DNA of 55,371 nucleotides from contig JAZKIQ010000001.1 in assembly GCA_040384765.1 (NCBI GenBank), forward strand, positions 67,246 to 122,616, in the 5' to 3' direction. Both the position numbers and the translations under genes were made by a program. The stretch comes from Patescibacteria group bacterium. Lineage in GTDB: Bacteria > Patescibacteriota > Minisyncoccia > Phycocordibacterales > JBBUBG01. The notes beneath the pieces are model-generated. The model was not told where the DNA came from and made no database searches. It saw only the letters and a list, made by a program, of their open reading frames with translations. Positions 1 through 55,371 of the stretch are shown piece after piece. Within the stretch, counting starts at the first letter, position 1. The number at the start of each line of letters is the position of its first letter.

Positions 1-3000
1 AGGGCTCTGGAAAATAAAACTTGCGGTAAAGATATATTTACCTGCAACGGTAGGAGTAAACTTCGATATTGCAGGCGTTGGACCCGTCCCGGTACAGTTG
101 CTGGTACACTTTGTAAAGTTATTATTCGTATCGAAGTTAACCGTGTCGTAAGGAGTGACGTTTGCAGCGCCAGTCCCGCCGTTCGCAGTAAACGTAATAT
201 TGGCTGAGTTGTCGGCCGAAAACGTCGGCCCACTCGTCGCCGTGATACCAATCCAATTGGCACCATCGAAAAATTCCGGACGGCCAGTCGTCGTATTGAA
301 AATAACTGAGCCGGTTGAAGTGCTGTTGCCAATAAGTCCACCCCGCTGCGCTGTCGTGAACTTCGGCAGTCCAAGGAAGCCAAAGTTGTCCGCAAACCCA
401 AGTGCAAGATCAGATGCCGTCGTAGTACCTACACCAATGCGACCATTTGAATCGATCAGAAACGCCGTACTCGTCGCACTGGCAGTTGATTTCGACACCG
501 CAAAGAGTGCAATGTTGTGGTTTGCCTGACCTGCAATTGAGAGTCGAGCGAATGGAGTGCTTGTGGCCCCGATACCAAAGTTTGCTGCATTGTTTGCAAC
601 CCCAAAAGTGGCAGTGCCAGCGTTGGTAAGCGAGAAGAGTGTCGTAGAGGCGTTGTTGGTGAACTCAAACAGTTTCGTCGTGGAGGCTGTGTCTTGACCC
701 CAGACGGTAAGCCCTGCGTATGGAGTCGAGGTGCCGATGGCAACTTTGTCAGCACTGGTCTGCAAACGAACAACAGTTCCGTCATCTATCCAGCCGCCCG
801 CCACCCCCGTGCCAGCGGTGGATGTGAACACTTTCACATTAAAACCACCCGCACCAGCCTTGCCTCCCGCAGGGGTAGCAACCGCACCAGCACCTCCTAC
901 GCCTAGCGTAAAGTAGTACGCGGATGCTGGCGGAGCAATGATTTTTTGGGCATAGCCACCACCTCCACCACCAGAAGCACCCGTATTGCCGACAACATCT
1001 GTTCCTGAGCCACCACCGCCGCCACCATATGGATACCCATCCCCACCATTGAGCGCTTGCTGGCCGCCGCGACCACCACCACCACCGCGCGGTGCAGCAC
1101 CTCCAGTGCCACCCCATGCATTCCCCGTGTCATGGAAGTAGTAGCCAGAATTTCCAGCACTTCCTGACAGAATCAAGTCTCCCGTAACTCCTGTTCCAGG
1201 GGTACCACCGGTGACACTACCCGTAGAAAGACCGCCACCACCACCGGTCGCACTGGCAAGTGGACTTGCACATGCATCGGCGGCATTGGTACTCAAGCAG
1301 GTTTGTCCACCGGTAGTTCCGTTGACGGCGTCTCCACCTCCTCCTCCACCACCACCCCATACTTCGACCTCTATCTGCGCGGTGTCCGAAGGGAGCGTCA
1401 GAGTGTCTGTGGATGCATCGAAGCTCGGCTGGCTACCGGCAGTTCCGCTAAAGACGATTGTCGTCGTGCCTCCATGAGAGGACGTCGCGTACGCGGCAAA
1501 GTATTTGTTTCCGCTTGCAAAACAGGTACCGTTGATCGCCAAACAGCCACTAGTGATATTGATACCTCCCGCAAACGTGTTCGTTGCTGTTCCCGCAGCA
1601 TAGATATTTCCCGCAATCGCGAGCTGCGCTGAAGGTGACGAGGTTCCAATACCCACTTTGCCGTTCGAGTCGACGATGAACGCAGTAGAGGTGGCGTTGG
1701 CAGCAGTAGTGGTTGAAATGATGAAGGCAGGAGTCGTAGCACCTGGATTGTTGGCAACGGAGAGACGGCCAGACGGAGTCGAGGTGCCGAGGCCAAAGAA
1801 CTTGGTGGTGTTGTCCCATACGAAGGAGAGGTCACCCGTGATCGCACTCGCACCACTCCAGAAGGTGATCTGGCCCGAGGTGCCACTGCCCGTGATCGTG
1901 CCGGCACCGCTTCCGACACACACATCGTTGACGGCAAAGCAGCCAGCAGAGAGGTTAAATCCGTTGTTTGCAGTGGAGGTGGCCGATCCGGTGATTGCAA
2001 ACTTGCCGCCGGTGAGAGTGAGACCGTTCGAGGAAGAGATGCCTGCTCCTGCGATGCCACCCGAGAAGGTAGAGGTGGCACCACCGGTGATGGAGGAGGT
2101 GGCACTCCCCGATCCGAGGAGAATCTGCTGGAGGGTGGCGAACTTGCCGTCGTATCCTTTGACAGTGCTGAAGCCACCTACCGAGGTGGAGGTGCCGGTG
2201 CCGGTGAGGGTGAGCTCTTTTCCGAAGGTCACATTGTTGGTGAACGTGTTGGTGCCAGTGAAGCTTTGTGATGAGCGGTCGAGGAGTGCGACGTTTGAGG
2301 AAAGTGCGGCGTCCTGAACCGTTCCTGCAGCCTGGCCGACGCAGCCGAGGGAGGTGGCGAAGCAGCCAGCGGAGAGGGAGATGCCGTTTGCGAGTGACGA
2401 GGTCGCGGTCGAGGTGATGCGAAGCCGGCCACCGGTGAGGGTGAGGCCGTTGGATGCGGCAAGACCTGCAGCTGAAATCGAGGAGAGCGTGTTGGTCGCA
2501 GTGTTTGATTGGGTGATGATGCCACCGGAGAGGGTGATGCCGTTTGAGGAGGAGAGGCCGGAGGCAGCTGCGCCGCCGGAGAAGGTCGAAGTCGCCCCAC
2601 CCGTAATCGATGAAGTTGCACTCCCCGATCCAAGCAAGATCTGCTGGAGGGTTGCGAACTTGCCATCATATCCTGCTGAGGTGATGAAGCCGCCCACTGA
2701 AGTGGAGGTGGCAGAGCCCGTGATCGTGAGAGTACCAATAGCAGCGGTATTGGAGACAGTGAGTGCGGTACCGGCAGCATTGAACGTGTTGTCACCTGTG
2801 AAGATCTGGCTGGTGCGGTTGAGAAGGGCAACGTTTGCGGAGAGGGCGGCGTCAAGAACCGTTCCCGCCGCTTGGCCGACGCAGCCGAGAGAGGTGGCGA
2901 AACAGCCCGCAGAGATGTTAAGGCCGTTGGCGAACGTGGAGGTGGCGGCAGAGGTTGAGAGAATATTGCCACCAGAGATCACGAGACCCTGGGAGGAGGA

Positions 3001-4941
3001 GAGACCGGCAGTGGAGAGACCTCCCGCAAGTGATGATGTTGCCACCGAGGAGATGAGCAGATTTCCTCCAGAAATGGTCACGCCCTGCGAAGAAGCTACG
3101 CCAGCAGTAGAAAGACCTCCCGTAAACGTACTCGTACCCAAGCTAGTCACCTGGAACCCTCCTGTTATCGCAAGTGATGTTGTTGTGGCATTCGTCGTTG
3201 TCGCAGAAAGCGCAGTAACATTCTGTAGCGTCGTTGATCCGGTTACCAAAAGATCCGAAGAGAGTGTTGAAAGTCCGTTATTGCCGGAAATCGTAGACGT
3301 AGCCGTGCCGCCCACTTTAATATACGAGATAGCAGAAAACCGTGTAGATGATGCGTTCAAGATCGTAAGCAGATCTAGAGAGCTATCAAAAAGAAAGGTT
3401 GAATCTGAAGCGATTGACTGCATGCCATCAAAAAAAGAGACCTGCCCCAAAGTGCCGCCACCTATGATCGTGCCACCACCACCGCTTCCTGAAATACAGA
3501 TTCCCCGCCATGCATAGCATCCGTTAACGATATTAAAACCATTATTCGATGTTGAGGTTGCTGCCACTTCTATATTCAACGAGCCGCCAGTAATGGTAAC
3601 TCCTTGCGAAGTGGAGAGGCCGGCAGATACAATGCCACCGCTGAATGTGGATGTAGCTGTACCCGACACGAGCAACGTCGACGTAGAGGTGAGCTGGCCC
3701 ACCGTCGTTGTGCCAGCAATGACTGCATCACCTGTTACACCCAGACGGGTTCCTGGTGATGTGGTGCCGAGGCCCAGCCGAAAGTTGCTCGTATCCCATA
3801 CGAGAGTGTCGTTACCGGAGAGCATTGAGGCGCCTGTCCAAAAGGTAAGCTGCGACACGGAGCCTGATCCGCTTACATTGCCTGATCCAGATCCCGATGA
3901 AACGCACACACCGCTTATTGCAAAACAGCCCGATGCGATATCGATGCCTGAGGCAAAGGTCGAGGTGGCCGTAGTTGTTGATATGCTAAGAACTCCCGCA
4001 GAAAGGGAACCTGTAAAAGAGGCTGAGGCGGCGGAGAGCGGTCCAGACGATGTCAACGTAATCTGATCGGGAATGTCCTCGTCGGTAAGCCCCGTGATGC
4101 CATCTACACGAACATCTGAAAGACTGACACCAGTGAGCTGATCAATTTTTTGGGTAAGCGCAATCTGAGAAACAGGCGAAGGAAGTGTCTGATAGCCGAA
4201 ACCAGATGAGGCTCTCTGACTCGTAGAGAAGGTGTCCTGGAGCGAATAGTACTGCAGAGCGATACGCTCCGAAAGCTCTTTTATTCGGAGGTCAAACTCT
4301 GCGCGAGTTATGAGATCCCCTGTTTGCGATGCCACCGTAAACGCTGGAGCGGGCACAGAGATAACTCGCTGTTCGTATATAATTTTCTCCGTTACAGGAG
4401 CTGCCTTTGAAGGAGCAGCTTGTGCGTAAAGCGGAGCCGCAACGATAAACCCCTTTGCCTCAAACTTCTGCAACTCCTCCTTTTGGATAGTGACACCTGT
4501 GTCCGCTTGGGCTGCGGCACTCTGAGTGGTAGCCCCTACCGCAGCAACCGATGCCTCTTTTGGAAACACAAGAGAAGAAAGGGCGCTCACTCCCTGAGAA
4601 AGGATCCCTTGCCCGAAACTGGTCACGGCAGAAACTCCGGCAACAACCAGCACGAGTGAAGCGGCAGCTGCCTTGAGAGATATTCCGGAAGCAACTACTG
4701 CCGCCTGTACTGGCACCTGAGACACAACAGAGGAAACTGCGGCAGGCACGTCGAGCCCGGCATGAGCAGCAAGAGATGGAATAGCCTCTTCGGAGATGTA
4801 CCATCGCCCGCCAATACTTTGTGAAGCGATTTTCCCTTCACGACAAAGAGCCTCGACTGTGTCGGGCGAGACGCCAACCTTATTTGCCATCTTCGACAAA
4901 GAGAAATGCCTTCTACCTCCAAGAACCAACTCGTCTATCAC
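1..4941 (-). CDS. giant membrane-anchored surface repeat protein (at least 1647 codons in window; C-terminus lies beyond position 1)
   Basis: The minus frame is open from 4950 to position 1; I spot-checked about 30 of the 83 plus-strand lines (both ends and several mid-region lines) for in-frame tta/cta/tca and read the whole translation without meeting a stop. It is absent from the ORF track only because its stop is off-window. Start is GTG at 4941 preceded by AAAGGGG; ATG at 4890 is an alternative. The N-terminus MIDELVLGGRRHFSLSKMANKVGVSPDTVEALCREGKIASQSIGGRWYISEEAI looks like an excisionase/MerR-type HTH. A hydrophobic anchor ISLKAAAASLVLVVAGVSAV follows. The rest is T/S/G-rich modules with paired Cys (SAGCFATSLGCVGQAAG), recurrent GIGTSSPSAQLAI-type motifs, and a glycine-rich domain IEVEVWGGGGGGG...GASGGGGGY. 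Confidence 0.8.
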   Translation of the reverse strand, partial: MIDELVLGGRRHFSLSKMANKVGVSPDTVEALCREGKIASQSIGGRWYISEEAIPSLAAHAGLDVPAAVSSVVSQVPVQAAVVASGISLKAAAASLVLVVAGVSAVTSFGQGILSQGVSALSSLVFPKEASVAAVGATTQSAAAQADTGVTIQKEELQKFEAKGFIVAAPLYAQAAPSKAAPVTEKIIYEQRVISVPAPAFTVASQTGDLITRAEFDLRIKELSERIALQYYSLQDTFSTSQRASSGFGYQTLPSPVSQIALTQKIDQLTGVSLSDVRVDGITGLTDEDIPDQITLTSSGPLSAASASFTGSLSAGVLSISTTTATSTFASGIDIASGCFAISGVCVSSGSGSGNVSGSGSVSQLTFWTGASMLSGNDTLVWDTSNFRLGLGTTSPGTRLGVTGDAVIAGTTTVGQLTSTSTLLVSGTATSTFSGGIVSAGLSTSQGVTITGGSLNIEVAATSTSNNGFNIVNGCYAWRGICISGSGGGGTIIGGGTLGQVSFFDGMQSIASDSTFLFDSSLDLLTILNASSTRFSAISYIKVGGTATSTISGNNGLSTLSSDLLVTGSTTLQNVTALSATTTNATTTSLAITGGFQVTSLGTSTFTGGLSTAGVASSQGVTISGGNLLISSVATSSLAGGLSTAGLSSSQGLVISGGNILSTSAATSTFANGLNISAGCFATSLGCVGQAAGTVLDAALSANVALLNRTSQIFTGDNTFNAAGTALTVSNTAAIGTLTITGSATSTSVGGFITSAGYDGKFATLQQILLGSGSATSSITGGATSTFSGGAAASGLSSSNGITLSGGIITQSNTATNTLSSISAAGLAASNGLTLTGGRLRITSTATSSLANGISLSAGCFATSLGCVGQAAGTVQDAALSSNVALLDRSSQSFTGTNTFTNNVTFGKELTLTGTGTSTSVGGFSTVKGYDGKFATLQQILLGSGSATSSITGGATSTFSGGIAGAGISSSNGLTLTGGKFAITGSATSTANNGFNLSAGCFAVNDVCVGSGAGTITGSGTSGQITFWSGASAITGDLSFVWDNTTKFFGLGTSTPSGRLSVANNPGATTPAFIISTTTAANATSTAFIVDSNGKVGIGTSSPSAQLAIAGNIYAAGTATNTFAGGINITSGCLAINGTCFASGNKYFAAYATSSHGGTTTIVFSGTAGSQPSFDASTDTLTLPSDTAQIEVEVWGGGGGGGGDAVNGTTGGQTCLSTNAADACASPLASATGGGGGLSTGSVTGGTPGTGVTGDLILSGSAGNSGYYFHDTGNAWGGTGGAAPRGGGGGRGGQQALNGGDGYPYGGGGGGSGTDVVGNTGASGGGGGGYAQKIIAPPASAYYFTLGVGGAGAVATPAGGKAGAGGFNVKVFTSTAGTGVAGGWIDDGTVVRLQTSADKVAIGTSTPYAGLTVWGQDTASTTKLFEFTNNASTTLFSLTNAGTATFGVANNAANFGIGATSTPFARLSIAGQANHNIALFAVSKSTASATSTAFLIDSNGRIGVGTTTASDLALGFADNFGFLGLPKFTTAQRGGLIGNSTSTGSVIFNTTTGRPEFFDGANWIGITATSGPTFSADNSANITFTANGGTGAANVTPYDTVNFDTNNNFTKCTSNCTGTGPTPAISKFTPTVAGKYIFTASFIFQSP
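1965..2935 (-). repeat. two tandem coding repeats (about 180 aa; period 516-540 nt) inside the giant ORF
   Basis: The units begin ANGLNISAGCFATSLGCVGQAAGTVLDAALSANVALLNRTSQIFTG and ANGISLSAGCFATSLGCVGQAAGTVQDAALSSNVALLDRSSQSFTG. At DNA level, ggccgacgcagccgag occurs at 2334 and 2874. gatccgaggagaatctgctggagggtggcgaacttgcc at 2111 matches gatccaagcaagatctgctggagggttgcgaacttgcc at 2627. Confidence 0.7.
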
Positions 4942-5046
4942 CCCTTTATTTTAGCGCTTTATTGCGCTTTTCTATACGATTTTCGCCCCGTAAATGGGGA
5001 TAAGTATCTATTGCTGAGCTATCCTTGGAAAAACCTTATATTACAG

Positions 5047-6351
5047 CTACTTGTAGGACCCCAAAAAGTTCTTTTTGTATTCAAAAAATAAGCCGTCGAG
5101 GATAGCGGCGCGAAGGTCGGCAACGAGCTTTGTGAGAAAATAAAGGTTATGAATAGAACCAAGCGTGCCGGCAAACATCTCTTTTGAGCGAAACAGGTGC
5201 GCGAGGTACGCCTTTGTGTAGTTTTGGCAGGCGTAGCAGCCACAACCCTCTTCTATCGGTGAGTAGTCGCGGCGATATTCAGCTTTTGTGATGTTGATCT
5301 TGCCCGTTTTTGTATAGAGTGTGCCGTTGCGGCCGAGGCGGGTGGGAATGACGCAGTCAAAGGTATCGATGCCGTTTTCAACGCCAAGTATGAGGTCGAT
5401 CGGCTCCCCAATGCCAAGCAGATGCCGCGGCTTCCCTTCTGGGAGAATTTCGTTAACCCATTTCACGGCATTTCCCATATCTTCTTTATCAAAAGAGCCT
5501 CCTATGCCGAAGCCATCGAAATCCATCGCCCCGATAGTCTCTGCCGACTCTTTGCGCAGATCTTCGTAGCGGGCACCCTGAACGATGCCGAACAATGCTT
5601 GTTCGGATCGAAAATCCCAAGTACCAAGCTCCAAATTCCAATCGACTTCACTATTTGATTTTTGGTGCTTTGAATTTATCTGAGATTTGGTGCTTGAGTT
5701 TTGGGATTTAAGGTACTTGTGATGCTCGAGGCTACGAGCAGCCCATCGGTGTGTGCGGTCGAGCGCTTGCTTTTGGTACTCTTTTCCGGCATCAGGGCTC
5801 GTGCACTCATCGAAAGCAAAAATAATATCCGCACCAAGATTGTACTGAATCTCCATCGAGCGCTCTGGGGTAAAAAAGTGTTCAGAGCCATCGAGGTATG
5901 ACTTAAATTTCACCCCCTCCTCGGTGATCTCCACGAGCGTCGGGGTGCGCTCATCTGCCTTTGGTGCATCAAGAGCGGGTAGCTCGTAGGCGCCCTGCCT
6001 ATTTTTTGAAACTTTAGATACAGAACTATCAAAAGCTGCACCAAGAGAAAAAACCTGAAAGCCGCCAGAATCGGTCATCGTGGGACCGTTCCATCCCATA
6101 AACTTCGAAAGGCCTCCCCCATTCTTCACAATCTCATCCCCTGGCTCAAGATACAGGTGATAGGTGTTTGAGAGCACCACCTGAGAGCCCGCAGCCCGCA
6201 CCTGTTCAGGCGAAAGCGCCTTTACCGTAGCTTTGGTACCCACCGCCACGAATGCCGGGGTTTGGATATCTCCATGAGGCGTCGAAATAACCCCGGCTCG
6301 CGCCAGGGTTCCTTCGAGCTTCTTTTCTATTTCAAAACCAAATTTTTTCAT
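5047..6351 (-). CDS. tgt: queuine tRNA-ribosyltransferase (tRNA-guanine transglycosylase)
   Basis: The 434-aa ORF carries GGFQVFSL, FDECT, LLGIGEPIDL, FDCVIPTRLGRNG and the zinc site CGCYACQNYTKAYLAHL. It also has two lineage-specific inserts. Confidence 0.9.
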   Translation of the reverse strand: MKKFGFEIEKKLEGTLARAGVISTPHGDIQTPAFVAVGTKATVKALSPEQVRAAGSQVVLSNTYHLYLEPGDEIVKNGGGLSKFMGWNGPTMTDSGGFQVFSLGAAFDSSVSKVSKNRQGAYELPALDAPKADERTPTLVEITEEGVKFKSYLDGSEHFFTPERSMEIQYNLGADIIFAFDECTSPDAGKEYQKQALDRTHRWAARSLEHHKYLKSQNSSTKSQINSKHQKSNSEVDWNLELGTWDFRSEQALFGIVQGARYEDLRKESAETIGAMDFDGFGIGGSFDKEDMGNAVKWVNEILPEGKPRHLLGIGEPIDLILGVENGIDTFDCVIPTRLGRNGTLYTKTGKINITKAEYRRDYSPIEEGCGCYACQNYTKAYLAHLFRSKEMFAGTLGSIHNLYFLTKLVADLRAAILDGLFFEYKKNFLGSYK

Positions 6352-6515
6352 TACAGTCTGGAACCCGGATGAGTACTCCGGGATGACACAGAAACCTGAG
6401 TGTGCGGTTTTGGATGAAATGCGAGGAGCCGGTGAGAAGCGGAGCGAGCAAGGCTTAGTGGCCTTGTGAACGAGCCTCGGAACCGAGCGACAAAGCAGTT
6501 CGCCAAAAACGTAAC

Positions 6516-8564
6516 TCAGGCATCGATGTTAGCGAGCTTGGCGTGTGTCTGAATAAAGAGCTTGCGTGGTGGCACATCGTTGCCCATCAGAATATCGAAC
6601 GTCTTGTCGGCATCCTCTCCATCTGCAATAGTCACCTTTTTGAGCACACGCTTCTCCGGGTCCATGGTTGTCTCCCATAGCTCCTCTGGATTCATCTCTC
6701 CAAGACCCTTGTAGCGCTGAATCGATACCTTTGCAGCACGTTTTGCTTTTATCTCTGGTGCCTCATCATCAGTCTCCTCGTCGTTGAGCTCGTTGGCATC
6801 TACAATGTCGATCTCGCCACCTACTACGCGCATCTTCTCCTCGTCAGAATAAGCATAATGAACCTCTTTGCCTTTCTTGATCTTATAGAGTGGCGGCTGG
6901 GCGATATAGATATGACCAAGATCGATAAGCGGACGAAAATAGCGGAAGAAAAGGGTAAGAAGAAGCGTACGAATATGCGCGCCGTCCACATCGGCATCAG
7001 TTGCGATGATTATCTTGTGGTAGCGGAGCTTTGTAATATCAAACACATCGCCGATAGCGGTACCGAGTGCGATCACCAGCGCACGTACCTCTTTTGAGTC
7101 GAGCATCTTGTCGAGGCGTGCGCGCTCTACGTTCAAAATCTTGCCACGAAGCGGAAGCACCGCCTGAGTGCGGCGATCGCGTCCCTGCTTGCCCGAGCCA
7201 CCTGCAGAGTCTCCCTCTACAATAAAGAGCTCGCCCTCTTCGGCATTGCGCGTCTGACAGTCGGCGAGCTTGCCCGGGAGGGTCATACCTTCGAGCGCAC
7301 CCTTGCGCAGCACCGAATCCTTTGCAGCCTTTGCCGCTTTGCGAGCCTTGAGCGCGAGATACACCTTGTTAACGATTGCTCGTGCATCGTCTGGACGCTC
7401 TTCACAAAAAGCCGTGAAGGCATCGCCAAAAACCGTCTCCACTGCACTGCGAGCTTCTACCGATCCAAGCTTTGCTTTGGTCTGGCCTTCAAACTGAGCA
7501 TTCGGCAGCTTTACAGAGACCACCGCAGTAATACCTTCGCGCACGTCATCGCCCGTGAAGTTGTCCTCCCCTGCTTTGATCATCTCATTCTTGCGGGCGT
7601 AGTCGTTGATGATGCGCGTGAGTGCTGTGCGAAAGCCTGTGAGGTGGGTACCGCCCTCTGGAGTGCTCGTATTGTTTGCAAAGCTCACCTCTTTTGCCAC
7701 GATATCGTCGATATACTGAAGGGCTACCTCAACCGTAATGTCACCAACCTCCTTTTCCACATAGAAAACGTTGTGGTGAACCGGCTTCTCCTTGAGATTG
7801 TAAAAATTGATGAGCGAAAGAAGACCACCTTCAAAATAGAAGGTCATGGAGGAAGCCTCTTTGCCAAGCTCTGAGAAGTAGAAGCAATCGTCGAGCTCTT
7901 TTGGATCGAGGTCTGCTACGCCGCGCGCATCGATGAGCCGCACCCGCATCTTCTTTACAAGATACGACTGCTGGCGCATATGCGATACAAGCCGATTCCA
8001 GTCGAAAACAGTTGTGGTGGTGAAAATAGAAGAGTCCGGGGCAAAGGTGATCACCGTACCGCGAAGCTTTGATTTGCCCACCTGCTTTACGTTGCCCGTC
8101 TTCTTGCCGATCTTGTACTCCTGGGCATATTTGCCACCATCGCGGTGTACCTCAGCACGCAGCCATGTGGAAAGAGCATTTACTACCGATGCACCTACGC
8201 CATGGAGACCTCCTGCAATCTTGTACGAGTCTCCTTCAAACTTGCCTCCCGCGTGGAGGACGGTCATAACAGTCTCAAGGGCCGACACTTTTGTCTTTGG
8301 ATGTGGGTCTACGGGGATACCACGACCGTTGTCCACCACGCGACACATGTTGTCGGGAAGAAGAGTGATCTCGATCTCGTTTGCGTGCCCTCCCATCGCC
8401 TCGTCGCGAGAGTTGTCGAAGATCTCAATAATGAGGTGATGCAAGCCGTCTGGCCCCGTAGAGCCAATATACATACCCGGGCGCTTGCGCACCGGCTCGA
8501 GCCCTTCGAGAACCGTGATTGCCTCTGCCCCGTATCCCCCTTTTTTTGTCGCTTCTTTTGCCAT
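6516..8564 (-). CDS. gyrB: DNA gyrase subunit B (a topoisomerase IV ParE assignment cannot be fully excluded)
   Basis: The 682-aa ORF carries LEGLEPVRKRPGMYIGS, GLHHLIIEIFDNSRDE, GGLHGVGASVVNALS, EGDSAGGS, the TOPRIM motif IIATDADVDGAHI, and QRYKGLGEM. Confidence 0.88.
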   Translation of the reverse strand: MAKEATKKGGYGAEAITVLEGLEPVRKRPGMYIGSTGPDGLHHLIIEIFDNSRDEAMGGHANEIEITLLPDNMCRVVDNGRGIPVDPHPKTKVSALETVMTVLHAGGKFEGDSYKIAGGLHGVGASVVNALSTWLRAEVHRDGGKYAQEYKIGKKTGNVKQVGKSKLRGTVITFAPDSSIFTTTTVFDWNRLVSHMRQQSYLVKKMRVRLIDARGVADLDPKELDDCFYFSELGKEASSMTFYFEGGLLSLINFYNLKEKPVHHNVFYVEKEVGDITVEVALQYIDDIVAKEVSFANNTSTPEGGTHLTGFRTALTRIINDYARKNEMIKAGEDNFTGDDVREGITAVVSVKLPNAQFEGQTKAKLGSVEARSAVETVFGDAFTAFCEERPDDARAIVNKVYLALKARKAAKAAKDSVLRKGALEGMTLPGKLADCQTRNAEEGELFIVEGDSAGGSGKQGRDRRTQAVLPLRGKILNVERARLDKMLDSKEVRALVIALGTAIGDVFDITKLRYHKIIIATDADVDGAHIRTLLLTLFFRYFRPLIDLGHIYIAQPPLYKIKKGKEVHYAYSDEEKMRVVGGEIDIVDANELNDEETDDEAPEIKAKRAAKVSIQRYKGLGEMNPEELWETTMDPEKRVLKKVTIADGEDADKTFDILMGNDVPPRKLFIQTHAKLANIDA

Positions 8565-8925
8565 ATATGCGAAGAATTTTGTATATCAATTATAGCATAT
8601 AAAAGCGCTCGCCGGAACCCCCTTTTTCAAACGGCTTCGCCAGCCACAAAACAATGGTCGCACCGGCCATTCAAAAATGCGGGCGGGAACCACGCCGTGG
8701 TTCCCGCTAAGACTTCCGCTTGCGACCACTATTTTTGATAGCCGGGTGCTCCCTTGTTTTTAAGTCTTGCTGCAGATGTTTGAAAAAAGGGGGTACGCGT
8801 CTCACTTAACCCATGAAAGAGGTCCTGGCTCCCGAAAAATATCGAGCGACAGCTGTTGCAAAAGCGGGCTAGTAGGATACGCTTAATCTGAACGTGTGAC
8901 GATCGAAGATCAAGGAGGATCTCCG

Positions 8926-9303
8926 ATGTACGAGTCCTTGATGATCAGAAAACCCGCTGACCTCAAGCTGGTAAAGAGTACGGAGGCTACCCACTTCTAT
9001 CTCCGAGTGGAGAAGAAGTCACTGCACCTCGTGAAGCAAGTGCTCAGCAACAACCTGCCGATTGTGGCGCATGAGATTGTCTCCAAAAAGGGAGGCTACT
9101 CGGAGACGTATGCGTGCGGTCTCCCCCCAAGCGGCATGGAAGCGTACGAGATCGACTCGGGCGCTGGGCCGAAATATCTGGCTTTCAAGGAGGCGACCTA
9201 CGTCCAGCTCTACCGCTGGCTCACGGGGGTTGCCAAGAATCCTCCCAAGGGGGTCCTCGAGTGGCAGGGCATGGAGAAGGGATGGCGCGAGCTCGAAAGA
9301 TAG
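8926..9303 (+). CDS. hypothetical protein (solitary gene rich in G/C-ending codons)
   Basis: ATG at 8926 lies 7 nt after AGGAGG. The track start at 8896 is an in-frame GTG with no SD. A strong terminator follows. I recognise no motif. Confidence 0.55.
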   Translation: MYESLMIRKPADLKLVKSTEATHFYLRVEKKSLHLVKQVLSNNLPIVAHEIVSKKGGYSETYACGLPPSGMEAYEIDSGAGPKYLAFKEATYVQLYRWLTGVAKNPPKGVLEWQGMEKGWRELER

Positions 9304-9321
9304 CTCGCCCAAACGAAGTGG

Positions 9322-9354
9322 AGCCTCGGCGTCTTCTACGCCGAGGCTTTTTTT
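9322..9354 (+). terminator. Rho-independent terminator
   Basis: Hairpin agcctcggcg-tcttcta-cgccgaggct followed by a T7 run. Confidence 0.8.
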
Positions 9355-9515
9355 CTATTTTCTATTGCACGCGAAGCGTCCTGCTCCCCAGCGAAGCTCG
9401 CAAAAAAGATGAGATGCGAGACGCGAGCGAGGCTTGCGACCAAGCTGTGGATAGCCCTACTGCGCGGGAGCAAATGAGCGATGCAACGAAGCAGGTCGCT
9501 TTTTGTGAGCTTCGC

Positions 9516-10106
9516 TCACCAGCCCATAAAAATCACCAGCCTGCGCCACTGACTCTTGAATGTCTTAAAGTCAACGAACTTATTCTTCCCCTCCTCTGCA
9601 CTCTTTGCATCTGGATCGTTGTAGTAAAAACCGAGGATTCCTGAATCATCTTTGAGATAGCCCGTAAGAACGACGAGGTTGAAATGCTGTTCATCGGTCC
9701 AGTTGCGATAGGTAGATGCCATAACCGGATGGCCATGGTCAAGGTGGTCAGCGATCTTTTCAACTCCTTTATCAAAAAATGCCTCATGATACTGTTCATT
9801 TTTCGAGCGAAACTCCTCCATGTAGCCACGAATCCCATAATTATGAGCTAGAACAACAAGTCGGGGATGCGACCAGCCCGCTGAGGTAAATGCATCAATA
9901 GCGACACCTTCGAGGATCAGACCATCGAGACTTTTGATTCCGTGCGGACGATAATATTCAATCAACATCGCGAGGCACGCCACTGAGCGTGCTCGATCTT
10001 GCCAGATCGGATCACTCGCATCGAGATGGGAATAAAAAGGAACGTCGATCTTTGGAGACGTTGTTTTTTTCGCTGTCTTCTTTGATTTGTCTTTAAAAGA
10101 GATCAT
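9516..10106 (-). CDS. papain-like cysteine peptidase, C39-like (Peptidase_C39_2-type) domain protein
   Basis: The 196-aa ORF has a candidate catalytic Cys in ARSVACLAMLIEYYRPHG and a candidate His in HFNLVVLTGY. Spacing and context are typical of C39-like domains. Confidence 0.5.
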   Translation of the reverse strand: MISFKDKSKKTAKKTTSPKIDVPFYSHLDASDPIWQDRARSVACLAMLIEYYRPHGIKSLDGLILEGVAIDAFTSAGWSHPRLVVLAHNYGIRGYMEEFRSKNEQYHEAFFDKGVEKIADHLDHGHPVMASTYRNWTDEQHFNLVVLTGYLKDDSGILGFYYNDPDAKSAEEGKNKFVDFKTFKSQWRRLVIFMGW

Positions 10107-10140
10107 GCATGCACAGTTACGCTCGCCTTAAAATGCAGAT

Positions 10141-12474
10141 CTATCGAACCTTCCATCCGTCCTGTCTATTCAACTCAGCTGTTATAGAATCCATGACGGA
10201 TTGGACCTCATCTCCTTTCAGGGTCCTCTCTTTTGACTGAAAGACAAGACGGTAGGCATACGAGCGGCGCACAGCACCATCTTCGCTCTTCTTTGCAAAT
10301 TCATCAAAAAGCCGGGTATGCAAAAGATACTCACCGGCATTTTTTTCAATAATCTGGACCACCGCTTCCTTTGAAACACTCTCAGGCACCCATACCGCAA
10401 TGTCGCGCACCACGCATGGATAGGGTGAGTACACCTCGTATCTGTTTGCGCTTATATGCTCACGACCAATATCGGTATACGAAAGTGGCTCTGGCAGGTC
10501 ACGAATCAGATCTTCGAAATCAAGTTCGAGAATATTGCTTTTTCCTGAATACAGATTTTCGCCAAGATATCCGAGAAGCTCCTTTAGGTTATCTTTCGAG
10601 CTACTTGAGCCCAGCGCAATATGAGTCTTCTCTGATTTTCCAAATACGTTGCCTATCTCAAAAATCCGAACGGAGGGAAGCATGAGAAGATCGGCATGCG
10701 GAATGTTATCTGCAAGCTTTGCTGCTATCGCAGGCGCGATCTCCGTGCGGAGCGCCCGCTTGTCGGACGCAATAGGATTTTCTAGCAGATGCATCCCCTC
10801 ACCCACCAGAGAATAGGTTATGAGCTCAGAAAATCCTTTTTTTGTAAGCAGAGAGCGGATAAGCTCAGCATAGTAATACTTTTTATGCACCACTGCTGAG
10901 AGCTCGTGGTTTTTTGGCTCTATAGCCATGACGTGCTCGTACCCATAGATACGCCCAATCTCCTCGATGAGGTCTGCCTCTGCGCGTAGATCAAGACGCT
11001 CCACAGGCACTACAACCAGAAGACGCTCTTCGCGTGCACCGGGTATACGCCGAAACGCAACAATATCTTTGAAGTTGGCACTTCCTTTGTACTCTTCAAA
11101 CACCACCGCCTTCTCTGCCCGAGAAGCATGGATCACCTCCCCATTTCCCATATAGAGCGCCACGTGCGAAACACCTTCCGAGAAAGTATTTCCCGGAAGA
11201 AATTCGACTGATACGGTCTTGGGAGCAACACCCTCTTCTCGGGTAAAGATAAGGTCACCGGGCATGAGATCGCTCTCCTCTATCGCCTCCGTAAAGAAAT
11301 ATTGGTCGATCGAAATGCGTGGGACCGGAAGCCCACCCTGCGCGTGAAGATATGAGATAAAAGAAGATGAATCAAACTCTGCTGGCGCGTCGTGGCGGAC
11401 ACTGGCACCAAGCTTGTACCTCGCACCCACGAGCGTAGGAGCAAGCTCCAGTGCGCGTGCCGATGGCGTAACCCGCATTGCAGCAAGGCCGAGGCGCGCG
11501 AGGGTGTCCACCATCTCCTCCTCCGAGAGTGATGCGCCGAGCAACTTGTTTACATCCTTCGGCACAACCCCCACAACATACGGAAGTGAGGTACGTGCCG
11601 CTACATCGATGATATCGGGCGTAGCTTCTCCCCCCGCAAGCTCGAGCACAAGCTGTGTGAGCCTCTCGATGCCGCGCCGCGCAAGCTCTGGTGCGAGCTC
11701 GTGCTCAAAACGCACCGAAGCATCGGTGCGTAGACCAAGCTTTTGGGATGTTTTACGAATTGAAACAGCATTAAAGTTGCACGCTGAGAGAACCACTCTC
11801 TTCGTAGTGGAATCTATCCCTGAGTTATTGCCTCCTTTAATACCAGCTATATCGAGTGCTTTTTCGCTATCTGCGATAACAAGCACGCTCGGATCAAGGG
11901 TGAACTTTTTTCCATCAAGCGTTGTGAGCTCCTCACCCGCTCTCGCATGTCGAATAATGATCTTCTTCGGCGCATCACCAGCAAGCTTGTCATAGTCGAA
12001 CGCATGTACTGGCTGGCCAAGCTCGTGAGTAAGGTAGTTGGTCGCATCAACCACACTGTTGATGGAGCGCTGGCCAATTGCGGCTAGGCGCTCTACAAGC
12101 CACAGAGGAGACTCTCCAACTGCAATATTCAGAACAACGCGCTTTGTCGCGCGGGGCACCAAGACAGCATCCTCGACTGTCAGCGCGAGAAGATCCTTTG
12201 ATTGCTGAATGGACAGGCTCTCTTTTTCCTCTGGGAAAATGGGCTCTCGAAGTTGCTTGCCAGTAATAGCTGCGAGTTCTTTTGCAATTCCGATATGGGA
12301 AAGGCAGTCGTGTGCACGGTTGGGAAGTACTTTTACGTCGTATATCCAGTCATCACCATGCTCTTCTGCCGACTCAACCTCAAAAGCATGAAAGTTGAGC
12401 AGACGCTGAATTTCGTCTGCACGCGGCGCTTCGCTTTTAAAATATGAGACAAGCCACTTATACGAAACTTTCAT
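10141..12474 (-). CDS. pheT: phenylalanine--tRNA ligase beta subunit carrying an inserted NlpC/P60-like domain
   Basis: The 777-aa ORF has B3/4 (QPVHAFDYDKL), B5 (VPVERLDLRAEADLIEEIGRIYGYEHV) and a C-terminal FDX-ACB-like end (SYAYRLVFQSKERTL). An extra domain of about 145 aa occupies aa 335-480. Confidence 0.88.
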   Translation of the reverse strand: MKVSYKWLVSYFKSEAPRADEIQRLLNFHAFEVESAEEHGDDWIYDVKVLPNRAHDCLSHIGIAKELAAITGKQLREPIFPEEKESLSIQQSKDLLALTVEDAVLVPRATKRVVLNIAVGESPLWLVERLAAIGQRSINSVVDATNYLTHELGQPVHAFDYDKLAGDAPKKIIIRHARAGEELTTLDGKKFTLDPSVLVIADSEKALDIAGIKGGNNSGIDSTTKRVVLSACNFNAVSIRKTSQKLGLRTDASVRFEHELAPELARRGIERLTQLVLELAGGEATPDIIDVAARTSLPYVVGVVPKDVNKLLGASLSEEEMVDTLARLGLAAMRVTPSARALELAPTLVGARYKLGASVRHDAPAEFDSSSFISYLHAQGGLPVPRISIDQYFFTEAIEESDLMPGDLIFTREEGVAPKTVSVEFLPGNTFSEGVSHVALYMGNGEVIHASRAEKAVVFEEYKGSANFKDIVAFRRIPGAREERLLVVVPVERLDLRAEADLIEEIGRIYGYEHVMAIEPKNHELSAVVHKKYYYAELIRSLLTKKGFSELITYSLVGEGMHLLENPIASDKRALRTEIAPAIAAKLADNIPHADLLMLPSVRIFEIGNVFGKSEKTHIALGSSSSKDNLKELLGYLGENLYSGKSNILELDFEDLIRDLPEPLSYTDIGREHISANRYEVYSPYPCVVRDIAVWVPESVSKEAVVQIIEKNAGEYLLHTRLFDEFAKKSEDGAVRRSYAYRLVFQSKERTLKGDEVQSVMDSITAELNRQDGWKVR

Positions 12475-12482
12475 AGGTACTC

Positions 12483-13238
12483 TTAAAATTGATTGATGAA
12501 ACGAAGATCTCCACTGTTGAAATGCCGTATGTCATCGATGCCATACTTGAGCATCGCAAGCCTCTCAAGCCCCACGCCAAAGGCGAACCCTTGGTAGTAC
12601 CGCGGATCTATGCCAACGCCATTGAGGACATTTGGATGCACCATACCAGCACCCATTATCTCTATCCAGCCAGTCTGCTTGCACAGCGAGCAGCGCACAG
12701 CGCCCTGCATGCCAGTGCCCCCACAGCGAAAGCACGACATGTCGATCTCGACGCCCGGCTCAACAAAAGGAAAGAAGCTTGGGCGAAATCGCGTGACGAT
12801 CTTACGCCCGTAAAGCCGCTCAAAAAAACGCTCGAGAGTACCCTTGAGGTCCGCGAGTGAGAGATTTTGATTTATCGCCAACCCCTCGAGCTGATGAAAC
12901 TGAAATTCGTGTGTACCATCAAGTGCCTCATAGCGATACACCTTGCCTGGCACGATCGTAGCAATAGGTGGACGGTGTTCACGCATATAATGAATCTGGA
13001 CCGGCGAAGTATGGGTACGCAGGAGCATCCCCTCCGCACGAGGCTTGAGCCAAAAGGTGTCGTGCATATCCCGTGCAGGATGGTCCTTCGGGAAGTTGAG
13101 CATGCCAAAGTTGAAAAGCTCGCTTTCAAGCTCCGGACCTTCGGCGACAGAAAATCCAAGTTCAGTAAAAATATCGACAGCTTCGCGAATGAGCTGAGAG
13201 ATGGGGTGTGCGTGGCCTTCTAGACGTGGTTCTGTCAT
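12483..13238 (-). CDS. pheS: phenylalanine--tRNA ligase alpha subunit (short form lacking the N-terminal helical domain)
   Basis: The 251-aa ORF carries HPARDMHDTFW, FRPSFFPFVEPGVEIDMSCFRCGGTG...CSLCKQTGWIEIMGAGMVHPNVL and GFAFGVGLERLAMLKYGIDDIRHF. Confidence 0.9.
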   Translation of the reverse strand: MTEPRLEGHAHPISQLIREAVDIFTELGFSVAEGPELESELFNFGMLNFPKDHPARDMHDTFWLKPRAEGMLLRTHTSPVQIHYMREHRPPIATIVPGKVYRYEALDGTHEFQFHQLEGLAINQNLSLADLKGTLERFFERLYGRKIVTRFRPSFFPFVEPGVEIDMSCFRCGGTGMQGAVRCSLCKQTGWIEIMGAGMVHPNVLNGVGIDPRYYQGFAFGVGLERLAMLKYGIDDIRHFNSGDLRFINQF

Positions 13239-13248
13239 GGATTTAGGG

Positions 13249-13321
13249 AGCCACCTGTCAGATTTGAACTGACGACCTACGCTTTACAAAAGCGTTGCTC
13301 TACCAGCTGAGCTAAGGTGGC
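13249..13321 (-). tRNA. tRNA-Thr (anticodon UGU), no encoded CCA
   Basis: Manual cloverleaf: GCCACCT TA GCTC AGCTGGTA GAGC A ACGCT TTTGTAA AGCGT AGGTC GTCAG TTCAAAT CTGAC AGGTGGC T. The 3' end lies 10 nt upstream of the pheS start. Confidence 0.85.
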
Positions 13322-13529
13322 ACGATTTACTTAGGTACAAAAGCGTGTCACCCATAAAATTCTGCAGAATTTTATGGGCGGTCTCATCTGCACTTATTCC
13401 TCGCATTCGCTCGGGTGCAGATTCGGTCTCGGTTGGAGTACCAACCGGCATTCTCTGCGTTAAGCAGAGAATGCCCCGCCTCGCCTCGTCAGGCTCCGGC
13501 CCTGAATTGCTCCATGCATTCGCAATTCA
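13322..13529 (-). ncRNA. unclassified, densely hairpinned spacer between the tRNA fragment and tRNA-Thr (candidate structured RNA or element remnant)
   Basis: Minus-strand hairpins: CTGAATTGC/GCAATTCAG (9 bp), GGCATTCTCTGC-TTAA-GCAGAGAATGCC (12 bp), GGTTGG-TACT-CCAACC, ATCTGCAC/GTGCAGAT, and the palindrome CCCATAAAATTCTG/CAGAATTTTATGGG (14 bp). No credible ORF is present. Confidence 0.3.
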
Positions 13530-13554
13530 GCTCCACCAACCGAGCTAAGGTGGC
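13530..13554 (-). pseudogene. degenerate copy of a tRNA 5' part (acceptor 5' strand plus D-arm)
   Basis: GCCACCTTAGCTCGGTTGGTGGAGC matches tRNA-Thr GCCACCTTAGCTCAGCTGGTAGAGC at 22 of 25 positions. Similarity stops at about tRNA position 26. There is no anticodon arm, T-arm or 3' acceptor strand. Confidence 0.55.
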
Positions 13555-13585
13555 GTGGTTTTCACTCTACCACACCGTAGCCAGA

Positions 13586-13939
13586 CTATTCCATATCCCG
13601 CGCAAAAATAGATCGATTCCCCGGGTGAGAGCCCCCCTTTCCCTTGATCCGCGCAGCGAGCGCGTGCATCTTTTCAGAGATCCGCATAGAGGTCCGGTGA
13701 AGCCATGAACCAGCCTTAAAAAGAAAAGCTGCCACATATGGCTTCACCTTCACCCAGACAGTATCCGTGTGCTTTTTGAAGTATCTCCTGCTTCCCTCAA
13801 CAAGTGGCGCAACCACATGCGCAAGCCCGACATGCTCGTGATGCGAATACTCCTCGGCGCGAACAAGCACCAACTTTTGCCACACAACTGCGAACATAGC
13901 AACGAAAGAACAAACTGCCATTATAAGAAGGAAGGTCAT
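13586..13939 (-). CDS. hypothetical membrane protein (one N-terminal TM helix)
   Basis: The 117-aa ORF starts MTFLLIMAVCSFVAMFAVVW and lies 12 nt downstream of tsf on the same strand. Confidence 0.5.
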   Translation of the reverse strand: MTFLLIMAVCSFVAMFAVVWQKLVLVRAEEYSHHEHVGLAHVVAPLVEGSRRYFKKHTDTVWVKVKPYVAAFLFKAGSWLHRTSMRISEKMHALAARIKGKGGSHPGNRSIFARDME

Positions 13940-13951
13940 AGGTGTATGAAG

Positions 13952-14578
13952 TTAATCTACGAGAGACACTCGAACGATCTTTCCAACCTCGATGCGCTCG
14001 CCAAATTTCTGAGTACCTGCCTTTATGATATCTCCTACCGTGAGCTCGGGAGTTTTGATAAACGGCTGGTCGATGAGGCTGCGCTCCTTAAAGTAGGCAG
14101 CCACTTTACCATCGACGATCTTTGCTTTAAGGTCTGCGGGTTTATCCATAGATGCAGCCTCTGCCTCAAACCCTGCGCGTATCGCGCCTTTTATGTCGTC
14201 GGAAACCTCTTTTTCTGAAACAAACTCAGGGTTCATGGCCGAAACATGCATGGCGATATCTTCTGCAAGAGCCTTGAACTCAGGATTGCGCGCAACGAAA
14301 TCGGTCTCGCACATAAGCTTCACCATTGCGCCAATAGACCCCCCGTGGACATACGAGGATACAACTCCTGCTCCAAGGGTTCTATCAGATTTTTTTTCTG
14401 CAATATCCCCACTCTTCTTTTTGAGAAGCTCGAGGGCCTTTTCCATATCCCCACCCGCAGCCGTCAGGGCTTCACGGCACTGCATAATAGAAACACCTGT
14501 CCTGTCACGAAGCTCTTTAATATCTTGCGTTGTTATCATCTTCTTTTTTTCTAAGAACATGTCTAAACGTTCAACCAC
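13952..14578 (-). CDS. tsf: translation elongation factor Ts (short form)
   Basis: UBA-like N-terminus ITTQDIKELRDRTGVSIMQCREALTAAGGDMEKALELLKKK, then GAMVKLMCETDFVARN. The start is ambiguous: GTG at 14578 or ATG at 14539. Confidence 0.88.
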   Translation of the reverse strand: MVERLDMFLEKKKMITTQDIKELRDRTGVSIMQCREALTAAGGDMEKALELLKKKSGDIAEKKSDRTLGAGVVSSYVHGGSIGAMVKLMCETDFVARNPEFKALAEDIAMHVSAMNPEFVSEKEVSDDIKGAIRAGFEAEAASMDKPADLKAKIVDGKVAAYFKERSLIDQPFIKTPELTVGDIIKAGTQKFGERIEVGKIVRVSLVD

Positions 14579-14605
14579 ACCTCCAAGGAAACCGGGGAAT
14601 TTTAC

Positions 14606-15385
14606 CTAGAGAGTCGGCTTTCCTTCAACCTGTGCATTCGCGAGCGATTCTGGCTTATTTTCTGATTTTACTTCTGGTGTTGTTGGGTTTCTCTTGCCTT
14701 CAAGGTATGCATCTCTCATACGCTCTACAAAGAACGCGATACTTGATACCGAGGTGTCGTTTGCGACGATAGGATAGTCTACCAGTGATACGTCGCAGTC
14801 AGACCCAGCAAGGGCCACAATCGGAATACGAAGCTTGCGCGCCTCGCTTACTGCTGTTGACTCCTTTTTTGGATCAATAACAAACAGCGCTGCCGGAAGA
14901 GTTTTGAGAGTTGAAAGTCCTGCAAAAAAGCGACGCAATTTATCGACTTCACGTGAGAGAAGCAGCTGCTCCTTCTTGGTGTAGATTGAGAGCTCGCCTC
15001 GCTCCTTTCGGCCAGCAAGATCCTCCATTCGAGCAATGCGCTTTTTGATCTCTGGCCAGTTTGTGATAGTGCCACCAATCCAGCGCTCGCGAGCAAAGGG
15101 CACTCCAGCTTCCGCTGCAGCACGCTCTACGATAGCCCGAGCCTCTGGCTTGTTGCCCACAAATACAATCTGCTTTCCTGCGGATCCAAGCGATGAAACA
15201 AAAGCCTCTGCTTTTCCAAGAAGCCCCTGCACCTGCTCGAGATCGATGATCTCGGTTCGATTCTTAGCTCCAAAAATAAACTGTTTTACTGATGGGTGAC
15301 GTCGTGATTTCTGGTACCCAAAATGAGCACCCGCCTTAAACATGGCGTCGATCAGATCGTTATGCATGCTGCCGTTCTTTTCCAT
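14606..15385 (-). CDS. rpsB: 30S ribosomal protein S2
   Basis: Carries MFKAGAHFGYQKSRRHPSVKQFIFGAKNRTEIIDLEQ and an rpsB-tsf gene order. The start is uncertain: ATG at 15385 or 15367 fits S2 length better than the TTG at 15424 used by the track. Confidence 0.88.
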   Translation of the reverse strand: MEKNGSMHNDLIDAMFKAGAHFGYQKSRRHPSVKQFIFGAKNRTEIIDLEQVQGLLGKAEAFVSSLGSAGKQIVFVGNKPEARAIVERAAAEAGVPFARERWIGGTITNWPEIKKRIARMEDLAGRKERGELSIYTKKEQLLLSREVDKLRRFFAGLSTLKTLPAALFVIDPKKESTAVSEARKLRIPIVALAGSDCDVSLVDYPIVANDTSVSSIAFFVERMRDAYLEGKRNPTTPEVKSENKPESLANAQVEGKPTL

Positions 15386-15491
15386 ATGTTTTGTGAGTGT
15401 ACCAAAGGGCGAAAGAAAGCGCAACGCCCTCGAATGGGGGTATAACTCAAAACCGCCCTTTTGGGGCGGTTTTGATGAGAAACAGGCTTTG

Positions 15492-16583
15492 TTACTCGTG
15501 GAAATTAGGGTTGAGGTTGGTTATCTCTACCGGAATCGAAATCGTGGTGCTTTGGCCGTTGTGGAGGGTTGCAACCGGAACTGAGTAGGTGCCCGTCGCC
15601 AGATCGTGCGAAAAACGGAGCTTTAGTCTGAGGGTTGCCGGGAACGAAGATGGAGTAAAGGTCTGTCGCGCAATGCCTCCGATGTATGCGATTGCACCTG
15701 CGGACACTCCAAGGTCTGCGCCAGAGCCACTCTTGAGGGGACCTACCGAGATGACCACCGGTGCAATTGTGTGCTGGGCCGTTGTCGTGATAGTAACCTC
15801 GTTCGTACTTTCTGGACGATCAGCAAGAAAGGTCACCTCGAGCTTCTTTCCGGCTGATGTAACAGCTGACGAAAATACCGGTGGAGGTGGAGGGGGTGGA
15901 GGCAACGGCAAAGGTGCTGGCTCAAATGTGTCACCGTAGCCGTAATCTATTTCTTCTCCTTCTCCTCCACCACCTCCACCGCCGCCTCCTCCACCACCTC
16001 CGGGGTCAGAAGGGAAAGAGCCATCAGGCAAAGGGAACCTAGGGAAGGTGCTGCTTTTACACTGAAGACTCGCTGGATAGATCGAACAGCAGAGCGGAAA
16101 TGTTGGCGCAAACGCACACTGCGGCAAGGAGCCACCCCCTCCACCCGGAGGAGCAAAAGGAGAGGTTGGCGATCCTGGACCACTGGGAAAACGTGATGCG
16201 GAGGTCTGGGGTGGAGATGCAAATGCGCCCGAACCGGTAGCGGTGGCACCGCCAGCAGCTCCTCCAAATTTTGCTTCACACGAACCAAGATACGAAAAAG
16301 AGTCGATCGCACAGCGGAACTCTTCTCGGTTTCCCGTGATTGCAGCTATCGGTGCAGCGATGACCACAAGTGGTGCGGTGATGATCGTAGTGATCACCTT
16401 GAGTAGCTTTTTAAGAAAACCCGCCTGACCGTATTCGTGGGTTATCTCAGCTGCTACAGAAACAGACTCCCCCAAAGAGGTAGTCTGAGCAAAAGCTGGA
16501 ACAGGAGCAGGAACGAGTGTACTAACAAAAATAAAAATTGATAAGAGAAAAGAGACAGTCGAACGAAAATATGATTGCGCCAT
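15492..16583 (-). CDS. secreted protein with poly-Gly and poly-Pro tracts
   Basis: ATG at 16583 gives a signal peptide MAQSYFRSTVSFLLSIFIFVSTLVPAPVPAFA. The longer track ORF would overlap prfA by 250 nt. Contains GGGGGGGGGGGGEGEE and PLPLPPPPPPPP. Confidence 0.6.
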   Translation of the reverse strand: MAQSYFRSTVSFLLSIFIFVSTLVPAPVPAFAQTTSLGESVSVAAEITHEYGQAGFLKKLLKVITTIITAPLVVIAAPIAAITGNREEFRCAIDSFSYLGSCEAKFGGAAGGATATGSGAFASPPQTSASRFPSGPGSPTSPFAPPGGGGGSLPQCAFAPTFPLCCSIYPASLQCKSSTFPRFPLPDGSFPSDPGGGGGGGGGGGGGEGEEIDYGYGDTFEPAPLPLPPPPPPPPVFSSAVTSAGKKLEVTFLADRPESTNEVTITTTAQHTIAPVVISVGPLKSGSGADLGVSAGAIAYIGGIARQTFTPSSFPATLRLKLRFSHDLATGTYSVPVATLHNGQSTTISIPVEITNLNPNFHE

Positions 16584-16629
16584 GGCTCTATCATACCTCT
16601 CCTGCTTAAAAACTGCTGGGGATAGCGGG

Positions 16630-17610
16630 TTACTCCTCATCCGCTGCTTCCCCGAGTGTGCCCGATTGTTCACGTTCCTTGAGAACAAGGACAACGGGAT
16701 CGAGATCACCTCCCATAATCCCTTCAATGTTATGCCAGGTCTCTTTGATGCGATGGTCAGTAATGCGGTTTTGGGGGAAGTTGTAGGTACGAATCTTCTC
16801 TGAGCGGTCCCCTGTGCCGATCTGATTTTTGCGCTCGGCACTTGCGGCCTTTGCCTGCTTTGCCCGATCGAGCTCTTCAAGCTTTGCCAAAAGAATAGAC
16901 ATCGCTTTTTCGCGATTTTTTGCCTGGCTGCGCTCTGATGTACACCGCACCATAAGACCAGTCGGCTTGTGCACGAGATGTACTGCCGTCTCTACCTTGT
17001 TTACGTTTTGGCCACCAGCGCCCCCTGAGCGAGAAAAGCCCATCTCAATATCTGCTGGGTTTACTTCGAACATCACCTTTTCTCGAACAGGGAGCACTGC
17101 GACCGATGCCGTTGAGGTGTGCACACGGCCAGCTTTTTCCGTAATCGGTACGCGCTGCACTCGGTGAACCCCCATCTCATATTTTAATGCGTCGTACACA
17201 CCCTTTCCCTTTATCTCAATCGATGCCTCCTTATACCCACCAAGATCATTCTTTGACTCATCAAGCACCGTGACACCCCACTTTTTTATTGCGGCATATT
17301 TCTCGTACATTTCGGCAAGCTGGTATGCAAAAAGCGCAGCCTCATCGCCACCGGCGCCAGCGCGCAGCTCGAGCACCACAGCCTTTACCTCGGCCTCCTC
17401 CTCTTTGTCTTTTGCCACTATCTCCTCGGCTTGAGTGAGGATCTCCTTTGATTGCGCTTCGAGCTTTACGATATCTTCACGGGCAAGCTCGGCCATTCCG
17501 GGCTCAGATTGCATAGGCTCGAGCTCTGCAATCAAAACCAAAAGCCGCTCATACTCTTGCATGAGATACGTGGTCTTTGGATTTTGCTTGAGCGCCTGAA
17601 TATCGGTCAT
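16630..17610 (-). CDS. prfA: peptide chain release factor 1
   Basis: Carries [16 protein letters not shown] (RF1-type P-x-T tripeptide) and the GGQ motif [16 protein letters not shown]. Confidence 0.88.
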
Positions 17611-17627
17611 GGTATGTAGAATACGAG

Positions 17628-17661
17628 AAAAGCCGCGTCCACGATAGTGGACGCGGCTTTT
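17628..17661 (-). terminator. hairpin terminator downstream of rpmE (symmetric; could act in both directions)
   Basis: AAAAGCCGCGTCCAC-GATA-GTGGACGCGGCTTTT, a 15-bp stem flanked by A/T runs. Confidence 0.7.
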
Positions 17662-17667
17662 CGAGTG

Positions 17668-17901
17668 TTAAGCCTCCTTTTCGGCTTTCTTCGCTGGGGT
17701 CTTCTTTGCTGTACGTGCCTTAAAGCGCTCTACGCGGCCTGCGGTGTCGATCACCTTATCGTTACCACTGAAGAAGGGATGACACGAGCTGCAGATTTCA
17801 ACCTCGATCTTCTCTCTGGTTGAGCCGATGGTGTACGTTTTACCACACGCGCACACAACCTGCGCCTCAGGGAAATATGTTGGATGAATGTCTGCTTTCA
17901 T
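17668..17901 (-). CDS. rpmE: 50S ribosomal protein L31
   Basis: [46 protein letters not shown] is a canonical L31 sequence with CxC...CxxC. Confidence 0.92.
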
Positions 17902-17944
17902 GGGAAATATCGTACCACACGCGTATTAAAATGCAAACCACCCT

Positions 17945-17988
17945 AAAAACAGAGGCCCCGGCGCGCGCTCGCACCAGGGCCCTTTTTT
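17945..17988 (-). terminator. GC-rich hairpin terminator after the 17993..18712 gene
   Basis: The minus strand reads GGGCCCTGGTGCGAGCGCGCGCCGGGGCC followed by TCTGTTTTT. A T6 run is also present on the plus side. Confidence 0.6.
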
Positions 17989-17992
17989 GAAG

Positions 17993-18712
17993 CTACGGGA
18001 TTTTGATGGATGGGTCGAGCGCGAGTCCGAGGAGGTACTCCTTGTATTCGGCATACCCCTCTTGTTCTAAAACCTCAGCCGCCACATACAGCCGCAGCTG
18101 CTGCACTCCGATGAAGTCACCCGTCCCATACGACAAAAACGGCTCTATCTTCTCCTCCTTCGGAGCGCTGGGGTCCTCCACCCGAATACCGATCTCACGA
18201 CCGAACTTCGCCTGTGCGAAGTGACCTTCGAGCTCCATCAGGTATACATGCTTTACATACTCCTTGGTCACCTTCTTGCTCGGCGTGAGATCCGTGAAAT
18301 GTTTGTACTTGGGAGGGCCCCATTCCCACATGCGCCGAAGATGCTGGAACTCGTGCCAGAGCCCCGTCATGCGGACACGATCGGTGAACTTATCGCTCAA
18401 GAGGAACCAATCCGTTAGTAGCATCACCGGAACATACTCACCATAACCCGTAACAGGCTGGTTGAATCTGTACGTCGAGGTGGTAATGGGACTCTGCTTC
18501 GTTTCACCCGTGAGGCGGATGAGCAGTTCACAGCTCTTGAGCCTTTTCTCGATTTCAGTGCGGAGCTCAGGCTTGGGATGCCGGGCGATAAGGAGCTGAA
18601 GCTTTTCGTATGCCATCCGAGCTCGGGACGGCAATGCTCCAGGAGAGGCAACAGTCTGAGCAGACACCAGAACGGGAAAGAGTGCGATCAGCACGGCCCA
18701 AAAAATCTTCAC
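17993..18712 (-). CDS. secreted hypothetical protein with an HExxH motif (possible zinc metallopeptidase)
   Basis: Signal peptide MKIFWAVLIALFPVLVSAQ. The only motif is GLWHEFQHLRRMW. Confidence 0.45.
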   Translation of the reverse strand: MKIFWAVLIALFPVLVSAQTVASPGALPSRARMAYEKLQLLIARHPKPELRTEIEKRLKSCELLIRLTGETKQSPITTSTYRFNQPVTGYGEYVPVMLLTDWFLLSDKFTDRVRMTGLWHEFQHLRRMWEWGPPKYKHFTDLTPSKKVTKEYVKHVYLMELEGHFAQAKFGREIGIRVEDPSAPKEEKIEPFLSYGTGDFIGVQQLRLYVAAEVLEQEGYAEYKEYLLGLALDPSIKIP

Positions 18713-18785
18713 GCATGCCTCCAGATGTCGAACACTCGTAACTACCTAATAACTTAATGACATTTTCTTGACGAAATGTCAATTT

Positions 18786-20189
18786 CTAGAACCCTTCCAG
18801 TGGGTCGATCATGTTGAGCTGGATATTCTGAGCCTTCGCCATCACCTGAGCACCGTAGAAAGCGTTTGAAGGCGATTTGCTATCGCACGCTCGCCCCGAA
18901 TAGTAGCGACAGGCAGCGTTCTTTTCTGCGGTAGGACTCTCTGCACGCGCACCGAGATCGCTCATATACAGTGCGGTCGCCATAAATGCATGAGCCGGAT
19001 TCCAAGGGTCGGCCTGATCTCCCGAAGTACCAACAAGAGCCCCAATGCGATTCTTGAATAGCTCCCAGGTAGAAGCAATAAACTGGGAAGGGCCCATGGC
19101 TCCACCAAAACCACGACCCACAACGTATTTAGCAGCTGGAGGACACGAGACGGGGGTCATTTTCCAGTCACGCCCAAGCCGCGCCGTAATCAGGCCAAAA
19201 GGCGTAGTGTCGCGCGGAGCCTTCATCACCTGTTCAAAAAAGCTACCTGAATTCTTGCCTGCGCCATCTCCAGTCTCAAGGTTGCTCACCAAGCAGGAGC
19301 CCACATTTTTGCCAAGATCAGACTCCTGGGTGAGGATCGCAAGAATGAGCGCAGGCCGTACCCCTGTCTTTTCAGACGCTGCAGTGGCGTATCGCAGCGC
19401 ATCCCCAAACGGGATACCTTCGGAGTCGCGCAGGCGGAAGAGGGCCGCACGAATCTCTGAAGCACGCTTCTGCTTTTCGGTAATCACCTGCTGATACGTC
19501 TTTTCAGTCGTTTTGTTTATTGCAATGAGACGCTGCTTTTCGGCTTCATCACGCTCGATCTTCTTTTTATCAGTCTCGATCTGCGCCTTTTTATCGGCCT
19601 CCTGAATACGCTTCTGATCAAGCGCTTTACGCTCTTCTTCGGTGCGCGTATGAAGGTCGCGAACATCGGTAAGCTTTTCGCCTAGCGACCGGCTGACCGA
19701 TGAGTATGAATCTACGTTTTCAAAGAGATCTGATACGCTCTCGCCCGAGAAAATAACCTCTGAAGCCGAAAAGGCATCTGCGCGATTTGTCGCGCGCAAA
19801 AGTACGGCAATGAAATCCTTTGCCTCGCCCTCTTTTACTACCAAGTGTCCAATCGCCTTTGTTTTTTCTCCAATATCTCGGATGAGTTTTTCAATCTGTA
19901 CTTGGCGCTGCTTAATAAACGCTTTTGCCTCGTTGATCTTTGCCTGGAGCTTGGACGCCTCACCCTGGAGAGATTTTGTACCCTGCTTCGTTTTGTTTAG
20001 TTCGGCCTGCCACTTAGCGATTTCGGCCTCTGTGGCAGCAAGCTCGATACGCCACTGGGCTTCCTGTGCGGCCCTCTCCCCCTCAGAGAGCTGCTGTGCA
20101 GAAAGCGAAGAAGCCCCGAACAGGAAGAGCAGGCACAAAAAGAGTGCCGAAATGAGGCTTAGGAGGCTATTTTTCTTGCTTACTATCAT
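18786..20189 (-). CDS. secreted coiled-coil protein with a C-terminal lytic transglycosylase (SLT/MltB-like) domain
   Basis: ATG at 20189 gives a signal peptide MIVSKKNSLLSLISALFLCLLFLFGASSLSA. The track start at 20321 overlaps rplY. A long coiled coil is followed by GVRPALILAILTQESDLGKN and GAMGPSQFIASTWE. Confidence 0.65.
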   Translation of the reverse strand: MIVSKKNSLLSLISALFLCLLFLFGASSLSAQQLSEGERAAQEAQWRIELAATEAEIAKWQAELNKTKQGTKSLQGEASKLQAKINEAKAFIKQRQVQIEKLIRDIGEKTKAIGHLVVKEGEAKDFIAVLLRATNRADAFSASEVIFSGESVSDLFENVDSYSSVSRSLGEKLTDVRDLHTRTEEERKALDQKRIQEADKKAQIETDKKKIERDEAEKQRLIAINKTTEKTYQQVITEKQKRASEIRAALFRLRDSEGIPFGDALRYATAASEKTGVRPALILAILTQESDLGKNVGSCLVSNLETGDGAGKNSGSFFEQVMKAPRDTTPFGLITARLGRDWKMTPVSCPPAAKYVVGRGFGGAMGPSQFIASTWELFKNRIGALVGTSGDQADPWNPAHAFMATALYMSDLGARAESPTAEKNAACRYYSGRACDSKSPSNAFYGAQVMAKAQNIQLNMIDPLEGF

Positions 20190-20210
20190 ATGAGGTATTT
20201 TACCATACGA

Positions 20211-20251
20211 CGCAAAAACAAAAGCCCCGTGACAGGGGCTTTTGTTTTTGC
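20211..20251 (-). terminator. terminator after rplY
   Basis: GCAAAAACAAAAGCCCC-GTGACA-GGGGCTTTTGTTTTTGC, a long symmetric stem with T runs. Confidence 0.75.
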
Positions 20252-20259
20252 GTATGAAT

Positions 20260-20916
20260 TTATTCTTTCGTAGCTTCTGGCTCACCAATAACCTCTTCCT
20301 CTTTCTTGCCCTTCTTTTCAACTTCGATTGCCGTGAGGTCTACTGGCACTGCCTCCTCTTCCTTCTCCTCCTTAGGTGCCTGTACCAGGGCTATTACCTC
20401 CTCAGGATTTTCAATCAGTATAACGCCAGCCGGGAGTGCAATATCGCTTGCGTGAAGCTTGTCTTCAAATGTAGCGAGCTTTGAAATGTCGATCGTCAGA
20501 ACGTGCGGCAGGTTACGAGGCTCAGCTTCCACTTCTACTTCGTAGAGCACCTTTACGAGGACACCCGAGAGCGACTTTACGGCATACGAGGTGCCCGTAA
20601 ACTCCACCTGCACCTTTACCTGCACCTTCTGGCCCTTTTCGATCACGTAGAGGTCTGCATGTACCACTTCGTTTGTCACGGGATCATATGAGATATCGTG
20701 GATAAGCACATCTCGCTCACCTTCTGGTGTAATGAGATTCACTACAGTAGACTCGCCAGCTTCACGAAACAGTTTCTTAAAATCAGCTGCTCCTACAGAA
20801 TAGCTTCCGAGAGCGCCCTTCTTTCCATAGGCAACGAGAGGGATCTTCCCCTCGGCACGGAGTTTTTTAACTTTTTTGCCGAACAGTGTCCGGGCTTCAG
20901 CATTGAGACTAAGCAT
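20260..20916 (-). CDS. rplY: 50S ribosomal protein L25 / general stress protein Ctc
   Basis: MLSLNAEARTLFGKKVKKLRAEGKIPLVAYGKKG..., two-domain length (218 aa), and an acidic C-terminal tail. Confidence 0.85.
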   Translation of the reverse strand: MLSLNAEARTLFGKKVKKLRAEGKIPLVAYGKKGALGSYSVGAADFKKLFREAGESTVVNLITPEGERDVLIHDISYDPVTNEVVHADLYVIEKGQKVQVKVQVEFTGTSYAVKSLSGVLVKVLYEVEVEAEPRNLPHVLTIDISKLATFEDKLHASDIALPAGVILIENPEEVIALVQAPKEEKEEEAVPVDLTAIEVEKKGKKEEEVIGEPEATKE

Positions 20917-21064
20917 TCGGGCATACTACCGAAATAAGGCGCAGTTGACAAGGCCACCTCTAGATAATACCTCCGAGAAGCGGTTTTCTTTTGAAAGACG
21001 GCCAGTATTGGCACGTCCCTTAATGCAGAGTAGGACATCCGCACGTAATTTCCAGGAGGATAGC

Positions 21065-21409
21065 ATGAAACTGGCTGACCCCGGCTTTCTCTTAAGAGTT
21101 GCTACCGAGATACCTCGCGCGGCCTCTGCCGGCTCGGAAGACAAGGACGAACATGGACGGCTTGAGGTGTATGAGGCGTTCCTCTCTTCTCTCGGCCCCG
21201 ATAGCGCTACGAATAGCGGAGAGCTTTCACTGCTCCAGCAAATCTACCGAGCCGTACAAGGAACGCTCCGGTCCAAGTGCCCCGAACTTCCGTTCTATCA
21301 CTGGAGCCGGCCTGTCCTCGAGAAGATCATGAAGCATCTCGAGAAGATCATACAGGCGCCACACGTGCGCGGCATCGAAGGTATGCACTCAGCCGCCCCC
21401 GTCTGGTGA
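21065..21409 (+). CDS. hypothetical protein (solitary gene rich in G/C-ending codons)
   Basis: ATG at 21065 lies 6 nt after AGGAGG. The longer track ORF starting at 20876 overlaps rplY. A terminator follows. Confidence 0.5.
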   Translation: MKLADPGFLLRVATEIPRAASAGSEDKDEHGRLEVYEAFLSSLGPDSATNSGELSLLQQIYRAVQGTLRSKCPELPFYHWSRPVLEKIMKHLEKIIQAPHVRGIEGMHSAAPVW

Positions 21410-21454
21410 CGGGGGCGGCAGCAATCTACGAATCCGCCTTCTGATACCTCATCT

Positions 21455-21492
21455 CGGCGCGACCCACACTGTTCGGGCCGCGCCGTTTTTTT
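21455..21492 (+). terminator. Rho-independent terminator
   Basis: CGGCGCGACC...GGGCCGCGCCG stem followed by a T7 run. Confidence 0.75.
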
Positions 21493-21494
21493 GA

Positions 21495-22580
21495 TTAAAT
21501 CCTAAATTCAATCACATCCCCATCCTTCACGATGTACTCCTTTCCTTCTGTTCGCACTGTCCCCTTTTCGCGAGCAGCCGCATATGAGCCCGCGCCAAGC
21601 AGTGCGCTTTCGTGAACAACCTCTGCTCGAATAAACTTCTCTTTGAAATCTGTATGAATTGCCGTGCCCGCTTCAGGCGCCGTGGAACCTTTCTTCACCG
21701 TCCAAGCGCGCGTCTCATCCTCGCCAGTCGTAAAATACGTCATTAGGCCGAGAAGATCGTAGCTTTTGACGATGAGGTCATTGAGGCCGTCATCTTTTGC
21801 ACCAAGCTCTTCGCGAAACATCCCTTTTTCATCATCTTCCATCCGCGAAAGCTCGTGCTCGATCGCAGCATCCACAAACACATATCCCGCTTTTTGATCT
21901 TTGAAAAAAGCTTCGAGCGCAGGCGATATCTCCCGCTTTCCACCCTTCGTGTTGAGCACATACAAGATAGGCTTCATAGTGAGAAGATGCATGCCATACA
22001 CATATGGCATCTCTTTATCCGTAAACTCCACCGTGCGTGCAAGCTCACCTGCGGCAAGCGCTGGCTCTATCTTTGAAAGTGCCTCCTTTTCTGCGATCGC
22101 CGCTTTGTCGCCACGCTTTACGTCACGCTCCAGATTTGCAAGGCGCTTCGTCACTGTTTCAAGGTCTGCAAGCACAAGCTCAAGATTGATGATGCCAATA
22201 TCGTGCACAGGATCTGGCTTTCCGTGTACATGGATAATATTCGGGTCTTCGAAGATGCGCACCACCTCTGCGATCGCATCTACCTCTCGGATATGCGAAA
22301 GAAACTGGTTTCCAAGTCCTTCACCTGATGCTGCGCCCTGCACAAGGCCTGCGATATCCACAAACTCTACAACCGCAGGGATCGTTTTCGCGGATTTTGA
22401 AAGGTGCGAGAGCTTGCTGAGGCGATCATCGGGCACGGGCACAATACCGACAGACGGATCGATCGTACAAAATGGATAGTTCTCCGCCGGAACTGATTTT
22501 TTGGTCAGCGCATTAAAGAGCGTCGACTTGCCAACGTTGGGAAGACCTACGATACCGATACTCAGTGAACTGCTTGACAT
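21495..22580 (-). CDS. ychF: ribosome-binding ATPase YchF
   Basis: GIVGLPNVGKSTLFNALT, FCTIDP, DIAGLV, a TGS-like C-terminus and a length of 361 aa. Confidence 0.9.
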   Translation of the reverse strand: MSSSSLSIGIVGLPNVGKSTLFNALTKKSVPAENYPFCTIDPSVGIVPVPDDRLSKLSHLSKSAKTIPAVVEFVDIAGLVQGAASGEGLGNQFLSHIREVDAIAEVVRIFEDPNIIHVHGKPDPVHDIGIINLELVLADLETVTKRLANLERDVKRGDKAAIAEKEALSKIEPALAAGELARTVEFTDKEMPYVYGMHLLTMKPILYVLNTKGGKREISPALEAFFKDQKAGYVFVDAAIEHELSRMEDDEKGMFREELGAKDDGLNDLIVKSYDLLGLMTYFTTGEDETRAWTVKKGSTAPEAGTAIHTDFKEKFIRAEVVHESALLGAGSYAAAREKGTVRTEGKEYIVKDGDVIEFRI

Positions 22581-24180
22581 AGGTTTGATTTAGATCGATT
22601 TCGCCATAAACGGATAATTGCTTCTGACTGGAAGAGATGCGCGTATTAGTCCTAGCGATTATGCGCTTTTTCTCCTCTAAATTCAAGGTTCCAAGCGTCT
22701 CCTGTGCTTCTTTCGCAAAACGCTCTATCTCCTCTTCTTCGGGCATCATGAGCTCGCGGCTTTCCTTTTGCACGAGGTACGCCTGCGCCAAGTCTTTCTC
22801 AAGTATCTCTATTTCAACCTTGAGAGGACTAACAAGCTCCTTAAGCCTATCGACGGGGATAATTCCTTCAGAAAAGGCAGTAAGGTATTTTTCCTCCCTT
22901 TTTCTCCTCTTTGTAATCTCCTCCTTGGTATTTTCGATATTCACCACGCCTCTCGTGACCTTACTTTCACGCGATTCCCTTACATGGTTTTCAATCTGGG
23001 CTTGCATGAGTGCTGGGGTACTCATGAAGCGTCTCAGAGCTTCCCACACCACTTCATCTGCAATACGTGCGTTTATACCCTTCTCATGGCAATTTCGCGG
23101 CAAAGGGAAACTATACACACGATCAGTGCATCGATAGTAGAGATGCTTTCCTTTTTGGGGACCTTCCCCCGCTCTACGCCGCCCGCAAATGCACCATATC
23201 GCCCCCGCAAGGAGGTAATCATTCCTTTTACCTCTCCCGACAATCGCAAAGTTGTCTCTCAACTGCTTGCCTGTACGATAGAAGAGGTCCTCGTCGACGA
23301 TCTTATGTGGGATGTTAATAAGGAACCATTCAGCGCGAGGCCTCATGCGCTTACTCGTCTTTTTTATTTTCTTATACTTCTGCTCTTTGAGCGGTTTGGT
23401 GGGAACAACGGCATACGATGCGCCCCAATACGCCCTGCCTATATAGGTCTCATTACGCAAGAGAGTGCTTAAGGTGCTCGTATTCCATACTTTCCTCTTG
23501 TTTTTACGAGGCGTAATACCTAGCTCAAGCAACTTTCTCACGACTCCTCGTAGTGTCATTCGCTCAATTGCCACCCACCGGAAAATCATTCGTACCACCG
23601 CCGCTTCTTTCTCATTTACAATGAAATGCCCTACTACATACTCAGGAGTTCCGCGCTTCCCCACATTCGGAATATAGGTAAATCCGTAAGGAGCTTCGGT
23701 GACCAATACGTGCCCCTTGTCGATCCGACTTAATTTCCCAAGACGAAATCTCTCCGCTATCTTGTCTCGTTCGTAATCTGCAAATAGACCACGCATTCCG
23801 GCGAATAACTTATCATTAAAGTCTTTTATCGGAGGGAGAGTAACAAAAAGCAGCTCAACCCCCGACTCTTTGAGCAGATCACGGACCCCTTCCTGATGAA
23901 AATAACTCCGGGCGATACGATCAGGGTCATACGCAAGTACCGCCTCCCAGATGTGCTTTTTGGCATCTACCCGCAACTCATCAAGCTGAGGACGTTTAAT
24001 ATTATCTCCAGGCCACCCCTCATCAAGATACTCTTTAACGATGATATACCCTTTTTCAGCTGCGAACTTCCGCACCTCAAGAAGCTGTGCCTCGATGGTT
24101 TTTTCCTCTGCTTGGTTAGCGGTTGAAACACGGGCATACACCGCAACCAGCTTACCCTCACCCTTAGGTTCATTACTCAT
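22513..24180 (-). CDS. large serine recombinase (integrase)
   Basis: The 555-aa ORF has catalytic VAVYARVSTANQ, DEGWPGDNIKRPQL and DRIARS. A recombinase domain follows, then a zinc ribbon CICGRRRAGEGPQKGKHLYYRC...C and a C-terminal coiled coil. The last 23 codons overlap the ychF 5' end in another frame. Confidence 0.88.
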   Translation of the reverse strand: MSNEPKGEGKLVAVYARVSTANQAEEKTIEAQLLEVRKFAAEKGYIIVKEYLDEGWPGDNIKRPQLDELRVDAKKHIWEAVLAYDPDRIARSYFHQEGVRDLLKESGVELLFVTLPPIKDFNDKLFAGMRGLFADYERDKIAERFRLGKLSRIDKGHVLVTEAPYGFTYIPNVGKRGTPEYVVGHFIVNEKEAAVVRMIFRWVAIERMTLRGVVRKLLELGITPRKNKRKVWNTSTLSTLLRNETYIGRAYWGASYAVVPTKPLKEQKYKKIKKTSKRMRPRAEWFLINIPHKIVDEDLFYRTGKQLRDNFAIVGRGKRNDYLLAGAIWCICGRRRAGEGPQKGKHLYYRCTDRVYSFPLPRNCHEKGINARIADEVVWEALRRFMSTPALMQAQIENHVRESRESKVTRGVVNIENTKEEITKRRKREEKYLTAFSEGIIPVDRLKELVSPLKVEIEILEKDLAQAYLVQKESRELMMPEEEEIERFAKEAQETLGTLNLEEKKRIIARTNTRISSSQKQLSVYGEIDLNQTYVKQFTEYRYRRSSQRWQVDAL

Positions 24181-24643
24181 GTTTTTTGTTTTTCTTTTTA
24201 GACAAAGGCTTTCGCTTTTGAAGACCTGCCTTTATTTTCTCTGAACGAGTTACGCGTTCATGCTCTGTAAACAGATCCTGGACACCTAAGAGCAGAGGAA
24301 CTCGTGTTCCGATTGCTGTAACCAACTCAACCCCTTTACTCAAGAGCGTGTCCTTCACGTCTTTCCAGTACTCAATAGTCCGTGCGATCCGTTCCGGACC
24401 GCTGACAATCACCTTCTTCCAATTCGCCTTACCTGCATCAGCGAGTAGCTGCTTGAGAGCAGGTCTGTCTATTGCTAAGGCGCTATGTCCTTGATCGATA
24501 TATGTTCTTTCAATCTCATATCCATGCTTCATGCAATACTCTTCGATTTCAGTCAGCTGCTTTTTAATCGCATCTCCCATATCCTGATTGGTCCGAGCGT
24601 ACACTGCTACTGATATGTTGCCCTTCTGTTTTCGTTTCTTCAT
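24173..24643 (-). CDS. resolvase catalytic-domain-only protein lacking the nucleophilic Ser
   Basis: VAVYARTNQD aligns to YARVSTxxQ with the VS missing. IDRPALKQLL, PERIARTIEY and an E-helix-like FTEHERVTRSEKIKAGL are present. There is no HTH or recombinase domain. Confidence 0.6.
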   Translation of the reverse strand: MKKRKQKGNISVAVYARTNQDMGDAIKKQLTEIEEYCMKHGYEIERTYIDQGHSALAIDRPALKQLLADAGKANWKKVIVSGPERIARTIEYWKDVKDTLLSKGVELVTAIGTRVPLLLGVQDLFTEHERVTRSEKIKAGLQKRKPLSKKKNKKHE

Positions 24644-24884
24644 AAATAAAATACTTGTTATGTGTTAATGCCTTCTCAGCTCTCCGTCGCTGAACTTCTT
24701 CAAATAGCACCCTGAACATCTGGTTTACTCTTTCCCATTCGTCTTCCGCCTCTTCGTGCCAATAGGTTATCCATAGCCCTTTGTAGAGATATGAGGTGAA
24801 GGTAACTCTGTCGCACACATCCACCTTATCGATACAAAAGACATGAAGCAGTTCTGGTGGTTTTTCGCTCTCGTTTGGTTCCAT
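24564..24884 (-). CDS. hypothetical protein
   Basis: Start at internal ATG 24884 (MEPNESEKPPELLHVFCIDK...). The 3' end overlaps the next gene by 80 nt, so this could also be a decayed frame. Confidence 0.3.
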   Translation of the reverse strand: MEPNESEKPPELLHVFCIDKVDVCDRVTFTSYLYKGLWITYWHEEAEDEWERVNQMFRVLFEEVQRRRAEKALTHNKYFIYEETKTEGQHISSSVRSDQSGYGRCD

Positions 24885-24898
24885 GTGTTTTGTGGGGC

Positions 24899-25294
24899 CT
24901 AGTGAGGCATACTCATATCGACCACTATTAGATCGATCCCGAGGCACGCCAACCGCTCCGCAATAGCCTGATAGTGATCAGGGTTCTGAGAAAGACGGTC
25001 CTGGGTCGTAATAACCACCGCAGACACGTTGTTGATGGGATTAAAACAGAAGCCAAAAAGACGTTCTAGGTTTTTTCGCGACAAAGATACTCCTCTGGCG
25101 AGATCCTGGAAGACATTCACCACCTCATACCCAGATTCCGCTGAGGCGAGCATGCACCTATTTACCTGATCTATAAGACCGTGCCCGCCACCTTTTCTAA
25201 AAGGCGTGCTGTTACGTGCGTACACAACAGACCGTTTCCGCGCTCTGGCCCGCACCCCATTCCCATAGTTTCCGCCACCATTTCCTAGATTCAT
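24899..25294 (-). CDS. truncated resolvase-domain protein (catalytic Ser present; no E-helix or DNA-binding domain)
   Basis: VVYARNST, DLARGVSLSRKNLERL and VVITTQDRLSQ. The 131-aa ORF ends before the E-helix. Confidence 0.55.
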   Translation of the reverse strand: MNLGNGGGNYGNGVRARARKRSVVYARNSTPFRKGGGHGLIDQVNRCMLASAESGYEVVNVFQDLARGVSLSRKNLERLFGFCFNPINNVSAVVITTQDRLSQNPDHYQAIAERLACLGIDLIVVDMSMPH

Positions 25295-25483
25295 AAGCGT
25301 TTCGATTACCTAACGTTTGTAATAAAGCCGATTTGATATTCATAGTGATTTTGATTTTCATGCGATCTACATACCATTATTACAGAGGCCCAAACTGCTA
25401 GGATCCCTAGTATTTTTAGAGCCCTCTTTCACCCCTCACTCCTACGCTCCCCAAGAGAAAAGCGCAGGATCAGGGGTCAATGA

Positions 25484-26026
25484 CTAGCTCACGAAGCTCT
25501 GAATGGCCGCTGAAGCTTCCTGTTTCGTAAAGACTTCCATTTCCATGCATAGGCGATCACGCTCTCGTTGATCTGCTATATGCGTCTGGATAAGCTCCCG
25601 TAAATACCGCTTTTGTCTGTCTGTAGCCCCTTCTGGACCACGTTCTGCCCCAAGTGGCACTTCTGCAAACCGAGGGTCGAGCAAGCCATTGAGTGATTTC
25701 ATAGTTTTGACTGCGTCACTGACGCTGGCGTTGAAACAAGCTGAGACAGCCCTTTCAATCATCCGATTTAGGCGATTAATCACGACTGAACCTCTCCCTT
25801 GAGAAATGATCACGCCGTCAGGACTTCCTCGTCTGATAGTTGCAATAAAAGCAACCAAGCCGGGAATATGACTTAGCGTGTCAATTGTGGATAAGTCTTC
25901 TTCGACAGTCACCACAAGCTGGTAGCTGCCGACCATCCGCCCGATCTCCTCACGCACTGGATGCCCCTTTGCGCGGATATCAACCTGCAGAGGAGACAGC
26001 ACTTCACCCTCACGAGTGACTTGCAT
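25484..26026 (-). CDS. hypothetical protein
   Basis: The 180-aa ORF overlaps the upstream ORF by 17 nt. The C-terminal helical segment ATDRQKRYLRELI...FTKQEASAAIQSF gives no confident family call. Confidence 0.5.
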   Translation of the reverse strand: MQVTREGEVLSPLQVDIRAKGHPVREEIGRMVGSYQLVVTVEEDLSTIDTLSHIPGLVAFIATIRRGSPDGVIISQGRGSVVINRLNRMIERAVSACFNASVSDAVKTMKSLNGLLDPRFAEVPLGAERGPEGATDRQKRYLRELIQTHIADQRERDRLCMEMEVFTKQEASAAIQSFVS

Positions 26027-26201
26027 GGTGTTCGGAAGCTAGTTTGGTAATGGTGATACGACCTTTTTCGTAGAAAACCTCGATACGGGTATTGATTTCA
26101 AAGCCCGCGCCAGCGAGAAAAGAATTCGAAATCCTGAGCATAGGGATATCTATAGTTCCAGGAGCACGTACGATGACCATACGACGCAAAGAGGAGCTCA
26201 T
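26010..26201 (-). CDS. SymE/AbrB-fold (SpoVT-AbrB-like) small protein
   Basis: LRISNSFLAGAGFEINTRIEVFYEKGRITITKL resembles the SymE/AbrB swapped-hairpin signature. ATG at 26201 overlaps the upstream stop as ATGA. Confidence 0.45.
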   Translation of the reverse strand: MSSSLRRMVIVRAPGTIDIPMLRISNSFLAGAGFEINTRIEVFYEKGRITITKLASEHHASHS

Positions 26202-26506
26202 TGTGGCTTCACTTGGCAACGATGGAATAAGTTCACCGTGCGGGGAATCTTTCGCACCACCTCACCGAGACCGTCACGGACTTCCACGTAGGTAACACTC
26301 CTAAGGGCTTTTTCACCCTTCTTCACGCGGAAGCCATAAGCCATCCACGACAAGAGGGGCATGCAGTCAAACCGGGCATCAAATTGATCTGCCAGCGCTT
26401 GACCCCATCTTTCTGCTATTTGTCGCCTTACGTCCTCCTGCGTCCTTTCTGAACCACGAAAAGGAGAACGCATAGGTACACTCGTAATCTCTTTGATGCT
26501 TTGCAT
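26198..26506 (-). CDS. hypothetical protein, weakly ArdC N-terminal-like
   Basis: WMAYGFRVKKGEKALRSV resembles the W..G..VKKGEK motif of ArdC-type ssDNA-binding domains. This is a weak call. Confidence 0.3.
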   Translation of the reverse strand: MQSIKEITSVPMRSPFRGSERTQEDVRRQIAERWGQALADQFDARFDCMPLLSWMAYGFRVKKGEKALRSVTYVEVRDGLGEVVRKIPRTVNLFHRCQVKPQ

Positions 26507-26844
26507 AGTGTGCAGGCATGACTAATACGCACTACTCGATTGAAGCAGCGCAAAGTACTCGTGTGTGATAAGTGAGTCCTTCACCTATCAAGTTGTGATT
26601 CTTGGGGTATGGGAGGGGTGGTATTTCGACTTGAGGAGGTAGGCGGTGTGAGACTCCTAGGTGTGGCCATTGGAGACGGTTTTTCTACGATGAAACATTT
26701 GCCACCCCCCTAGGTATCTCAAAACGAAAAACGACGGCCCCAATTTTTTTCGCGGCTATTTTTTAGACTTTTGGCCACAAAACAGGAGAAAAGCCGCTAA
26801 ATCCAATAGCTTGACCAGCAAAAAAGGGACTGTAGTACTCTCAA

Positions 26845-26884
26845 GGAGTCAGAATCACAAGTGATTCTGACTCCCCTTTCTTTC
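26845..26884 (+). terminator. strong hairpin with a pyrimidine tail inside the ORF-poor spacer (possible end of a plus-strand non-coding transcript)
   Basis: GGAGTCAGAATCAC-AA-GTGATTCTGACTCC (14 bp, perfect) followed by CCTTTCTTTC. No plus-strand ORF lies upstream. Confidence 0.35.
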
Positions 26885-27633
26885 AAACAAGAAGGTAGAC
26901 ATCCGAGAGAATAATAAAACTCTGGATCGTTGCAGTGATCGACAGGTCATTGCGGGAATACTGGCAGGGTGTGGAGGCTTTTGCTTTCCGCGATTCCAAT
27001 CCGCCTGCTGGAGCCATTAAACTGGAATCCTCTCCGATGCGGCTTCGACAGCACTCGAAGCTCCCGGGAATGAGAACGTGACTGCGGTCGTGTTCTCCTC
27101 CTTGGTTGGAGTGAGCAACTTAAGGGAACCGAACGCACCAGCTGGGCCGACCCCTTCCGTAATACAGATGACTCCACCCGAAACGTAAGTCTCGCAAGAG
27201 CAGAATAGGTCCGAGTGTACACATAACGTAGCTGGAGGGTCTGCCCGGTAGAAATACCAGAAGGGAGTACAGATCTGAGAGAAGTCCGCAGGCAATACGC
27301 CGCAGGAGACATGGTCAAAAAACCTATTAGAACGGCTATTCTCTCCTTCTTGTCCCGGTAAGCTGGTTCTTGAAGGAACCAGCAGGATCGTTACCATTTC
27401 GATCGATTATTTAGAAGAAAAGAATGTTACCGATGATACCCGCAAGAACGGTAACCGCACTTCAGCGAGACTGACAAGCGGGTTACCCAGCAACTGCGGT
27501 TTCCTGAAAATATTCAACCCATTACTCGGTAGCCCCGGTTTCTGTACTATCTGATATCACTTTTCAGCGATTATGAAGAAAATGGGGTGTACTCTGCCCA
27601 AAACCAGAAGGCACCCTCACTCAAGCCACCACC

Positions 27634-27885
27634 ATGAATACACATCACCCAGGAACAGGAGCAAAACCAACTAGATCAGCATCTCCCGTAGCATGCAAAT
27701 CATGTGGAGCACGCACTACACGCTTCACTCGAAGCAAGGGGACAGTAAAGCGGGAAATCAGAAAAAGCACCTACTTCTACCGCTACTACGATCGATGCAG
27801 ATGCGGAAAAATGTGGATGTACGATGAAGCAAAGATGCATCCAGATAACCCTGAATATGAATCGTGGTTCTGCGATTCCCAGTAA
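27634..27885 (+). CDS. zinc-ribbon protein (architecture reminiscent of Ogr/Delta-like factors)
   Basis: CKSCGARTTRFTRSKG...YYDRCRCGKMWMYDE gives CxxC followed about 30 residues later by CxC. Confidence 0.45.
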   Translation: MNTHHPGTGAKPTRSASPVACKSCGARTTRFTRSKGTVKREIRKSTYFYRYYDRCRCGKMWMYDEAKMHPDNPEYESWFCDSQ

Positions 27886-27937
27886 CTTCCGTAGCACTTG
27901 TCGAGGTGTAACCGTGGACTTTGATATCCTTTTACGT

Positions 27938-28522
27938 ATGCCTATAGATTTTGTAGAAAATAGTTTTACTCTCACACCCAAAAGCCTGATGCAGAACATG
28001 CATCAAGGCCGGAAAATTCAATTCGCAACAAACGAGAAGCAGCTAGATATCACCTGCTGGCTTGAAAACGCAAGTGGTCCATCTCTTGTCGCGGTGAGCA
28101 TTAATGGCCATGCGCCTCAGAGTCTCCAGGTTGAGTGGGAGCAGATCACGTATGGCGAAAGAGCTTACTTTCGATGCGACTGCGGAAGCAGGGCAACTAA
28201 GTTGTATCTGCCGCCCAATGGCCACACCTTCAAGTGTCGCAACTGTCATGGTCTCCAGTATCAACTCTCCTCTTTTAATCGTCACTCTGTGGCTGGAGTA
28301 GCTTTGTATCGCATGAACCGGCTTCAGAAGCTCGCGAATAGCCGCGCTGACATCGGAAGAATCTTATACAAAGGCAGCTACACTAAACGCTTTGAGCGGT
28401 TCCTCGGACTGTGTGATCGAGCTGGTCTTGATTCCATTGTTCGAGGTGCAAACGACCTTAAAACACTGATTGAGGGCAACGATTCTAACCAAAGCAGAAT
28501 ATTTAGCGGAAGTCGTAGATAG
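27938..28522 (+). CDS. hypothetical zinc-ribbon protein
   Basis: AYFRCDCGSRATKLYLPPNGHTFKCRNCHGLQYQLSS. ATG at 27938 avoids overlap with the preceding ORF. Confidence 0.5.
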   Translation: MPIDFVENSFTLTPKSLMQNMHQGRKIQFATNEKQLDITCWLENASGPSLVAVSINGHAPQSLQVEWEQITYGERAYFRCDCGSRATKLYLPPNGHTFKCRNCHGLQYQLSSFNRHSVAGVALYRMNRLQKLANSRADIGRILYKGSYTKRFERFLGLCDRAGLDSIVRGANDLKTLIEGNDSNQSRIFSGSRR

Positions 28523-28550
28523 TCCTGATTTCAGAGTAAAGAAACACTAC

Positions 28551-30269
28551 CTAAGCAGGCTCCTCGAATTTCTTGAGGAATGCATTCATGGCATCTGCAA
28601 TTGCCCGTCTTCGATACGCGAGGAAGTTTCGGTAGTTGCTGATCTCCCAAAGACTCCTGTCGATCGGAATAAACTGTGAAGAAAGTGCCTCTTCTGTCTG
28701 CTCAGCAACAATCTTCTCCATATACTCCTTTGGCTCTTTGTTGGTGATGGTCCTGTTTGCCTTGCCTCCAATAAACGCCATGTTGGCAATCTCATTCACC
28801 TCTTTCTTGTCGTAGTCCTTAAGCAGCGACTTCGGGAATATGTGATGATACTGGATCGTGTGGGCATTTCCGGTGTGCTTGTCAGAAAGTCGCAGGCCTG
28901 ACCACCAGTCTTTAACCCCGTCGTGCTTAAAAATGAAATAGAGCAGTGAAAAGAACGGGCTACGAATGCCTCGATTAGCGAGATCATCATAGTCAACGTG
29001 AATCTTCTTTACATGGAGCTGAAGCTGGATGACCAGTTCATCTAACCCCTTGTTTCTAAAGAGAGTTCCAAGATCAGCATCAAGGATCGATTCAGAAGAA
29101 CCCATACTGTAGTGCCCTCGCATGTGAGCAATGAAGAGCCACCGAAGCAGCTTCTTTTCTTCGCTTGGTGTTAGGGACTCCCCTTCTTTCAGCACCCAAT
29201 AGACCGCAATCGGAATAATGAGAAAAGGCGAAGAAAGATAGGTGAGATTGTCGACACCTGCATTCTTACTCACGAAGTTAATGGCGAAGCGCAAACCATC
29301 GCCCGCGAGCTTCCACGATTCTTCAAGCTTTTCTCTGCTTACCTTATTAATAGTTTTGAAACGGCTCTGCTTAGTGGCAAAGATGGTCATAAGGCGCACC
29401 GGAAGCCCTGTTTCGAGAATATAGTCCGCATCATGGCCAAACTCTGCAGACAGCTCTTCTACTTTATCCATGAAGCCCTTCCACTTGGAGGTGATCTGAG
29501 CCATAGCAAGATCAGTACCGCGTAGCTTTATGCCCAGAGAGTTCACCCGCACAAAGATCTCAGTCACCTCTTCGTATGACATGGTGGCCGGAAGAATCTC
29601 CATCGTGTAGGAGTAGTCTCGAATCTTGCGAATCTTTGCGAGCCTATCGGAGTACTTCTGATAACGGGGATCAGCAAGTGAGGTAATACCTGTAGCTTGC
29701 AGTATCTCGCTTGGGTCTTTTTTGAAAATATCTGAAACAGGAACCCACACTGGATCATTCTTGAGAGAGCGGCTCTCTACGACAAACGTACGCTTGCGCA
29801 TCTCTGTCTGAATGTCCCGTTCTGCGTTCTCTTCGTCCTCTACGTCCTCAATATCGGCAGTAAAATCAAGGTCATCTACCTCGGTGATATCGACTGGTGG
29901 CCCATCGGGGTGCTCGAGATTAAAAAGGATGTCGATGGTCTTCTGACGGTTTTTGCTCCGCACATGCACAGGCTCGCCGCTCACGATCGCTGAAAGTGAG
30001 GTTACGCGCTGCTGGCCATCCAAGAGAAGAAGCTTTTGAGATGTGGTCGGCGTTCTCGTAGCATGTACCGCAAGCTCGCGCACCGGCATATCTTCGTCTG
30101 TTTCCCATACCAAAATAGTGCCGGAAGGGTAGCCTCGATACAGAGAATCGAGAAGATCACGAACACGAGTCGCAGGCCACACATAGCGGCGTTGCATTTC
30201 AGGAAGCGTAAGCTCGCCTCGTTGCACCTTATCTACCAACTCACTGACCTTTATGTTTGTTTGAGCCAT
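28551..30269 (-). CDS. GmrSD-family type IV restriction enzyme (DUF262 plus DUF1524/HNH-like)
   Basis: N-terminal ELTLPEMQRRYVW and LLLLDGQQRVTSL (DGQQR motif). C-terminal HTIQYHHIFPKSLL...NEIANMAFIGGKANRTI. ATG at 30269 lies 10 nt after the upstream stop. Confidence 0.8.
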   Translation of the reverse strand: MAQTNIKVSELVDKVQRGELTLPEMQRRYVWPATRVRDLLDSLYRGYPSGTILVWETDEDMPVRELAVHATRTPTTSQKLLLLDGQQRVTSLSAIVSGEPVHVRSKNRQKTIDILFNLEHPDGPPVDITEVDDLDFTADIEDVEDEENAERDIQTEMRKRTFVVESRSLKNDPVWVPVSDIFKKDPSEILQATGITSLADPRYQKYSDRLAKIRKIRDYSYTMEILPATMSYEEVTEIFVRVNSLGIKLRGTDLAMAQITSKWKGFMDKVEELSAEFGHDADYILETGLPVRLMTIFATKQSRFKTINKVSREKLEESWKLAGDGLRFAINFVSKNAGVDNLTYLSSPFLIIPIAVYWVLKEGESLTPSEEKKLLRWLFIAHMRGHYSMGSSESILDADLGTLFRNKGLDELVIQLQLHVKKIHVDYDDLANRGIRSPFFSLLYFIFKHDGVKDWWSGLRLSDKHTGNAHTIQYHHIFPKSLLKDYDKKEVNEIANMAFIGGKANRTITNKEPKEYMEKIVAEQTEEALSSQFIPIDRSLWEISNYRNFLAYRRRAIADAMNAFLKKFEEPA

Positions 30270-30279
30270 ATCTATCTTT

Positions 30280-30834
30280 CTACAAGTAATAATCAGAATC
30301 AGCCACCCGCTCATCTATCATTTCCTTTTGCTCACTTGTGGGCGCATCGGCTTCGCACAAGGTTCTTAAACCCATATCTCCACCGTCATCTGCATCGAGT
30401 CGATATACCCATGCCCAAAATACCTTATACGGCTTATCTATGAAAGTGACATACGCCTGAACTCCGCCATAGTCATTATCGGAAGCATCCAAAACAACGA
30501 ACTTGCCGATATAGCTATCTTTAGCAAAATTATTGAGGCCACACTTCATCGTATCACTCGAAGCCTCAAGAGCACTTTCCTCAAAGCCAACATTGGTCCC
30601 GTCCAAGTATCCATCTATCGCTACACGAATTTGTTTGATGTATGCACTGCTATATATCTCTTCATCTGTGGGGGTTTTCCCGATTCTGGGAGGATTCTCC
30701 GATTCGAGATGCTTTATGGCCTGCATGACCTGATCGATATCTAACGTGCGAGATTCTGGTTTGACCTTGAATTGAAACCAATAAGCAGCAAGTCCCAATA
30801 TGACTACCGCTCCTAGAATAGTGTATTTTTTCAC
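30280..30834 (-). CDS. membrane-anchored hypothetical protein (N-terminal TM, about 160-aa external domain)
   Basis: MKKYTILGAVVILGLAAYWF. A 4-nt overlap links it to the upstream gene. Confidence 0.5.
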   Translation of the reverse strand: MKKYTILGAVVILGLAAYWFQFKVKPESRTLDIDQVMQAIKHLESENPPRIGKTPTDEEIYSSAYIKQIRVAIDGYLDGTNVGFEESALEASSDTMKCGLNNFAKDSYIGKFVVLDASDNDYGGVQAYVTFIDKPYKVFWAWVYRLDADDGGDMGLRTLCEADAPTSEQKEMIDERVADSDYYL

Positions 30835-31211
30835 TCTCTGTTTAACATAAGTAATAATATAATTACTGCGATAAGAGCTATAAATCCCTCGAAAAGAGAT
30901 CTTGAAAACAACACAACCAAGATGACTAGAGTAGCGATACCAAGTAGCACGAAAAGTATCTTGAATAGTTGCTCTCTTAGATGAGAGCGGACAAAAGCAC
31001 TACTTTCATAGTAGATAGATTCCAATAGCACTATAAATATAAAATCGAGAATACCGACTCCCAAGCCAATCCAAATACCGCCATTTACCAAGGCAGCGAG
31101 GAATACGATAAGGCCTACTGTTTTTATGATCGCCAAAGAAGTTGCCTCTTTCTTCGCTCCGCCTTTGGCAGATTCGGATTCTTTTGGCTCAGGTTTTTCT
31201 TTGTGTTCCAT
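30831..31211 (-). CDS. hypothetical integral membrane protein (about 4 TM)
   Basis: A Lys/Glu-rich N-terminus is followed by four hydrophobic segments. Confidence 0.5.
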   Translation of the reverse strand: MEHKEKPEPKESESAKGGAKKEATSLAIIKTVGLIVFLAALVNGGIWIGLGVGILDFIFIVLLESIYYESSAFVRSHLREQLFKILFVLLGIATLVILVVLFSRSLFEGFIALIAVIILLLMLNRE

Positions 31212-31247
31212 ACTAATGCTCTACCTCAGAAATAGAGGAGTTTCTTT

Positions 31248-32114
31248 TCATGATAATTTCGCTGCGCGATAACGACTGCTGCTCGTCTGGTCGTGGTGCG
31301 CCCTGCAGAGCGGAGCGCCATTGTTCACGTCCCATAGAATCATACACTCATATGCCTGCATTACTGTTGTTATCCCATATCGCTGGATAATTGCATAGAA
31401 CGACATGTATCGGTGGTCGATCTCTACATTTTCGCTTGATCCGCAAACGATGCAGTTTCGGCCATACTTTTCAAAAACGCCTTGTCGCCAGGCGGCATAC
31501 TGCGGCATGTGCTCAATCTGTCTGCGTAACTCCACATATGCCGCCTTGCGTCGCTCTTCCGCATCGCGACGCATGTATGCCGCATCGATCTGCTTTTGCC
31601 CTCTCTCGGCTCGCTTCTCCGGAGTGTTCTCTTTAAGGATAAGGTGCACAATCCAGCCACCTACGAGAACCACGAAGAGCGGAAATACGAAAAAGAATGA
31701 GCCCAGCAAAATGACTCCTATGAAAATGACTACGGGCCAACTGTGCGGCTCCTGCTGAGCCTTCGCGGGTGCTTCATAAAAAGATGCGCTTGGCCTCTCT
31801 CGGATACGAGGCGGAGGTGAAAAAGAGTTTATTTTTTCTTGTTCAACCTCCCCAGTCTTCTTTTCTTCCAACGATTTCTGATACTCTTGCGTTCCCTCTT
31901 CCATCATTCGCTCTTCTTTTTCTCGCACCGCAAGAATACCTACATTGAGAGCTGTATCGTTAAATGGATGTTCGTCGGGAATCTCTCCTTCTCCTTCTTC
32001 GGCAAAGACTAGCTGTTGTTTGAGCGTGGGATCATCCTCTGCCCACTCCGCTTCCTTGAGCTCAAGGTAATCGCTTCCAATGTCCTGATCTTCATCGAGG
32101 TCCATCATGGGCAT
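31248..32114 (-). CDS. membrane-tethered HNH endonuclease
   Basis: An acidic N-terminal region is followed by TM segments WPVVIFIGVILLGSFFFVFPLFVVLVGGWIVHLIL. The C-terminal HNH reads CIVCGSSENVEIDHRY...NNGAPLCRAHHDQT. The start is uncertain (ATG 32114 or 32282). Confidence 0.65.
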   Translation of the reverse strand: MPMMDLDEDQDIGSDYLELKEAEWAEDDPTLKQQLVFAEEGEGEIPDEHPFNDTALNVGILAVREKEERMMEEGTQEYQKSLEEKKTGEVEQEKINSFSPPPRIRERPSASFYEAPAKAQQEPHSWPVVIFIGVILLGSFFFVFPLFVVLVGGWIVHLILKENTPEKRAERGQKQIDAAYMRRDAEERRKAAYVELRRQIEHMPQYAAWRQGVFEKYGRNCIVCGSSENVEIDHRYMSFYAIIQRYGITTVMQAYECMILWDVNNGAPLCRAHHDQTSSSRYRAAKLS

Positions 32115-32390
32115 AAAAAAATCCCTAGCTGGTAAAGGCTGGGAGGGTGAAGGTCTAGATAGACATTGAGCCCCGGTCCAGCCGGACCCCTTGCGGGATC
32201 CCATACCCCTTTCGAGATATGACCAACAAAGATGGCTGAACACGGGGCTCAGTATCTTTGTTGGATTTTCAAGCCATGCCACCGCAAAAGCGATGGTTTA
32301 GGCTCTACTCCTTTCGGAGTTCATATTTAGTTGTATGACGATAATAGCACTTCTTTGGGAAGTGCTAAAGACCTCTTAGTGAGAGGAGCG

Positions 32391-34865
32391 CTAATTACTT
32401 GCGGGCTTCTTTTTTAGGTTTATGTTCACAGACCCACAGGCACACCTAAGTGAATCGAGTGTTTTTGGCGCAGTAAACGCAAGATAATACAAGCCCTTGC
32501 AACCCTCTTGATCGCAGCAAAAACTTTGTACCAAAACATGAAAAGCTTCTACAACGTGAGTAAAATCCGCAACGTGAAAGTTTGCCCATTCGTTGTAATG
32601 GATCGCCGGATTTATGAGCCACTGATCAGCGTTAGTTGCACTGAATGCTTCGGTGATTGCTTTTTCTTTCTCTTCGATTTTTTTAACATCCTCCGCGTGC
32701 CCCCAGGATTCTGCTGCCTTTTTCCCATCCGCAAGAATCTTGCGCAAACTCGCCACTGAAGGTGACAGAATGTCTCCGAGTTCATAGCGACCATCTCCTC
32801 TGAATTCAACACGAGCGCGAAGATGGTGAGCTATGTCTTTGAAAAGATACTCTGAATAGTATCTCAATATACCCGCAGCGCTTCGAACATCGTCTTTCTC
32901 AAGAGCAGAAGCTATTTCAGTCCACACAGCACGGTTGCTCCATTCTGTAGGTCCATGATCGGGAGTCCAATTACTAAACCGAGTAGAGCCTGTATCTCCA
33001 ATCAAGCCGACGCTTCCCATGTGCTTCAACCAGACTTCATCATGAGTCGTCAGTACAAATTGCGTATCAGGAAACCGTTCCTTGAGGAGCTTGCAAACTT
33101 CACGACGATGACCAGCATCAACAGACATAAGTACGTCATCGAGTACGGCAAAAGTGAAATTTTCGCCTTGAAGTCGTTGCATAAGGGCTAGATACAAACA
33201 AAGACCCATACCATCCTGATGCCCTTCGCTGTGATATGCCCCTGGAGGAAAATGTCCACGACCATAGAAATCAACGTCGAAACCGACCTTGCCTGTTGAA
33301 GGAATTAATTTTGCACTAAACTCACTCTCATCATCACTATTGATTGATCGGTAAAATTCGCTGAACTCTTTTTCTACCTGTTTATAGACGCCAGAAAGCA
33401 CTTTATCCGCCTCTTCGGCATATATGTCATAGACACTTTGAGCTAGATCGGCATGCTCGCCAGACTTTTTTAGTCTTCGCATGGCTTCACGATATGTTTC
33501 TAGACGATCGTGACAGAGAATGAGATAGTCTCTTGCCGCTTCCTGCTGACTAGGTTCTGGAATCGCAACCAGAGCCGCATCGATTAGACGGAGAACCTCA
33601 TTAAAGTCTCCAGGTATCTTACCTACCTCTCCTAGCGCGAGCAGTGTTTCGGAAAGAGGAAGAAAGGCCTTAATTTTTCTTGCCTTCAAATCAAGAGCTG
33701 CCCTATATGTTGAAAGATGCACAACCTGCTCCGGAGTAATAATTTTTGCGTGCTTTTCCAGTGCAAAGAGAGCTGTACGCATGCGATCGAATAGATCCGT
33801 AATCGGCTCAAGTCTCCTCTCGAGAGCACTTCGTAATTTACCCGTCTCTTCAAACACCTTGAGCTTACCCTCCACATTTGCACGCAAAGTTGGAATGTCC
33901 CACGGAGTATCGCAGACGGGACAAAGTGGTTCAACAATAAGAGGCAAGGTCGCCCGCAAAAATTTCTCCCTCGATACACTATCAAGAAGAGCTGGGTCTG
34001 CGTTAAGTGCAGTAAGTTGAACATGCAAATCGGCACATTCACCTGTGATACCCGGATCTATAAGTCTGCCCAAGAGGTCTTTCGTCGTTTTTAAATCGGC
34101 CAAAGCCTCGACCTTATTTATTTTTGGTATAGCTGCGCCTTTCGCACCAGTTTTGACTCCATCATGCAGAATCGTTGTATTCGTAAGAGTGTCGATCGGA
34201 GCTAGGCCAAGAATCACTCGACGAATATTAACGGCCTCAAGAAGCTTCTCGGGCTTCAGTTCTGGAATCTCAAGTCCCTTTGCCAACGACTCCCGCGCCT
34301 CGTCTGCAGCTTTTTTAGCGCCTATTTTCTCTTTATTACAAGTATTGCTAATCGTTTTCAGGGTACTGCGAAGATCACCCAGTTGATCCAGCCGCAAAAG
34401 AGCCTGGATCTCTTCTGAGCGTTTGCCTGGTTGAGCAAGTACGTAGGCAATCAGCTCACGCCGAGAGAGCACAAACTCCGGGCGGTCTTCGAGCAGGTCA
34501 AGAACTCCCAGAACATCCGGAGTATTGGGAGTAACTAAGGGATTATTGGGATTAGCAACACTTCTTTCAAGACGAACCCTCTTGTTGCCTAGAGATGGTA
34601 TACGTAATTCGAGAATCACTTTTGCTTTCTCCGGATAGTCTCGACTATCCACATGGGGAGCATGCTTCCGAAGCGAAATGCCACCTGTTCCCTCACCTCC
34701 AAGACGAGATATATTGCCGGTCAAACCAAATTCAAGGGCATCAACAACACCACTTTTTCCAGTGCCGTTAGGACCCGAAATTGCAAAGTTCTCACCTTTG
34801 AAGTTTAGGGGGAGATTACGAATACCTCGGAATTCTTCTATCGTGATCTTGTCGACCAGAATCAT
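32391..34865 (-). CDS. Rad50/SMC-like ABC ATPase with a coiled-coil CxxC zinc hook; RloC/PrrC-like candidate
   Basis: Walker A GPNGTGKSG, signature-like HSEGHQDGMGL, Walker B FAVLDDVLMSVD and H-loop VLTTHDE. Roughly 400 aa between Walker A (aa 31-39) and the signature motif (aa ~545) has a heptad-like helical character by eye (no coiled-coil prediction run), with LCPVCDTPW near its middle (nt 33912-33923). The C-terminal domain has LRYYSEY (R-x3-E) and a terminal CCDQEGC...CAC cluster. Confidence 0.6.
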   Translation of the reverse strand: MILVDKITIEEFRGIRNLPLNFKGENFAISGPNGTGKSGVVDALEFGLTGNISRLGGEGTGGISLRKHAPHVDSRDYPEKAKVILELRIPSLGNKRVRLERSVANPNNPLVTPNTPDVLGVLDLLEDRPEFVLSRRELIAYVLAQPGKRSEEIQALLRLDQLGDLRSTLKTISNTCNKEKIGAKKAADEARESLAKGLEIPELKPEKLLEAVNIRRVILGLAPIDTLTNTTILHDGVKTGAKGAAIPKINKVEALADLKTTKDLLGRLIDPGITGECADLHVQLTALNADPALLDSVSREKFLRATLPLIVEPLCPVCDTPWDIPTLRANVEGKLKVFEETGKLRSALERRLEPITDLFDRMRTALFALEKHAKIITPEQVVHLSTYRAALDLKARKIKAFLPLSETLLALGEVGKIPGDFNEVLRLIDAALVAIPEPSQQEAARDYLILCHDRLETYREAMRRLKKSGEHADLAQSVYDIYAEEADKVLSGVYKQVEKEFSEFYRSINSDDESEFSAKLIPSTGKVGFDVDFYGRGHFPPGAYHSEGHQDGMGLCLYLALMQRLQGENFTFAVLDDVLMSVDAGHRREVCKLLKERFPDTQFVLTTHDEVWLKHMGSVGLIGDTGSTRFSNWTPDHGPTEWSNRAVWTEIASALEKDDVRSAAGILRYYSEYLFKDIAHHLRARVEFRGDGRYELGDILSPSVASLRKILADGKKAAESWGHAEDVKKIEEKEKAITEAFSATNADQWLINPAIHYNEWANFHVADFTHVVEAFHVLVQSFCCDQEGCKGLYYLAFTAPKTLDSLRCACGSVNINLKKKPASN

Positions 34866-35062
34866 GAGTCCGTGTTGTTATCGGAAAAGAGAGCATTTTT
34901 TATTGTGGGCTCTGAAACAGTCCCCTTCTCAATAAGAGCTTTTCTGAGACGTGAAATCACATCTACAGGAAAACTTTTTTCTTCTAACGCTTTCAAAAAG
35001 GCCTCAAATGCCTGCTTGGGGACACCGACAACAGGACGACCTGATTCTTGTTCTTCTTCCAT
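34862..35062 (-). CDS. small hypothetical protein coupled to the ATPase
   Basis: The 66-aa ORF has a stop that overlaps the ATPase start (ATGA). It lies 10 nt downstream of res. Confidence 0.45.
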   Translation of the reverse strand: MEEEQESGRPVVGVPKQAFEAFLKALEEKSFPVDVISRLRKALIEKGTVSEPTIKNALFSDNNTDS

Positions 35063-35072
35063 GATGGTAGTT

Positions 35073-37751
35073 TTATTTCGAGAAAACTCGCGTTACCTCG
35101 CCAAATGTACGCGGTTTTTTCTCTAGTCCTTCCCATGCCTCCTGCTTAATATAGAGCATCTGGTATTTGGCGTTCTTTTGATTAGCGTTCACGTCGTCGC
35201 ACCACTGCGCAAGGCGTTTAATCTTCTCAATATCGTCGAGGTCCTCGCGACCTTTGGTCTCTACAATGTAATACTCCTTTGGCGACACCTTCACAATGAA
35301 GTCTGGGTAGTAGTCAGAAATGCTTCCGTCTGCATTGCGATAGTCGACCTTGAAGTGAACGGCGAAATAGTTCTTCGCATACGAAATTATGTCCTCGCAG
35401 TCCTCAAGAAAACTCGCAAACTCGAGCTCAAAGTGACTGTCTCCAATGAGCTTGTTGAAAATGCTCTTTTTCGGAACGATATACCCCTGATCCTTCACAA
35501 CGAATGGCCTGCATTTACTAATCTTGATGTAGTCACGGATCTCAGCCTCTCCTCTGTCGAGAACGGTCAGGGTGTTGATCGCCTTTTTGAAGGTTTCGAT
35601 GATCGTGCGCGAGACCTCAATCTCTGAAAGATTTCGAAGTGAGTTGAGATTGTCGAGGTCTACATGCTCGACAAACAGGCGTTCTTCAATCAGTTCCTTT
35701 ACCTTGCCATAGAGGATGTCGTAGCCGGAGATGAGACGCAACTCATTCATAATCACCTTCGTAAAGTAGCCGATAACGCTCCGGTAATTGGGAATGAAAT
35801 TACTATCAAGCTCCGTTCTATGAGTTATGTCGTCGCTCGTGATATCGCGAAAAACAATCTCTCGCTTCTCTTCATCGGTGAACTGCTTGATCGGAAGCTT
35901 TTTATTTTGAAAAGTTGAGACATCCAGCTCCGAGAGGTTCTTATACTCTCGATAGATACGCGGCGTAAGCACTGGGATCTCAATATCAAGCTTCTCAATA
36001 TCTTTTTTGAGGTTCTCGCGGTCAATCTCCACCACAAGAGGAGCCTTGGGACCGCTTCCTTCTCCCATTTTGCGATACTCAAGATCCACACCTTCGTTTT
36101 TGATCGATTCCACGAAGTCCATAAATGCATCTGTACCAACAACACTGACAAGCTCAGACAGATCAGGATCGCGATACATACGACGAAGACCTCGACCAAG
36201 CGTCTGCTCAGGCAAGATATTACTCTTCGAACTGTATGCACGAAGCCCTACGATGGTCGTCACATTGCGAACATCCCAACCTTCCTTGAGCATAAGTACC
36301 GAAACAATAACCTTGTGCGGACTGTCGAGGCGATCGATGGAATTGGCATCGTGTCGTAGTTTTTTGAGCTCTTCTTCTTTCTTGCCACTCACACTCTCTG
36401 ATATTTCACCGTTGTCTTTCGTGTGAATGACAAGCACTCCGCCTTTCAGATCGGAATAAGTGTTCTCAAGATATTCGGCAACCTCGTCACAGTTTTTTGT
36501 GTCATCGGTCATCACAAAAAGCACAGACTTCTTCCCAAGCTTCATGTGCTCGTCATACACCTTCTTCCATTCAAGGTACCCAAGATGTAGATAGTCTTTG
36601 TATTTCTCGCTGTACTTTGAGGTCTGATGCTCTTGGAGCTTGGCACGACTCGCAGGGTCCGGAAGCACCGGATGCTTCACCACATTCTGATGGATAGCCT
36701 CTACGAGCGGATAGTCGGAGATTGTTTGAACAAAAATTGCACCATTGTTGTGCTTCGGCGTAGCCGTAACATCCACTTGAAGGCTCAAGCGCCCGCCTTT
36801 CATCACAAGACGGTTGTGAATATCCTCTATAGCCTTAAACCATGCGAGGCGAGGATCATGGATGTGGTGCGCTTCGTCATTGAGCACTATGAGCTCGTCT
36901 ATGTTTCGCACGATATCACCAAGATCAATTTTTGATTCATTCGTAGCACCTGATGGCTTGGTTCCAAGGAAATAGTTTGCTGTATCTTCATCTTCGAAGC
37001 TCGCAGATTCGGTTGCACCCTCATAAATGCGATGAATGTTCGTGAGAAAGATGTTCCCCGTTTTTTTGACAGCACCTACTTGGTCTTGGATGTGAAGCGT
37101 CATCTGAAAATCATCCCTCCAGTTTCGCCCCTGATATCCATTATCGGGAAGCACCGGATCTTGGAAGAAAATCTTGAGTCCATCAAAGTCCGTCCGGATA
37201 CGATCAAGCACGATGATGTTTGGTGCGATCACCAGGAAGTTGCGAGCAAGCTCAGAATCTTCCTCGTAGAGCTTGTGAAAATAACTCCATGCAAGAACAA
37301 GAGAAAGAACCTTCGTCTTTCCCGAGCCAGTTGCCATTTTCACCACATATCGCGCCCATGTTTCGTCAAACTGTCCCGTGCGAAGATAACCTGAAGCATC
37401 AAACTTCATGAGATCGTATTTCTCACGTGCCTTGGCCACTTCATAGAGCCATATGATCGTCTCTACGGCTTCGCGCTGGGCAAAGTAGTACTGAAATAAG
37501 AAGAGGCCATCAGGGCTCTCTGTGGGGTGATCTGTGAGGAACCACCATTTAAGAAGTGCTCGACTCGTCTCGCTCACTCCCTCATAGTCATCACTTCGCC
37601 ATTCAGCTACCTTTTTGCGTAGTTCAGCAACAAGAGGAGGCAAGAGCTTCTCGTGCCCCTGATCACGAAGCGCCTCGTCCGCAGGAAACCAGCGTGTGGC
37701 AGGATCGAGTACCGCATAAGGTGATTTCGGAAATTTAGGATGTAAGGCCAT
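35073..37751 (-). CDS. res: type III restriction enzyme Res subunit (SF2 helicase plus C-terminal PD-(D/E)xK nuclease)
   Basis: MATGSGKTKV, LNDEAHHIH, VLMLKEGWDVRNV and QTLGRGLR. C-terminal YYPDFIVKV...YIVETKGRED. Confidence 0.85.
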   Translation of the reverse strand: MALHPKFPKSPYAVLDPATRWFPADEALRDQGHEKLLPPLVAELRKKVAEWRSDDYEGVSETSRALLKWWFLTDHPTESPDGLFLFQYYFAQREAVETIIWLYEVAKAREKYDLMKFDASGYLRTGQFDETWARYVVKMATGSGKTKVLSLVLAWSYFHKLYEEDSELARNFLVIAPNIIVLDRIRTDFDGLKIFFQDPVLPDNGYQGRNWRDDFQMTLHIQDQVGAVKKTGNIFLTNIHRIYEGATESASFEDEDTANYFLGTKPSGATNESKIDLGDIVRNIDELIVLNDEAHHIHDPRLAWFKAIEDIHNRLVMKGGRLSLQVDVTATPKHNNGAIFVQTISDYPLVEAIHQNVVKHPVLPDPASRAKLQEHQTSKYSEKYKDYLHLGYLEWKKVYDEHMKLGKKSVLFVMTDDTKNCDEVAEYLENTYSDLKGGVLVIHTKDNGEISESVSGKKEEELKKLRHDANSIDRLDSPHKVIVSVLMLKEGWDVRNVTTIVGLRAYSSKSNILPEQTLGRGLRRMYRDPDLSELVSVVGTDAFMDFVESIKNEGVDLEYRKMGEGSGPKAPLVVEIDRENLKKDIEKLDIEIPVLTPRIYREYKNLSELDVSTFQNKKLPIKQFTDEEKREIVFRDITSDDITHRTELDSNFIPNYRSVIGYFTKVIMNELRLISGYDILYGKVKELIEERLFVEHVDLDNLNSLRNLSEIEVSRTIIETFKKAINTLTVLDRGEAEIRDYIKISKCRPFVVKDQGYIVPKKSIFNKLIGDSHFELEFASFLEDCEDIISYAKNYFAVHFKVDYRNADGSISDYYPDFIVKVSPKEYYIVETKGREDLDDIEKIKRLAQWCDDVNANQKNAKYQMLYIKQEAWEGLEKKPRTFGEVTRVFSK

Positions 37752-38190
37752 AGGAGGTAGCTAGATCTCTGATAACTCGCTTGATGTGTCGATTAAGGTA
37801 GATGCGATGAGGCCCGTAGTAAAAAGCCGCGTCATCTGCATAATCACAACCCATAGTTATATCTCCCATGCGAATGCCGTTCGGAACATGTCCCACGAAT
37901 CGGTTGAAAACAAAAGAATTAGTATCTATCTTCCTTGTGTTGCTTGAAATATGACACGCGGCATTACGCAACTTTGAAACCAGATCAGTTACATCTTTCA
38001 CTTCATCTTGAGCAATAACGTCGTCAGTAAACTGGATTCTTTTCCCGTTAGTAGCCGCGAGTTGCAAGATATGATTCAGCTTAATCAGAATCTCAATAAA
38101 TGCCGACTCCGCAAACAAAGAGTCGGTCTCGAGTACTCGAGACTCTACGAGCTGATGTATGCGCCTGATGTCCATTGCTTCTGGGATCAT
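37735..38190 (-). CDS. HEPN-motif protein encoded between mod and res
   Basis: The 151-aa ORF carries SKLRNAACH (R-x4-H, RN..xH type) at nt 37951-37968. Its start overlaps the mod stop (ATGA) and its 3' end overlaps the res start by 17 nt. Confidence 0.5.
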   Translation of the reverse strand: MIPEAMDIRRIHQLVESRVLETDSLFAESAFIEILIKLNHILQLAATNGKRIQFTDDVIAQDEVKDVTDLVSKLRNAACHISSNTRKIDTNSFVFNRFVGHVPNGIRMGDITMGCDYADDAAFYYGPHRIYLNRHIKRVIRDLATSYGLTS

Positions 38191-40439
38191 ACTTTTAGCT
38201 CAACTATCTTCATCGTGTCATTTCCGAATATGTCCACAACCTTTACCGCGATTTTTCTTTTACCGCCAGAAAGCTCGCGAGGGGTACTCGTGAGTTCAAG
38301 TGCACGATCCTTTTTGGTACGAAATGACTGCCATTCGTTCTCGAAGATATAGCTTCCGGTCCATGCCTCTTCGAATCCTTCGCCCTCTTTTTTAGGAACA
38401 CGGATAATCTCTTTTTTACTCTCGAAGTTGAAGTCGATAGCCCAGTAGTCGATCCAGTCAGTCCACTTCTTCGTCAACGTCTCGCGGGTCAAAATGCCAT
38501 CCTTATCTTTGGACACTTTGATGATCTGGCCGTTTTCTACGAGAAGCTTTTTGCCACCGTTCTTGAGATTTTCCTCCACCTCTTTGATTGAGTCTTGGTT
38601 GTAGAACACCGAAAAATCAGTGAGCTCGATCGATACAGATCCCTTCTTCACAATCGGCTTCACTTCTATATAGGACACATCATGAAAGACCACCTGATTT
38701 TTCTCGATTGCCCGCTTATCGAAGATGTCACGAGGAATGTATTTGAGGGCAAGATCGATACCCTTGCTCTTTGCCTCTTCCTGAATATTCGGGAAAAGCC
38801 CCATCTCAAACTCGAAAGCCAGTACATCTATCTTGGTAATCTTTTTCTCAAGGCTCTCCTGAATTACTGCTTCAACAAAGAGACGTGATACGGGAAGATT
38901 GATAGGACCAATAGCGATAAGGCGTGAGTTTTTCTTGCCGTGGAATGTCTTGAAGCCATCAAAGGCCTCCGCTTTATAAGCACCAAGGATAAGTGCCACG
39001 AAGTCCTTTTCCTTTTGAGCGATCTGCTGAGCCTTTTCTTCTTCGCGAAGGTTGGGGTTGATGCCAACGTAGTGCTGACGCTCATATTTGCCAAGGTTTA
39101 GTATTTCAAAAGCGCGGAAATCTTTGCCCTCATTTCTAAGTTGGCGCTGCACTCCAATCATACGCTTCCGGGCTGTGTGAACTGAAAACTTTCCTAGATC
39201 CGAACCTATCCATTTACGACCCAGCTTTTCTGCGACAGCAAGAGTGGTGCCTGAACCAGCAAAAAAGTCAGCAATAAGATCGCCTTCATTAGATGAGACC
39301 TTAATAATGCGCTCAAGTAATGATTCTGGTTTCTGCGTCGGGTAATCTAGAAGTTCAACATTTTTCCCCTTAAGAAGGCGGATGTCCGTCCACAAGTTGG
39401 TTACGAGTTGTCCCTCATACTCATCGAGGTATATTTTCTTGTACACTTGCTTGGATTTATCAGTTGGGAAATAAATAAGTCCTTTCTGATCCAACTCCTC
39501 CATTTTCTGCTTTGAGTATCTCCATCCATTTGGAGGGGTCTTATAGCCCTTAAAATCATAAATCAGGTTGGGCCGGTAGGTAGGACTACTGGTGACATTC
39601 AACATATAGCGGCGTCCGTCAGACTCCTGCTTCGTGAACATCTGCTCGATGTAATCAGGATCTGGTGTCATGTAGACGTTATTCCAAATGGGCGACTCGG
39701 ATTTCGCATACAAAAGAATCGTATCCGTATTTACAGACATCTTAGACATTGAACTCAGAGCGGACCCACCTTTTCTTTTCCAAGTGATTTCATTAATGAA
39801 GTTATTTTTCCCGAATAACTCATCCAAAATCATGCGCATGTACGCATTCACTCGCCAGTCACAATGGACATAAATACTTCCATCTTCTGAAAGCAGACTA
39901 TGCATGAGCGAAAGCCTTTCATAGATCATGGCGATAAAGCTGTCCGCTCCCTTGCCCCAAGTATCACGATAAGCGAGCTCTTCAAGCACAGAAGGTTGCT
40001 TGGTAAACTCCTCATCACCAATCTCTATGTTCATCGAAAAATCCGCACCAACATCAAAAGGCGGATCGATATAGATGAGCTTGATACCCCCTTGGGCTTC
40101 GATCTCTTGACGAAGCGGACCATTCTTGAGACTCGAGAGTACCAGTTTGTTGTCTCCCCAAATAAGCTTGTTCGTCCAACCCTGAAGCTGCCGTCCGCGA
40201 GGGTCAACATCGAAAAGAGAATCCTGACGCTTGGCTATTTTGTCATTGCGTGGCTCGTCCACTTGCTCGATCACCTGAAAAGGCAAAACCGTGTTGGTCA
40301 CCTCGTCTGTCTTGCCATTCCATACGAGCTCTACCTCGCGCTTGTCACCAAAAAGAAGAAACCGGTACTTGTCCGGGAGTGCTTTGCCTGCCTCTATGTA
40401 CTGCGCGATGTCGCGCTTTTCATTGTCCGATAGGTACAT
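38187..40439 (-). CDS. mod: type III restriction-modification DNA methyltransferase Mod subunit
   Basis: Motif IV IYIDPPFDVGADF and motif I DFFAGSGTTLAVAEKLGRKWIGSDL, in beta-class order, with a long variable middle region. Length 750 aa. Confidence 0.85.
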   Translation of the reverse strand: MYLSDNEKRDIAQYIEAGKALPDKYRFLLFGDKREVELVWNGKTDEVTNTVLPFQVIEQVDEPRNDKIAKRQDSLFDVDPRGRQLQGWTNKLIWGDNKLVLSSLKNGPLRQEIEAQGGIKLIYIDPPFDVGADFSMNIEIGDEEFTKQPSVLEELAYRDTWGKGADSFIAMIYERLSLMHSLLSEDGSIYVHCDWRVNAYMRMILDELFGKNNFINEITWKRKGGSALSSMSKMSVNTDTILLYAKSESPIWNNVYMTPDPDYIEQMFTKQESDGRRYMLNVTSSPTYRPNLIYDFKGYKTPPNGWRYSKQKMEELDQKGLIYFPTDKSKQVYKKIYLDEYEGQLVTNLWTDIRLLKGKNVELLDYPTQKPESLLERIIKVSSNEGDLIADFFAGSGTTLAVAEKLGRKWIGSDLGKFSVHTARKRMIGVQRQLRNEGKDFRAFEILNLGKYERQHYVGINPNLREEEKAQQIAQKEKDFVALILGAYKAEAFDGFKTFHGKKNSRLIAIGPINLPVSRLFVEAVIQESLEKKITKIDVLAFEFEMGLFPNIQEEAKSKGIDLALKYIPRDIFDKRAIEKNQVVFHDVSYIEVKPIVKKGSVSIELTDFSVFYNQDSIKEVEENLKNGGKKLLVENGQIIKVSKDKDGILTRETLTKKWTDWIDYWAIDFNFESKKEIIRVPKKEGEGFEEAWTGSYIFENEWQSFRTKKDRALELTSTPRELSGGKRKIAVKVVDIFGNDTMKIVELKV

Positions 40440-40490
40440 GATTGAGTAAGGGAGATATCCCTTGACTTATTACAAGTTTAGCGCAAATAA

Positions 40491-40520
40491 GCACAACAAT
40501 AAAGGCCCCTCTGCGGGGCT
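40491..40520 (-). terminator. terminator separating the 40548..41360 gene from the mod operon
   Basis: The minus strand reads GCCCC-GCAGA-GGGGC followed by CTTTATTGTT. Confidence 0.55.
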
Positions 40521-40547
40521 TGAACGCATCAATCTTCGAAAGGAAAC

Positions 40548-41360
40548 CTAATACTTCTCAAACTCGCTTGGGTCGAGCGTACTTGTGGTTGCATCTCCGC
40601 CTGCAACCGGGTTGAGTGTCACCTCAAATGTCCTGTATTTCGTATCTGTCGTCTGGAAATCAAACGTATCATCAAACGCCTCTGCTCTCGCATCTACTAA
40701 AAACTTCTGTTGATCCGCATCCCAGTCTGAGCCAAACATAAAGAGGAGTCGATACACCCCATCGTTGATATCTTCAATCGTAAAATTCGAACCAGAGCGA
40801 ATGTAGACGGAATACACCTTTCTGCCGCCACTTGTGATCAGCTTCACGACGGCGTTTGAGCCGCTCCCGTTTGAAATCGTGAGTGTCCCTGCCCCGCCAA
40901 AAGACGAGGGCGAGGAGAAAAGCACTGTCCCATTTGCGAGTGTTCGAGCCTTCCCTTTCAAAAGGCCACCGACAGGTGCATCTGCCGTTACTGCCGGAGT
41001 GGTAACAGGTGGCGGAAGTGGATTAGGTGAGCTGTGACTAAAACTACCTGCATTCAATACAGCAGTGAGTACAAGCGACCCCACAATAGAGATAATCCAG
41101 CCCCTAGCACTTGTGGGTATGCCAAAACGAGGCATCTGAAACTGCTTTTTCGATGATGAAGAACTGCTATTTGGAGGTGTGTAATAGCTATAGGATGCTT
41201 TCTCCGCCTTCGGAGGAGGATTGGAAGCTTTACTCTCTTGCGGGCGAGAAACGGAAATCCGCTCTGCGAGTGTCCGTTTACACGCTGGACATTGAAAAGC
41301 ATTTCTCTCGACCTGATTCTTGCAAAATGGGCAGTTTTTCACGTGAGATAACTCTACCAT
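40548..41360 (-). CDS. zinc-ribbon membrane protein
   Basis: CPFCKNQVERNAFQCPACKR, a Ser/Pro-rich linker, one TM segment (WIISIVGSLVLTAVL) and a C-terminal beta-rich domain. Confidence 0.55.
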   Translation of the reverse strand: MVELSHVKNCPFCKNQVERNAFQCPACKRTLAERISVSRPQESKASNPPPKAEKASYSYYTPPNSSSSSSKKQFQMPRFGIPTSARGWIISIVGSLVLTAVLNAGSFSHSSPNPLPPPVTTPAVTADAPVGGLLKGKARTLANGTVLFSSPSSFGGAGTLTISNGSGSNAVVKLITSGGRKVYSVYIRSGSNFTIEDINDGVYRLLFMFGSDWDADQQKFLVDARAEAFDDTFDFQTTDTKYRTFEVTLNPVAGGDATTSTLDPSEFEKY

Positions 41361-41401
41361 AGAAGCTTTGCGGGGGTTCGTATGATATGGTGAACGTACG
41401 C

Positions 41402-41548
41402 ATGAAGCACTTCATACGAGAAAACTGGTTCAGAATTCTTCTCCTCATTGGTCTCTTTTGGGTCGCTCTCAGTCTCCACAGGATCGCATTCGGAGACAAG
41501 CCTTTGTCGCCCGCTGAGGCTATTTTAGAGAAGTACGACGTTCGATAG
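41402..41548 (+). CDS. possible 48-aa membrane peptide (below the ORF-track threshold)
   Basis: MKHFIRENWFRILLLIGLFWVALSLHRIAF... It directly precedes two further plus-strand small genes. Confidence 0.25.
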   Translation: MKHFIRENWFRILLLIGLFWVALSLHRIAFGDKPLSPAEAILEKYDVR

Positions 41549-41558
41549 ATACAAAACT

Positions 41559-41759
41559 ATGGAAAAATATCTTAAAGGTGCAGTCTTTTGGGGAGTATTT
41601 CTGGGAGGACTCTATTTCCTTGGACAGCCGTACAGAGAAGATGGCGCTGAAATAGGCGTTGGCTTCCTCTTTTCGCTTGTTGGTCTCTTCGCAATCCTCT
41701 TTTTTCTCGGAAAAAATCTCTACAGCAAGGAAATCGATGAAAAGGAGAGTGGACGATAA
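41559..41759 (+). CDS. small 2-TM membrane protein
   Basis: Two hydrophobic segments: AVFWGVFLGGLYFL and VGFLFSLVGLFAILFFL. Confidence 0.4.
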   Translation: MEKYLKGAVFWGVFLGGLYFLGQPYREDGAEIGVGFLFSLVGLFAILFFLGKNLYSKEIDEKESGR

Positions 41760-41771
41760 GACCCCTATCTA

Positions 41772-42260
41772 ATGAAGAAAGAAGCATTTTGTTGCAAGAG
41801 ATGCGAGGCAGGCGAAACGTGGATGCGGAAACACGGCCGTTCCATGAAAGGCATTAACGAATGGGACGAAGCGTGCAGTATCGTTGAAGAAAGACCCGGT
41901 AAATGCGTCATTAGCGTACCGCGACATGGGGATTTACGTAAAAAGGATGACTATAGCATCGACAAAGGGTTTGGTCTTATTGGCATTATGATGCTACACA
42001 GCATTCAATGTACGGGTGCATATCTGAGTAAAAAGGAACCCGTTATTTGTTTTGAATTCCTCAAAAAAGACGCCAACAAAATTCGAGAGATCGAAGAGAA
42101 ATATTTCTCAGGTAAAATGCAGGTTGATGCGAAGCAAATGTCCATGGCTACAATGACGATAGTAAACCACCTACTCGCCAAAGGTATACTCACATTTTCC
42201 GGCGAAATCTTCAGGACAAAAAAGCATCGGAGAACTAAAGACTCGACGAAAAGACATTAA
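41772..42260 (+). CDS. hypothetical protein (N-terminal CCxxC)
   Basis: The 162-aa ORF starts 12 nt after the preceding gene. I recognise no family. Confidence 0.45.
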   Translation: MKKEAFCCKRCEAGETWMRKHGRSMKGINEWDEACSIVEERPGKCVISVPRHGDLRKKDDYSIDKGFGLIGIMMLHSIQCTGAYLSKKEPVICFEFLKKDANKIREIEEKYFSGKMQVDAKQMSMATMTIVNHLLAKGILTFSGEIFRTKKHRRTKDSTKRH

Positions 42261-42286
42261 AGCCGCGCTTCTTCGAAAATCACAAA

Positions 42287-42472
42287 CTAACCCTTCCTCA
42301 AAGCCATGTACCAGAGAAAAATCAGTACTGGGGGATTAATATATAGATGCTGTTGAAGTTGAGGGTGCATCGCTACACCATCAGCCCAGGACTGAAAGAG
42401 CATAAGGAGATCAAAGACAACAAGTACAGAAAGGAGCACCGCGAGGACGCCATAGAGCCATTTCATACGCAT
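42287..42472 (-). CDS. possible small 2-TM protein
   Basis: WLYGVLAVLLSVLVVFDLLMLF and a second hydrophobic segment. Confidence 0.25.
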   Translation of the reverse strand: MRMKWLYGVLAVLLSVLVVFDLLMLFQSWADGVAMHPQLQQHLYINPPVLIFLWYMALRKG

Positions 42473-42533
42473 ATATTTTATTTGAGTTTACCACGCCTTA
42501 GAGCGATTTCTGAGGCGGTAATAAGTAAAAGCG

Positions 42534-42713
42534 ATGCTCAGCATAGAACAAACGCGGAAGATGCTTCCTGAAGCCACACAGGGCCTCACAGACGCAGAAG
42601 TTATGGAGATTCGAGACCAAACCTACCTCTTGGCAGAACTGGCATTTGATAACTGGATGCTGGAGCGCAAAAAGAAACTCGCGGAAGCCCGCACCAACAA
42701 AAAAGCCCCCTAA
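42534..42713 (+). CDS. possible 59-aa helical protein (below the ORF-track threshold)
   Basis: MLSIEQTRKMLPEATQGLTDAEVMEIRDQTYLLAELAFDNWMLERKKKLAEARTNKKAP. It looks more protein-like than the overlapping 81-aa minus ORF. Confidence 0.3.
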   Translation: MLSIEQTRKMLPEATQGLTDAEVMEIRDQTYLLAELAFDNWMLERKKKLAEARTNKKAP

Positions 42714-42963
42714 GACGGAGGCTTTCTTGTTTACTGCCCACATGAGAGATTATCCCTCCCCTTTCCCTTTGCTCGATACGTTCTTGCCAGGGAGAAAACC
42801 GTAGTCTTTGCCTGTTCTGAGCGGTGGAGGGATCGTTATCTCGAAGTGAAACGGGATAATCTTTGCGCTATTCGTCGTAGAAAAATGTTGTGCTGTTCCC
42901 TCGCTGTGCCGATAGATAATGACATCCCTTGAGATTAGCAGGAAGATATCAAAAGAGCGAAGT

Positions 42964-42992
42964 TTGACACATCTCTATATATGATGTTTTAT
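42964..42992 (+). promoter_or_regulatory. candidate sigma70-type promoter
   Basis: TTGACA, a 17-nt spacer, then TTTTAT, ending 18 nt upstream of the 43010 ATG. Confidence 0.3.
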
Positions 42993-43009
42993 GTCTCGAG
43001 ACCCGAGAA

Positions 43010-43252
43010 ATGTTCCCGAGGAGGACAGTGGATACCACGGAGCCAAAAGTGCGACGCTGGACGGAGGACGAAGACGCCGACGTAATCAACATCAAGCCCG
43101 AGCAGAAGGATGAGCTTGCTCGCAAGCTCGGGAGAACGGAGTTCGCAATCCGCACGAGGCGATCGTTCCTCCTCAAGCAGATGGAGCCGGAGGAGAGGAA
43201 GATGTACGCCTGGCCCCCGGGCCCGCGCGCGCGGAAGAAGCTGCCGAAGTAG
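43010..43252 (+). CDS. small Myb/SANT-like protein (solitary gene rich in G/C-ending codons)
   Basis: VRRWTEDEDADVI...LARKLGRTEFAIRTRRSFL resembles a single Myb/SANT repeat. It has its own terminator. Confidence 0.4.
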   Translation: MFPRRTVDTTEPKVRRWTEDEDADVINIKPEQKDELARKLGRTEFAIRTRRSFLLKQMEPEERKMYAWPPGPRARKKLPK

Positions 43253-43276
43253 GAAAAGAAGTAACCGAGAACTCGA

Positions 43277-43313
43277 GTCCGGATGGCGAATAGCCGTCCG
43301 GACTTCTTTTTTT
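43277..43313 (+). terminator. Rho-independent terminator
   Basis: GTCCGGATGGC-GAATA-GCCGTCCGGAC followed by TTCTTTTTTT. Confidence 0.75.
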
Positions 43314-43421
43314 GCTAGTACGACAAAAGAAGTAAAAAGTTGTAGATCTGTATACAAAAAAAGAGAAACCGCGGCCCGTAGGTCGCGGTTCTCGTCATCG
43401 TACGATGACGATCTTTAGAAA

Positions 43422-43802
43422 TCAGTCGCCCTCGAGCAGCTTCTGCTCGGCTTTGCTGGCGTGTACCGCGAAGCGAGTGTACGCCTTCTCGAAGCGCAGG
43501 CGGTGAACATGGTGTGCGAGCGTAGGCACTCTTTCGAGACGGATGAGGTACACCCGTGGCAGGAGTGCGCTGATACCCCTGAGAGTGACTCGTAAAGCGA
43601 TGCTCCACAGTGCTGCCAGCAGAACACCAAGCACCGCGTTCAGCGCCAGACCCACGATTGCAACGAATGGCACGATGAAGATCGTAACAATCGCCCACGG
43701 ACTCTGACACAGCGCACACATCTCGATCTCAGTCTCCCGCCGGACCAGCTCTTCGAGAGGATACTCTTCTACCTCGGTCGAGGGGGCCGCACCCTGATCC
43801 AT
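43422..43802 (-). CDS. hypothetical membrane protein (rich in G/C-ending codons)
   Basis: The 126-aa ORF has two TM segments: WAIVTIFIVPFVAIVGLAL and LGVLLAALWSIAL. Confidence 0.45.
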   Translation of the reverse strand: MDQGAAPSTEVEEYPLEELVRRETEIEMCALCQSPWAIVTIFIVPFVAIVGLALNAVLGVLLAALWSIALRVTLRGISALLPRVYLIRLERVPTLAHHVHRLRFEKAYTRFAVHASKAEQKLLEGD

Positions 43803-43882
43803 CTATCTATGCCTCCTGTTGCCTACCTATTTCTGGATACTGAAGCCAAAGTGATAATAACACACTATATCCTATTTGTACA

Positions 43883-43913
43883 GAAAAGCGCGACTCCTTG
43901 AGTCGCGCTTTTC
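43883..43913 (-). terminator. terminator after the 43927..44160 gene (symmetric)
   Basis: GAAAAGCGCGACTC-CTTG-AGTCGCGCTTTTC. Confidence 0.7.
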
Positions 43914-43926
43914 CAAGAACACACTT

Positions 43927-44160
43927 TTACTTCATCCCTCCCATCAGCTTCGCTAGCTCGTCTTTGTGCTTTGCTACAACCTCCATCACTGCCGCGGTCT
44001 GATCTTTGCCTCCTTTCATCTTTGCCTGCACCTCTGTCGCAATAGTCTCGAAAAACTTTGGATTTTCCGTGACCATCTTGAGTATCTTTTCTTGCTGCTC
44101 AGGAGGAACCCCTTTCATCTGGTTCTTGAGCATCTGCTTCATGAAAAATTCTTTGATCAT
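43927..44160 (-). CDS. small helical hypothetical protein
   Basis: The 77-aa Lys/Glu-rich ORF is followed by a terminator. Confidence 0.45.
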   Translation of the reverse strand: MIKEFFMKQMLKNQMKGVPPEQQEKILKMVTENPKFFETIATEVQAKMKGGKDQTAAVMEVVAKHKDELAKLMGGMK

Positions 44161-44238
44161 TTTGGAGAAGTTATTAGTTTATAGTTGATAGTTTTTAGTT
44201 CTGAAAGTTCCTACCAACTACAAACTATCAACTAAGCA

Positions 44239-44775
44239 CTATGAGTGATTCTTGTACGCCTCTGTCGCCTTCTTCACCTCAGCGAGCGCAAACGCGGCAT
44301 CTTTCCATCCGTTGATGACTACTTTGTCGTACTTTGCCTTTTCAAGCTTTTTGATCTCCTTAAAATGGAGGAGCAGCTCCTCACGCACATGTGCAGGGAG
44401 ATTTTCGTATGATTGCATCTCTTCAAAGCGTGGGTCGAGCTTGGAGACAGGCACTGCAAGCACCTTGAGATCGGTCCCCTTCTCATCTGCAGTGTCGATT
44501 GCACCGATAATGCGCGCTTTTACCACACAGCCTGGAAAGGTGGGATAGGTGGTAAGGAGCACCACGTCGATGCCGTCGCCATCGCCCGCATGTGTCTGCG
44601 GGACAAAGCCGTAGTCAAAGGGGTAGAACATCTGGTGGTGGAGTACACGGTCGAGCTTGAAGTAGCCACCCTCCTCGTCATATTCGTACTTATTCGAGCC
44701 GCCCCGAGGGATATCCACAACTACGTTGATCGATCCGTCGTCGTCGAGGCCTTTAATATCTTTGTAGAGATTCAT
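44239..44775 (-). CDS. ppa: inorganic pyrophosphatase (family I)
   Basis: VVDIPRGGSNKYEYDEEGGYFKLDRVL, YPFDYGFVPQT and GDGDGIDVVLL. Confidence 0.9.
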   Translation of the reverse strand: MNLYKDIKGLDDDGSINVVVDIPRGGSNKYEYDEEGGYFKLDRVLHHQMFYPFDYGFVPQTHAGDGDGIDVVLLTTYPTFPGCVVKARIIGAIDTADEKGTDLKVLAVPVSKLDPRFEEMQSYENLPAHVREELLLHFKEIKKLEKAKYDKVVINGWKDAAFALAEVKKATEAYKNHS

Positions 44776-44849
44776 GAATCGTATCGTTATTGAATTGAAA
44801 GTCTTTTAAGGGTAGCAAAAGCATGGTACATTTTCAAACGTGTTTTAAG

Positions 44850-44880
44850 GGGCCTATATAACTGGATACAATATAGGCCC
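44850..44880 (+). repeat. conserved 31-nt hairpin motif, copy 1 (GGGCCTATAT-AACTGGATACA-ATATAGGCCC)
   Basis: A 10-bp stem and 11-nt loop, 43 nt upstream of tRNA-Ala(GGC). A second copy at 51039..51069 carries a compensatory stem change. Confidence 0.6.
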
Positions 44881-44922
44881 AACTGTCAGAGGAAATGAGC
44901 ATTCGCTCGTTTTCCTCCTTAC

Positions 44923-44993
44923 GGGCCTATGGTGAAACGGTATCACACGTCCATGGCATGGACGGAGCCCGGGTCCGACTCCCGGTAGGTCCA
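44923..44993 (+). tRNA. tRNA-Ala (anticodon GGC), G3:U70 present, no encoded CCA
   Basis: GGGCCTA TG GTGA AACGGTA TCAC A CGTCC ATGGCAT GGACG GAGC CCGGG TCCGACT CCCGG TAGGTCC A. Confidence 0.8.
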
Positions 44994-45135
44994 CAATAAG
45001 TTGGCTACTTCTCATTTCGCTGAGCTTTTCTTTGCTCTTGTTCACTAGCAGATTTGGGTATAATTAGACGCCCTAGCCATACTATCTAATCTGTGTTATA
45101 CTGAGTATCCCTAAATAGCGTTTTATTTTCATCCT

Positions 45136-45738
45136 ATGCACGACGAGCTTCTCCAGATAGTCGATCCCGCCACTGGCGAGCCAACAGGTGATCATGTACC
45201 CCGCTCAGAGCTTTTTGAAAAGAAGCTCTGGTGCCGCACCACCAATATTTTTGTCCTCAACTCAAAAGGCGAGCTTTTGTGTCACCAGCGCTCACTCTCA
45301 AAGGAACGCTATCCTGGAGCATGGTCAACGCACTTTGGAGGCCATGTCACCAAAAACGAGTCGTTTAAAATGAGCGCTCTCAAGGAGCTGGGTGAGGAGA
45401 TCGGCCTTGCCGTACATCCGCATCAGCTCATCCCTTGGCGCACCAGCCGCAAAGATGTCCAGCGCATCTGGATTCGCGACTTCATTACCGTATTCGAAGG
45501 AGATGTATCAGAACTGAAGCTTCAAAAAGAGGAGCTCGAGGCCGTAAAATGGTACTCCCCTGAGGCAATCATCGAGATGCTTAGTACCGATGGCGAAGAC
45601 GGCGGATGGCTCGCGGGGACGCACGACTTCCATACCGACTATCAGTGCATGCGAGCCGTACTCACTGCAGGGATCGATGCCGGACTTTTTGGTGGCGACT
45701 TCAAGCCCCTCCGCAACTGGCACCCGCCGCTCGCTTAA
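45136..45738 (+). CDS. Nudix hydrolase (IDI-like subfamily, but lacking the IDI catalytic Cys)
   Basis: Nudix box GGHVTKNESFKMSALKELGEEIGL. QRSLSKERYPGAWSTHFGGH parallels isopentenyl-diphosphate isomerase [20 protein letters not shown]. Confidence 0.65.
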   Translation: MHDELLQIVDPATGEPTGDHVPRSELFEKKLWCRTTNIFVLNSKGELLCHQRSLSKERYPGAWSTHFGGHVTKNESFKMSALKELGEEIGLAVHPHQLIPWRTSRKDVQRIWIRDFITVFEGDVSELKLQKEELEAVKWYSPEAIIEMLSTDGEDGGWLAGTHDFHTDYQCMRAVLTAGIDAGLFGGDFKPLRNWHPPLA

Positions 45739-45831
45739 AAAGCGAACTGGCCATATGAAAAAGGGAGCGCGCAAGCGCTCCCTTTTTCATATGGGCCTAT
45801 GTGCTACAGTAGACTCGTATCAACGGGCTAA

Positions 45832-47583
<1,752 letters not shown>

Positions 47584-47587
47584 CGCC

Positions 47588-47635
47588 GAACAAAAAGAGA
47601 ACCTGCTCGCTTGCGAGCAGGTTCTCTTTTTGTTC
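47588..47635. terminator. bidirectional terminator between pyrG and the convergent membrane-protein gene
   Basis: GAACAAAAAGAGAACCTGCTCGC-TT-GCGAGCAGGTTCTCTTTTTGTTC, a 23-bp perfect stem. Confidence 0.8.
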
Positions 47636-47644
47636 GAGCTACAC

Positions 47645-48583
47645 CTACATAAACCGCAGCTTGGAGAGAAAGGCACCCATCACACCACCCGCAGTGCCCG
47701 CAGCTACCGCTACAGCAACCTCCGCTGCCCCATACTGATACTCAAGTGGAAGAAACCCACTCGCAAAGCCGTGAAGGATAGCGGCATAAAAGAAGCCGGC
47801 GACTGCACCGAGAGTCAATTTTGAATATCTACCCCACAGAAGATCCACCAATATTGCTGGAATAAAAAGCGCGAGCAGCTCAAGAAACGCGGGAGCACGT
47901 TCGTAAGGAAGCACTCCCGTGCCAGCGGCGACTTTGTCAGAAAAACGTACAGCAAGGGGGATGAGGAAAAACACCATCGTCAAAAATGCCACCCCAAACC
48001 CTTTTAGCTTGTCTCGTGCAAACGAGAGAGAGTATGAAAGCACGAGCGCCGCAAAAAAAGCACCTGCAAAACCAACGATATGGTACGACCCGCGCGGGTC
48101 AAAAGGGATAACAAAATAGGCAAAGATATGATAGATGCCACCAAACACCATTGGCACAAAAAGTCTCTTCGGCTCCTCTTCATCAGCAAGGAGAAAAGGC
48201 AACACGGTGAGGAAGGAGGCGAGAAGACCGAACACAATCATGAGGTGCGGAGGACTCCAGATGATAAGGGGAGTGCTAAACACCTCTTTTCCAAACACCT
48301 GGTGCCAGATCTCATCGAGGGGAGCCGCGAGCAGGATCACCGAGAGTGAGAGTGCGAGTCTTCGCCAGATAAACGCCTCCTCTCCCCCTCGCTCTTGCCA
48401 CCAGGTAAAAATACCAAGCGCGGCTGCTCCAAACACCGAAGCGTACAGCATGAGGTGCGGGGCAATCCAAAAAGAGTCGCGACCCACAGCGCCGTGCCAC
48501 CAGATATCCCATGCGCCTGCCCACACGACACCGAAAAGGAGTACTGCGATAATACGAGCGCGAAGCACCAAGGAGAGATTCAT
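47645..48583 (-). CDS. hypothetical polytopic membrane protein
   Basis: The 312-aa ORF has about 9 hydrophobic segments. I recognise no family. Confidence 0.55.
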   Translation of the reverse strand: MNLSLVLRARIIAVLLFGVVWAGAWDIWWHGAVGRDSFWIAPHLMLYASVFGAAALGIFTWWQERGGEEAFIWRRLALSLSVILLAAPLDEIWHQVFGKEVFSTPLIIWSPPHLMIVFGLLASFLTVLPFLLADEEEPKRLFVPMVFGGIYHIFAYFVIPFDPRGSYHIVGFAGAFFAALVLSYSLSFARDKLKGFGVAFLTMVFFLIPLAVRFSDKVAAGTGVLPYERAPAFLELLALFIPAILVDLLWGRYSKLTLGAVAGFFYAAILHGFASGFLPLEYQYGAAEVAVAVAAGTAGGVMGAFLSKLRFM

Positions 48584-48660
48584 GGCAAAAGTATAGCAGA
48601 GATACTCTGGGAACTCCTGTGAATTTGAAAAAAAGTGCGTCTATGGCATAGTACGTTTGT

Positions 48661-50052
48661 ATGAAGTCACTCCTTTTGAAACATCCGCCCGTGTGGGCTG
48701 CGTTTTTGATCTTGACCGGCGCCGTACTCGGCGCCTCTATTAGTGTCTATGTTGCGGCGGAGGAGAAAGCAAATTCGATCGCTGTAGCCATACAGGGAGA
48801 GGTTCCCGGAGCAAGCAAGCTCACCTATGGGGCATCTCCCGCTCTTGCGAATGCCGAGTTTTTCAAAACAGTTCGCTCTACCTTTATTGCGGAAAAAAAG
48901 TCCTTCGTTGAGGCAAATCTCTCCGAAATGAAGCTTCGCGTGTACGAAAATGGGACGGTCATAAAGGAGGTGCCCATCCTCACCAAGGGCCGCATCGGAT
49001 CGTGGTGGGAAACACCAGCGGGAGTATATAAGGCCGATGCAAAGTACCCGGATCACTTCTCCTCTCTCGGCAAAGTACACCTTCCTTGGAGCATCCCTTT
49101 CCAGGGAAACTTTTTCATTCACGGCTGGCCCTACTACCCCGACGGCACTCCCGTATCTACTAAATATTCAGGAGGCTGTATTCGACTCTCTACAGAAGAT
49201 GCCAAGGTCGTGTACGACCTCATCAAAGTTGGCGAGCCGATCCTCGTGTACGCACACACGTTTGATCAGGACTCTTTTGCATATCAAACACGGGTGCCTA
49301 CCATCTCTGCTACGTCGTATCTCGCTGCAGATCTCAAAAACAACTACGTCTTTCTCTCGCGTAGCCAGAGCGATGTCCGCCCAATCGCATCGCTCACCAA
49401 GCTGATGACAGCGCTCGTTGCCACAGAATATATCAACCTCGAGCGCACAATCACCGTCACCAGCGAGATGATCGTAAAGACATCGAAGCCTCGCCTCATA
49501 CCCGGCACCAAGCTTTCTACCTACGACCTCCTCTTCCCTCTCCTCATGGAGTCCTCAAACGAGGCTGCTGTCGCCCTAGCAAAGATGCTCGGCCAAAACT
49601 ACTTCGTTTCACTCATGAACACCAAAGCAAAGACGCTCGGCATGACCCACAGCGTATTTGTAGACCCAAGCGGAGCGGGTGATGGAAACATATCTACCAC
49701 CGAAGACCTTTTCAATCTCGCCAAATATCTGTACGCAAATCGCAAATTTATCCTGGAGGTGTCGGATGGCCGAGTGACCAACAACGCCTATGGAGAGTCG
49801 GCATTTCCTGATGTTCAAAACTTCAATATCTTTGATCGCGACCCCGAGTTTGTTGGAGGCAAGGTAGGCCAAACGACCGCAGCAAAAGAGACAATCATGT
49901 CGATCTTCGAGATTGAGATAGGCGGCGAAAAACGCCCTATTGTATTTATCGCACTTGGCTCAGAAAACAACGGCAAAGATGTAGAGGCAATGAAGCGCTA
50001 TGTAGAAACAACATTTTCAGGCCAGTCGCTAAGTGGAGAGGCAGTGCGCTAG
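48661..50052 (+). CDS. fusion of an L,D-transpeptidase (YkuD) domain and a D-alanyl-D-alanine carboxypeptidase (S11 PBP) domain
   Basis: YkuD motif FFIHGWPYYPDGTPVSTKYSGGCIRL. S11 motifs RPIASLTKLMTAL (SxxK), ESSNEAA (SxN) and GGKVGQT (KxG). An N-terminal TM/signal segment is present. Confidence 0.7.
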   Translation: MKSLLLKHPPVWAAFLILTGAVLGASISVYVAAEEKANSIAVAIQGEVPGASKLTYGASPALANAEFFKTVRSTFIAEKKSFVEANLSEMKLRVYENGTVIKEVPILTKGRIGSWWETPAGVYKADAKYPDHFSSLGKVHLPWSIPFQGNFFIHGWPYYPDGTPVSTKYSGGCIRLSTEDAKVVYDLIKVGEPILVYAHTFDQDSFAYQTRVPTISATSYLAADLKNNYVFLSRSQSDVRPIASLTKLMTALVATEYINLERTITVTSEMIVKTSKPRLIPGTKLSTYDLLFPLLMESSNEAAVALAKMLGQNYFVSLMNTKAKTLGMTHSVFVDPSGAGDGNISTTEDLFNLAKYLYANRKFILEVSDGRVTNNAYGESAFPDVQNFNIFDRDPEFVGGKVGQTTAAKETIMSIFEIEIGGEKRPIVFIALGSENNGKDVEAMKRYVETTFSGQSLSGEAVR

Positions 50053-50054
50053 CT

Positions 50055-50390
50055 CTACTCCCCGATCATCTTCATAAACGCACTCACGAGTGACAAGACG
50101 ATCCCAAACAGAAACGCTGTACCAAATGATGCCACAGCAAAGCCAGGAACAATCGCTGATGCGAGCATGATCATAAGAGTATTGATCACCAGAGCAAAAA
50201 GGCCAAAAGTGAGCACGGTGACAGGAAGAGTAAGAACAATGAGAATTGGCCGCAAAAAAGCGTTAAGCACTCCAAGCACTATTGCCACCAAAAGAGCTGC
50301 GGTAAAGCCAGAAACCACTACCCCAGGAATAAGATATGCTGAGATAAGCACTGCTATCGTGGAGAGGACGAGGTGGATGAGGATTTTCAT
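50055..50390 (-). CDS. phage holin family (superfamily IV, 4-TM) membrane protein
   Basis: LISAYLIPGVVVSGFTAALLVAIVLGVLNAFLRPILIVLTLPVTVLTFGLFALVINTLMI is typical of the Phage_holin_4_2-type family. Confidence 0.6.
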   Translation of the reverse strand: MKILIHLVLSTIAVLISAYLIPGVVVSGFTAALLVAIVLGVLNAFLRPILIVLTLPVTVLTFGLFALVINTLMIMLASAIVPGFAVASFGTAFLFGIVLSLVSAFMKMIGE

Positions 50391-50399
50391 TGAGTAAAA

Positions 50400-50750
50400 T
50401 TATGGATATATTCGAACGGCACTCTTGAGTCCAAAGAGAACCATGGCGAGGATCAGTATCTTCGCACCATAGTTTGCGGGATCAAAAAACATCTTCGTAA
50501 ATGCGGACTCTACGCCAAAAATAGTATGCGTGGCGAGCGCGATCGGCAGGGTGAGCGCAACCCACTCAAGCCGTGTGATCGTTATCCCGAGCTTTGCGAC
50601 CTGGCGCGATAAAAAAGGAGCAAGAGCATACACGAGTAGATACGCTCCAATAGTATCTATCGCCGAGAAGGGCCCAAGTCTATAACTACGAAGATAGGTC
50701 ACCGCAGAATCAAGTGAAGGCATCGGCATAGTATAGTCTATGACGGCCAA
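50400..50750 (-). CDS. hypothetical membrane protein
   Basis: The 116-aa ORF has 3-4 hydrophobic segments and lies 9 nt upstream of the holin-family gene. Confidence 0.45.
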   Translation of the reverse strand: MAVIDYTMPMPSLDSAVTYLRSYRLGPFSAIDTIGAYLLVYALAPFLSRQVAKLGITITRLEWVALTLPIALATHTIFGVESAFTKMFFDPANYGAKILILAMVLFGLKSAVRIYP

Positions 50751-50813
50751 AGAGTGTAGTTCTGGATCGGCCTCCCCGGCACTTCATCCAATCCAAAGGG
50801 GAATCTAAAATTG

Positions 50814-50884
50814 TGGACCCTGCGAGAATCGAACTCGCGCCTCGGCAATGCGAATGCCGCGTAATACCACTTTACTAAGGGCCC
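50814..50884 (-). tRNA. tRNA-Ala (anticodon CGC), G3:U70 present, no encoded CCA
   Basis: GGGCCCT TA GTAA AGTGGTA TTAC G CGGCA TTCGCAT TGCCG AGGC GCGAG TTCGATT CTCGC AGGGTCC A. Confidence 0.8.
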
Positions 50885-50924
50885 TTAATTGCTGCCTTCA
50901 ACTATTTTTCAAAGGGTGCCCTGG

Positions 50925-50955
50925 TGCCGTGTACTAGCCACTTTACTAAGGGCCC
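50925..50955 (-). pseudogene. 5'-half fragment of tRNA-Ala(CGC)
   Basis: GGGCCCTTAGTAAAGTGGCTAGTACACGGCA is identical to the intact gene over the first 18 nt and related up to the anticodon stem. It diverges at the anticodon loop and lies 40 nt upstream of the intact gene on the same strand. Confidence 0.6.
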
Positions 50956-51038
50956 CGGGTTCAATGAATATATCCCACAGTTCGCTCTTGAACAAGCAGA
51001 AAAAATACGGTAGAGTGGTTTCTCGAGGGGTAAAGAGT

Positions 51039-51069
51039 GGGCCTGTATAACTGGGTACAATACAGGCCC
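51039..51069 (+). repeat. conserved 31-nt hairpin motif, copy 2 (GGGCCTGTAT-AACTGGGTACA-ATACAGGCCC)
   Basis: Same architecture as 44850..44880. The A-to-G change in the 5' arm is compensated by T-to-C in the 3' arm. It lies 129 nt upstream of tRNA-Ala(UGC). Confidence 0.6.
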
Positions 51070-51198
51070 GTCAATCGCGGGAAATAAGGCGATGCCTTCT
51101 TTCGTCTCACGCGTCAGATCAAGAATTGCAAATTTCTATTTTCAATTCTTGCCTGCCGCATGAGACACGCAAGCTTCTGCTTGCTTCGCCGCTCATTA

Positions 51199-51269
51199 GG
51201 GCCTGTAGCTTAGTGGCAGAGCGCCCGGTTTGCATCCGGGATATGGGAGTTCGATTCTCCCCAGGTCCA
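51199..51269 (+). tRNA. tRNA-Ala (anticodon UGC), G3:U70 present, no encoded CCA
   Basis: GGGCCTG TA GCTT AGTGGCA GAGC G CCCGG TTTGCAT CCGGG ATAT GGGAG TTCGATT CTCCC CAGGTCC A. Confidence 0.85.
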
Positions 51270-51283
51270 CTGATAAAAGCATT

Positions 51284-51307
51284 AGCCGCCTTTTCGGGCG
51301 GTTTTTG
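51284..51307 (+). terminator. small terminator after tRNA-Ala(UGC)
   Basis: AGCCGCC-TTTTCG-GGCGGT followed by TTTTT. Confidence 0.5.
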
Positions 51308-51436
51308 CTTTTCAGTGGACCTGGAGCAATGCGCCTGCGCGCATTGCAAGGAGAATCGAAGGTCGGAGACATATTTTGTACCAACAAAATAGTCGAGACG
51401 GGGTCGAGAAAAATTTCTGGGAAATTTATTCGTGAC

Positions 51437-51455
51437 CGATTCTCCCCAGGTCCAC
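51437..51455 (+). repeat. 19-nt direct repeat of the tRNA-Ala(UGC) 3' end (att-like scar)
   Basis: cgattctccccaggtccac occurs at 51252-51270 (T-loop to discriminator plus 1 nt) and again at 51437-51455. Confidence 0.7.
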
Positions 51456-51498
51456 AAATTAAAAACGAGCCGCACCATGCGGCTCGTTTTTAATTTGT
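51454..51498. terminator. bidirectional terminator (21-bp perfect stem) between the tRNA region and the histidine kinase gene
   Basis: ACAAATTAAAAACGAGCCGCA-CCA-TGCGGCTCGTTTTTAATTTGT. Confidence 0.75.
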
Positions 51499-51519
51499 GT
51501 TGCTCCCGCTCCACATTCA

Positions 51520-53163
51520 TTACTTCCTGTATACCGGCAGGTCGACTATAAACGTTGACCCCTTCCCCTCTCCCGCAGATTGCGCGACGATCTCTCCCCC
51601 ATGGGCCTTTGCGATCTCGCGAGCAAGATAGAGCCCGAGCCCTACCCCTTCAGAGCTGGTAGCGACTCCTTCCTTTCCTCTGGAAAACTTCTGAAAGAGT
51701 TTCGCGAGCGTCTCCTTAGACATTCCGACTCCTGTGTCCGAGACAGCAAGGCGTACTCTTTTTGTATCCTTGGAAAGCGCTAGGGTAAGCGAACCCTTGG
51801 GTGTGTAGTGGATAGAGTTGTCGATGAGGTTAACGATCACATGGCGAAGCTTCTCTTTGTCGGCGCTCACCCAAAACTCCTCCCCCGCCGGAATCGAAAG
51901 AGAAAGATCAAGGCTCGCCATCCTCAGATTTGAAGACATCATCTCTGCAACTTCGCGCACAAGCGCGGAAAGCTCGAGGGGTACAAACGAGTAGTGGAGC
52001 GATCCGGCCTCAAGTGTCGAAGCGTCGAGAAAGTCATTGATCGTATGAATCAGATTTTTCCCCGACTGAAGCGTTTTCTCGACGGCCCCTTGGGCTTTTT
52101 TAGGAATCCGTCCAAACGACCCCTCCATCATCATAGAGGTGTAGCCCACAATAGAGGTGAGCGGTGCTCGCAGCTGGTGCGATGCGATAGAGATAAACTT
52201 TGCACGCTGCAGATCGAGTATCTGGAGGCGCTTGTTGGTCTCTTCGAGGGCAGTATTCGTTTTGGAAAGCGCGCTCGAAAGGGCTGCGAGGCGCTCGACA
52301 TTGTGTTCATTTTCAGCGAGAAGGCGTACCAAAAAGAAGTTGATGATCGCAAACGCAACAGCAGAGACAAGCTGGCCAATGAGCCCAAACTCCCCGCGGC
52401 CAATGAAAATATCAAATGAAACAATAACAGTAGTAGAAAGTGCCGCAACCTGTGCAAAAAAGAGTCTCCGAGACACTACCGAATATTCCACAATTGAGTA
52501 CGAGATGAGCGGCACCAGAAGGATCGGGATCATCGGCACGAGCCAGTAGTAGCGCTCGAAGCCAAAGAAGCGTGTCAGCACGAGAGCTACACCCAAAGTC
52601 CCAAATGCTACACCAAACATCACGATCATGCTCTTTGTGTGTTCCCTCTCATGCCCCTCCACTGCTTTTCTTCCTTTGCGGCGAAGCGTAGAGAGCCCGG
52701 CCACCACGAGTGCTGCAATATAGGCAAAGTGAAACTTCATTGCTGGGGTGTCCACAATATGCCGGTCGAGCGGCGAGGTACCGAAAATAAGCACCTCCTT
52801 GGCAAATGTGGCGGTTCCCAGGTAGAGATATGCCAAAAGAAACTCTATGGCAAAGAACGGCGTTGTTTTTCGAGAAAAAAACGCGGCATCATCCTCTTGG
52901 TCGTGCACCATCTGGCAAAAGAGATAGACGACAAGAGCAGCCAGGCTTCCAAACAGATGCCCGAGACGAACAAAGGAAAGCGCTCGCTCAGGATCGAGCG
53001 TCGCGTAGAAGGAGCCTATCGACGCTGCCCAGAACGAAAGGATCAGCACCACCCATACAAGCAGACGCGAAGAGCGCTTCTCGTTCATGGAAAAAAGGAT
53101 CGACCCAAACGACATGAGTACGATCGCGCACATCCAGATGAGTGCTGAGTAGATGTTGAGCAT
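51520..53163 (-). CDS. sensor histidine kinase with a polytopic N-terminal membrane domain
   Basis: H-box SIASHQLRAPLTSIVGYTSMM. HATPase_c motifs NLIDNSIHYTP, DTGVGM and GVGLGLYLAREIAKAHGGEI. No response regulator gene is adjacent. Confidence 0.85.
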   Translation of the reverse strand: MLNIYSALIWMCAIVLMSFGSILFSMNEKRSSRLLVWVVLILSFWAASIGSFYATLDPERALSFVRLGHLFGSLAALVVYLFCQMVHDQEDDAAFFSRKTTPFFAIEFLLAYLYLGTATFAKEVLIFGTSPLDRHIVDTPAMKFHFAYIAALVVAGLSTLRRKGRKAVEGHEREHTKSMIVMFGVAFGTLGVALVLTRFFGFERYYWLVPMIPILLVPLISYSIVEYSVVSRRLFFAQVAALSTTVIVSFDIFIGRGEFGLIGQLVSAVAFAIINFFLVRLLAENEHNVERLAALSSALSKTNTALEETNKRLQILDLQRAKFISIASHQLRAPLTSIVGYTSMMMEGSFGRIPKKAQGAVEKTLQSGKNLIHTINDFLDASTLEAGSLHYSFVPLELSALVREVAEMMSSNLRMASLDLSLSIPAGEEFWVSADKEKLRHVIVNLIDNSIHYTPKGSLTLALSKDTKRVRLAVSDTGVGMSKETLAKLFQKFSRGKEGVATSSEGVGLGLYLAREIAKAHGGEIVAQSAGEGKGSTFIVDLPVYRK

Positions 53164-53168
53164 GATTC

Positions 53169-54140
53169 CTAGCTACGGCTAGCGGCTCTTTCAACAAGAT
53201 GACTACAGAGGTCGAGATCGGAAAGCCCTGCCGCTCGAAGAGCCATGCCAGCAGGAGTGTGGTCACCAAACGAAGGGAGGGTGTTTACCTCAAGGAGGTA
53301 TGCACCTGTAGGATTTACGATAATATCTGCGCGGGAAAGATCACGCGCACTGAGCGCTTTGTGTGCTGCACGAGCCGTCTCTGCCACGAGCTCTTTGTCA
53401 CGAAAAGAGAGTATCCTGCTTGGGCACTCCATTAGGACCGAGCCCTCACGTTTGTGCTCCGTGGTGTACAGCTCCCAGCGCTGTCGCTGGATATGTACTG
53501 GGAAAAAGGCGTACATATCCTGACCACGAAACCCTTCAAGAATAAGCACGGTCACCTCCTCTCCCCGGATATACTCTTCGATCACGGCCACCTCTGACAA
53601 AAAGAATGCCCGCTCAAGGGCCGCGCCAAGCTTGTGAGGATCCCATACATACTCGAGACCAAGCGAAGAGCCCGAGCCTGATGGTTTTACCACCCACGGC
53701 GGCGCAACAGCTCTACGAATCTCTCCCGTGAGAGCATCCAGCCGCTCGAGATCTTCAACCCGGACACTCCATGAGCGAGGCGTACGGAGGCCAGCTTTTT
53801 TAAAAATATCTGACGAGAGATGCTTCTGCATCGCAAGAGCAGACGGTAGAGCACCTGACCCTACATACCGAACGCCGTGTTCGTCAAAAAGTCTCTGGAG
53901 CTTGCCGTCTTCGCCATATGCACCATGGAGCGCAGAGAGCGCTACATCAATCTGGGGAAAAAGCCTTTCGGGAGCGGTAGGCACGCCATTATGGAACCAC
54001 TCGCCACTCCGCGTGATAAAAATATCTTGAGGATGATGCGCCTCGGCAAGATGCTTAAGAAAATAAGCACCCGTGCGGAGGGATACATCATACTCAGGGC
54101 TCGGACCACCCCGAAGAACTGCCACACGCAGAGGAGACAT
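53169..54140 (-). CDS. ddl: D-alanine--D-alanine ligase
   Basis: MSPLRVAVLRGGPSPEYDVSLRTG, ALHGAYGEDGKLQ, VVKPSGSGSSLG and LEVNTLP. ATG at 54140 is preferred over the longer track start at 54221. Confidence 0.85.
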   Translation of the reverse strand: MSPLRVAVLRGGPSPEYDVSLRTGAYFLKHLAEAHHPQDIFITRSGEWFHNGVPTAPERLFPQIDVALSALHGAYGEDGKLQRLFDEHGVRYVGSGALPSALAMQKHLSSDIFKKAGLRTPRSWSVRVEDLERLDALTGEIRRAVAPPWVVKPSGSGSSLGLEYVWDPHKLGAALERAFFLSEVAVIEEYIRGEEVTVLILEGFRGQDMYAFFPVHIQRQRWELYTTEHKREGSVLMECPSRILSFRDKELVAETARAAHKALSARDLSRADIIVNPTGAYLLEVNTLPSFGDHTPAGMALRAAGLSDLDLCSHLVERAASRS

Positions 54141-54174
54141 ACAGAAAGTATACCACGTGAACGAGTGCGCTAGA

Positions 54175-54203
54175 TTGCTCATGTGTACAAAGTGTGGTAT
54201 TAT
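54175..54203 (+). promoter_or_regulatory. candidate sigma70-type promoter for the 54299 gene
   Basis: TTGCTC, a 17-nt spacer, then TATTAT. Confidence 0.35.
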
Positions 54204-54298
54204 CTCCGCTGGAAGTTGCACACAACAAAGCGAGTAGCGAGAACACGCAACTTCGTACCCTCAACCCCAGAAGAACCTGCTGCACGGAGACCTCTTAC

Positions 54299-54643
54299 AT
54301 GGAACAGATGATCCTGGAAAACGGCCGCTCACTGCTCGTCGCGCCTGCATCGGACCCCTTGCTTGGGGACAAGATCTGGCGCCACCTGATGAGGGAGGCG
54401 AGACCGCCCAGGACGCCCGTGGGCTATCGGCTGGTTCGCATCGACGGCGAACTGCACGCCCGGGGTACCGTCATCCGCGACGGCAAGGCCATTCCGATGT
54501 ACGTCATCGTGCATTCGGAAGGTCAGGGGATGAAGAAGATCACGCGCGCTCGCGTGATCATCGGCACGCATACTCATCTGGAGCTGCGTGCACACCGCCA
54601 CGGCAAGGAAGCCGACCAGCACCTCCGCCGGTTCGCCAACTAG
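54299..54643 (+). CDS. hypothetical protein (solitary gene rich in G/C-ending codons)
   Basis: ATG at 54299 follows GGAGA. The 114-aa ORF has its own terminator. I recognise no motif. Confidence 0.5.
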   Translation: MEQMILENGRSLLVAPASDPLLGDKIWRHLMREARPPRTPVGYRLVRIDGELHARGTVIRDGKAIPMYVIVHSEGQGMKKITRARVIIGTHTHLELRAHRHGKEADQHLRRFAN

Positions 54644-54677
54644 CCACTCGTAGGTAGTTCGGGGGATACGAGTTCCG

Positions 54678-54714
54678 GGGCCCAGGCAAACAGCAGTACG
54701 CCTGGGCCCTTTTT
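54678..54714 (+). terminator. Rho-independent terminator
   Basis: GGGCCCAGGC-(12-nt loop)-GCCTGGGCCC followed by TTTTT. Confidence 0.8.
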
Positions 54715-54840
54715 CATTTCTGAGCTATAGCCCTTCTTTTTGACATGCTTTGTGGTAAAATTGGTATTTATTGCCTAGCAAAGCGAGAGTCGCGAAAGTG
54801 TATTCACTTTCATGACCGAGCAAGCGACGGCAAAAAGGCT

Positions 54841-54933
54841 TGAATACCCCGCCGCAACGCGGCGGGTCCCTCTGGCGGTCCTCCCGCCAGAGGGACCCGG
54901 GCCTGCCATATATGGCAGGCCCGGGGTGAATAC
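54841..54933. mobile_element. 79-nt triple-hairpin palindromic element flanked by a 7-bp direct repeat TGAATAC (MITE/REP-like)
   Basis: The three hairpins are CCCGCCGC-AAC-GCGGCGGG, GTCCCTCTGGCGG-TCCTC-CCGCCAGAGGGAC and the 28-nt perfect palindrome CCGGGCCTGCCATATATGGCAGGCCCGG. TGAATAC occurs at 54841-54847 and 54927-54933. Confidence 0.5.
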
Positions 54934-54942
54934 AACTTATAT

Positions 54943-55371
54943 ATGAAATCTCAAGAAAAAACGATAGAAGGGAACCTGAAAATAACCTCGAAAGGGAGCG
55001 GATTTGTAAGCCTCGATCCGGTGAAAAATCCTGATGGCTCCATCACCCCTCCCAATCCAGACGACTCTATTTTCATCTGGAGCGAGAATCTGAACACCGG
55101 CATTCACCTCGACCGCGTGCGCATAGAGATGCTCCCGCCAAACCCACGCTTCCCCGGTCGAAAGGAGGGCAAGATTCTGGCGATTCTCACGCGTACAAAG
55201 CCAGAGTGGGTCGGCACCGTACAGATGGCTAACAAAAACCGCTTTGTGCTGCCCGGAGACGCCCGTATGTACCGAGATATTTTTGTAGCACCCGAGAATG
55301 CAAACAACGCAACAACGGGCGACAAGGTGGCAGTAAAAATTACCCACTGGTCCGACCCGACACGCAACCCC
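54943..55371 (+). CDS. rnr: ribonuclease R, N-terminal part (continues beyond the window)
   Basis: The frame is open to the window end. GNLKITSKGSGFVSLDP...DDSIFIWSENLNTGIHLDRVRIEML...GRKEGKILAILTRTKPEWVGTV...FVLPGDARMYRDIFV...GDKVAVKITHW matches the RNase R/VacB N-terminal OB layout. Confidence 0.65.
   Translation, partial: MKSQEKTIEGNLKITSKGSGFVSLDPVKNPDGSITPPNPDDSIFIWSENLNTGIHLDRVRIEMLPPNPRFPGRKEGKILAILTRTKPEWVGTVQMANKNRFVLPGDARMYRDIFVAPENANNATTGDKVAVKITHWSDPTRNP

What the first reader, a model, noticed from the sequence alone, without database searches (positions are those of the whole stretch)
26507..27633. 1.1-kb ORF-poor spacer between divergent halves of the recombinase element: candidate large non-coding RNA or replication/recombination region
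This 1127-nt stretch lies between the minus-strand operon ending at 26506 and the plus-strand zinc-ribbon gene at 27634.
- It has no plus-strand ORF of 60 aa or more. It has only two mutually overlapping minus-strand ORFs in different frames, whose translations (R/S-rich, C-rich) look non-proteinaceous.
- The rest of the window is densely coded, so a gap this size stands out.
- It contains a perfect 14-bp hairpin with a pyrimidine tail (26845-26884) that would terminate a plus-strand transcript with no ORF.
- Further stems lie downstream: GATTCCA/TGGAATC around 26992-27030, GCTTCGA/TCGAAGC 27042-27061, GCTGGTTC/GAACCAGC 27361-27383, and GGTAACCGC/GCGGGTTACC 27450-27487.

Possible roles are a large structured RNA, an origin or attP-like region of the element, or a decayed gene.
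Basis: partly seen in the sequence, partly recalled or inferred. Interest (0 to 1): 0.6.

Follow-up and report, generated by a model that had tools for sequence, protein, structure and literature searches.

The report
Conserved ORF-free module, candidate large RNA
Inside a mobile element of a tiny-genome bacterium lies a roughly 510-base stretch with no gene for a protein that stays almost unchanged in related elements while the neighbouring genes drift, so it is probably a new structured RNA, though this is not yet proven.

Summary
The gap is real: 26507-27633 has no credible ORF, under table 11 or with recoded stops. No frame matches Pfam, PHROGs or NCBIfam. It matches no Rfam family (3, 4).

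It has three parts:
- 26507-26844 is the divergent promoter region of a conserved gene module (p180-p69-p102 leftward, p174 rightward) found in 7 other genomes of the same order (52-54).
- 26845-26884 is a perfect 14-bp hairpin with a pyrimidine tail.
- 26882-27390 is a 509-nt core. It sits, with an 83-aa zinc-ribbon gene, in a slot that is empty in three related loci and holds protein cargo in four (53, 69).

In contigs of other metagenomes the core is 96-98.5% identical, while flanking coding pieces of the same run are 84-91% (27). Frame-breaking indels hit both minus-strand ORFs. A two-part 17-bp helix joins the core's ends; no shuffle of 100 equalled it. The plus strand folds better than the minus (z -2.9 against -1.0).

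Best reading, about 50%: a new structured non-coding RNA on the plus strand. There is no covariation and no expression data, because no relative's sequence could be fetched.

Rivals: a recently spread mobile module, a DNA site, a decayed gene.

The parts
26198..26506 (-). p102, first gene of the leftward operon (backbone). Weak likeness to the ArdC N-terminal domain in a relative.
   Evidence: ORF. tblastn homologues in 7 of the 10 loci fetched. The L030 homologue hits Pfam ArdcN at E 0.002, below the curated cut-off.
26507..26844 (.). Backbone divergent intergenic region. It holds a G-rich box (about 26608-26630) and a promoter-like site facing right (-35-like at 26812-26817, -10-like at 26834-26840).
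   Evidence: Alignment A2 with the p102-upstream regions of 7 related loci. The G-run plus TTGTT box and a TTGnAA-N17-TAnACT-like site recur there. The promoter reading is inference; the consensus scan did not list it.
26845..26884 (+). Perfect 14-bp inverted repeat around a central AA, then a pyrimidine tail. Terminator-like on the plus strand. Alternatives: 5' stem-loop of the transcript, operator, or recombinase site.
   Evidence: It is unique in the window and the genome. No similar palindrome in 7 related loci. It lies outside the block that aligns in run X3.
26882..27390 (+). Conserved ORF-free core, candidate structured non-coding RNA of about 510 nt.
   Evidence: Identity in other runs: X2 pieces 26946-27149 (3 other letters in 204) and 27161-27390 (7 in 230); X3 piece 26882-27082 (4 in 201). 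Alignment stops sharply at 26882 and 27390. No Rfam match. Fold z -2.86 on plus, -1.01 on minus.
26887..26913 (+). 5' strand of the closing helix: two 9-nt segments with a 9-nt bulge between them.
   Evidence: Pairs I18 and I19. The outer segment has probability 0.98 in the predicted ensemble. 0 of 100 shuffles of the 1127-nt region reach this two-segment helix.
27337..27353 (+). 3' strand of the closing helix (17 contiguous nt).
27356..27390 (+). 3' terminal stem-loop: a 4-bp outer stem and a 9-bp inner stem with a UGAA loop. The conserved block ends at its base.
   Evidence: probabilities 0.93 and 0.98. The X2 alignment ends at 27390.
27391..27479 (.). Variable spacer. It is not alignable at 80% or more in run X2.
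   Evidence: The X2 contig that covers 27161-27390 runs on for 41 letters that do not fit. The next X2 piece starts at 27480.
27634..27885 (+). zn83, an 83-aa basic zinc-ribbon protein. It is cargo together with the core.
   Evidence: 6 representatives at E up to 0.001 among 1.84 billion, the best 65% identical and 78 aa long; alignment A3. No indel inside it in X2 or X4. Absent from the 10 related loci fetched and from L010.
27938..28522 (+). p174-family gene (backbone), a zinc-ribbon protein of unknown function.
   Evidence: 75 homologues, 42-64% identical apart from the window's own 100% entry P0001. Four invariant Cys. The profile match begins at 27950; ATG at 27938.

Best explanation
The core 26882-27390 is the gene of a new structured non-coding RNA of about 0.5 kb. 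It is carried as accessory cargo, together with a small basic zinc-ribbon protein (zn83), in the variable slot of a small mobile gene module of a reduced-genome (candidate-phyla-radiation-like) bacterium.

Inferred mechanism:
1. The rightward backbone promoter (about 26812-26840) transcribes the plus strand through the hairpin into the core.
2. The core's ends pair in a 17-bp helix that closes a multi-branched domain, and the RNA ends in a stem-loop at 27356-27390.
3. The RNA then acts either in trans, most likely as a ribonucleoprotein with zn83, or as a long leader that controls zn83 and p174.

Shown: absence of coding, higher conservation than the neighbours, the closing helix, and the cargo position.

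Inferred: transcription, strand, the partnership with zn83, and any function.
For: No coding:
- No credible ORF in any frame or under recoded stops.
- No protein family in 11 stop-to-stop frames and ORFs.
- No homologue of the longest frame among 5.8 billion proteins, at near or shorter lengths.
- In run X2 there are indels at 26972, 27308, 27310 and 27316. Between 27308 and 27316 the net shift is +1, which breaks both minus-strand ORFs.

Conservation:
- In X2 the two core pieces differ at 10 of 434 positions (2.3%). The six other island pieces of the same run differ at 183 of 1558 (11.7%).
- In X3 the core piece differs at 4 of 201 positions.
- The bin depths of X2 are fully explained by these single contigs, so there is only one layer of sequence over the core.

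Boundaries:
- Alignments stop at 26882 (X3) and 27390 (X2). That is 5 nt before the closing helix and at the base of the 3' stem-loop.

Structure:
- Two-segment long-range helix, 0 of 100 shuffles as good.
- Core z -2.86 on plus (1 of 100 shuffles) against -1.01 on minus (17 of 100).
- 26885-27633: z -4.56 on plus against -1.73 on minus, with 20 shuffles each.
- An 11-bp stem with two G-U pairs and a GAAA-capped stem are read only on the plus strand.

Context:
- In the 4 of 4 cargo-bearing relatives the cargo genes are co-oriented with p174; L038 carries one extra gene in the opposite direction.
- The A-over-T skew of the core matches that of the plus-strand genes to its right.

A distant zn83 homologue in G572 (E 2e-6) is also preceded by 541 ORF-poor nt that fold with z -4.39.
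Against: - No relative's sequence could be fetched, so there is no covariation test at all.
- No RNA run holds the stretch, so expression is untested.
- Thermodynamic support is modest. In 150-nt windows the interior of the core (27050-27250) has z near 0 on both strands. The strong local signals come from the 26845 hairpin and the 3' stem-loop.
- Of the four indels in X2, two fall in predicted unpaired positions and two in predicted paired ones, so they do not support the predicted fold.
- The X2 and X3 core contigs do not bridge to recognisable flanks. The core could therefore sit in another context or organism there, and its high identity could reflect recent spread and not constraint.
- X4 holds one coding piece at 98.4% (26154-26282) beside an overlapping one at 85%. 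This shows that mixed relatives occur in these runs.
- The promoter-like site has a poor -10 and was not found by the consensus scan.
- A terminator-like hairpin lies between it and the core.
- The G572 stretch shows no sequence likeness to the core.
Confidence: 0.5

Rival explanations
1. The core is a recently spread selfish or passenger DNA module, for example a miniature non-autonomous element whose inverted ends are the 26887-26913 and 27337-27353 repeats, or a cassette exchanged between elements. Its near-identity between samples would reflect recent transfer, not selection on an RNA.
For: Inverted repeats of 17-18 nt lie near both ends of an ORF-free segment of about 470 nt. Alignment boundaries are sharp, and the contigs in X2 and X3 run on into unlike sequence. 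X3 shows the core but no other island part at 80% or more. The slot is a hotspot for variable cargo in relatives.
Against: Only one copy in the 822-kb genome. It was not found in:
- 60 relatives;
- 400 genomes of the phylum (only short matches, E 0.001-0.007 per genome);
- GenBank phages and PLSDB plasmids;
- IMG/VR, JGI metagenome contigs and GTDB species genomes.

The conserved block runs 37 nt beyond the right repeat, and no direct duplication flanks the repeats in the sequence. One arm is interrupted by a 9-nt bulge. Folding favours one strand.
Confidence: 0.2
2. The region acts as DNA. It would be a replication or transfer origin of the element, or a recombination or operator site, with the perfect palindrome around a central dinucleotide as a binding or crossover site for one of the three serine-recombinase-family proteins or for a repressor.
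For: It lies between divergent operons of a mobile module, next to a large serine recombinase and two proteins that consist only of the resolvase N-terminal domain. The palindrome has 14-bp perfect arms with a 2-nt centre and overlaps the expected transcript start of the promoter-like site. The architecture of serine-recombinase sites is recalled, not tested.
Against: - No direct-repeat family with more than 2 copies and no tandem repeats.
- No AT-rich dip; GC is 0.47-0.53 across the region.
- No second copy or half-site partner of the palindrome in the window beyond chance (4 matches against 5.1 expected).
- No such palindrome in 7 related loci.
- The backbone module exists without the core in three loci with gaps of about 270-390 bp, so the core is not a backbone origin or att site.
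- 509 bp of uniform 96-98% identity is not the patchy pattern of a protein-binding region.
Confidence: 0.12
3. The core is not an independent RNA. It is the long structured 5' leader of the zn83-p174 operon, and the upstream hairpin acts as an attenuator. This would be a cis-regulatory element.
For: It has the same orientation and lies directly upstream of zn83. No canonical terminator follows the core. zn83 and p174 are only about 52 nt apart. A terminator-like hairpin stands right behind the promoter-like site.
Against: The 89 nt between the core and the better-aligned zn83 upstream part are not conserved in X2, and the core is far better conserved than zn83 itself. The block has its own closed fold and a terminal stem-loop. 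This rival overlaps the best explanation, because both need a plus-strand structured RNA.
Confidence: 0.13
4. The region is a decayed protein gene or random spacer with no function.
For: Two overlapping ORFs of 123 and 126 aa lie on the minus strand. The island's genes in general have atypical codon use, so weak coding scores are not decisive.
Against: No family or homologue for any frame. Identity is higher than in the flanking genes, the opposite of what decay predicts. Indels break both ORFs in X2.
Confidence: 0.05

Closest known systems
Large orphan structured RNAs of bacteria and prophages (GOLLD, ROOL, OLE; Rfam families)
   Same: Several hundred nucleotides, ORF-free, ends brought together by long-range pairing, and carried on mobile or phage-like DNA with unknown function. 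The prophage association of GOLLD and ROOL is recalled. I saw only the search listing and abstract start of PMC12286853.
   Different: No match to any of the 4227 Rfam models, even at E up to 10. It is known from one genome and three low-coverage metagenome runs only. No covariation-supported structure exists.
RNA-based immunity and leader RNAs of satellite and temperate phages (P4 CI RNA, P1/P7 C4 RNA, HK022 put RNA); recalled, not tested
   Same: A non-coding RNA encoded directly downstream of an early promoter, in front of early genes, near terminator-like hairpins.
   Different: Those RNAs are about 70-80 nt and act through short complementary target sites. Here the block is 509 nt, and I made no search for complementary target sites in the element. 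The phage nature of the backbone is only a lead: atlas clusters are labelled Uroviricota, but there is no match in GenBank phages.
Guide or partner RNAs of mobile-element proteins (IS110 bridge RNA, omega RNAs of TnpB and IscB, retron and DRT non-coding RNAs)
   Same: A non-coding RNA gene next to a small element-borne protein gene, inside a recombinase-bearing element.
   Different: No DEDD recombinase, TnpB, IscB or reverse transcriptase is nearby. The recombinases here are serine recombinases, for which the one three-term search (26 papers; 15 listed by title and abstract start) surfaced no RNA-guided form. The partner candidate is an 83-aa zinc ribbon of no known family.
Miniature inverted-repeat transposable elements
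   Same: ORF-free, about 0.5 kb, with inverted repeats near both ends.
   Different: Single copy, no target duplication seen, and the conserved block exceeds the repeats by 37 nt on the right.

Membership tests
Any Rfam 15 family (including GOLLD, ROOL, OLE, HEARO, group I and II introns, RNase P, tmRNA, 6S) | A covariance-model match at the family's gathering score | tested here: not met
   (whole window at gathering scores): only LOOT RNA and three tRNAs, none in the region. (26000-28200, E up to 10): only four chance matches, all on the 26845 hairpin.
Intrinsic terminator | GC-containing stem-loop followed directly by a U-rich run on the transcribed strand | tested here: met
   13-pair stem with 6 GC pairs and a 4-nt loop, followed by a pyrimidine tail, on the plus strand. 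The number of such sites in the region does not exceed shuffles (2.3). Function is not shown.
Serine-recombinase crossover or att site | Inverted half-sites around a central dinucleotide, plus a partner site with which it recombines | tested here: inconclusive
   Half-sites and a central AA are present. No partner site was found in the window or in the genome, and none in related loci.
Iteron-type replication origin | An array of direct repeats next to an AT-rich stretch | tested here: not met
   no direct-repeat family of more than 2 copies and no tandem repeats. GC 0.47-0.53 throughout.
Miniature inverted-repeat transposable element | Terminal inverted repeats, target-site duplication, many copies | tested here: not met
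   Inverted repeats are present. There is only a single copy in the genome, no duplication beside the repeats, and no copy in 860 other genomes.
Type III toxin-antitoxin (ToxIN-like) RNA antitoxin | Tandem array of short repeats upstream of the toxin gene | tested here: not met
   no tandem repeats in 26300-28000.
Template repeat of a diversity-generating retroelement | A second, diverged copy in a target gene and a reverse transcriptase nearby | tested here: not met
   no second copy in the genome; no reverse transcriptase among the neighbours scanned.
Protein-coding gene or pseudogene | An open frame with homologues or a family match, kept open in relatives | tested here: not met
   no match; indels in X2 break both long ORFs.

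The most novel reading that the evidence does not exclude
The core is the first member of a new class of large structured RNA that works as a ribonucleoprotein with a tiny zinc-ribbon protein. This would be a two-part accessory (defence, exclusion or immunity) module that moves between phage-like elements of candidate-phyla-radiation bacteria. The RNA, not the protein, would be the conserved and possibly catalytic part.
Probability: 0.15. Interest if true: 0.8.

Novelty: new member of a known kind. Interest (0 to 1): 0.55.

Why it matters
Large structured RNAs without known function are rare in bacteria, and each new class has opened questions about RNA catalysis and assembly. Reduced-genome bacteria of the candidate phyla radiation keep little non-coding DNA, so a 0.5-kb ORF-free block held at 96-98% identity while the adjacent genes drift to 84-91% suggests a function. 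Its place in a cargo slot that elsewhere holds NYN, PIN and WYL proteins, beside a tiny zinc-ribbon gene, makes an RNA-protein accessory system directly testable. If it is only a recently spread module, the finding is of minor interest.

Tried and rejected
**Searches for relatives of the spacer DNA that found nothing useful**
- Own genome and 60 relatives.
- 400 genomes of the phylum: only 22-66-nt matches at E 0.001-0.007 per genome, taken as chance.
- Phages and plasmids by blastn.
- IMG/VR by a typed pattern.

**Searches anchored on neighbouring proteins**
- zn83 in genome contigs and metagenome contigs: none.
- The 232-aa ORF and p180 in viral contigs: none.
- Alignments A1 and A3 in viral contigs: none.

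**Longest minus-strand frame of the core used as a stand-in protein to catch near-identical DNA**
- Metagenome contigs and genome contigs: none.
- Viral contigs: one 33%-identity hit, L010. It shows no DNA likeness to the gap (best blastn E 0.39, nothing by nhmmer) and was rejected.
- The same frame in the protein collection, at near and shorter lengths: none.

**RNA evidence**
- No RNA holder was listed by the look-up of sequencing runs. Parts of the stretch without contig cover in X2-X4 are not counted as evidence.

**zn83**
- The structure model is poor (pLDDT 64), and the Foldseek search of the PDB gave nothing at E up to 0.001.
- PDB sequence searches with A3 and A1 gave nothing below E 0.16.
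- The atlas gave only unnamed clusters for zn83.

**G572 locus**
- No likeness to the core, no Rfam family, and no relative among 100 genomes.
- The L042 hit lies inside a 399-aa ORF and was dropped.

**Other rejected ideas**
- Recoding (tables 4 and TAG=Q): no long frame opens.
- Group I or group II intron: considered because of size and a U...G boundary pattern. Rejected for lack of any Rfam hit and of exons that join into a frame.
- The 16-nt direct repeat 22562/35875 as an att pair: chance-level by my estimate, not pursued.
- My crude list of other gaps in the window proved to be covered by ORFs.

No supplements of papers were consulted.
Full report
**1. The observation**

The stretch 26507-27633 lies between the start of a minus-strand gene (p102, 26198-26506) and an 83-aa plus-strand ORF (zn83, 27634-27885).
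- The longest plus-strand ORF from a start codon is 48 aa.
- The only long ORFs are two overlapping minus-strand ones of 123 and 126 aa.
- Reading TGA as Trp or TAG as Gln opens no long frame.
- A dicodon model trained on 301 long genes of the same genome scores the two ORFs at -0.31 and -0.13 per codon, below the lowest training gene (-0.08). The neighbouring island genes also score low (-0.20 to 0.28), so this test is weak on its own.
- No frame or ORF of the region hits Pfam, PHROGs or NCBIfam.
- The longest frame has no homologue among 5.8 billion proteins, at near or shorter lengths.

The genome is 822,710 bases in 12 contigs and densely coded. A crude ORF cover leaves only 3 gaps over 1 kb.

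**2. No known RNA family**

Rfam at gathering scores finds only LOOT RNA (32184-32304, minus strand) and three tRNAs in the window. At E up to 10 the region gives only chance matches on the hairpin.

**3. The region is composite**

The 232-aa ORF to the right is really a member of a family of 170-195-aa zinc-ribbon proteins (p174).
- It has 75 homologues, 42-64% identical apart from the window's own 100% entry P0001, and four invariant Cys.
- The likely start is at 27938.
- The family occurs in 9 of 401 genomes sampled from the order and in 7 of 401 from the phylum, own genome included.

I fetched 10 loci from 8 of those genomes. By tblastn:
- p102 lies beside p174 in 7 of 10 loci.
- p180 is present in 5 of 10.
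- The arrangement is always divergent.
- zn83, the large serine recombinase and the spacer DNA are in none.

The distance from the p102 start to the p174 start varies.
- In L030, L031 and L033 it is about 270-390 bp, with no cargo.
- In L032, L034, L037 and L038 it is 1.4-3.1 kb and filled with protein genes. These include NYN plus WYL proteins, a PIN protein, an S49 peptidase and secreted or membrane proteins. They are co-oriented with p174, apart from one gene in L038.

An alignment of the p102-upstream regions shows a shared G-rich box and, just before p174 or the cargo, a promoter-like TTGnAA-N17-TAnACT site. The window's counterparts lie near 26608-26630 and 26812-26840.

So 26507-26844 is backbone promoter DNA. 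Everything from 26845 to about 27937 (hairpin, core, zn83) is cargo in a variable slot.

**4. The core is better conserved than the genes around it**

The stretch is held by four public runs. X1 is probably the source sample. X2, X3 and X4 come from two other studies. I laid their contigs on 21000-33000 at 80% likeness or more.

| Run | Piece | Differences | Identity |
|---|---|---|---|
| X2 | core, 26946-27149 | 3 of 204 | 98.5% |
| X2 | core, 27161-27390 | 7 of 230, plus 3 indels | 97.0% |
| X2 | six other island pieces | 183 of 1558 | 84-91% |
| X3 | core, 26882-27082 | 4 of 201 | 98.0% |

- The X2 bin depth over the core equals what these two contigs give, so no second layer is hidden.
- Alignments end sharply at 26882 (the X3 contig has 32 more letters that do not fit) and at 27390 (the X2 contig has 41 more).
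- The X2 indels between 27308 and 27316 give a net shift of +1 inside the 126-aa ORF and at the start of the 123-aa ORF. The indel at 26972 shifts the end of the 123-aa ORF.
- zn83 carries no indel in X2 or X4 and is about 90% identical.

Caveats:
- The contigs are short and at depth 2-4.
- They do not bridge from the core to recognisable flanks.
- X4 holds one coding piece at 98.4% that overlaps another at 85%, so mixtures of close and distant relatives occur.
- The runs were found through 31-mers of 26200-27900, which favours high-identity pieces there. The comparison within X2 does not depend on that.

**5. Structure**

Two perfect 9-bp segments pair 26887-26895 with 27345-27353 and 26905-26913 with 27337-27345. 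Together they make 17 pairs with a 9-nt bulge.
- No dinucleotide shuffle of the 1127-nt region reaches this (0 of 100; best 16 against 18 as counted).
- The helix starts 5 nt inside the left conservation boundary.
- The right boundary coincides with the base of a stem-loop at 27356-27390.

Fold z-scores:

| Stretch | Plus strand | Minus strand |
|---|---|---|
| Core, 26882-27390 | -2.86 (1 of 100 shuffles as good) | -1.01 (17 of 100) |
| 26885-27633 (20 shuffles) | -4.56 | -1.73 |

Against this:
- 150-nt windows inside the core have z near 0.
- Two of the four X2 indels fall in predicted paired positions.

The thermodynamic case is moderate and the predicted fold is unverified.

**6. Strand**

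The plus strand is favoured, at roughly 2 to 1, by:
- the fold asymmetry;
- G-U pairs and a GAAA-capped stem that exist only on that strand;
- an A-over-T skew like that of the plus-strand genes to the right;
- the co-orientation of cargo with p174 in the relatives.

Against it:
- The terminator-like hairpin precedes the core on the plus strand.
- On the minus strand the hairpin would follow the core, though without a U-run.

**7. What it most likely is**

The evidence fits a gene for a structured RNA of about 510 nt, carried as cargo with zn83.

zn83 is a real but rare small protein: 6 representatives among 1.84 billion, the best 65% identical. It belongs to no known family.

A distant homologue in genome G572 is also preceded by 541 ORF-poor nt that fold with z -4.39. 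That stretch shows no sequence likeness to the core and has no relatives of its own. This is a hint of a protein-RNA pairing, no more.

I commit to a plus-strand structured RNA (0.5) and, within that, to a partnership with zn83 as the most likely mode.

The rivals are:
- a recently spread mobile module (0.2);
- a cis-acting leader (0.13);
- a DNA site (0.12);
- decay (0.05).

**8. Comparison and novelty**

The core belongs to no Rfam family. In kind it resembles the orphan large RNAs of mobile and phage-like DNA. Unlike bridge, omega or retron RNAs, it has no known RNA-using protein beside it.

The one three-term search surfaced no RNA-guided serine recombinase: 26 papers held all three terms, and I saw 15 by title and abstract start. 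This is a listing, not a proof of absence.

The phage nature of the backbone rests only on the taxon labels of atlas clusters. GenBank phages hold no match.

**9. Verdict**

The RNA reading is partly supported for a 509-nt core, on conservation and a closing helix. Interest is moderate.

Noticed in passing
window 32184-32304 (-): Full-length match to Rfam LOOT RNA (RF03000): 92.8 bits against a gathering score of 46.4. It overlaps the 5' end of a 344-aa ORF with an HNH-like C-terminus (31248-32282).
   Followed up: no
window 22513-25294 (-): Three serine-recombinase-family genes lie in a row: a 555-aa large serine recombinase and two short proteins (156 and 131 aa) that hold only the resolvase N-terminal domain. 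The 3' end of the large one overlaps the annotated start of the ychF-like GTPase gene by 68 nt.
   Followed up: partly
window 26198-28522; loci L030-L038: A small conserved module occurs sporadically in the order and in three copies in genome G701: p180, an AbrB/SymE-like p69 and an ArdC-N-like p102 leftward, and the zinc-ribbon protein p174 rightward. The gap between p102 and p174 is a cargo hotspot that holds NYN+WYL, PIN, S49 peptidase and other genes.
   Followed up: partly
window about 26608-26708; L030, L031, L033, L037, L038 upstream of p102: A run of 6-8 G followed by TTGTT, with a C-run further on, recurs upstream of p102 in most related loci. It could be an operator, a 5' UTR stem or another site of the backbone.
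   Followed up: no
L041 (G572:C3) 846-1386 and 1717-2316: A 109-aa double zinc-ribbon relative of zn83 is flanked on both sides by 540-600 nt without credible ORFs. The upstream stretch folds with z -4.39. The downstream one holds a short tandem CCTTTTCG-like array.
   Followed up: partly
window 28551-30314 (-): A GmrSD-type (DUF262/DUF1524) type IV restriction gene lies directly beside the module. Relatives in run X2 are 85-88% identical.
   Followed up: no

Follow-up and report, generated by a model that had tools for sequence, protein, structure and literature searches.

Five genes on the minus strand of the window (the whole 55,371-nt stretch of DNA that was analysed) are arranged head to tail behind a terminator-like hairpin. 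In the direction of transcription, the features are as follows:

40505-40519, minus strand: hairpin resembling an intrinsic terminator (GCCCC-GCAGA-GGGGC, a 5-bp all-G-C stem, with a T-rich tail)
38187-40439, minus strand: mod, type III N6/N4 DNA methyltransferase (750 aa)
37735-38190, minus strand: HEPN-like ORF (151 aa), exactly in the mod-res spacer
35073-37751, minus strand: res, type III restriction helicase-endonuclease (892 aa)
34862-35062, minus strand: 66-aa ORF, predicted to be the translationally coupled partner of the ATPase
32391-34865, minus strand: Rad50/LmuB-like zinc-hook ABC ATPase (824 aa) with an extra C-terminal domain

The five ORFs, their junctions and the upstream terminator were all located where the initial annotation had placed them. 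The mod stop and the start of the 151-aa ORF share 4 nt (ATGA, 38187-38190), the 151-aa ORF overlaps the start of res by 17 nt (37735-37751), 10 nt separate res from the 66-aa ORF, and the stop of this ORF overlaps the ATPase start by 4 nt (34862-34865). The hairpin lies between the stop codon of the upstream gene and mod, closing the upstream gene and isolating the five-gene unit. Inside the unit, terminator-like sites were not in excess of those in shuffled sequences (15 found, 10.5 +/- 3.0 expected). The five genes very probably constitute one transcription unit.

That mod and res belong to a type III restriction-modification (R-M) system, as had been proposed, is borne out by profile matches. 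Mod matches Pfam N6_N4_Mtase (1.3e-43; 150 bits, the cut-off being 26.7) and PADLOC MTase_III (1e-109), and Res matches Pfam ResIII above its cut-off (3.9e-15) and PADLOC REase_III (6e-22). Res also matches NCBIfam BPTD_3080 below the cut-off (1e-83), and its RE_endonuc domain scores 21.7 bits, slightly below the cut-off of 23.4, so that the nuclease domain taken by itself is borderline. Both subunits are present and mod lies upstream of res in the same operon, as in other type III systems; judged by profiles and gene order, the pair is an R-M system of type III.

The closest relative of these R-M genes, locus L021, encodes Mod, Res, the small ORF and the ATPase in the same order (69%, 82%, 61% and 65% identity, respectively) and carries no 151-aa gene; its mod and res are 5 nt apart. 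Synteny between the window and L021 ends at the block edges. The GC content at third codon positions (GC3) is 0.52-0.53 for mod and res, 0.45 for the 151-aa gene and 0.34-0.39 for the 66-aa ORF and ATPase. The unit is made up, as a mosaic, of three modules that are separable and that each exist independently elsewhere: R-M genes are not adjacent in more than 85% of ATPase loci, and most of the 151-aa gene's homologues occur on their own, in prophages, ICEs and plasmids. These distributions, together with L021, contradict the suggestion that the five genes are a single dedicated system. The stacking of separable defence-type modules recurs in unrelated bacteria.

The 151-aa protein belongs to a family of stand-alone proteins (571 clusters at 50% identity) and contains the following motif:

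37951-37968, minus strand: codons of R75-N-A-A-C-H80, candidate HEPN Rx4H active-site motif

The motif, R75 and H80 included, does not vary among 24 sequences, and its R, C and H are at least 90% conserved across 146 homologues. Near-invariant positions in the family are D66, R75, C79, H80, S83, D119, D120, G126, R134 and H135. Because chance alone is estimated to yield about 0.5 Rx4-6H strings in a protein of this size, the weight lies with the conservation of the motif. In the AF2 model (pLDDT 90.8; helices 3-16, 27-47, 67-79 and 132-146), residues 75-80 lie at the end of helix 3 (67-79) of a four-helix core, and helix 2 carries E33-x3-K37. N76, directly after R75, is one of the polar residues (N, D or H) expected after the R of HEPN proteins, and the motif position, this N and the helix-2 E33-x3-K37 all agree with the published description of HEPN domains and their Rx4-6H motif (PMC3710099). 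A five-strand beta insert lies between helices 3 and 4 of the model.

The 151-aa ORF matched no Pfam, PADLOC or NCBIfam model above threshold, including those of HEPN families; PDB sequence-profile searches with the family alignments gave 0 matches, and a PHROGs search gave scattered singletons only. Below threshold, the 146 members matched DUF4145 (9 of 146, best E 0.0017), Ribonuc_2-5A (2), pEK499_p136 (2), Abi_2 (1) and HEPN_Apea (1), all HEPN families according to the 2013 survey (PMC3710099). Foldseek found no significant match for the model in PDB or BFVD; the HEPN structures 1wol, 1ufb and 2hsb appeared at noise-level E values (3.5-9.8, TM ~0.27), and in such model comparisons the helical core may be obscured by the beta insert. 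The earlier HEPN call therefore stands with respect to a conserved motif in the right structural position, and not with respect to a match to any HEPN family above threshold. From the motif and the model, the protein is most likely a divergent, metal-independent RNase of the HEPN type. The database gene call of this ORF begins at M6 (146 aa); the ATGA-overlapping start is kept in two other loci (L001 and L110), which supports the 151-aa reading. A hairpin inside the gene (38126-38103) was considered as an attenuator and rejected, as it is not conserved (-18.7 kcal/mol versus -3 to -11 kcal/mol in homologues).

Homologues of the 151-aa gene are found in prophage early regions and adjoining ICE repressors (neighbours in high-GC loci being taken from database gene calls). 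A 5.8-kb plasmid carries a homologue alone, indicating that an R-M partner is not needed for tolerance. Neither the 151-aa gene nor the ATPase was found in sequenced phage genomes. The initial annotation had predicted linkage of this gene to R-M genes elsewhere, and such linkage was found: three divergent N6_N4 methyltransferase genes each precede members of a 151-aa subclade, with junctions of 4-5 nt. In L001, the homologue is 65% identical to the 151-aa protein and the flanking Mod and Res, of a distant type III system, are 38% and 36% identical; it overlaps the mod stop by 4 nt exactly as in the window, and the locus has the RhuM-Fic neighbour described in PMC3710099. A third methyltransferase of this family (31% identical) precedes a homologue with 58% identity. 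HEPN-type genes occur at the mod-res junction again in L001, L110 and L057; in the last of these, a HEPN gene of the Ymh/PF09509 family (1.4e-15) separates mod from res, and the same 66-aa ORF/ATPase cassette lies downstream.

Prophage early regions and the surroundings of ICE repressors are also places where anti-defence genes occur, and the 151-aa protein might accordingly be a non-nuclease regulator, or an anti-restriction or restriction-alleviation factor, that came from a mobile element and adjusts the activity or expression of Res (restriction might, for instance, be held back when the operon has just reached a new host). The 17-nt overlap could couple res translation to such a gene, and the absence of a nuclease family match above threshold would fit. 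This role is nonetheless highly improbable for four reasons. First, the strictly conserved R-N-x-x-C-H, D119/D120 and R134/H135 look catalytic rather than regulatory. Second, the protein lacks an HTH (DNA-binding) signature. Third, the weak matches of the family converge on RNase-type HEPN families. Fourth, the corresponding slot of L057 holds a gene from a bona fide HEPN family (Ymh).

The small ORF and the ATPase also form a recurrent pair. In 73 of 76 loci, a small ORF, mostly 58-77 aa long, runs up to the ATPase start; 70 of these 73 small ORFs belong to one HMM family with the 66-aa ORF, and the overlap is 4 nt in ~66 of the 76. From this organization, the two genes appear to be an autonomous, translationally coupled pair; public records label them only "AAA family ATPase" and "hypothetical protein". 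Upstream of the small ORF lies res in the window and a heterogeneous set of genes in 75 other loci; the cassette stands alone in L009-L012, and in L009 it lies among housekeeping genes. A PDB profile search with the small-ORF alignment (A6) returned only designed helical repeats, which are compositional matches, and no similarity to solved LmuC proteins or anything else. LOOT RNA was considered as a part of the cassette and rejected, as it lies upstream of mod in L021. The ATPase family comprises more than 1,225 clusters, with members in 345 of 185,579 species from many phyla and on 35 plasmids. A sparse and patchy spread of this kind is typical of mobile defence genes.

Three regions of the ATPase are of particular relevance to its function:

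34752-34775, minus strand: Walker A motif GPNGTGKS (aa 31-38), invariant in alignment A2
33912-33923, minus strand: zinc-hook motif CPVC (aa 315-318), at the centre of the insert that separates the head halves
32394-33032, minus strand: C-terminal domain (aa 612-824, ~210 aa), a helical bundle with a terminal Cys4 ribbon

The ABC motifs SEGHQ, FAVLDDV and TTHD are invariant along with Walker A, and C315, P316 and C318 are invariant as C-P-x-C in 21 homologues. The protein matches Pfam AAA_23 and SMC_N as well as the PADLOC LmuB model PDLC03859 (1e-16), which aligns residues 4-615 with profile positions 5-591 of 611. In the PDB it matches the Rad50 head best (1.4e-9), and no solved LmuB/DdmC chain is found among its matches at E <1e-3. 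The invariant hook and the Rad50 match confirm the previous description of a Rad50-like zinc-hook ATPase. The C-terminal domain (AF2 pLDDT 81) contains invariant R668-x3-E672, N752, H756, N758, W760, C784, C789 and C808, and has no R within 4-6 residues of its invariant His. It had no Pfam, PADLOC or PDB-sequence match, and the best Foldseek match in the PDB had an E value of 0.8. A relationship between this domain and the 151-aa family was considered and rejected (hhalign probability 0.6%). We regard the domain as a candidate effector.

The closeness of the ATPase head to Rad50 raises the question of whether the cassette is a Rad50/SbcC-like DNA-maintenance factor, or alternatively a toxin-antitoxin-type addiction module of mobile elements. 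Some loci among housekeeping genes, its presence on plasmids, the integrases and resolvases often adjacent to it, and a small upstream gene with a 4-nt overlap, the classic type II toxin-antitoxin layout, would suit roles of this kind. We consider either role improbable, as no Mre11/SbcD-type nuclease partner is present, the family is sparsely and patchily distributed, as mobile defence genes typically are, several known defence systems are among its neighbours, and the protein that it matches end to end is LmuB, a defence ATPase.

Neighbours of the cassette include type III and type I R-M genes, BrxL, Dsr1, AbiEi, HmaB, integrases and resolvases (statistics from crude ORF calling, without a formal background model). 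In keeping with the R-M linkage that had been predicted for the ATPase, the cassette lies, in 4-5 lineages, immediately next to divergent R-M genes of type III or type I. It follows such genes directly in L030 and L044 (type III) and in L020 (type I), with like order and orientation and gaps of ~25 nt or less, and in L020 it lies inside the type I operon, between hsdM and hsdS.

Such juxtapositions could result from passive stacking, in which turnover of a defence island compacted the modules into one transcript with no functional cross-talk. The independent occurrence of every module, the difference in GC3 between them and the heterogeneous neighbours of the cassette would all be expected in this case, and the region, where a GmrSD enzyme and also a serine recombinase are encoded near the unit within the window, is itself an island. 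It is difficult to reconcile with the same tight arrangement beside very divergent type III and type I genes, with a 151-aa subclade that follows three different methyltransferase genes at 4-5-nt junctions, and with a different HEPN family in the same slot of L057. In our informal judgement, the R-M juxtapositions appear to show more regularity than one would expect if islands were shuffled at random, and we regard stacking without cross-talk as quite unlikely.

At the other extreme, the five genes may be an integrated system in which the type III enzyme, by physical binding, silences one or two latent RNases (the HEPN-like 151-aa protein and an RloC-like tRNase) that fire when a phage disables restriction, by analogy with PrrC and EcoprrI. 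All five genes are tightly coupled, the 151-aa gene sits between mod and res much as prrC does among the hsd genes, the mod-res junction is repeatedly occupied by HEPN-type genes, the cassette is lodged between hsdM and hsdS in L020, RloC is R-M-linked at a similar fraction (8 of 72 cases, PMC2610378), and such logic has been proposed for R-M-linked HEPN genes in general (PMC3710099). However, all three modules are autonomous in most genomes (a 151-aa homologue occurring by itself on a 5.8-kb plasmid), L021 keeps the R-M genes and cassette without the 151-aa gene, and the ATPase fails the RloC triad spacing and has no PrrC/RloC homology in its C-terminal domain that Pfam or PADLOC models detect. 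An integrated system of this type is unlikely.

The explanation that we favour, and think probable, is that one transcript was assembled from three modules: a type III R-M system, a HEPN-like back-up and a Lamassu-related cassette. The 151-aa gene would be mobile-element cargo inserted precisely in a 5-nt mod-res spacer, in a position analogous to that of prrC inside EcoprrI and of the Ymh-family gene in L057, and its product would act as an abortive-infection back-up RNase. The cassette would be a sensor-effector related to Lamassu, with the small helical protein standing where Lamassu has its LmuC "middle component", and with the effector (the R-x3-E...N-x3-H pattern and Cys4 ribbon) fused to the ATPase in place of a separate LmuA. 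Through co-transcription with the R-M genes, DNA ends made by restriction, or the failure of restriction, may trigger the add-on modules. As most loci of both families are without R-M genes, functional coupling may be absent even in the window. A more tentative and less likely extension is that the 66-aa ORF and ATPase represent an undescribed, widespread two-gene relative of Lamassu, with an effector at the C-terminus of a Rad50-like sensor of DNA ends and gated by a mini "middle component", that forms a cooperative three-layer unit with the R-M system and the HEPN slot. In R-M-linked lineages, the cassette would be wired downstream of res, with double-strand ends from restriction or unrestricted replicating phage DNA as the trigger, and an interchangeable HEPN slot between mod and res (the 151-aa family or Ymh) would add an RNA-targeting arm.

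The locus thus points to two uncharacterised families with good defence-gene credentials, a minimal HEPN-like protein (~160 aa) and a small-protein/zinc-hook-ATPase pair. L021 (without the HEPN-like gene), L057 (another HEPN) and L020 (type I operon) provide natural comparisons for studying cooperation between modules. If DNA ends generated by restriction do feed a Rad50-like sensor, R-M and abortive-infection systems would have a concrete mechanism by which to act in synergy. The arrangement itself is less novel than initially thought: the concept of R-M with a HEPN RNase or ABC-HEPN back-up has been in print since 2013 (PMC3710099), so the gain lies in new members and testable wiring rather than in a new principle.

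Among known systems, Lamassu (DdmABC; "ABC-3C"), for which an LmuA-LmuC-LmuB architecture and an LmuB zinc hook have been described (10.1101/2025.03.14.643221), bears the closest comparison with the cassette. The ATPase aligns end to end with the LmuB model and shares its Rad50-like head and zinc hook, and a small single-domain protein is encoded directly upstream, in the position of LmuC. In contrast to Lamassu, the window contains no LmuA effector gene, the ATPase has a unique additional domain of ~210 aa at its C-terminus, and the small ORF (~65 aa) has no detectable similarity to solved LmuC proteins.

The ATPase had initially been called RloC-like, and it does resemble RloC in size (824 aa versus 658-897 aa), in ABC motifs split by a helical insert with a CX2C hook, in a non-ATPase domain at the C-terminus where an invariant R-x3-E is followed downstream by an invariant His, and in an occasional linkage to type I and type III R-M genes at about the same frequency. 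The RloC anticodon nuclease triad is Arg-X3-Glu-X36-52-His, often with Ser before the His (PMC2610378), whereas H756 of the ATPase lies 83 residues after E672 and is preceded by I/V; H723 is within the triad range in the window protein but is not conserved. Furthermore, no Pfam or PADLOC model matches the C-terminal domain (RloC being compared by published criteria), the best HMM match of the ATPase is LmuB rather than a PrrC/RloC model, and an obligatory small upstream partner has not been described for RloC. The RloC-like label is not supported: by these sequence comparisons, the resemblance is one of architecture only, and the ATPase stands closer to LmuB of Lamassu and to Rad50.

A small gene overlapping a larger downstream gene by 4 nt is also reminiscent of type II toxin-antitoxin systems. 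The 151-aa gene resembles those of HEPN Abi proteins (AbiD/AbiF = Abi_2, AbiJ, AbiU2, AbiV) in being a stand-alone accessory ("moron") gene of prophages and plasmids, one member having the weak Abi_2 match, but its product is much smaller than most of these and has no significant sequence match to them. It shares with R-M-associated HEPN families (DUF4145, Ymh/PF09509, ApeA, pEK499_p136) the features of a small HEPN-motif protein in an R-M operon, with weak matches to DUF4145 and pEK499_p136 and with Ymh in the identical mod-res slot of L057; it differs in that none of these families matched above threshold, in its beta insert, and in being mainly prophage, ICE and plasmid cargo. PrrC is a HEPN anticodon nuclease embedded in the type Ic R-M locus EcoprrI, and the window likewise has a HEPN-like gene among R-M subunit genes, very probably co-transcribed with them. 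Unlike PrrC, the 151-aa protein has no ABC NTPase domain and is less than half the size, and its gene lies in a type III rather than a type Ic system and mostly occurs without any R-M genes. Anantharaman et al. (2013, PMC3710099) described how HEPN genes embedded in R-M loci, and ABC-HEPN proteins, serve as a "second line of defence", and by analogy with PrrC and EcoprrI this logic could extend to the unit described here.

All five open reading frames (ORFs) of the initial annotation, their junctions and the upstream terminator are present in the sequence. Listed from mod to the ATPase gene, with the hairpin last, these features are:

38187-40439, minus strand: mod, ORF of 750 aa
37735-38190, minus strand: ORF of 151 aa
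35073-37751, minus strand: res, ORF of 892 aa
34862-35062, minus strand: ORF of 66 aa
32391-34865, minus strand: ATPase, ORF of 824 aa
40519-40505: G-C-rich hairpin with a T-rich tail, 3' of the stop codon of the upstream gene

Successive ORFs first overlap by 4 nt (ATGA) and then by 17 nt, are next separated by 10 nt and finally overlap by 4 nt once more (ATGA). Because terminator-like sites are not enriched inside the unit (15, versus 10.5 +/- 3.0 in shuffled sequence), it is plausible that all five genes are carried on one transcript. The database gene call starts the 151-aa ORF at M6 (146 aa), but L001 and L110, which represent a Patescibacteria type III locus, retain the ATGA-overlapping start, and this favours the longer reading. 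An 8-bp hairpin with a T-rich tail (38103-38126, minus strand, -18.7 kcal/mol) lies within the 5' part of this ORF; homologues do not share it at the corresponding codons, so it is probably incidental.

The assignment of mod and res to a type III restriction-modification (R-M) system was borne out by domain matches: Mod is recognised as a type III N6/N4 methyltransferase by Pfam (1.3e-43) and PADLOC (MTase_III, 1e-109), and Res combines a ResIII helicase domain with a borderline RE_endonuc domain at its C-terminus (Pfam). The closest relatives of all five proteins are found in Patescibacteria or Saccharibacteria MAGs, which suggests that the window may be of CPR origin. In one Saccharibacteria MAG (L021), the same gene order is found, with mod, res, the small ORF and the ATPase being 69%, 82%, 61% and 65% identical to those of the window, respectively. 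Synteny in a tblastx comparison of the two is limited to this block, and the 151-aa gene is the sole gap. In L021, 5 nt separate the mod stop from the res start; the window insert exactly replaces this spacer, its start overlapping the mod stop and its final 17 nt overlapping the res start (MALHPKF is common to both loci). GC3 differs between the modules, from 0.52-0.53 in mod and res to 0.45 in the 151-aa insert and 0.34-0.39 in the 66-aa ORF and the ATPase gene, which suggests three separate histories. The unit is a mosaic, in which a small, conserved gene with a recognisable motif has been inserted precisely into a type III R-M operon.

Several features surround the unit in the window:

32184-32304, minus strand: LOOT RNA, full length (Rfam RF03000, 92.8 bits; gathering score 46.4; E-value 1.7e-16)
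31248-32282, minus strand: mechanically called ORF after the LOOT RNA, with a C-terminal HNH-like Cys/His motif (CIVCGS...EIDH...NGAPLCRAHH)
28551-30314, minus strand: GmrSD-type type IV restriction enzyme (GmrSD_N 5e-28)
22513-24180, minus strand: large serine recombinase (Resolvase, Recombinase and Zn ribbon)
13249-13321, minus strand: tRNA gene
50814-50884, minus strand: tRNA gene
51199-51269, plus strand: tRNA gene

With the GmrSD enzyme and the serine recombinase just downstream of the five-gene unit, the region resembles a defence island carried by a mobile element. The LOOT RNA lies on the same strand as the ATPase gene, 87 nt 3' of its stop codon, and a second LOOT RNA (87.9 bits) is located upstream of mod in L021 (3279-3393). 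These RNAs flank the block on opposite sides in the two genomes and might mark an integration hot spot. The true start of the ORF at 31248-32282 is probably downstream of the LOOT RNA; this ORF has no Pfam match and is not homologous to the ORF that follows the LOOT RNA in L021. In another Saccharibacteria MAG (L027), a group I intron (RF00028, 99 bits) is found at 7455-7697 on the plus strand, approximately 2.3 kb upstream of the 66-aa ORF/ATPase cassette.

The 151-aa ORF, annotated initially as a HEPN-motif gene, has no match in Pfam, PADLOC or NCBIfam. Its family comprises 24 clusters by word-indexed search and 571 clusters at 50% identity by exhaustive profile search, nearly all of the latter being stand-alone proteins of 150-220 aa. 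R75, N76, A77, C79 and H80 show no variation across the word-indexed set. Among 146 diverse members, G126 is invariant, and conservation reaches at least 90% at D66, R75, C79, H80, S83, G100, D119, D120, Y131, R134 and H135. An AF2 model (pLDDT 90.8, pTM 0.87) contains helices at residues 3-16, 27-47, 67-79 and 132-146; a five-strand beta insert separates the third helix from the fourth. In this model, R75-N76...H80 sits where helix 67-79 ends and E33-x3-K37 lies within helix 27-47. In HEPN proteins the motif is placed correspondingly, its R is followed by a polar residue (N, D or H) and helix 2 contains Ex3[KR] (PMC3710099); the modelled protein agrees with that description on all three counts. 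The Rx4H motif is conserved and, in the model, in a HEPN-like position, but no HEPN family reaches threshold, Foldseek with the model retrieves HEPN structures only at noise level and PDB profile searches with the family give no matches. The sub-threshold Pfam matches among the 146 members (DUF4145, 9; Ribonuc_2-5A, 2; pEK499_p136, 2; Abi_2, 1; HEPN_Apea, 1) are nevertheless not random: all of them fall on families treated as HEPN in the 2013 survey (PMC3710099). The 151-aa protein is probably a divergent HEPN-fold protein and, with somewhat less confidence, may be an active RNase.

Distant members of this family (≤50% identity) are solitary genes in prophages and integrated elements of Pseudomonas and other bacteria. 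They are often opposite in orientation to the neighbouring early genes, and one distant member adjoins an IS element. A homologue is also the stand-alone cargo of a 5.8-kb MOBQ plasmid of Acinetobacter (NZ_CP044472.1, 4570-5091); this protein, 35% identical, is among the few cargo genes of the plasmid and its gene is convergent with a HigA/RelE pair. Members of the subclade with at least 58% identity lie directly 3' of an N6_N4 methyltransferase gene with a 4-5-nt junction (in the window, L001/L110 and the locus pair L111/L112), although the three methyltransferases are only 31-38% identical to one another. A fourth subclade context is a Legionella ICE without a methyltransferase. Between L001 and the window, the inserted proteins are 65% identical whereas Mod and Res are 38% and 36% identical, which indicates that the 151-aa gene has either been exchanged between type III systems or been constrained far more strongly than Mod and Res. 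In either case, its position is not accidental. In the L001/L110 locus, a RhuM-Fic fusion gene is found upstream of mod, and a further gene separates the 151-aa homologue from res:

L001, 10459-11484, plus strand: predicted membrane protein of 341 aa with TM segments and no Pfam match
L110, 766-1755, plus strand: the corresponding membrane protein gene

The combination of RhuM-Fic and a membrane protein has been described for R-M/HEPN neighbourhoods (PMC3710099).

The claim that the last gene encodes a Rad50-like zinc-hook ATPase held up. The 824-aa protein has an SMC/Rad50-type head at its N-terminus, and Walker A, an SxGxQ signature (SEGHQ), Walker B and the switch His are invariant, as is C315-P-x-C318, central in the inter-head insert. 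The best PADLOC match is Lamassu LmuB (1e-16; residues 4-615 against positions 5-591 of the 611-position profile), while the family profile finds archaeal Rad50 heads as the closest PDB sequences (1.4e-9). A C-terminal domain of approximately 210 aa contains invariant R668-x3-E672, G690-D691, N752, H756, N758, W760, D767 and three cysteines (784, 789 and 808); a fourth, Cys 810, is nearly so. The domain is modelled as a helical bundle with a small beta ribbon (pLDDT 81), and searches of Pfam, PADLOC, PDB sequences and Foldseek returned nothing for it. The family exceeds 1,225 clusters, the best 120 of which are 759-854 aa in length (mostly ~820), 48-68% identical and 92-100% in query coverage. 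Relatives were detected in 345 of 185,579 species representatives, spread over CPR, Bacteroidota, Proteobacteria, Acidobacteriota, Nitrospirota, Leptospira and Legionella, among other groups. The gene is also carried by 35 plasmids, where its annotation goes no further than "AAA family ATPase" or "hypothetical protein". The 66-aa ORF itself has no match in Pfam, PADLOC or NCBIfam, yet a small ORF (mostly 58-77 aa) ends at the ATPase start in 73 of 76 evaluable loci, with a 4-nt overlap in ~66, and 70 of the 73 belong to one HMM family with the 66-aa protein. In four loci inspected via database gene calls, no adjacent type III R-M system was found beside the pair. The small protein and the zinc-hook ATPase form an autonomous, translationally coupled pair.

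Linkage of this cassette to R-M genes was surveyed using PADLOC and Pfam for 144 immediate neighbours from ~75 loci, with crude ORF calls and no formal background model. Neighbours include type III restriction enzymes (3-4 loci), type I genes, BrxL, Dsr1, AbiEi and HmaB, as well as integrases and resolvases (4 each).

Loci in other genomes with R-M genes and the cassette (Pfam)
L030: N6_N4 MTase, ResIII, small ORF, ATPase
L044/L047: N6_N4 MTase, ResIII with RE_endonuc, small ORF, ATPase
L057: N6_N4 MTase, Ymh/PF09509 (1.4e-15), ResIII, cassette ~2 kb downstream
L020, 933-9154, plus strand: HsdR, HsdM, small ORF, ATPase, 62-aa ORF, HsdS
L071: ResIII and a mod-like gene, cassette ~2 kb downstream

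Identity of the window Mod to its counterparts in L030, L044 and L057 is only 28-33%, and the Res of L030 or L044 was not found at 1e-5 with window Res as the query; these R-M systems are therefore separate lineages. Co-oriented, direct abutment thus occurs in roughly 4-5 independent lineages of ~75 (5-7%), or 7-9% if loci within ~2 kb are included. This frequency is similar to that of RloC, which is linked to R-M in 8 of 72 cases (PMC2610378). In L057, a 251-aa Ymh protein is encoded between mod and res (2452-3204, plus strand). Ymh is among the HEPN families given as "In operon with R-M" (PMC3710099), so L057 repeats the mod-HEPN-res...small ORF-ATPase layout of the window with a different HEPN family, a non-orthologous replacement in the same mod-res slot. 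The juxtaposition of R-M, the 151-aa gene and the cassette is recurrent but facultative.

We propose that the 151-aa protein would act as a HEPN-type RNase and abortive back-up. The ATPase would sense DNA, plausibly DNA ends, and then free its C-terminal effector, gated by the small protein; from a location behind res, restriction products or restriction failure could feed this sensor. By analogy with PrrC-EcoprrI, Mod or Res might, less probably, physically silence the add-ons, as initially suggested, but such silencing would be unnecessary for most family members, which are found without R-M. The general association of R-M with HEPN genes is already in print: R-M linkage is documented for at least 16 HEPN clades, some R-M operons include ABC-HEPN fusions, and such genes have been suggested to serve as a second line in the manner of PrrC (PMC3710099). 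What appears to be undescribed in the literature searched is the 151-aa HEPN-like family, the pairing of the small ORF with an LmuB-like ATPase bearing a unique C-terminal domain, and their recurrent wiring behind type III or type I R-M genes, although the ATPase clade may already be named elsewhere.

The position of the cassette inside the type I R-M operon of L020 is reminiscent of prrC and the Campylobacter rlo genes. The defining features of RloC are ABC motifs, a coiled-coil insert bearing a CX2C hook, and Arg-X3-Glu-X36-52-His (PMC2610378). The window ATPase has the ABC motifs and the hook, and its R-x3-E is invariant, but the sole invariant His is 83 residues further on, follows I/V instead of Ser and lacks an Arg 4-6 residues before it. 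It is tempting to speculate that a two-helix insert in the model (~aa 696-744) explains the extra Glu-His spacing. The protein is RloC-like in architecture, with only half of the triad in place, which stops short of RloC membership. LmuB is the better sequence match. In Lamassu, the gene order is the effector LmuA, the small single-domain middle component LmuC and the Rad50-like zinc-hook ATPase LmuB (10.1101/2025.03.14.643221). The small protein of the cassette occupies the LmuC position; in contrast to Lamassu, LmuA is absent and the ATPase has an additional C-terminal domain. Our working model is that the cassette represents a two-gene Lamassu relative with a fused effector.
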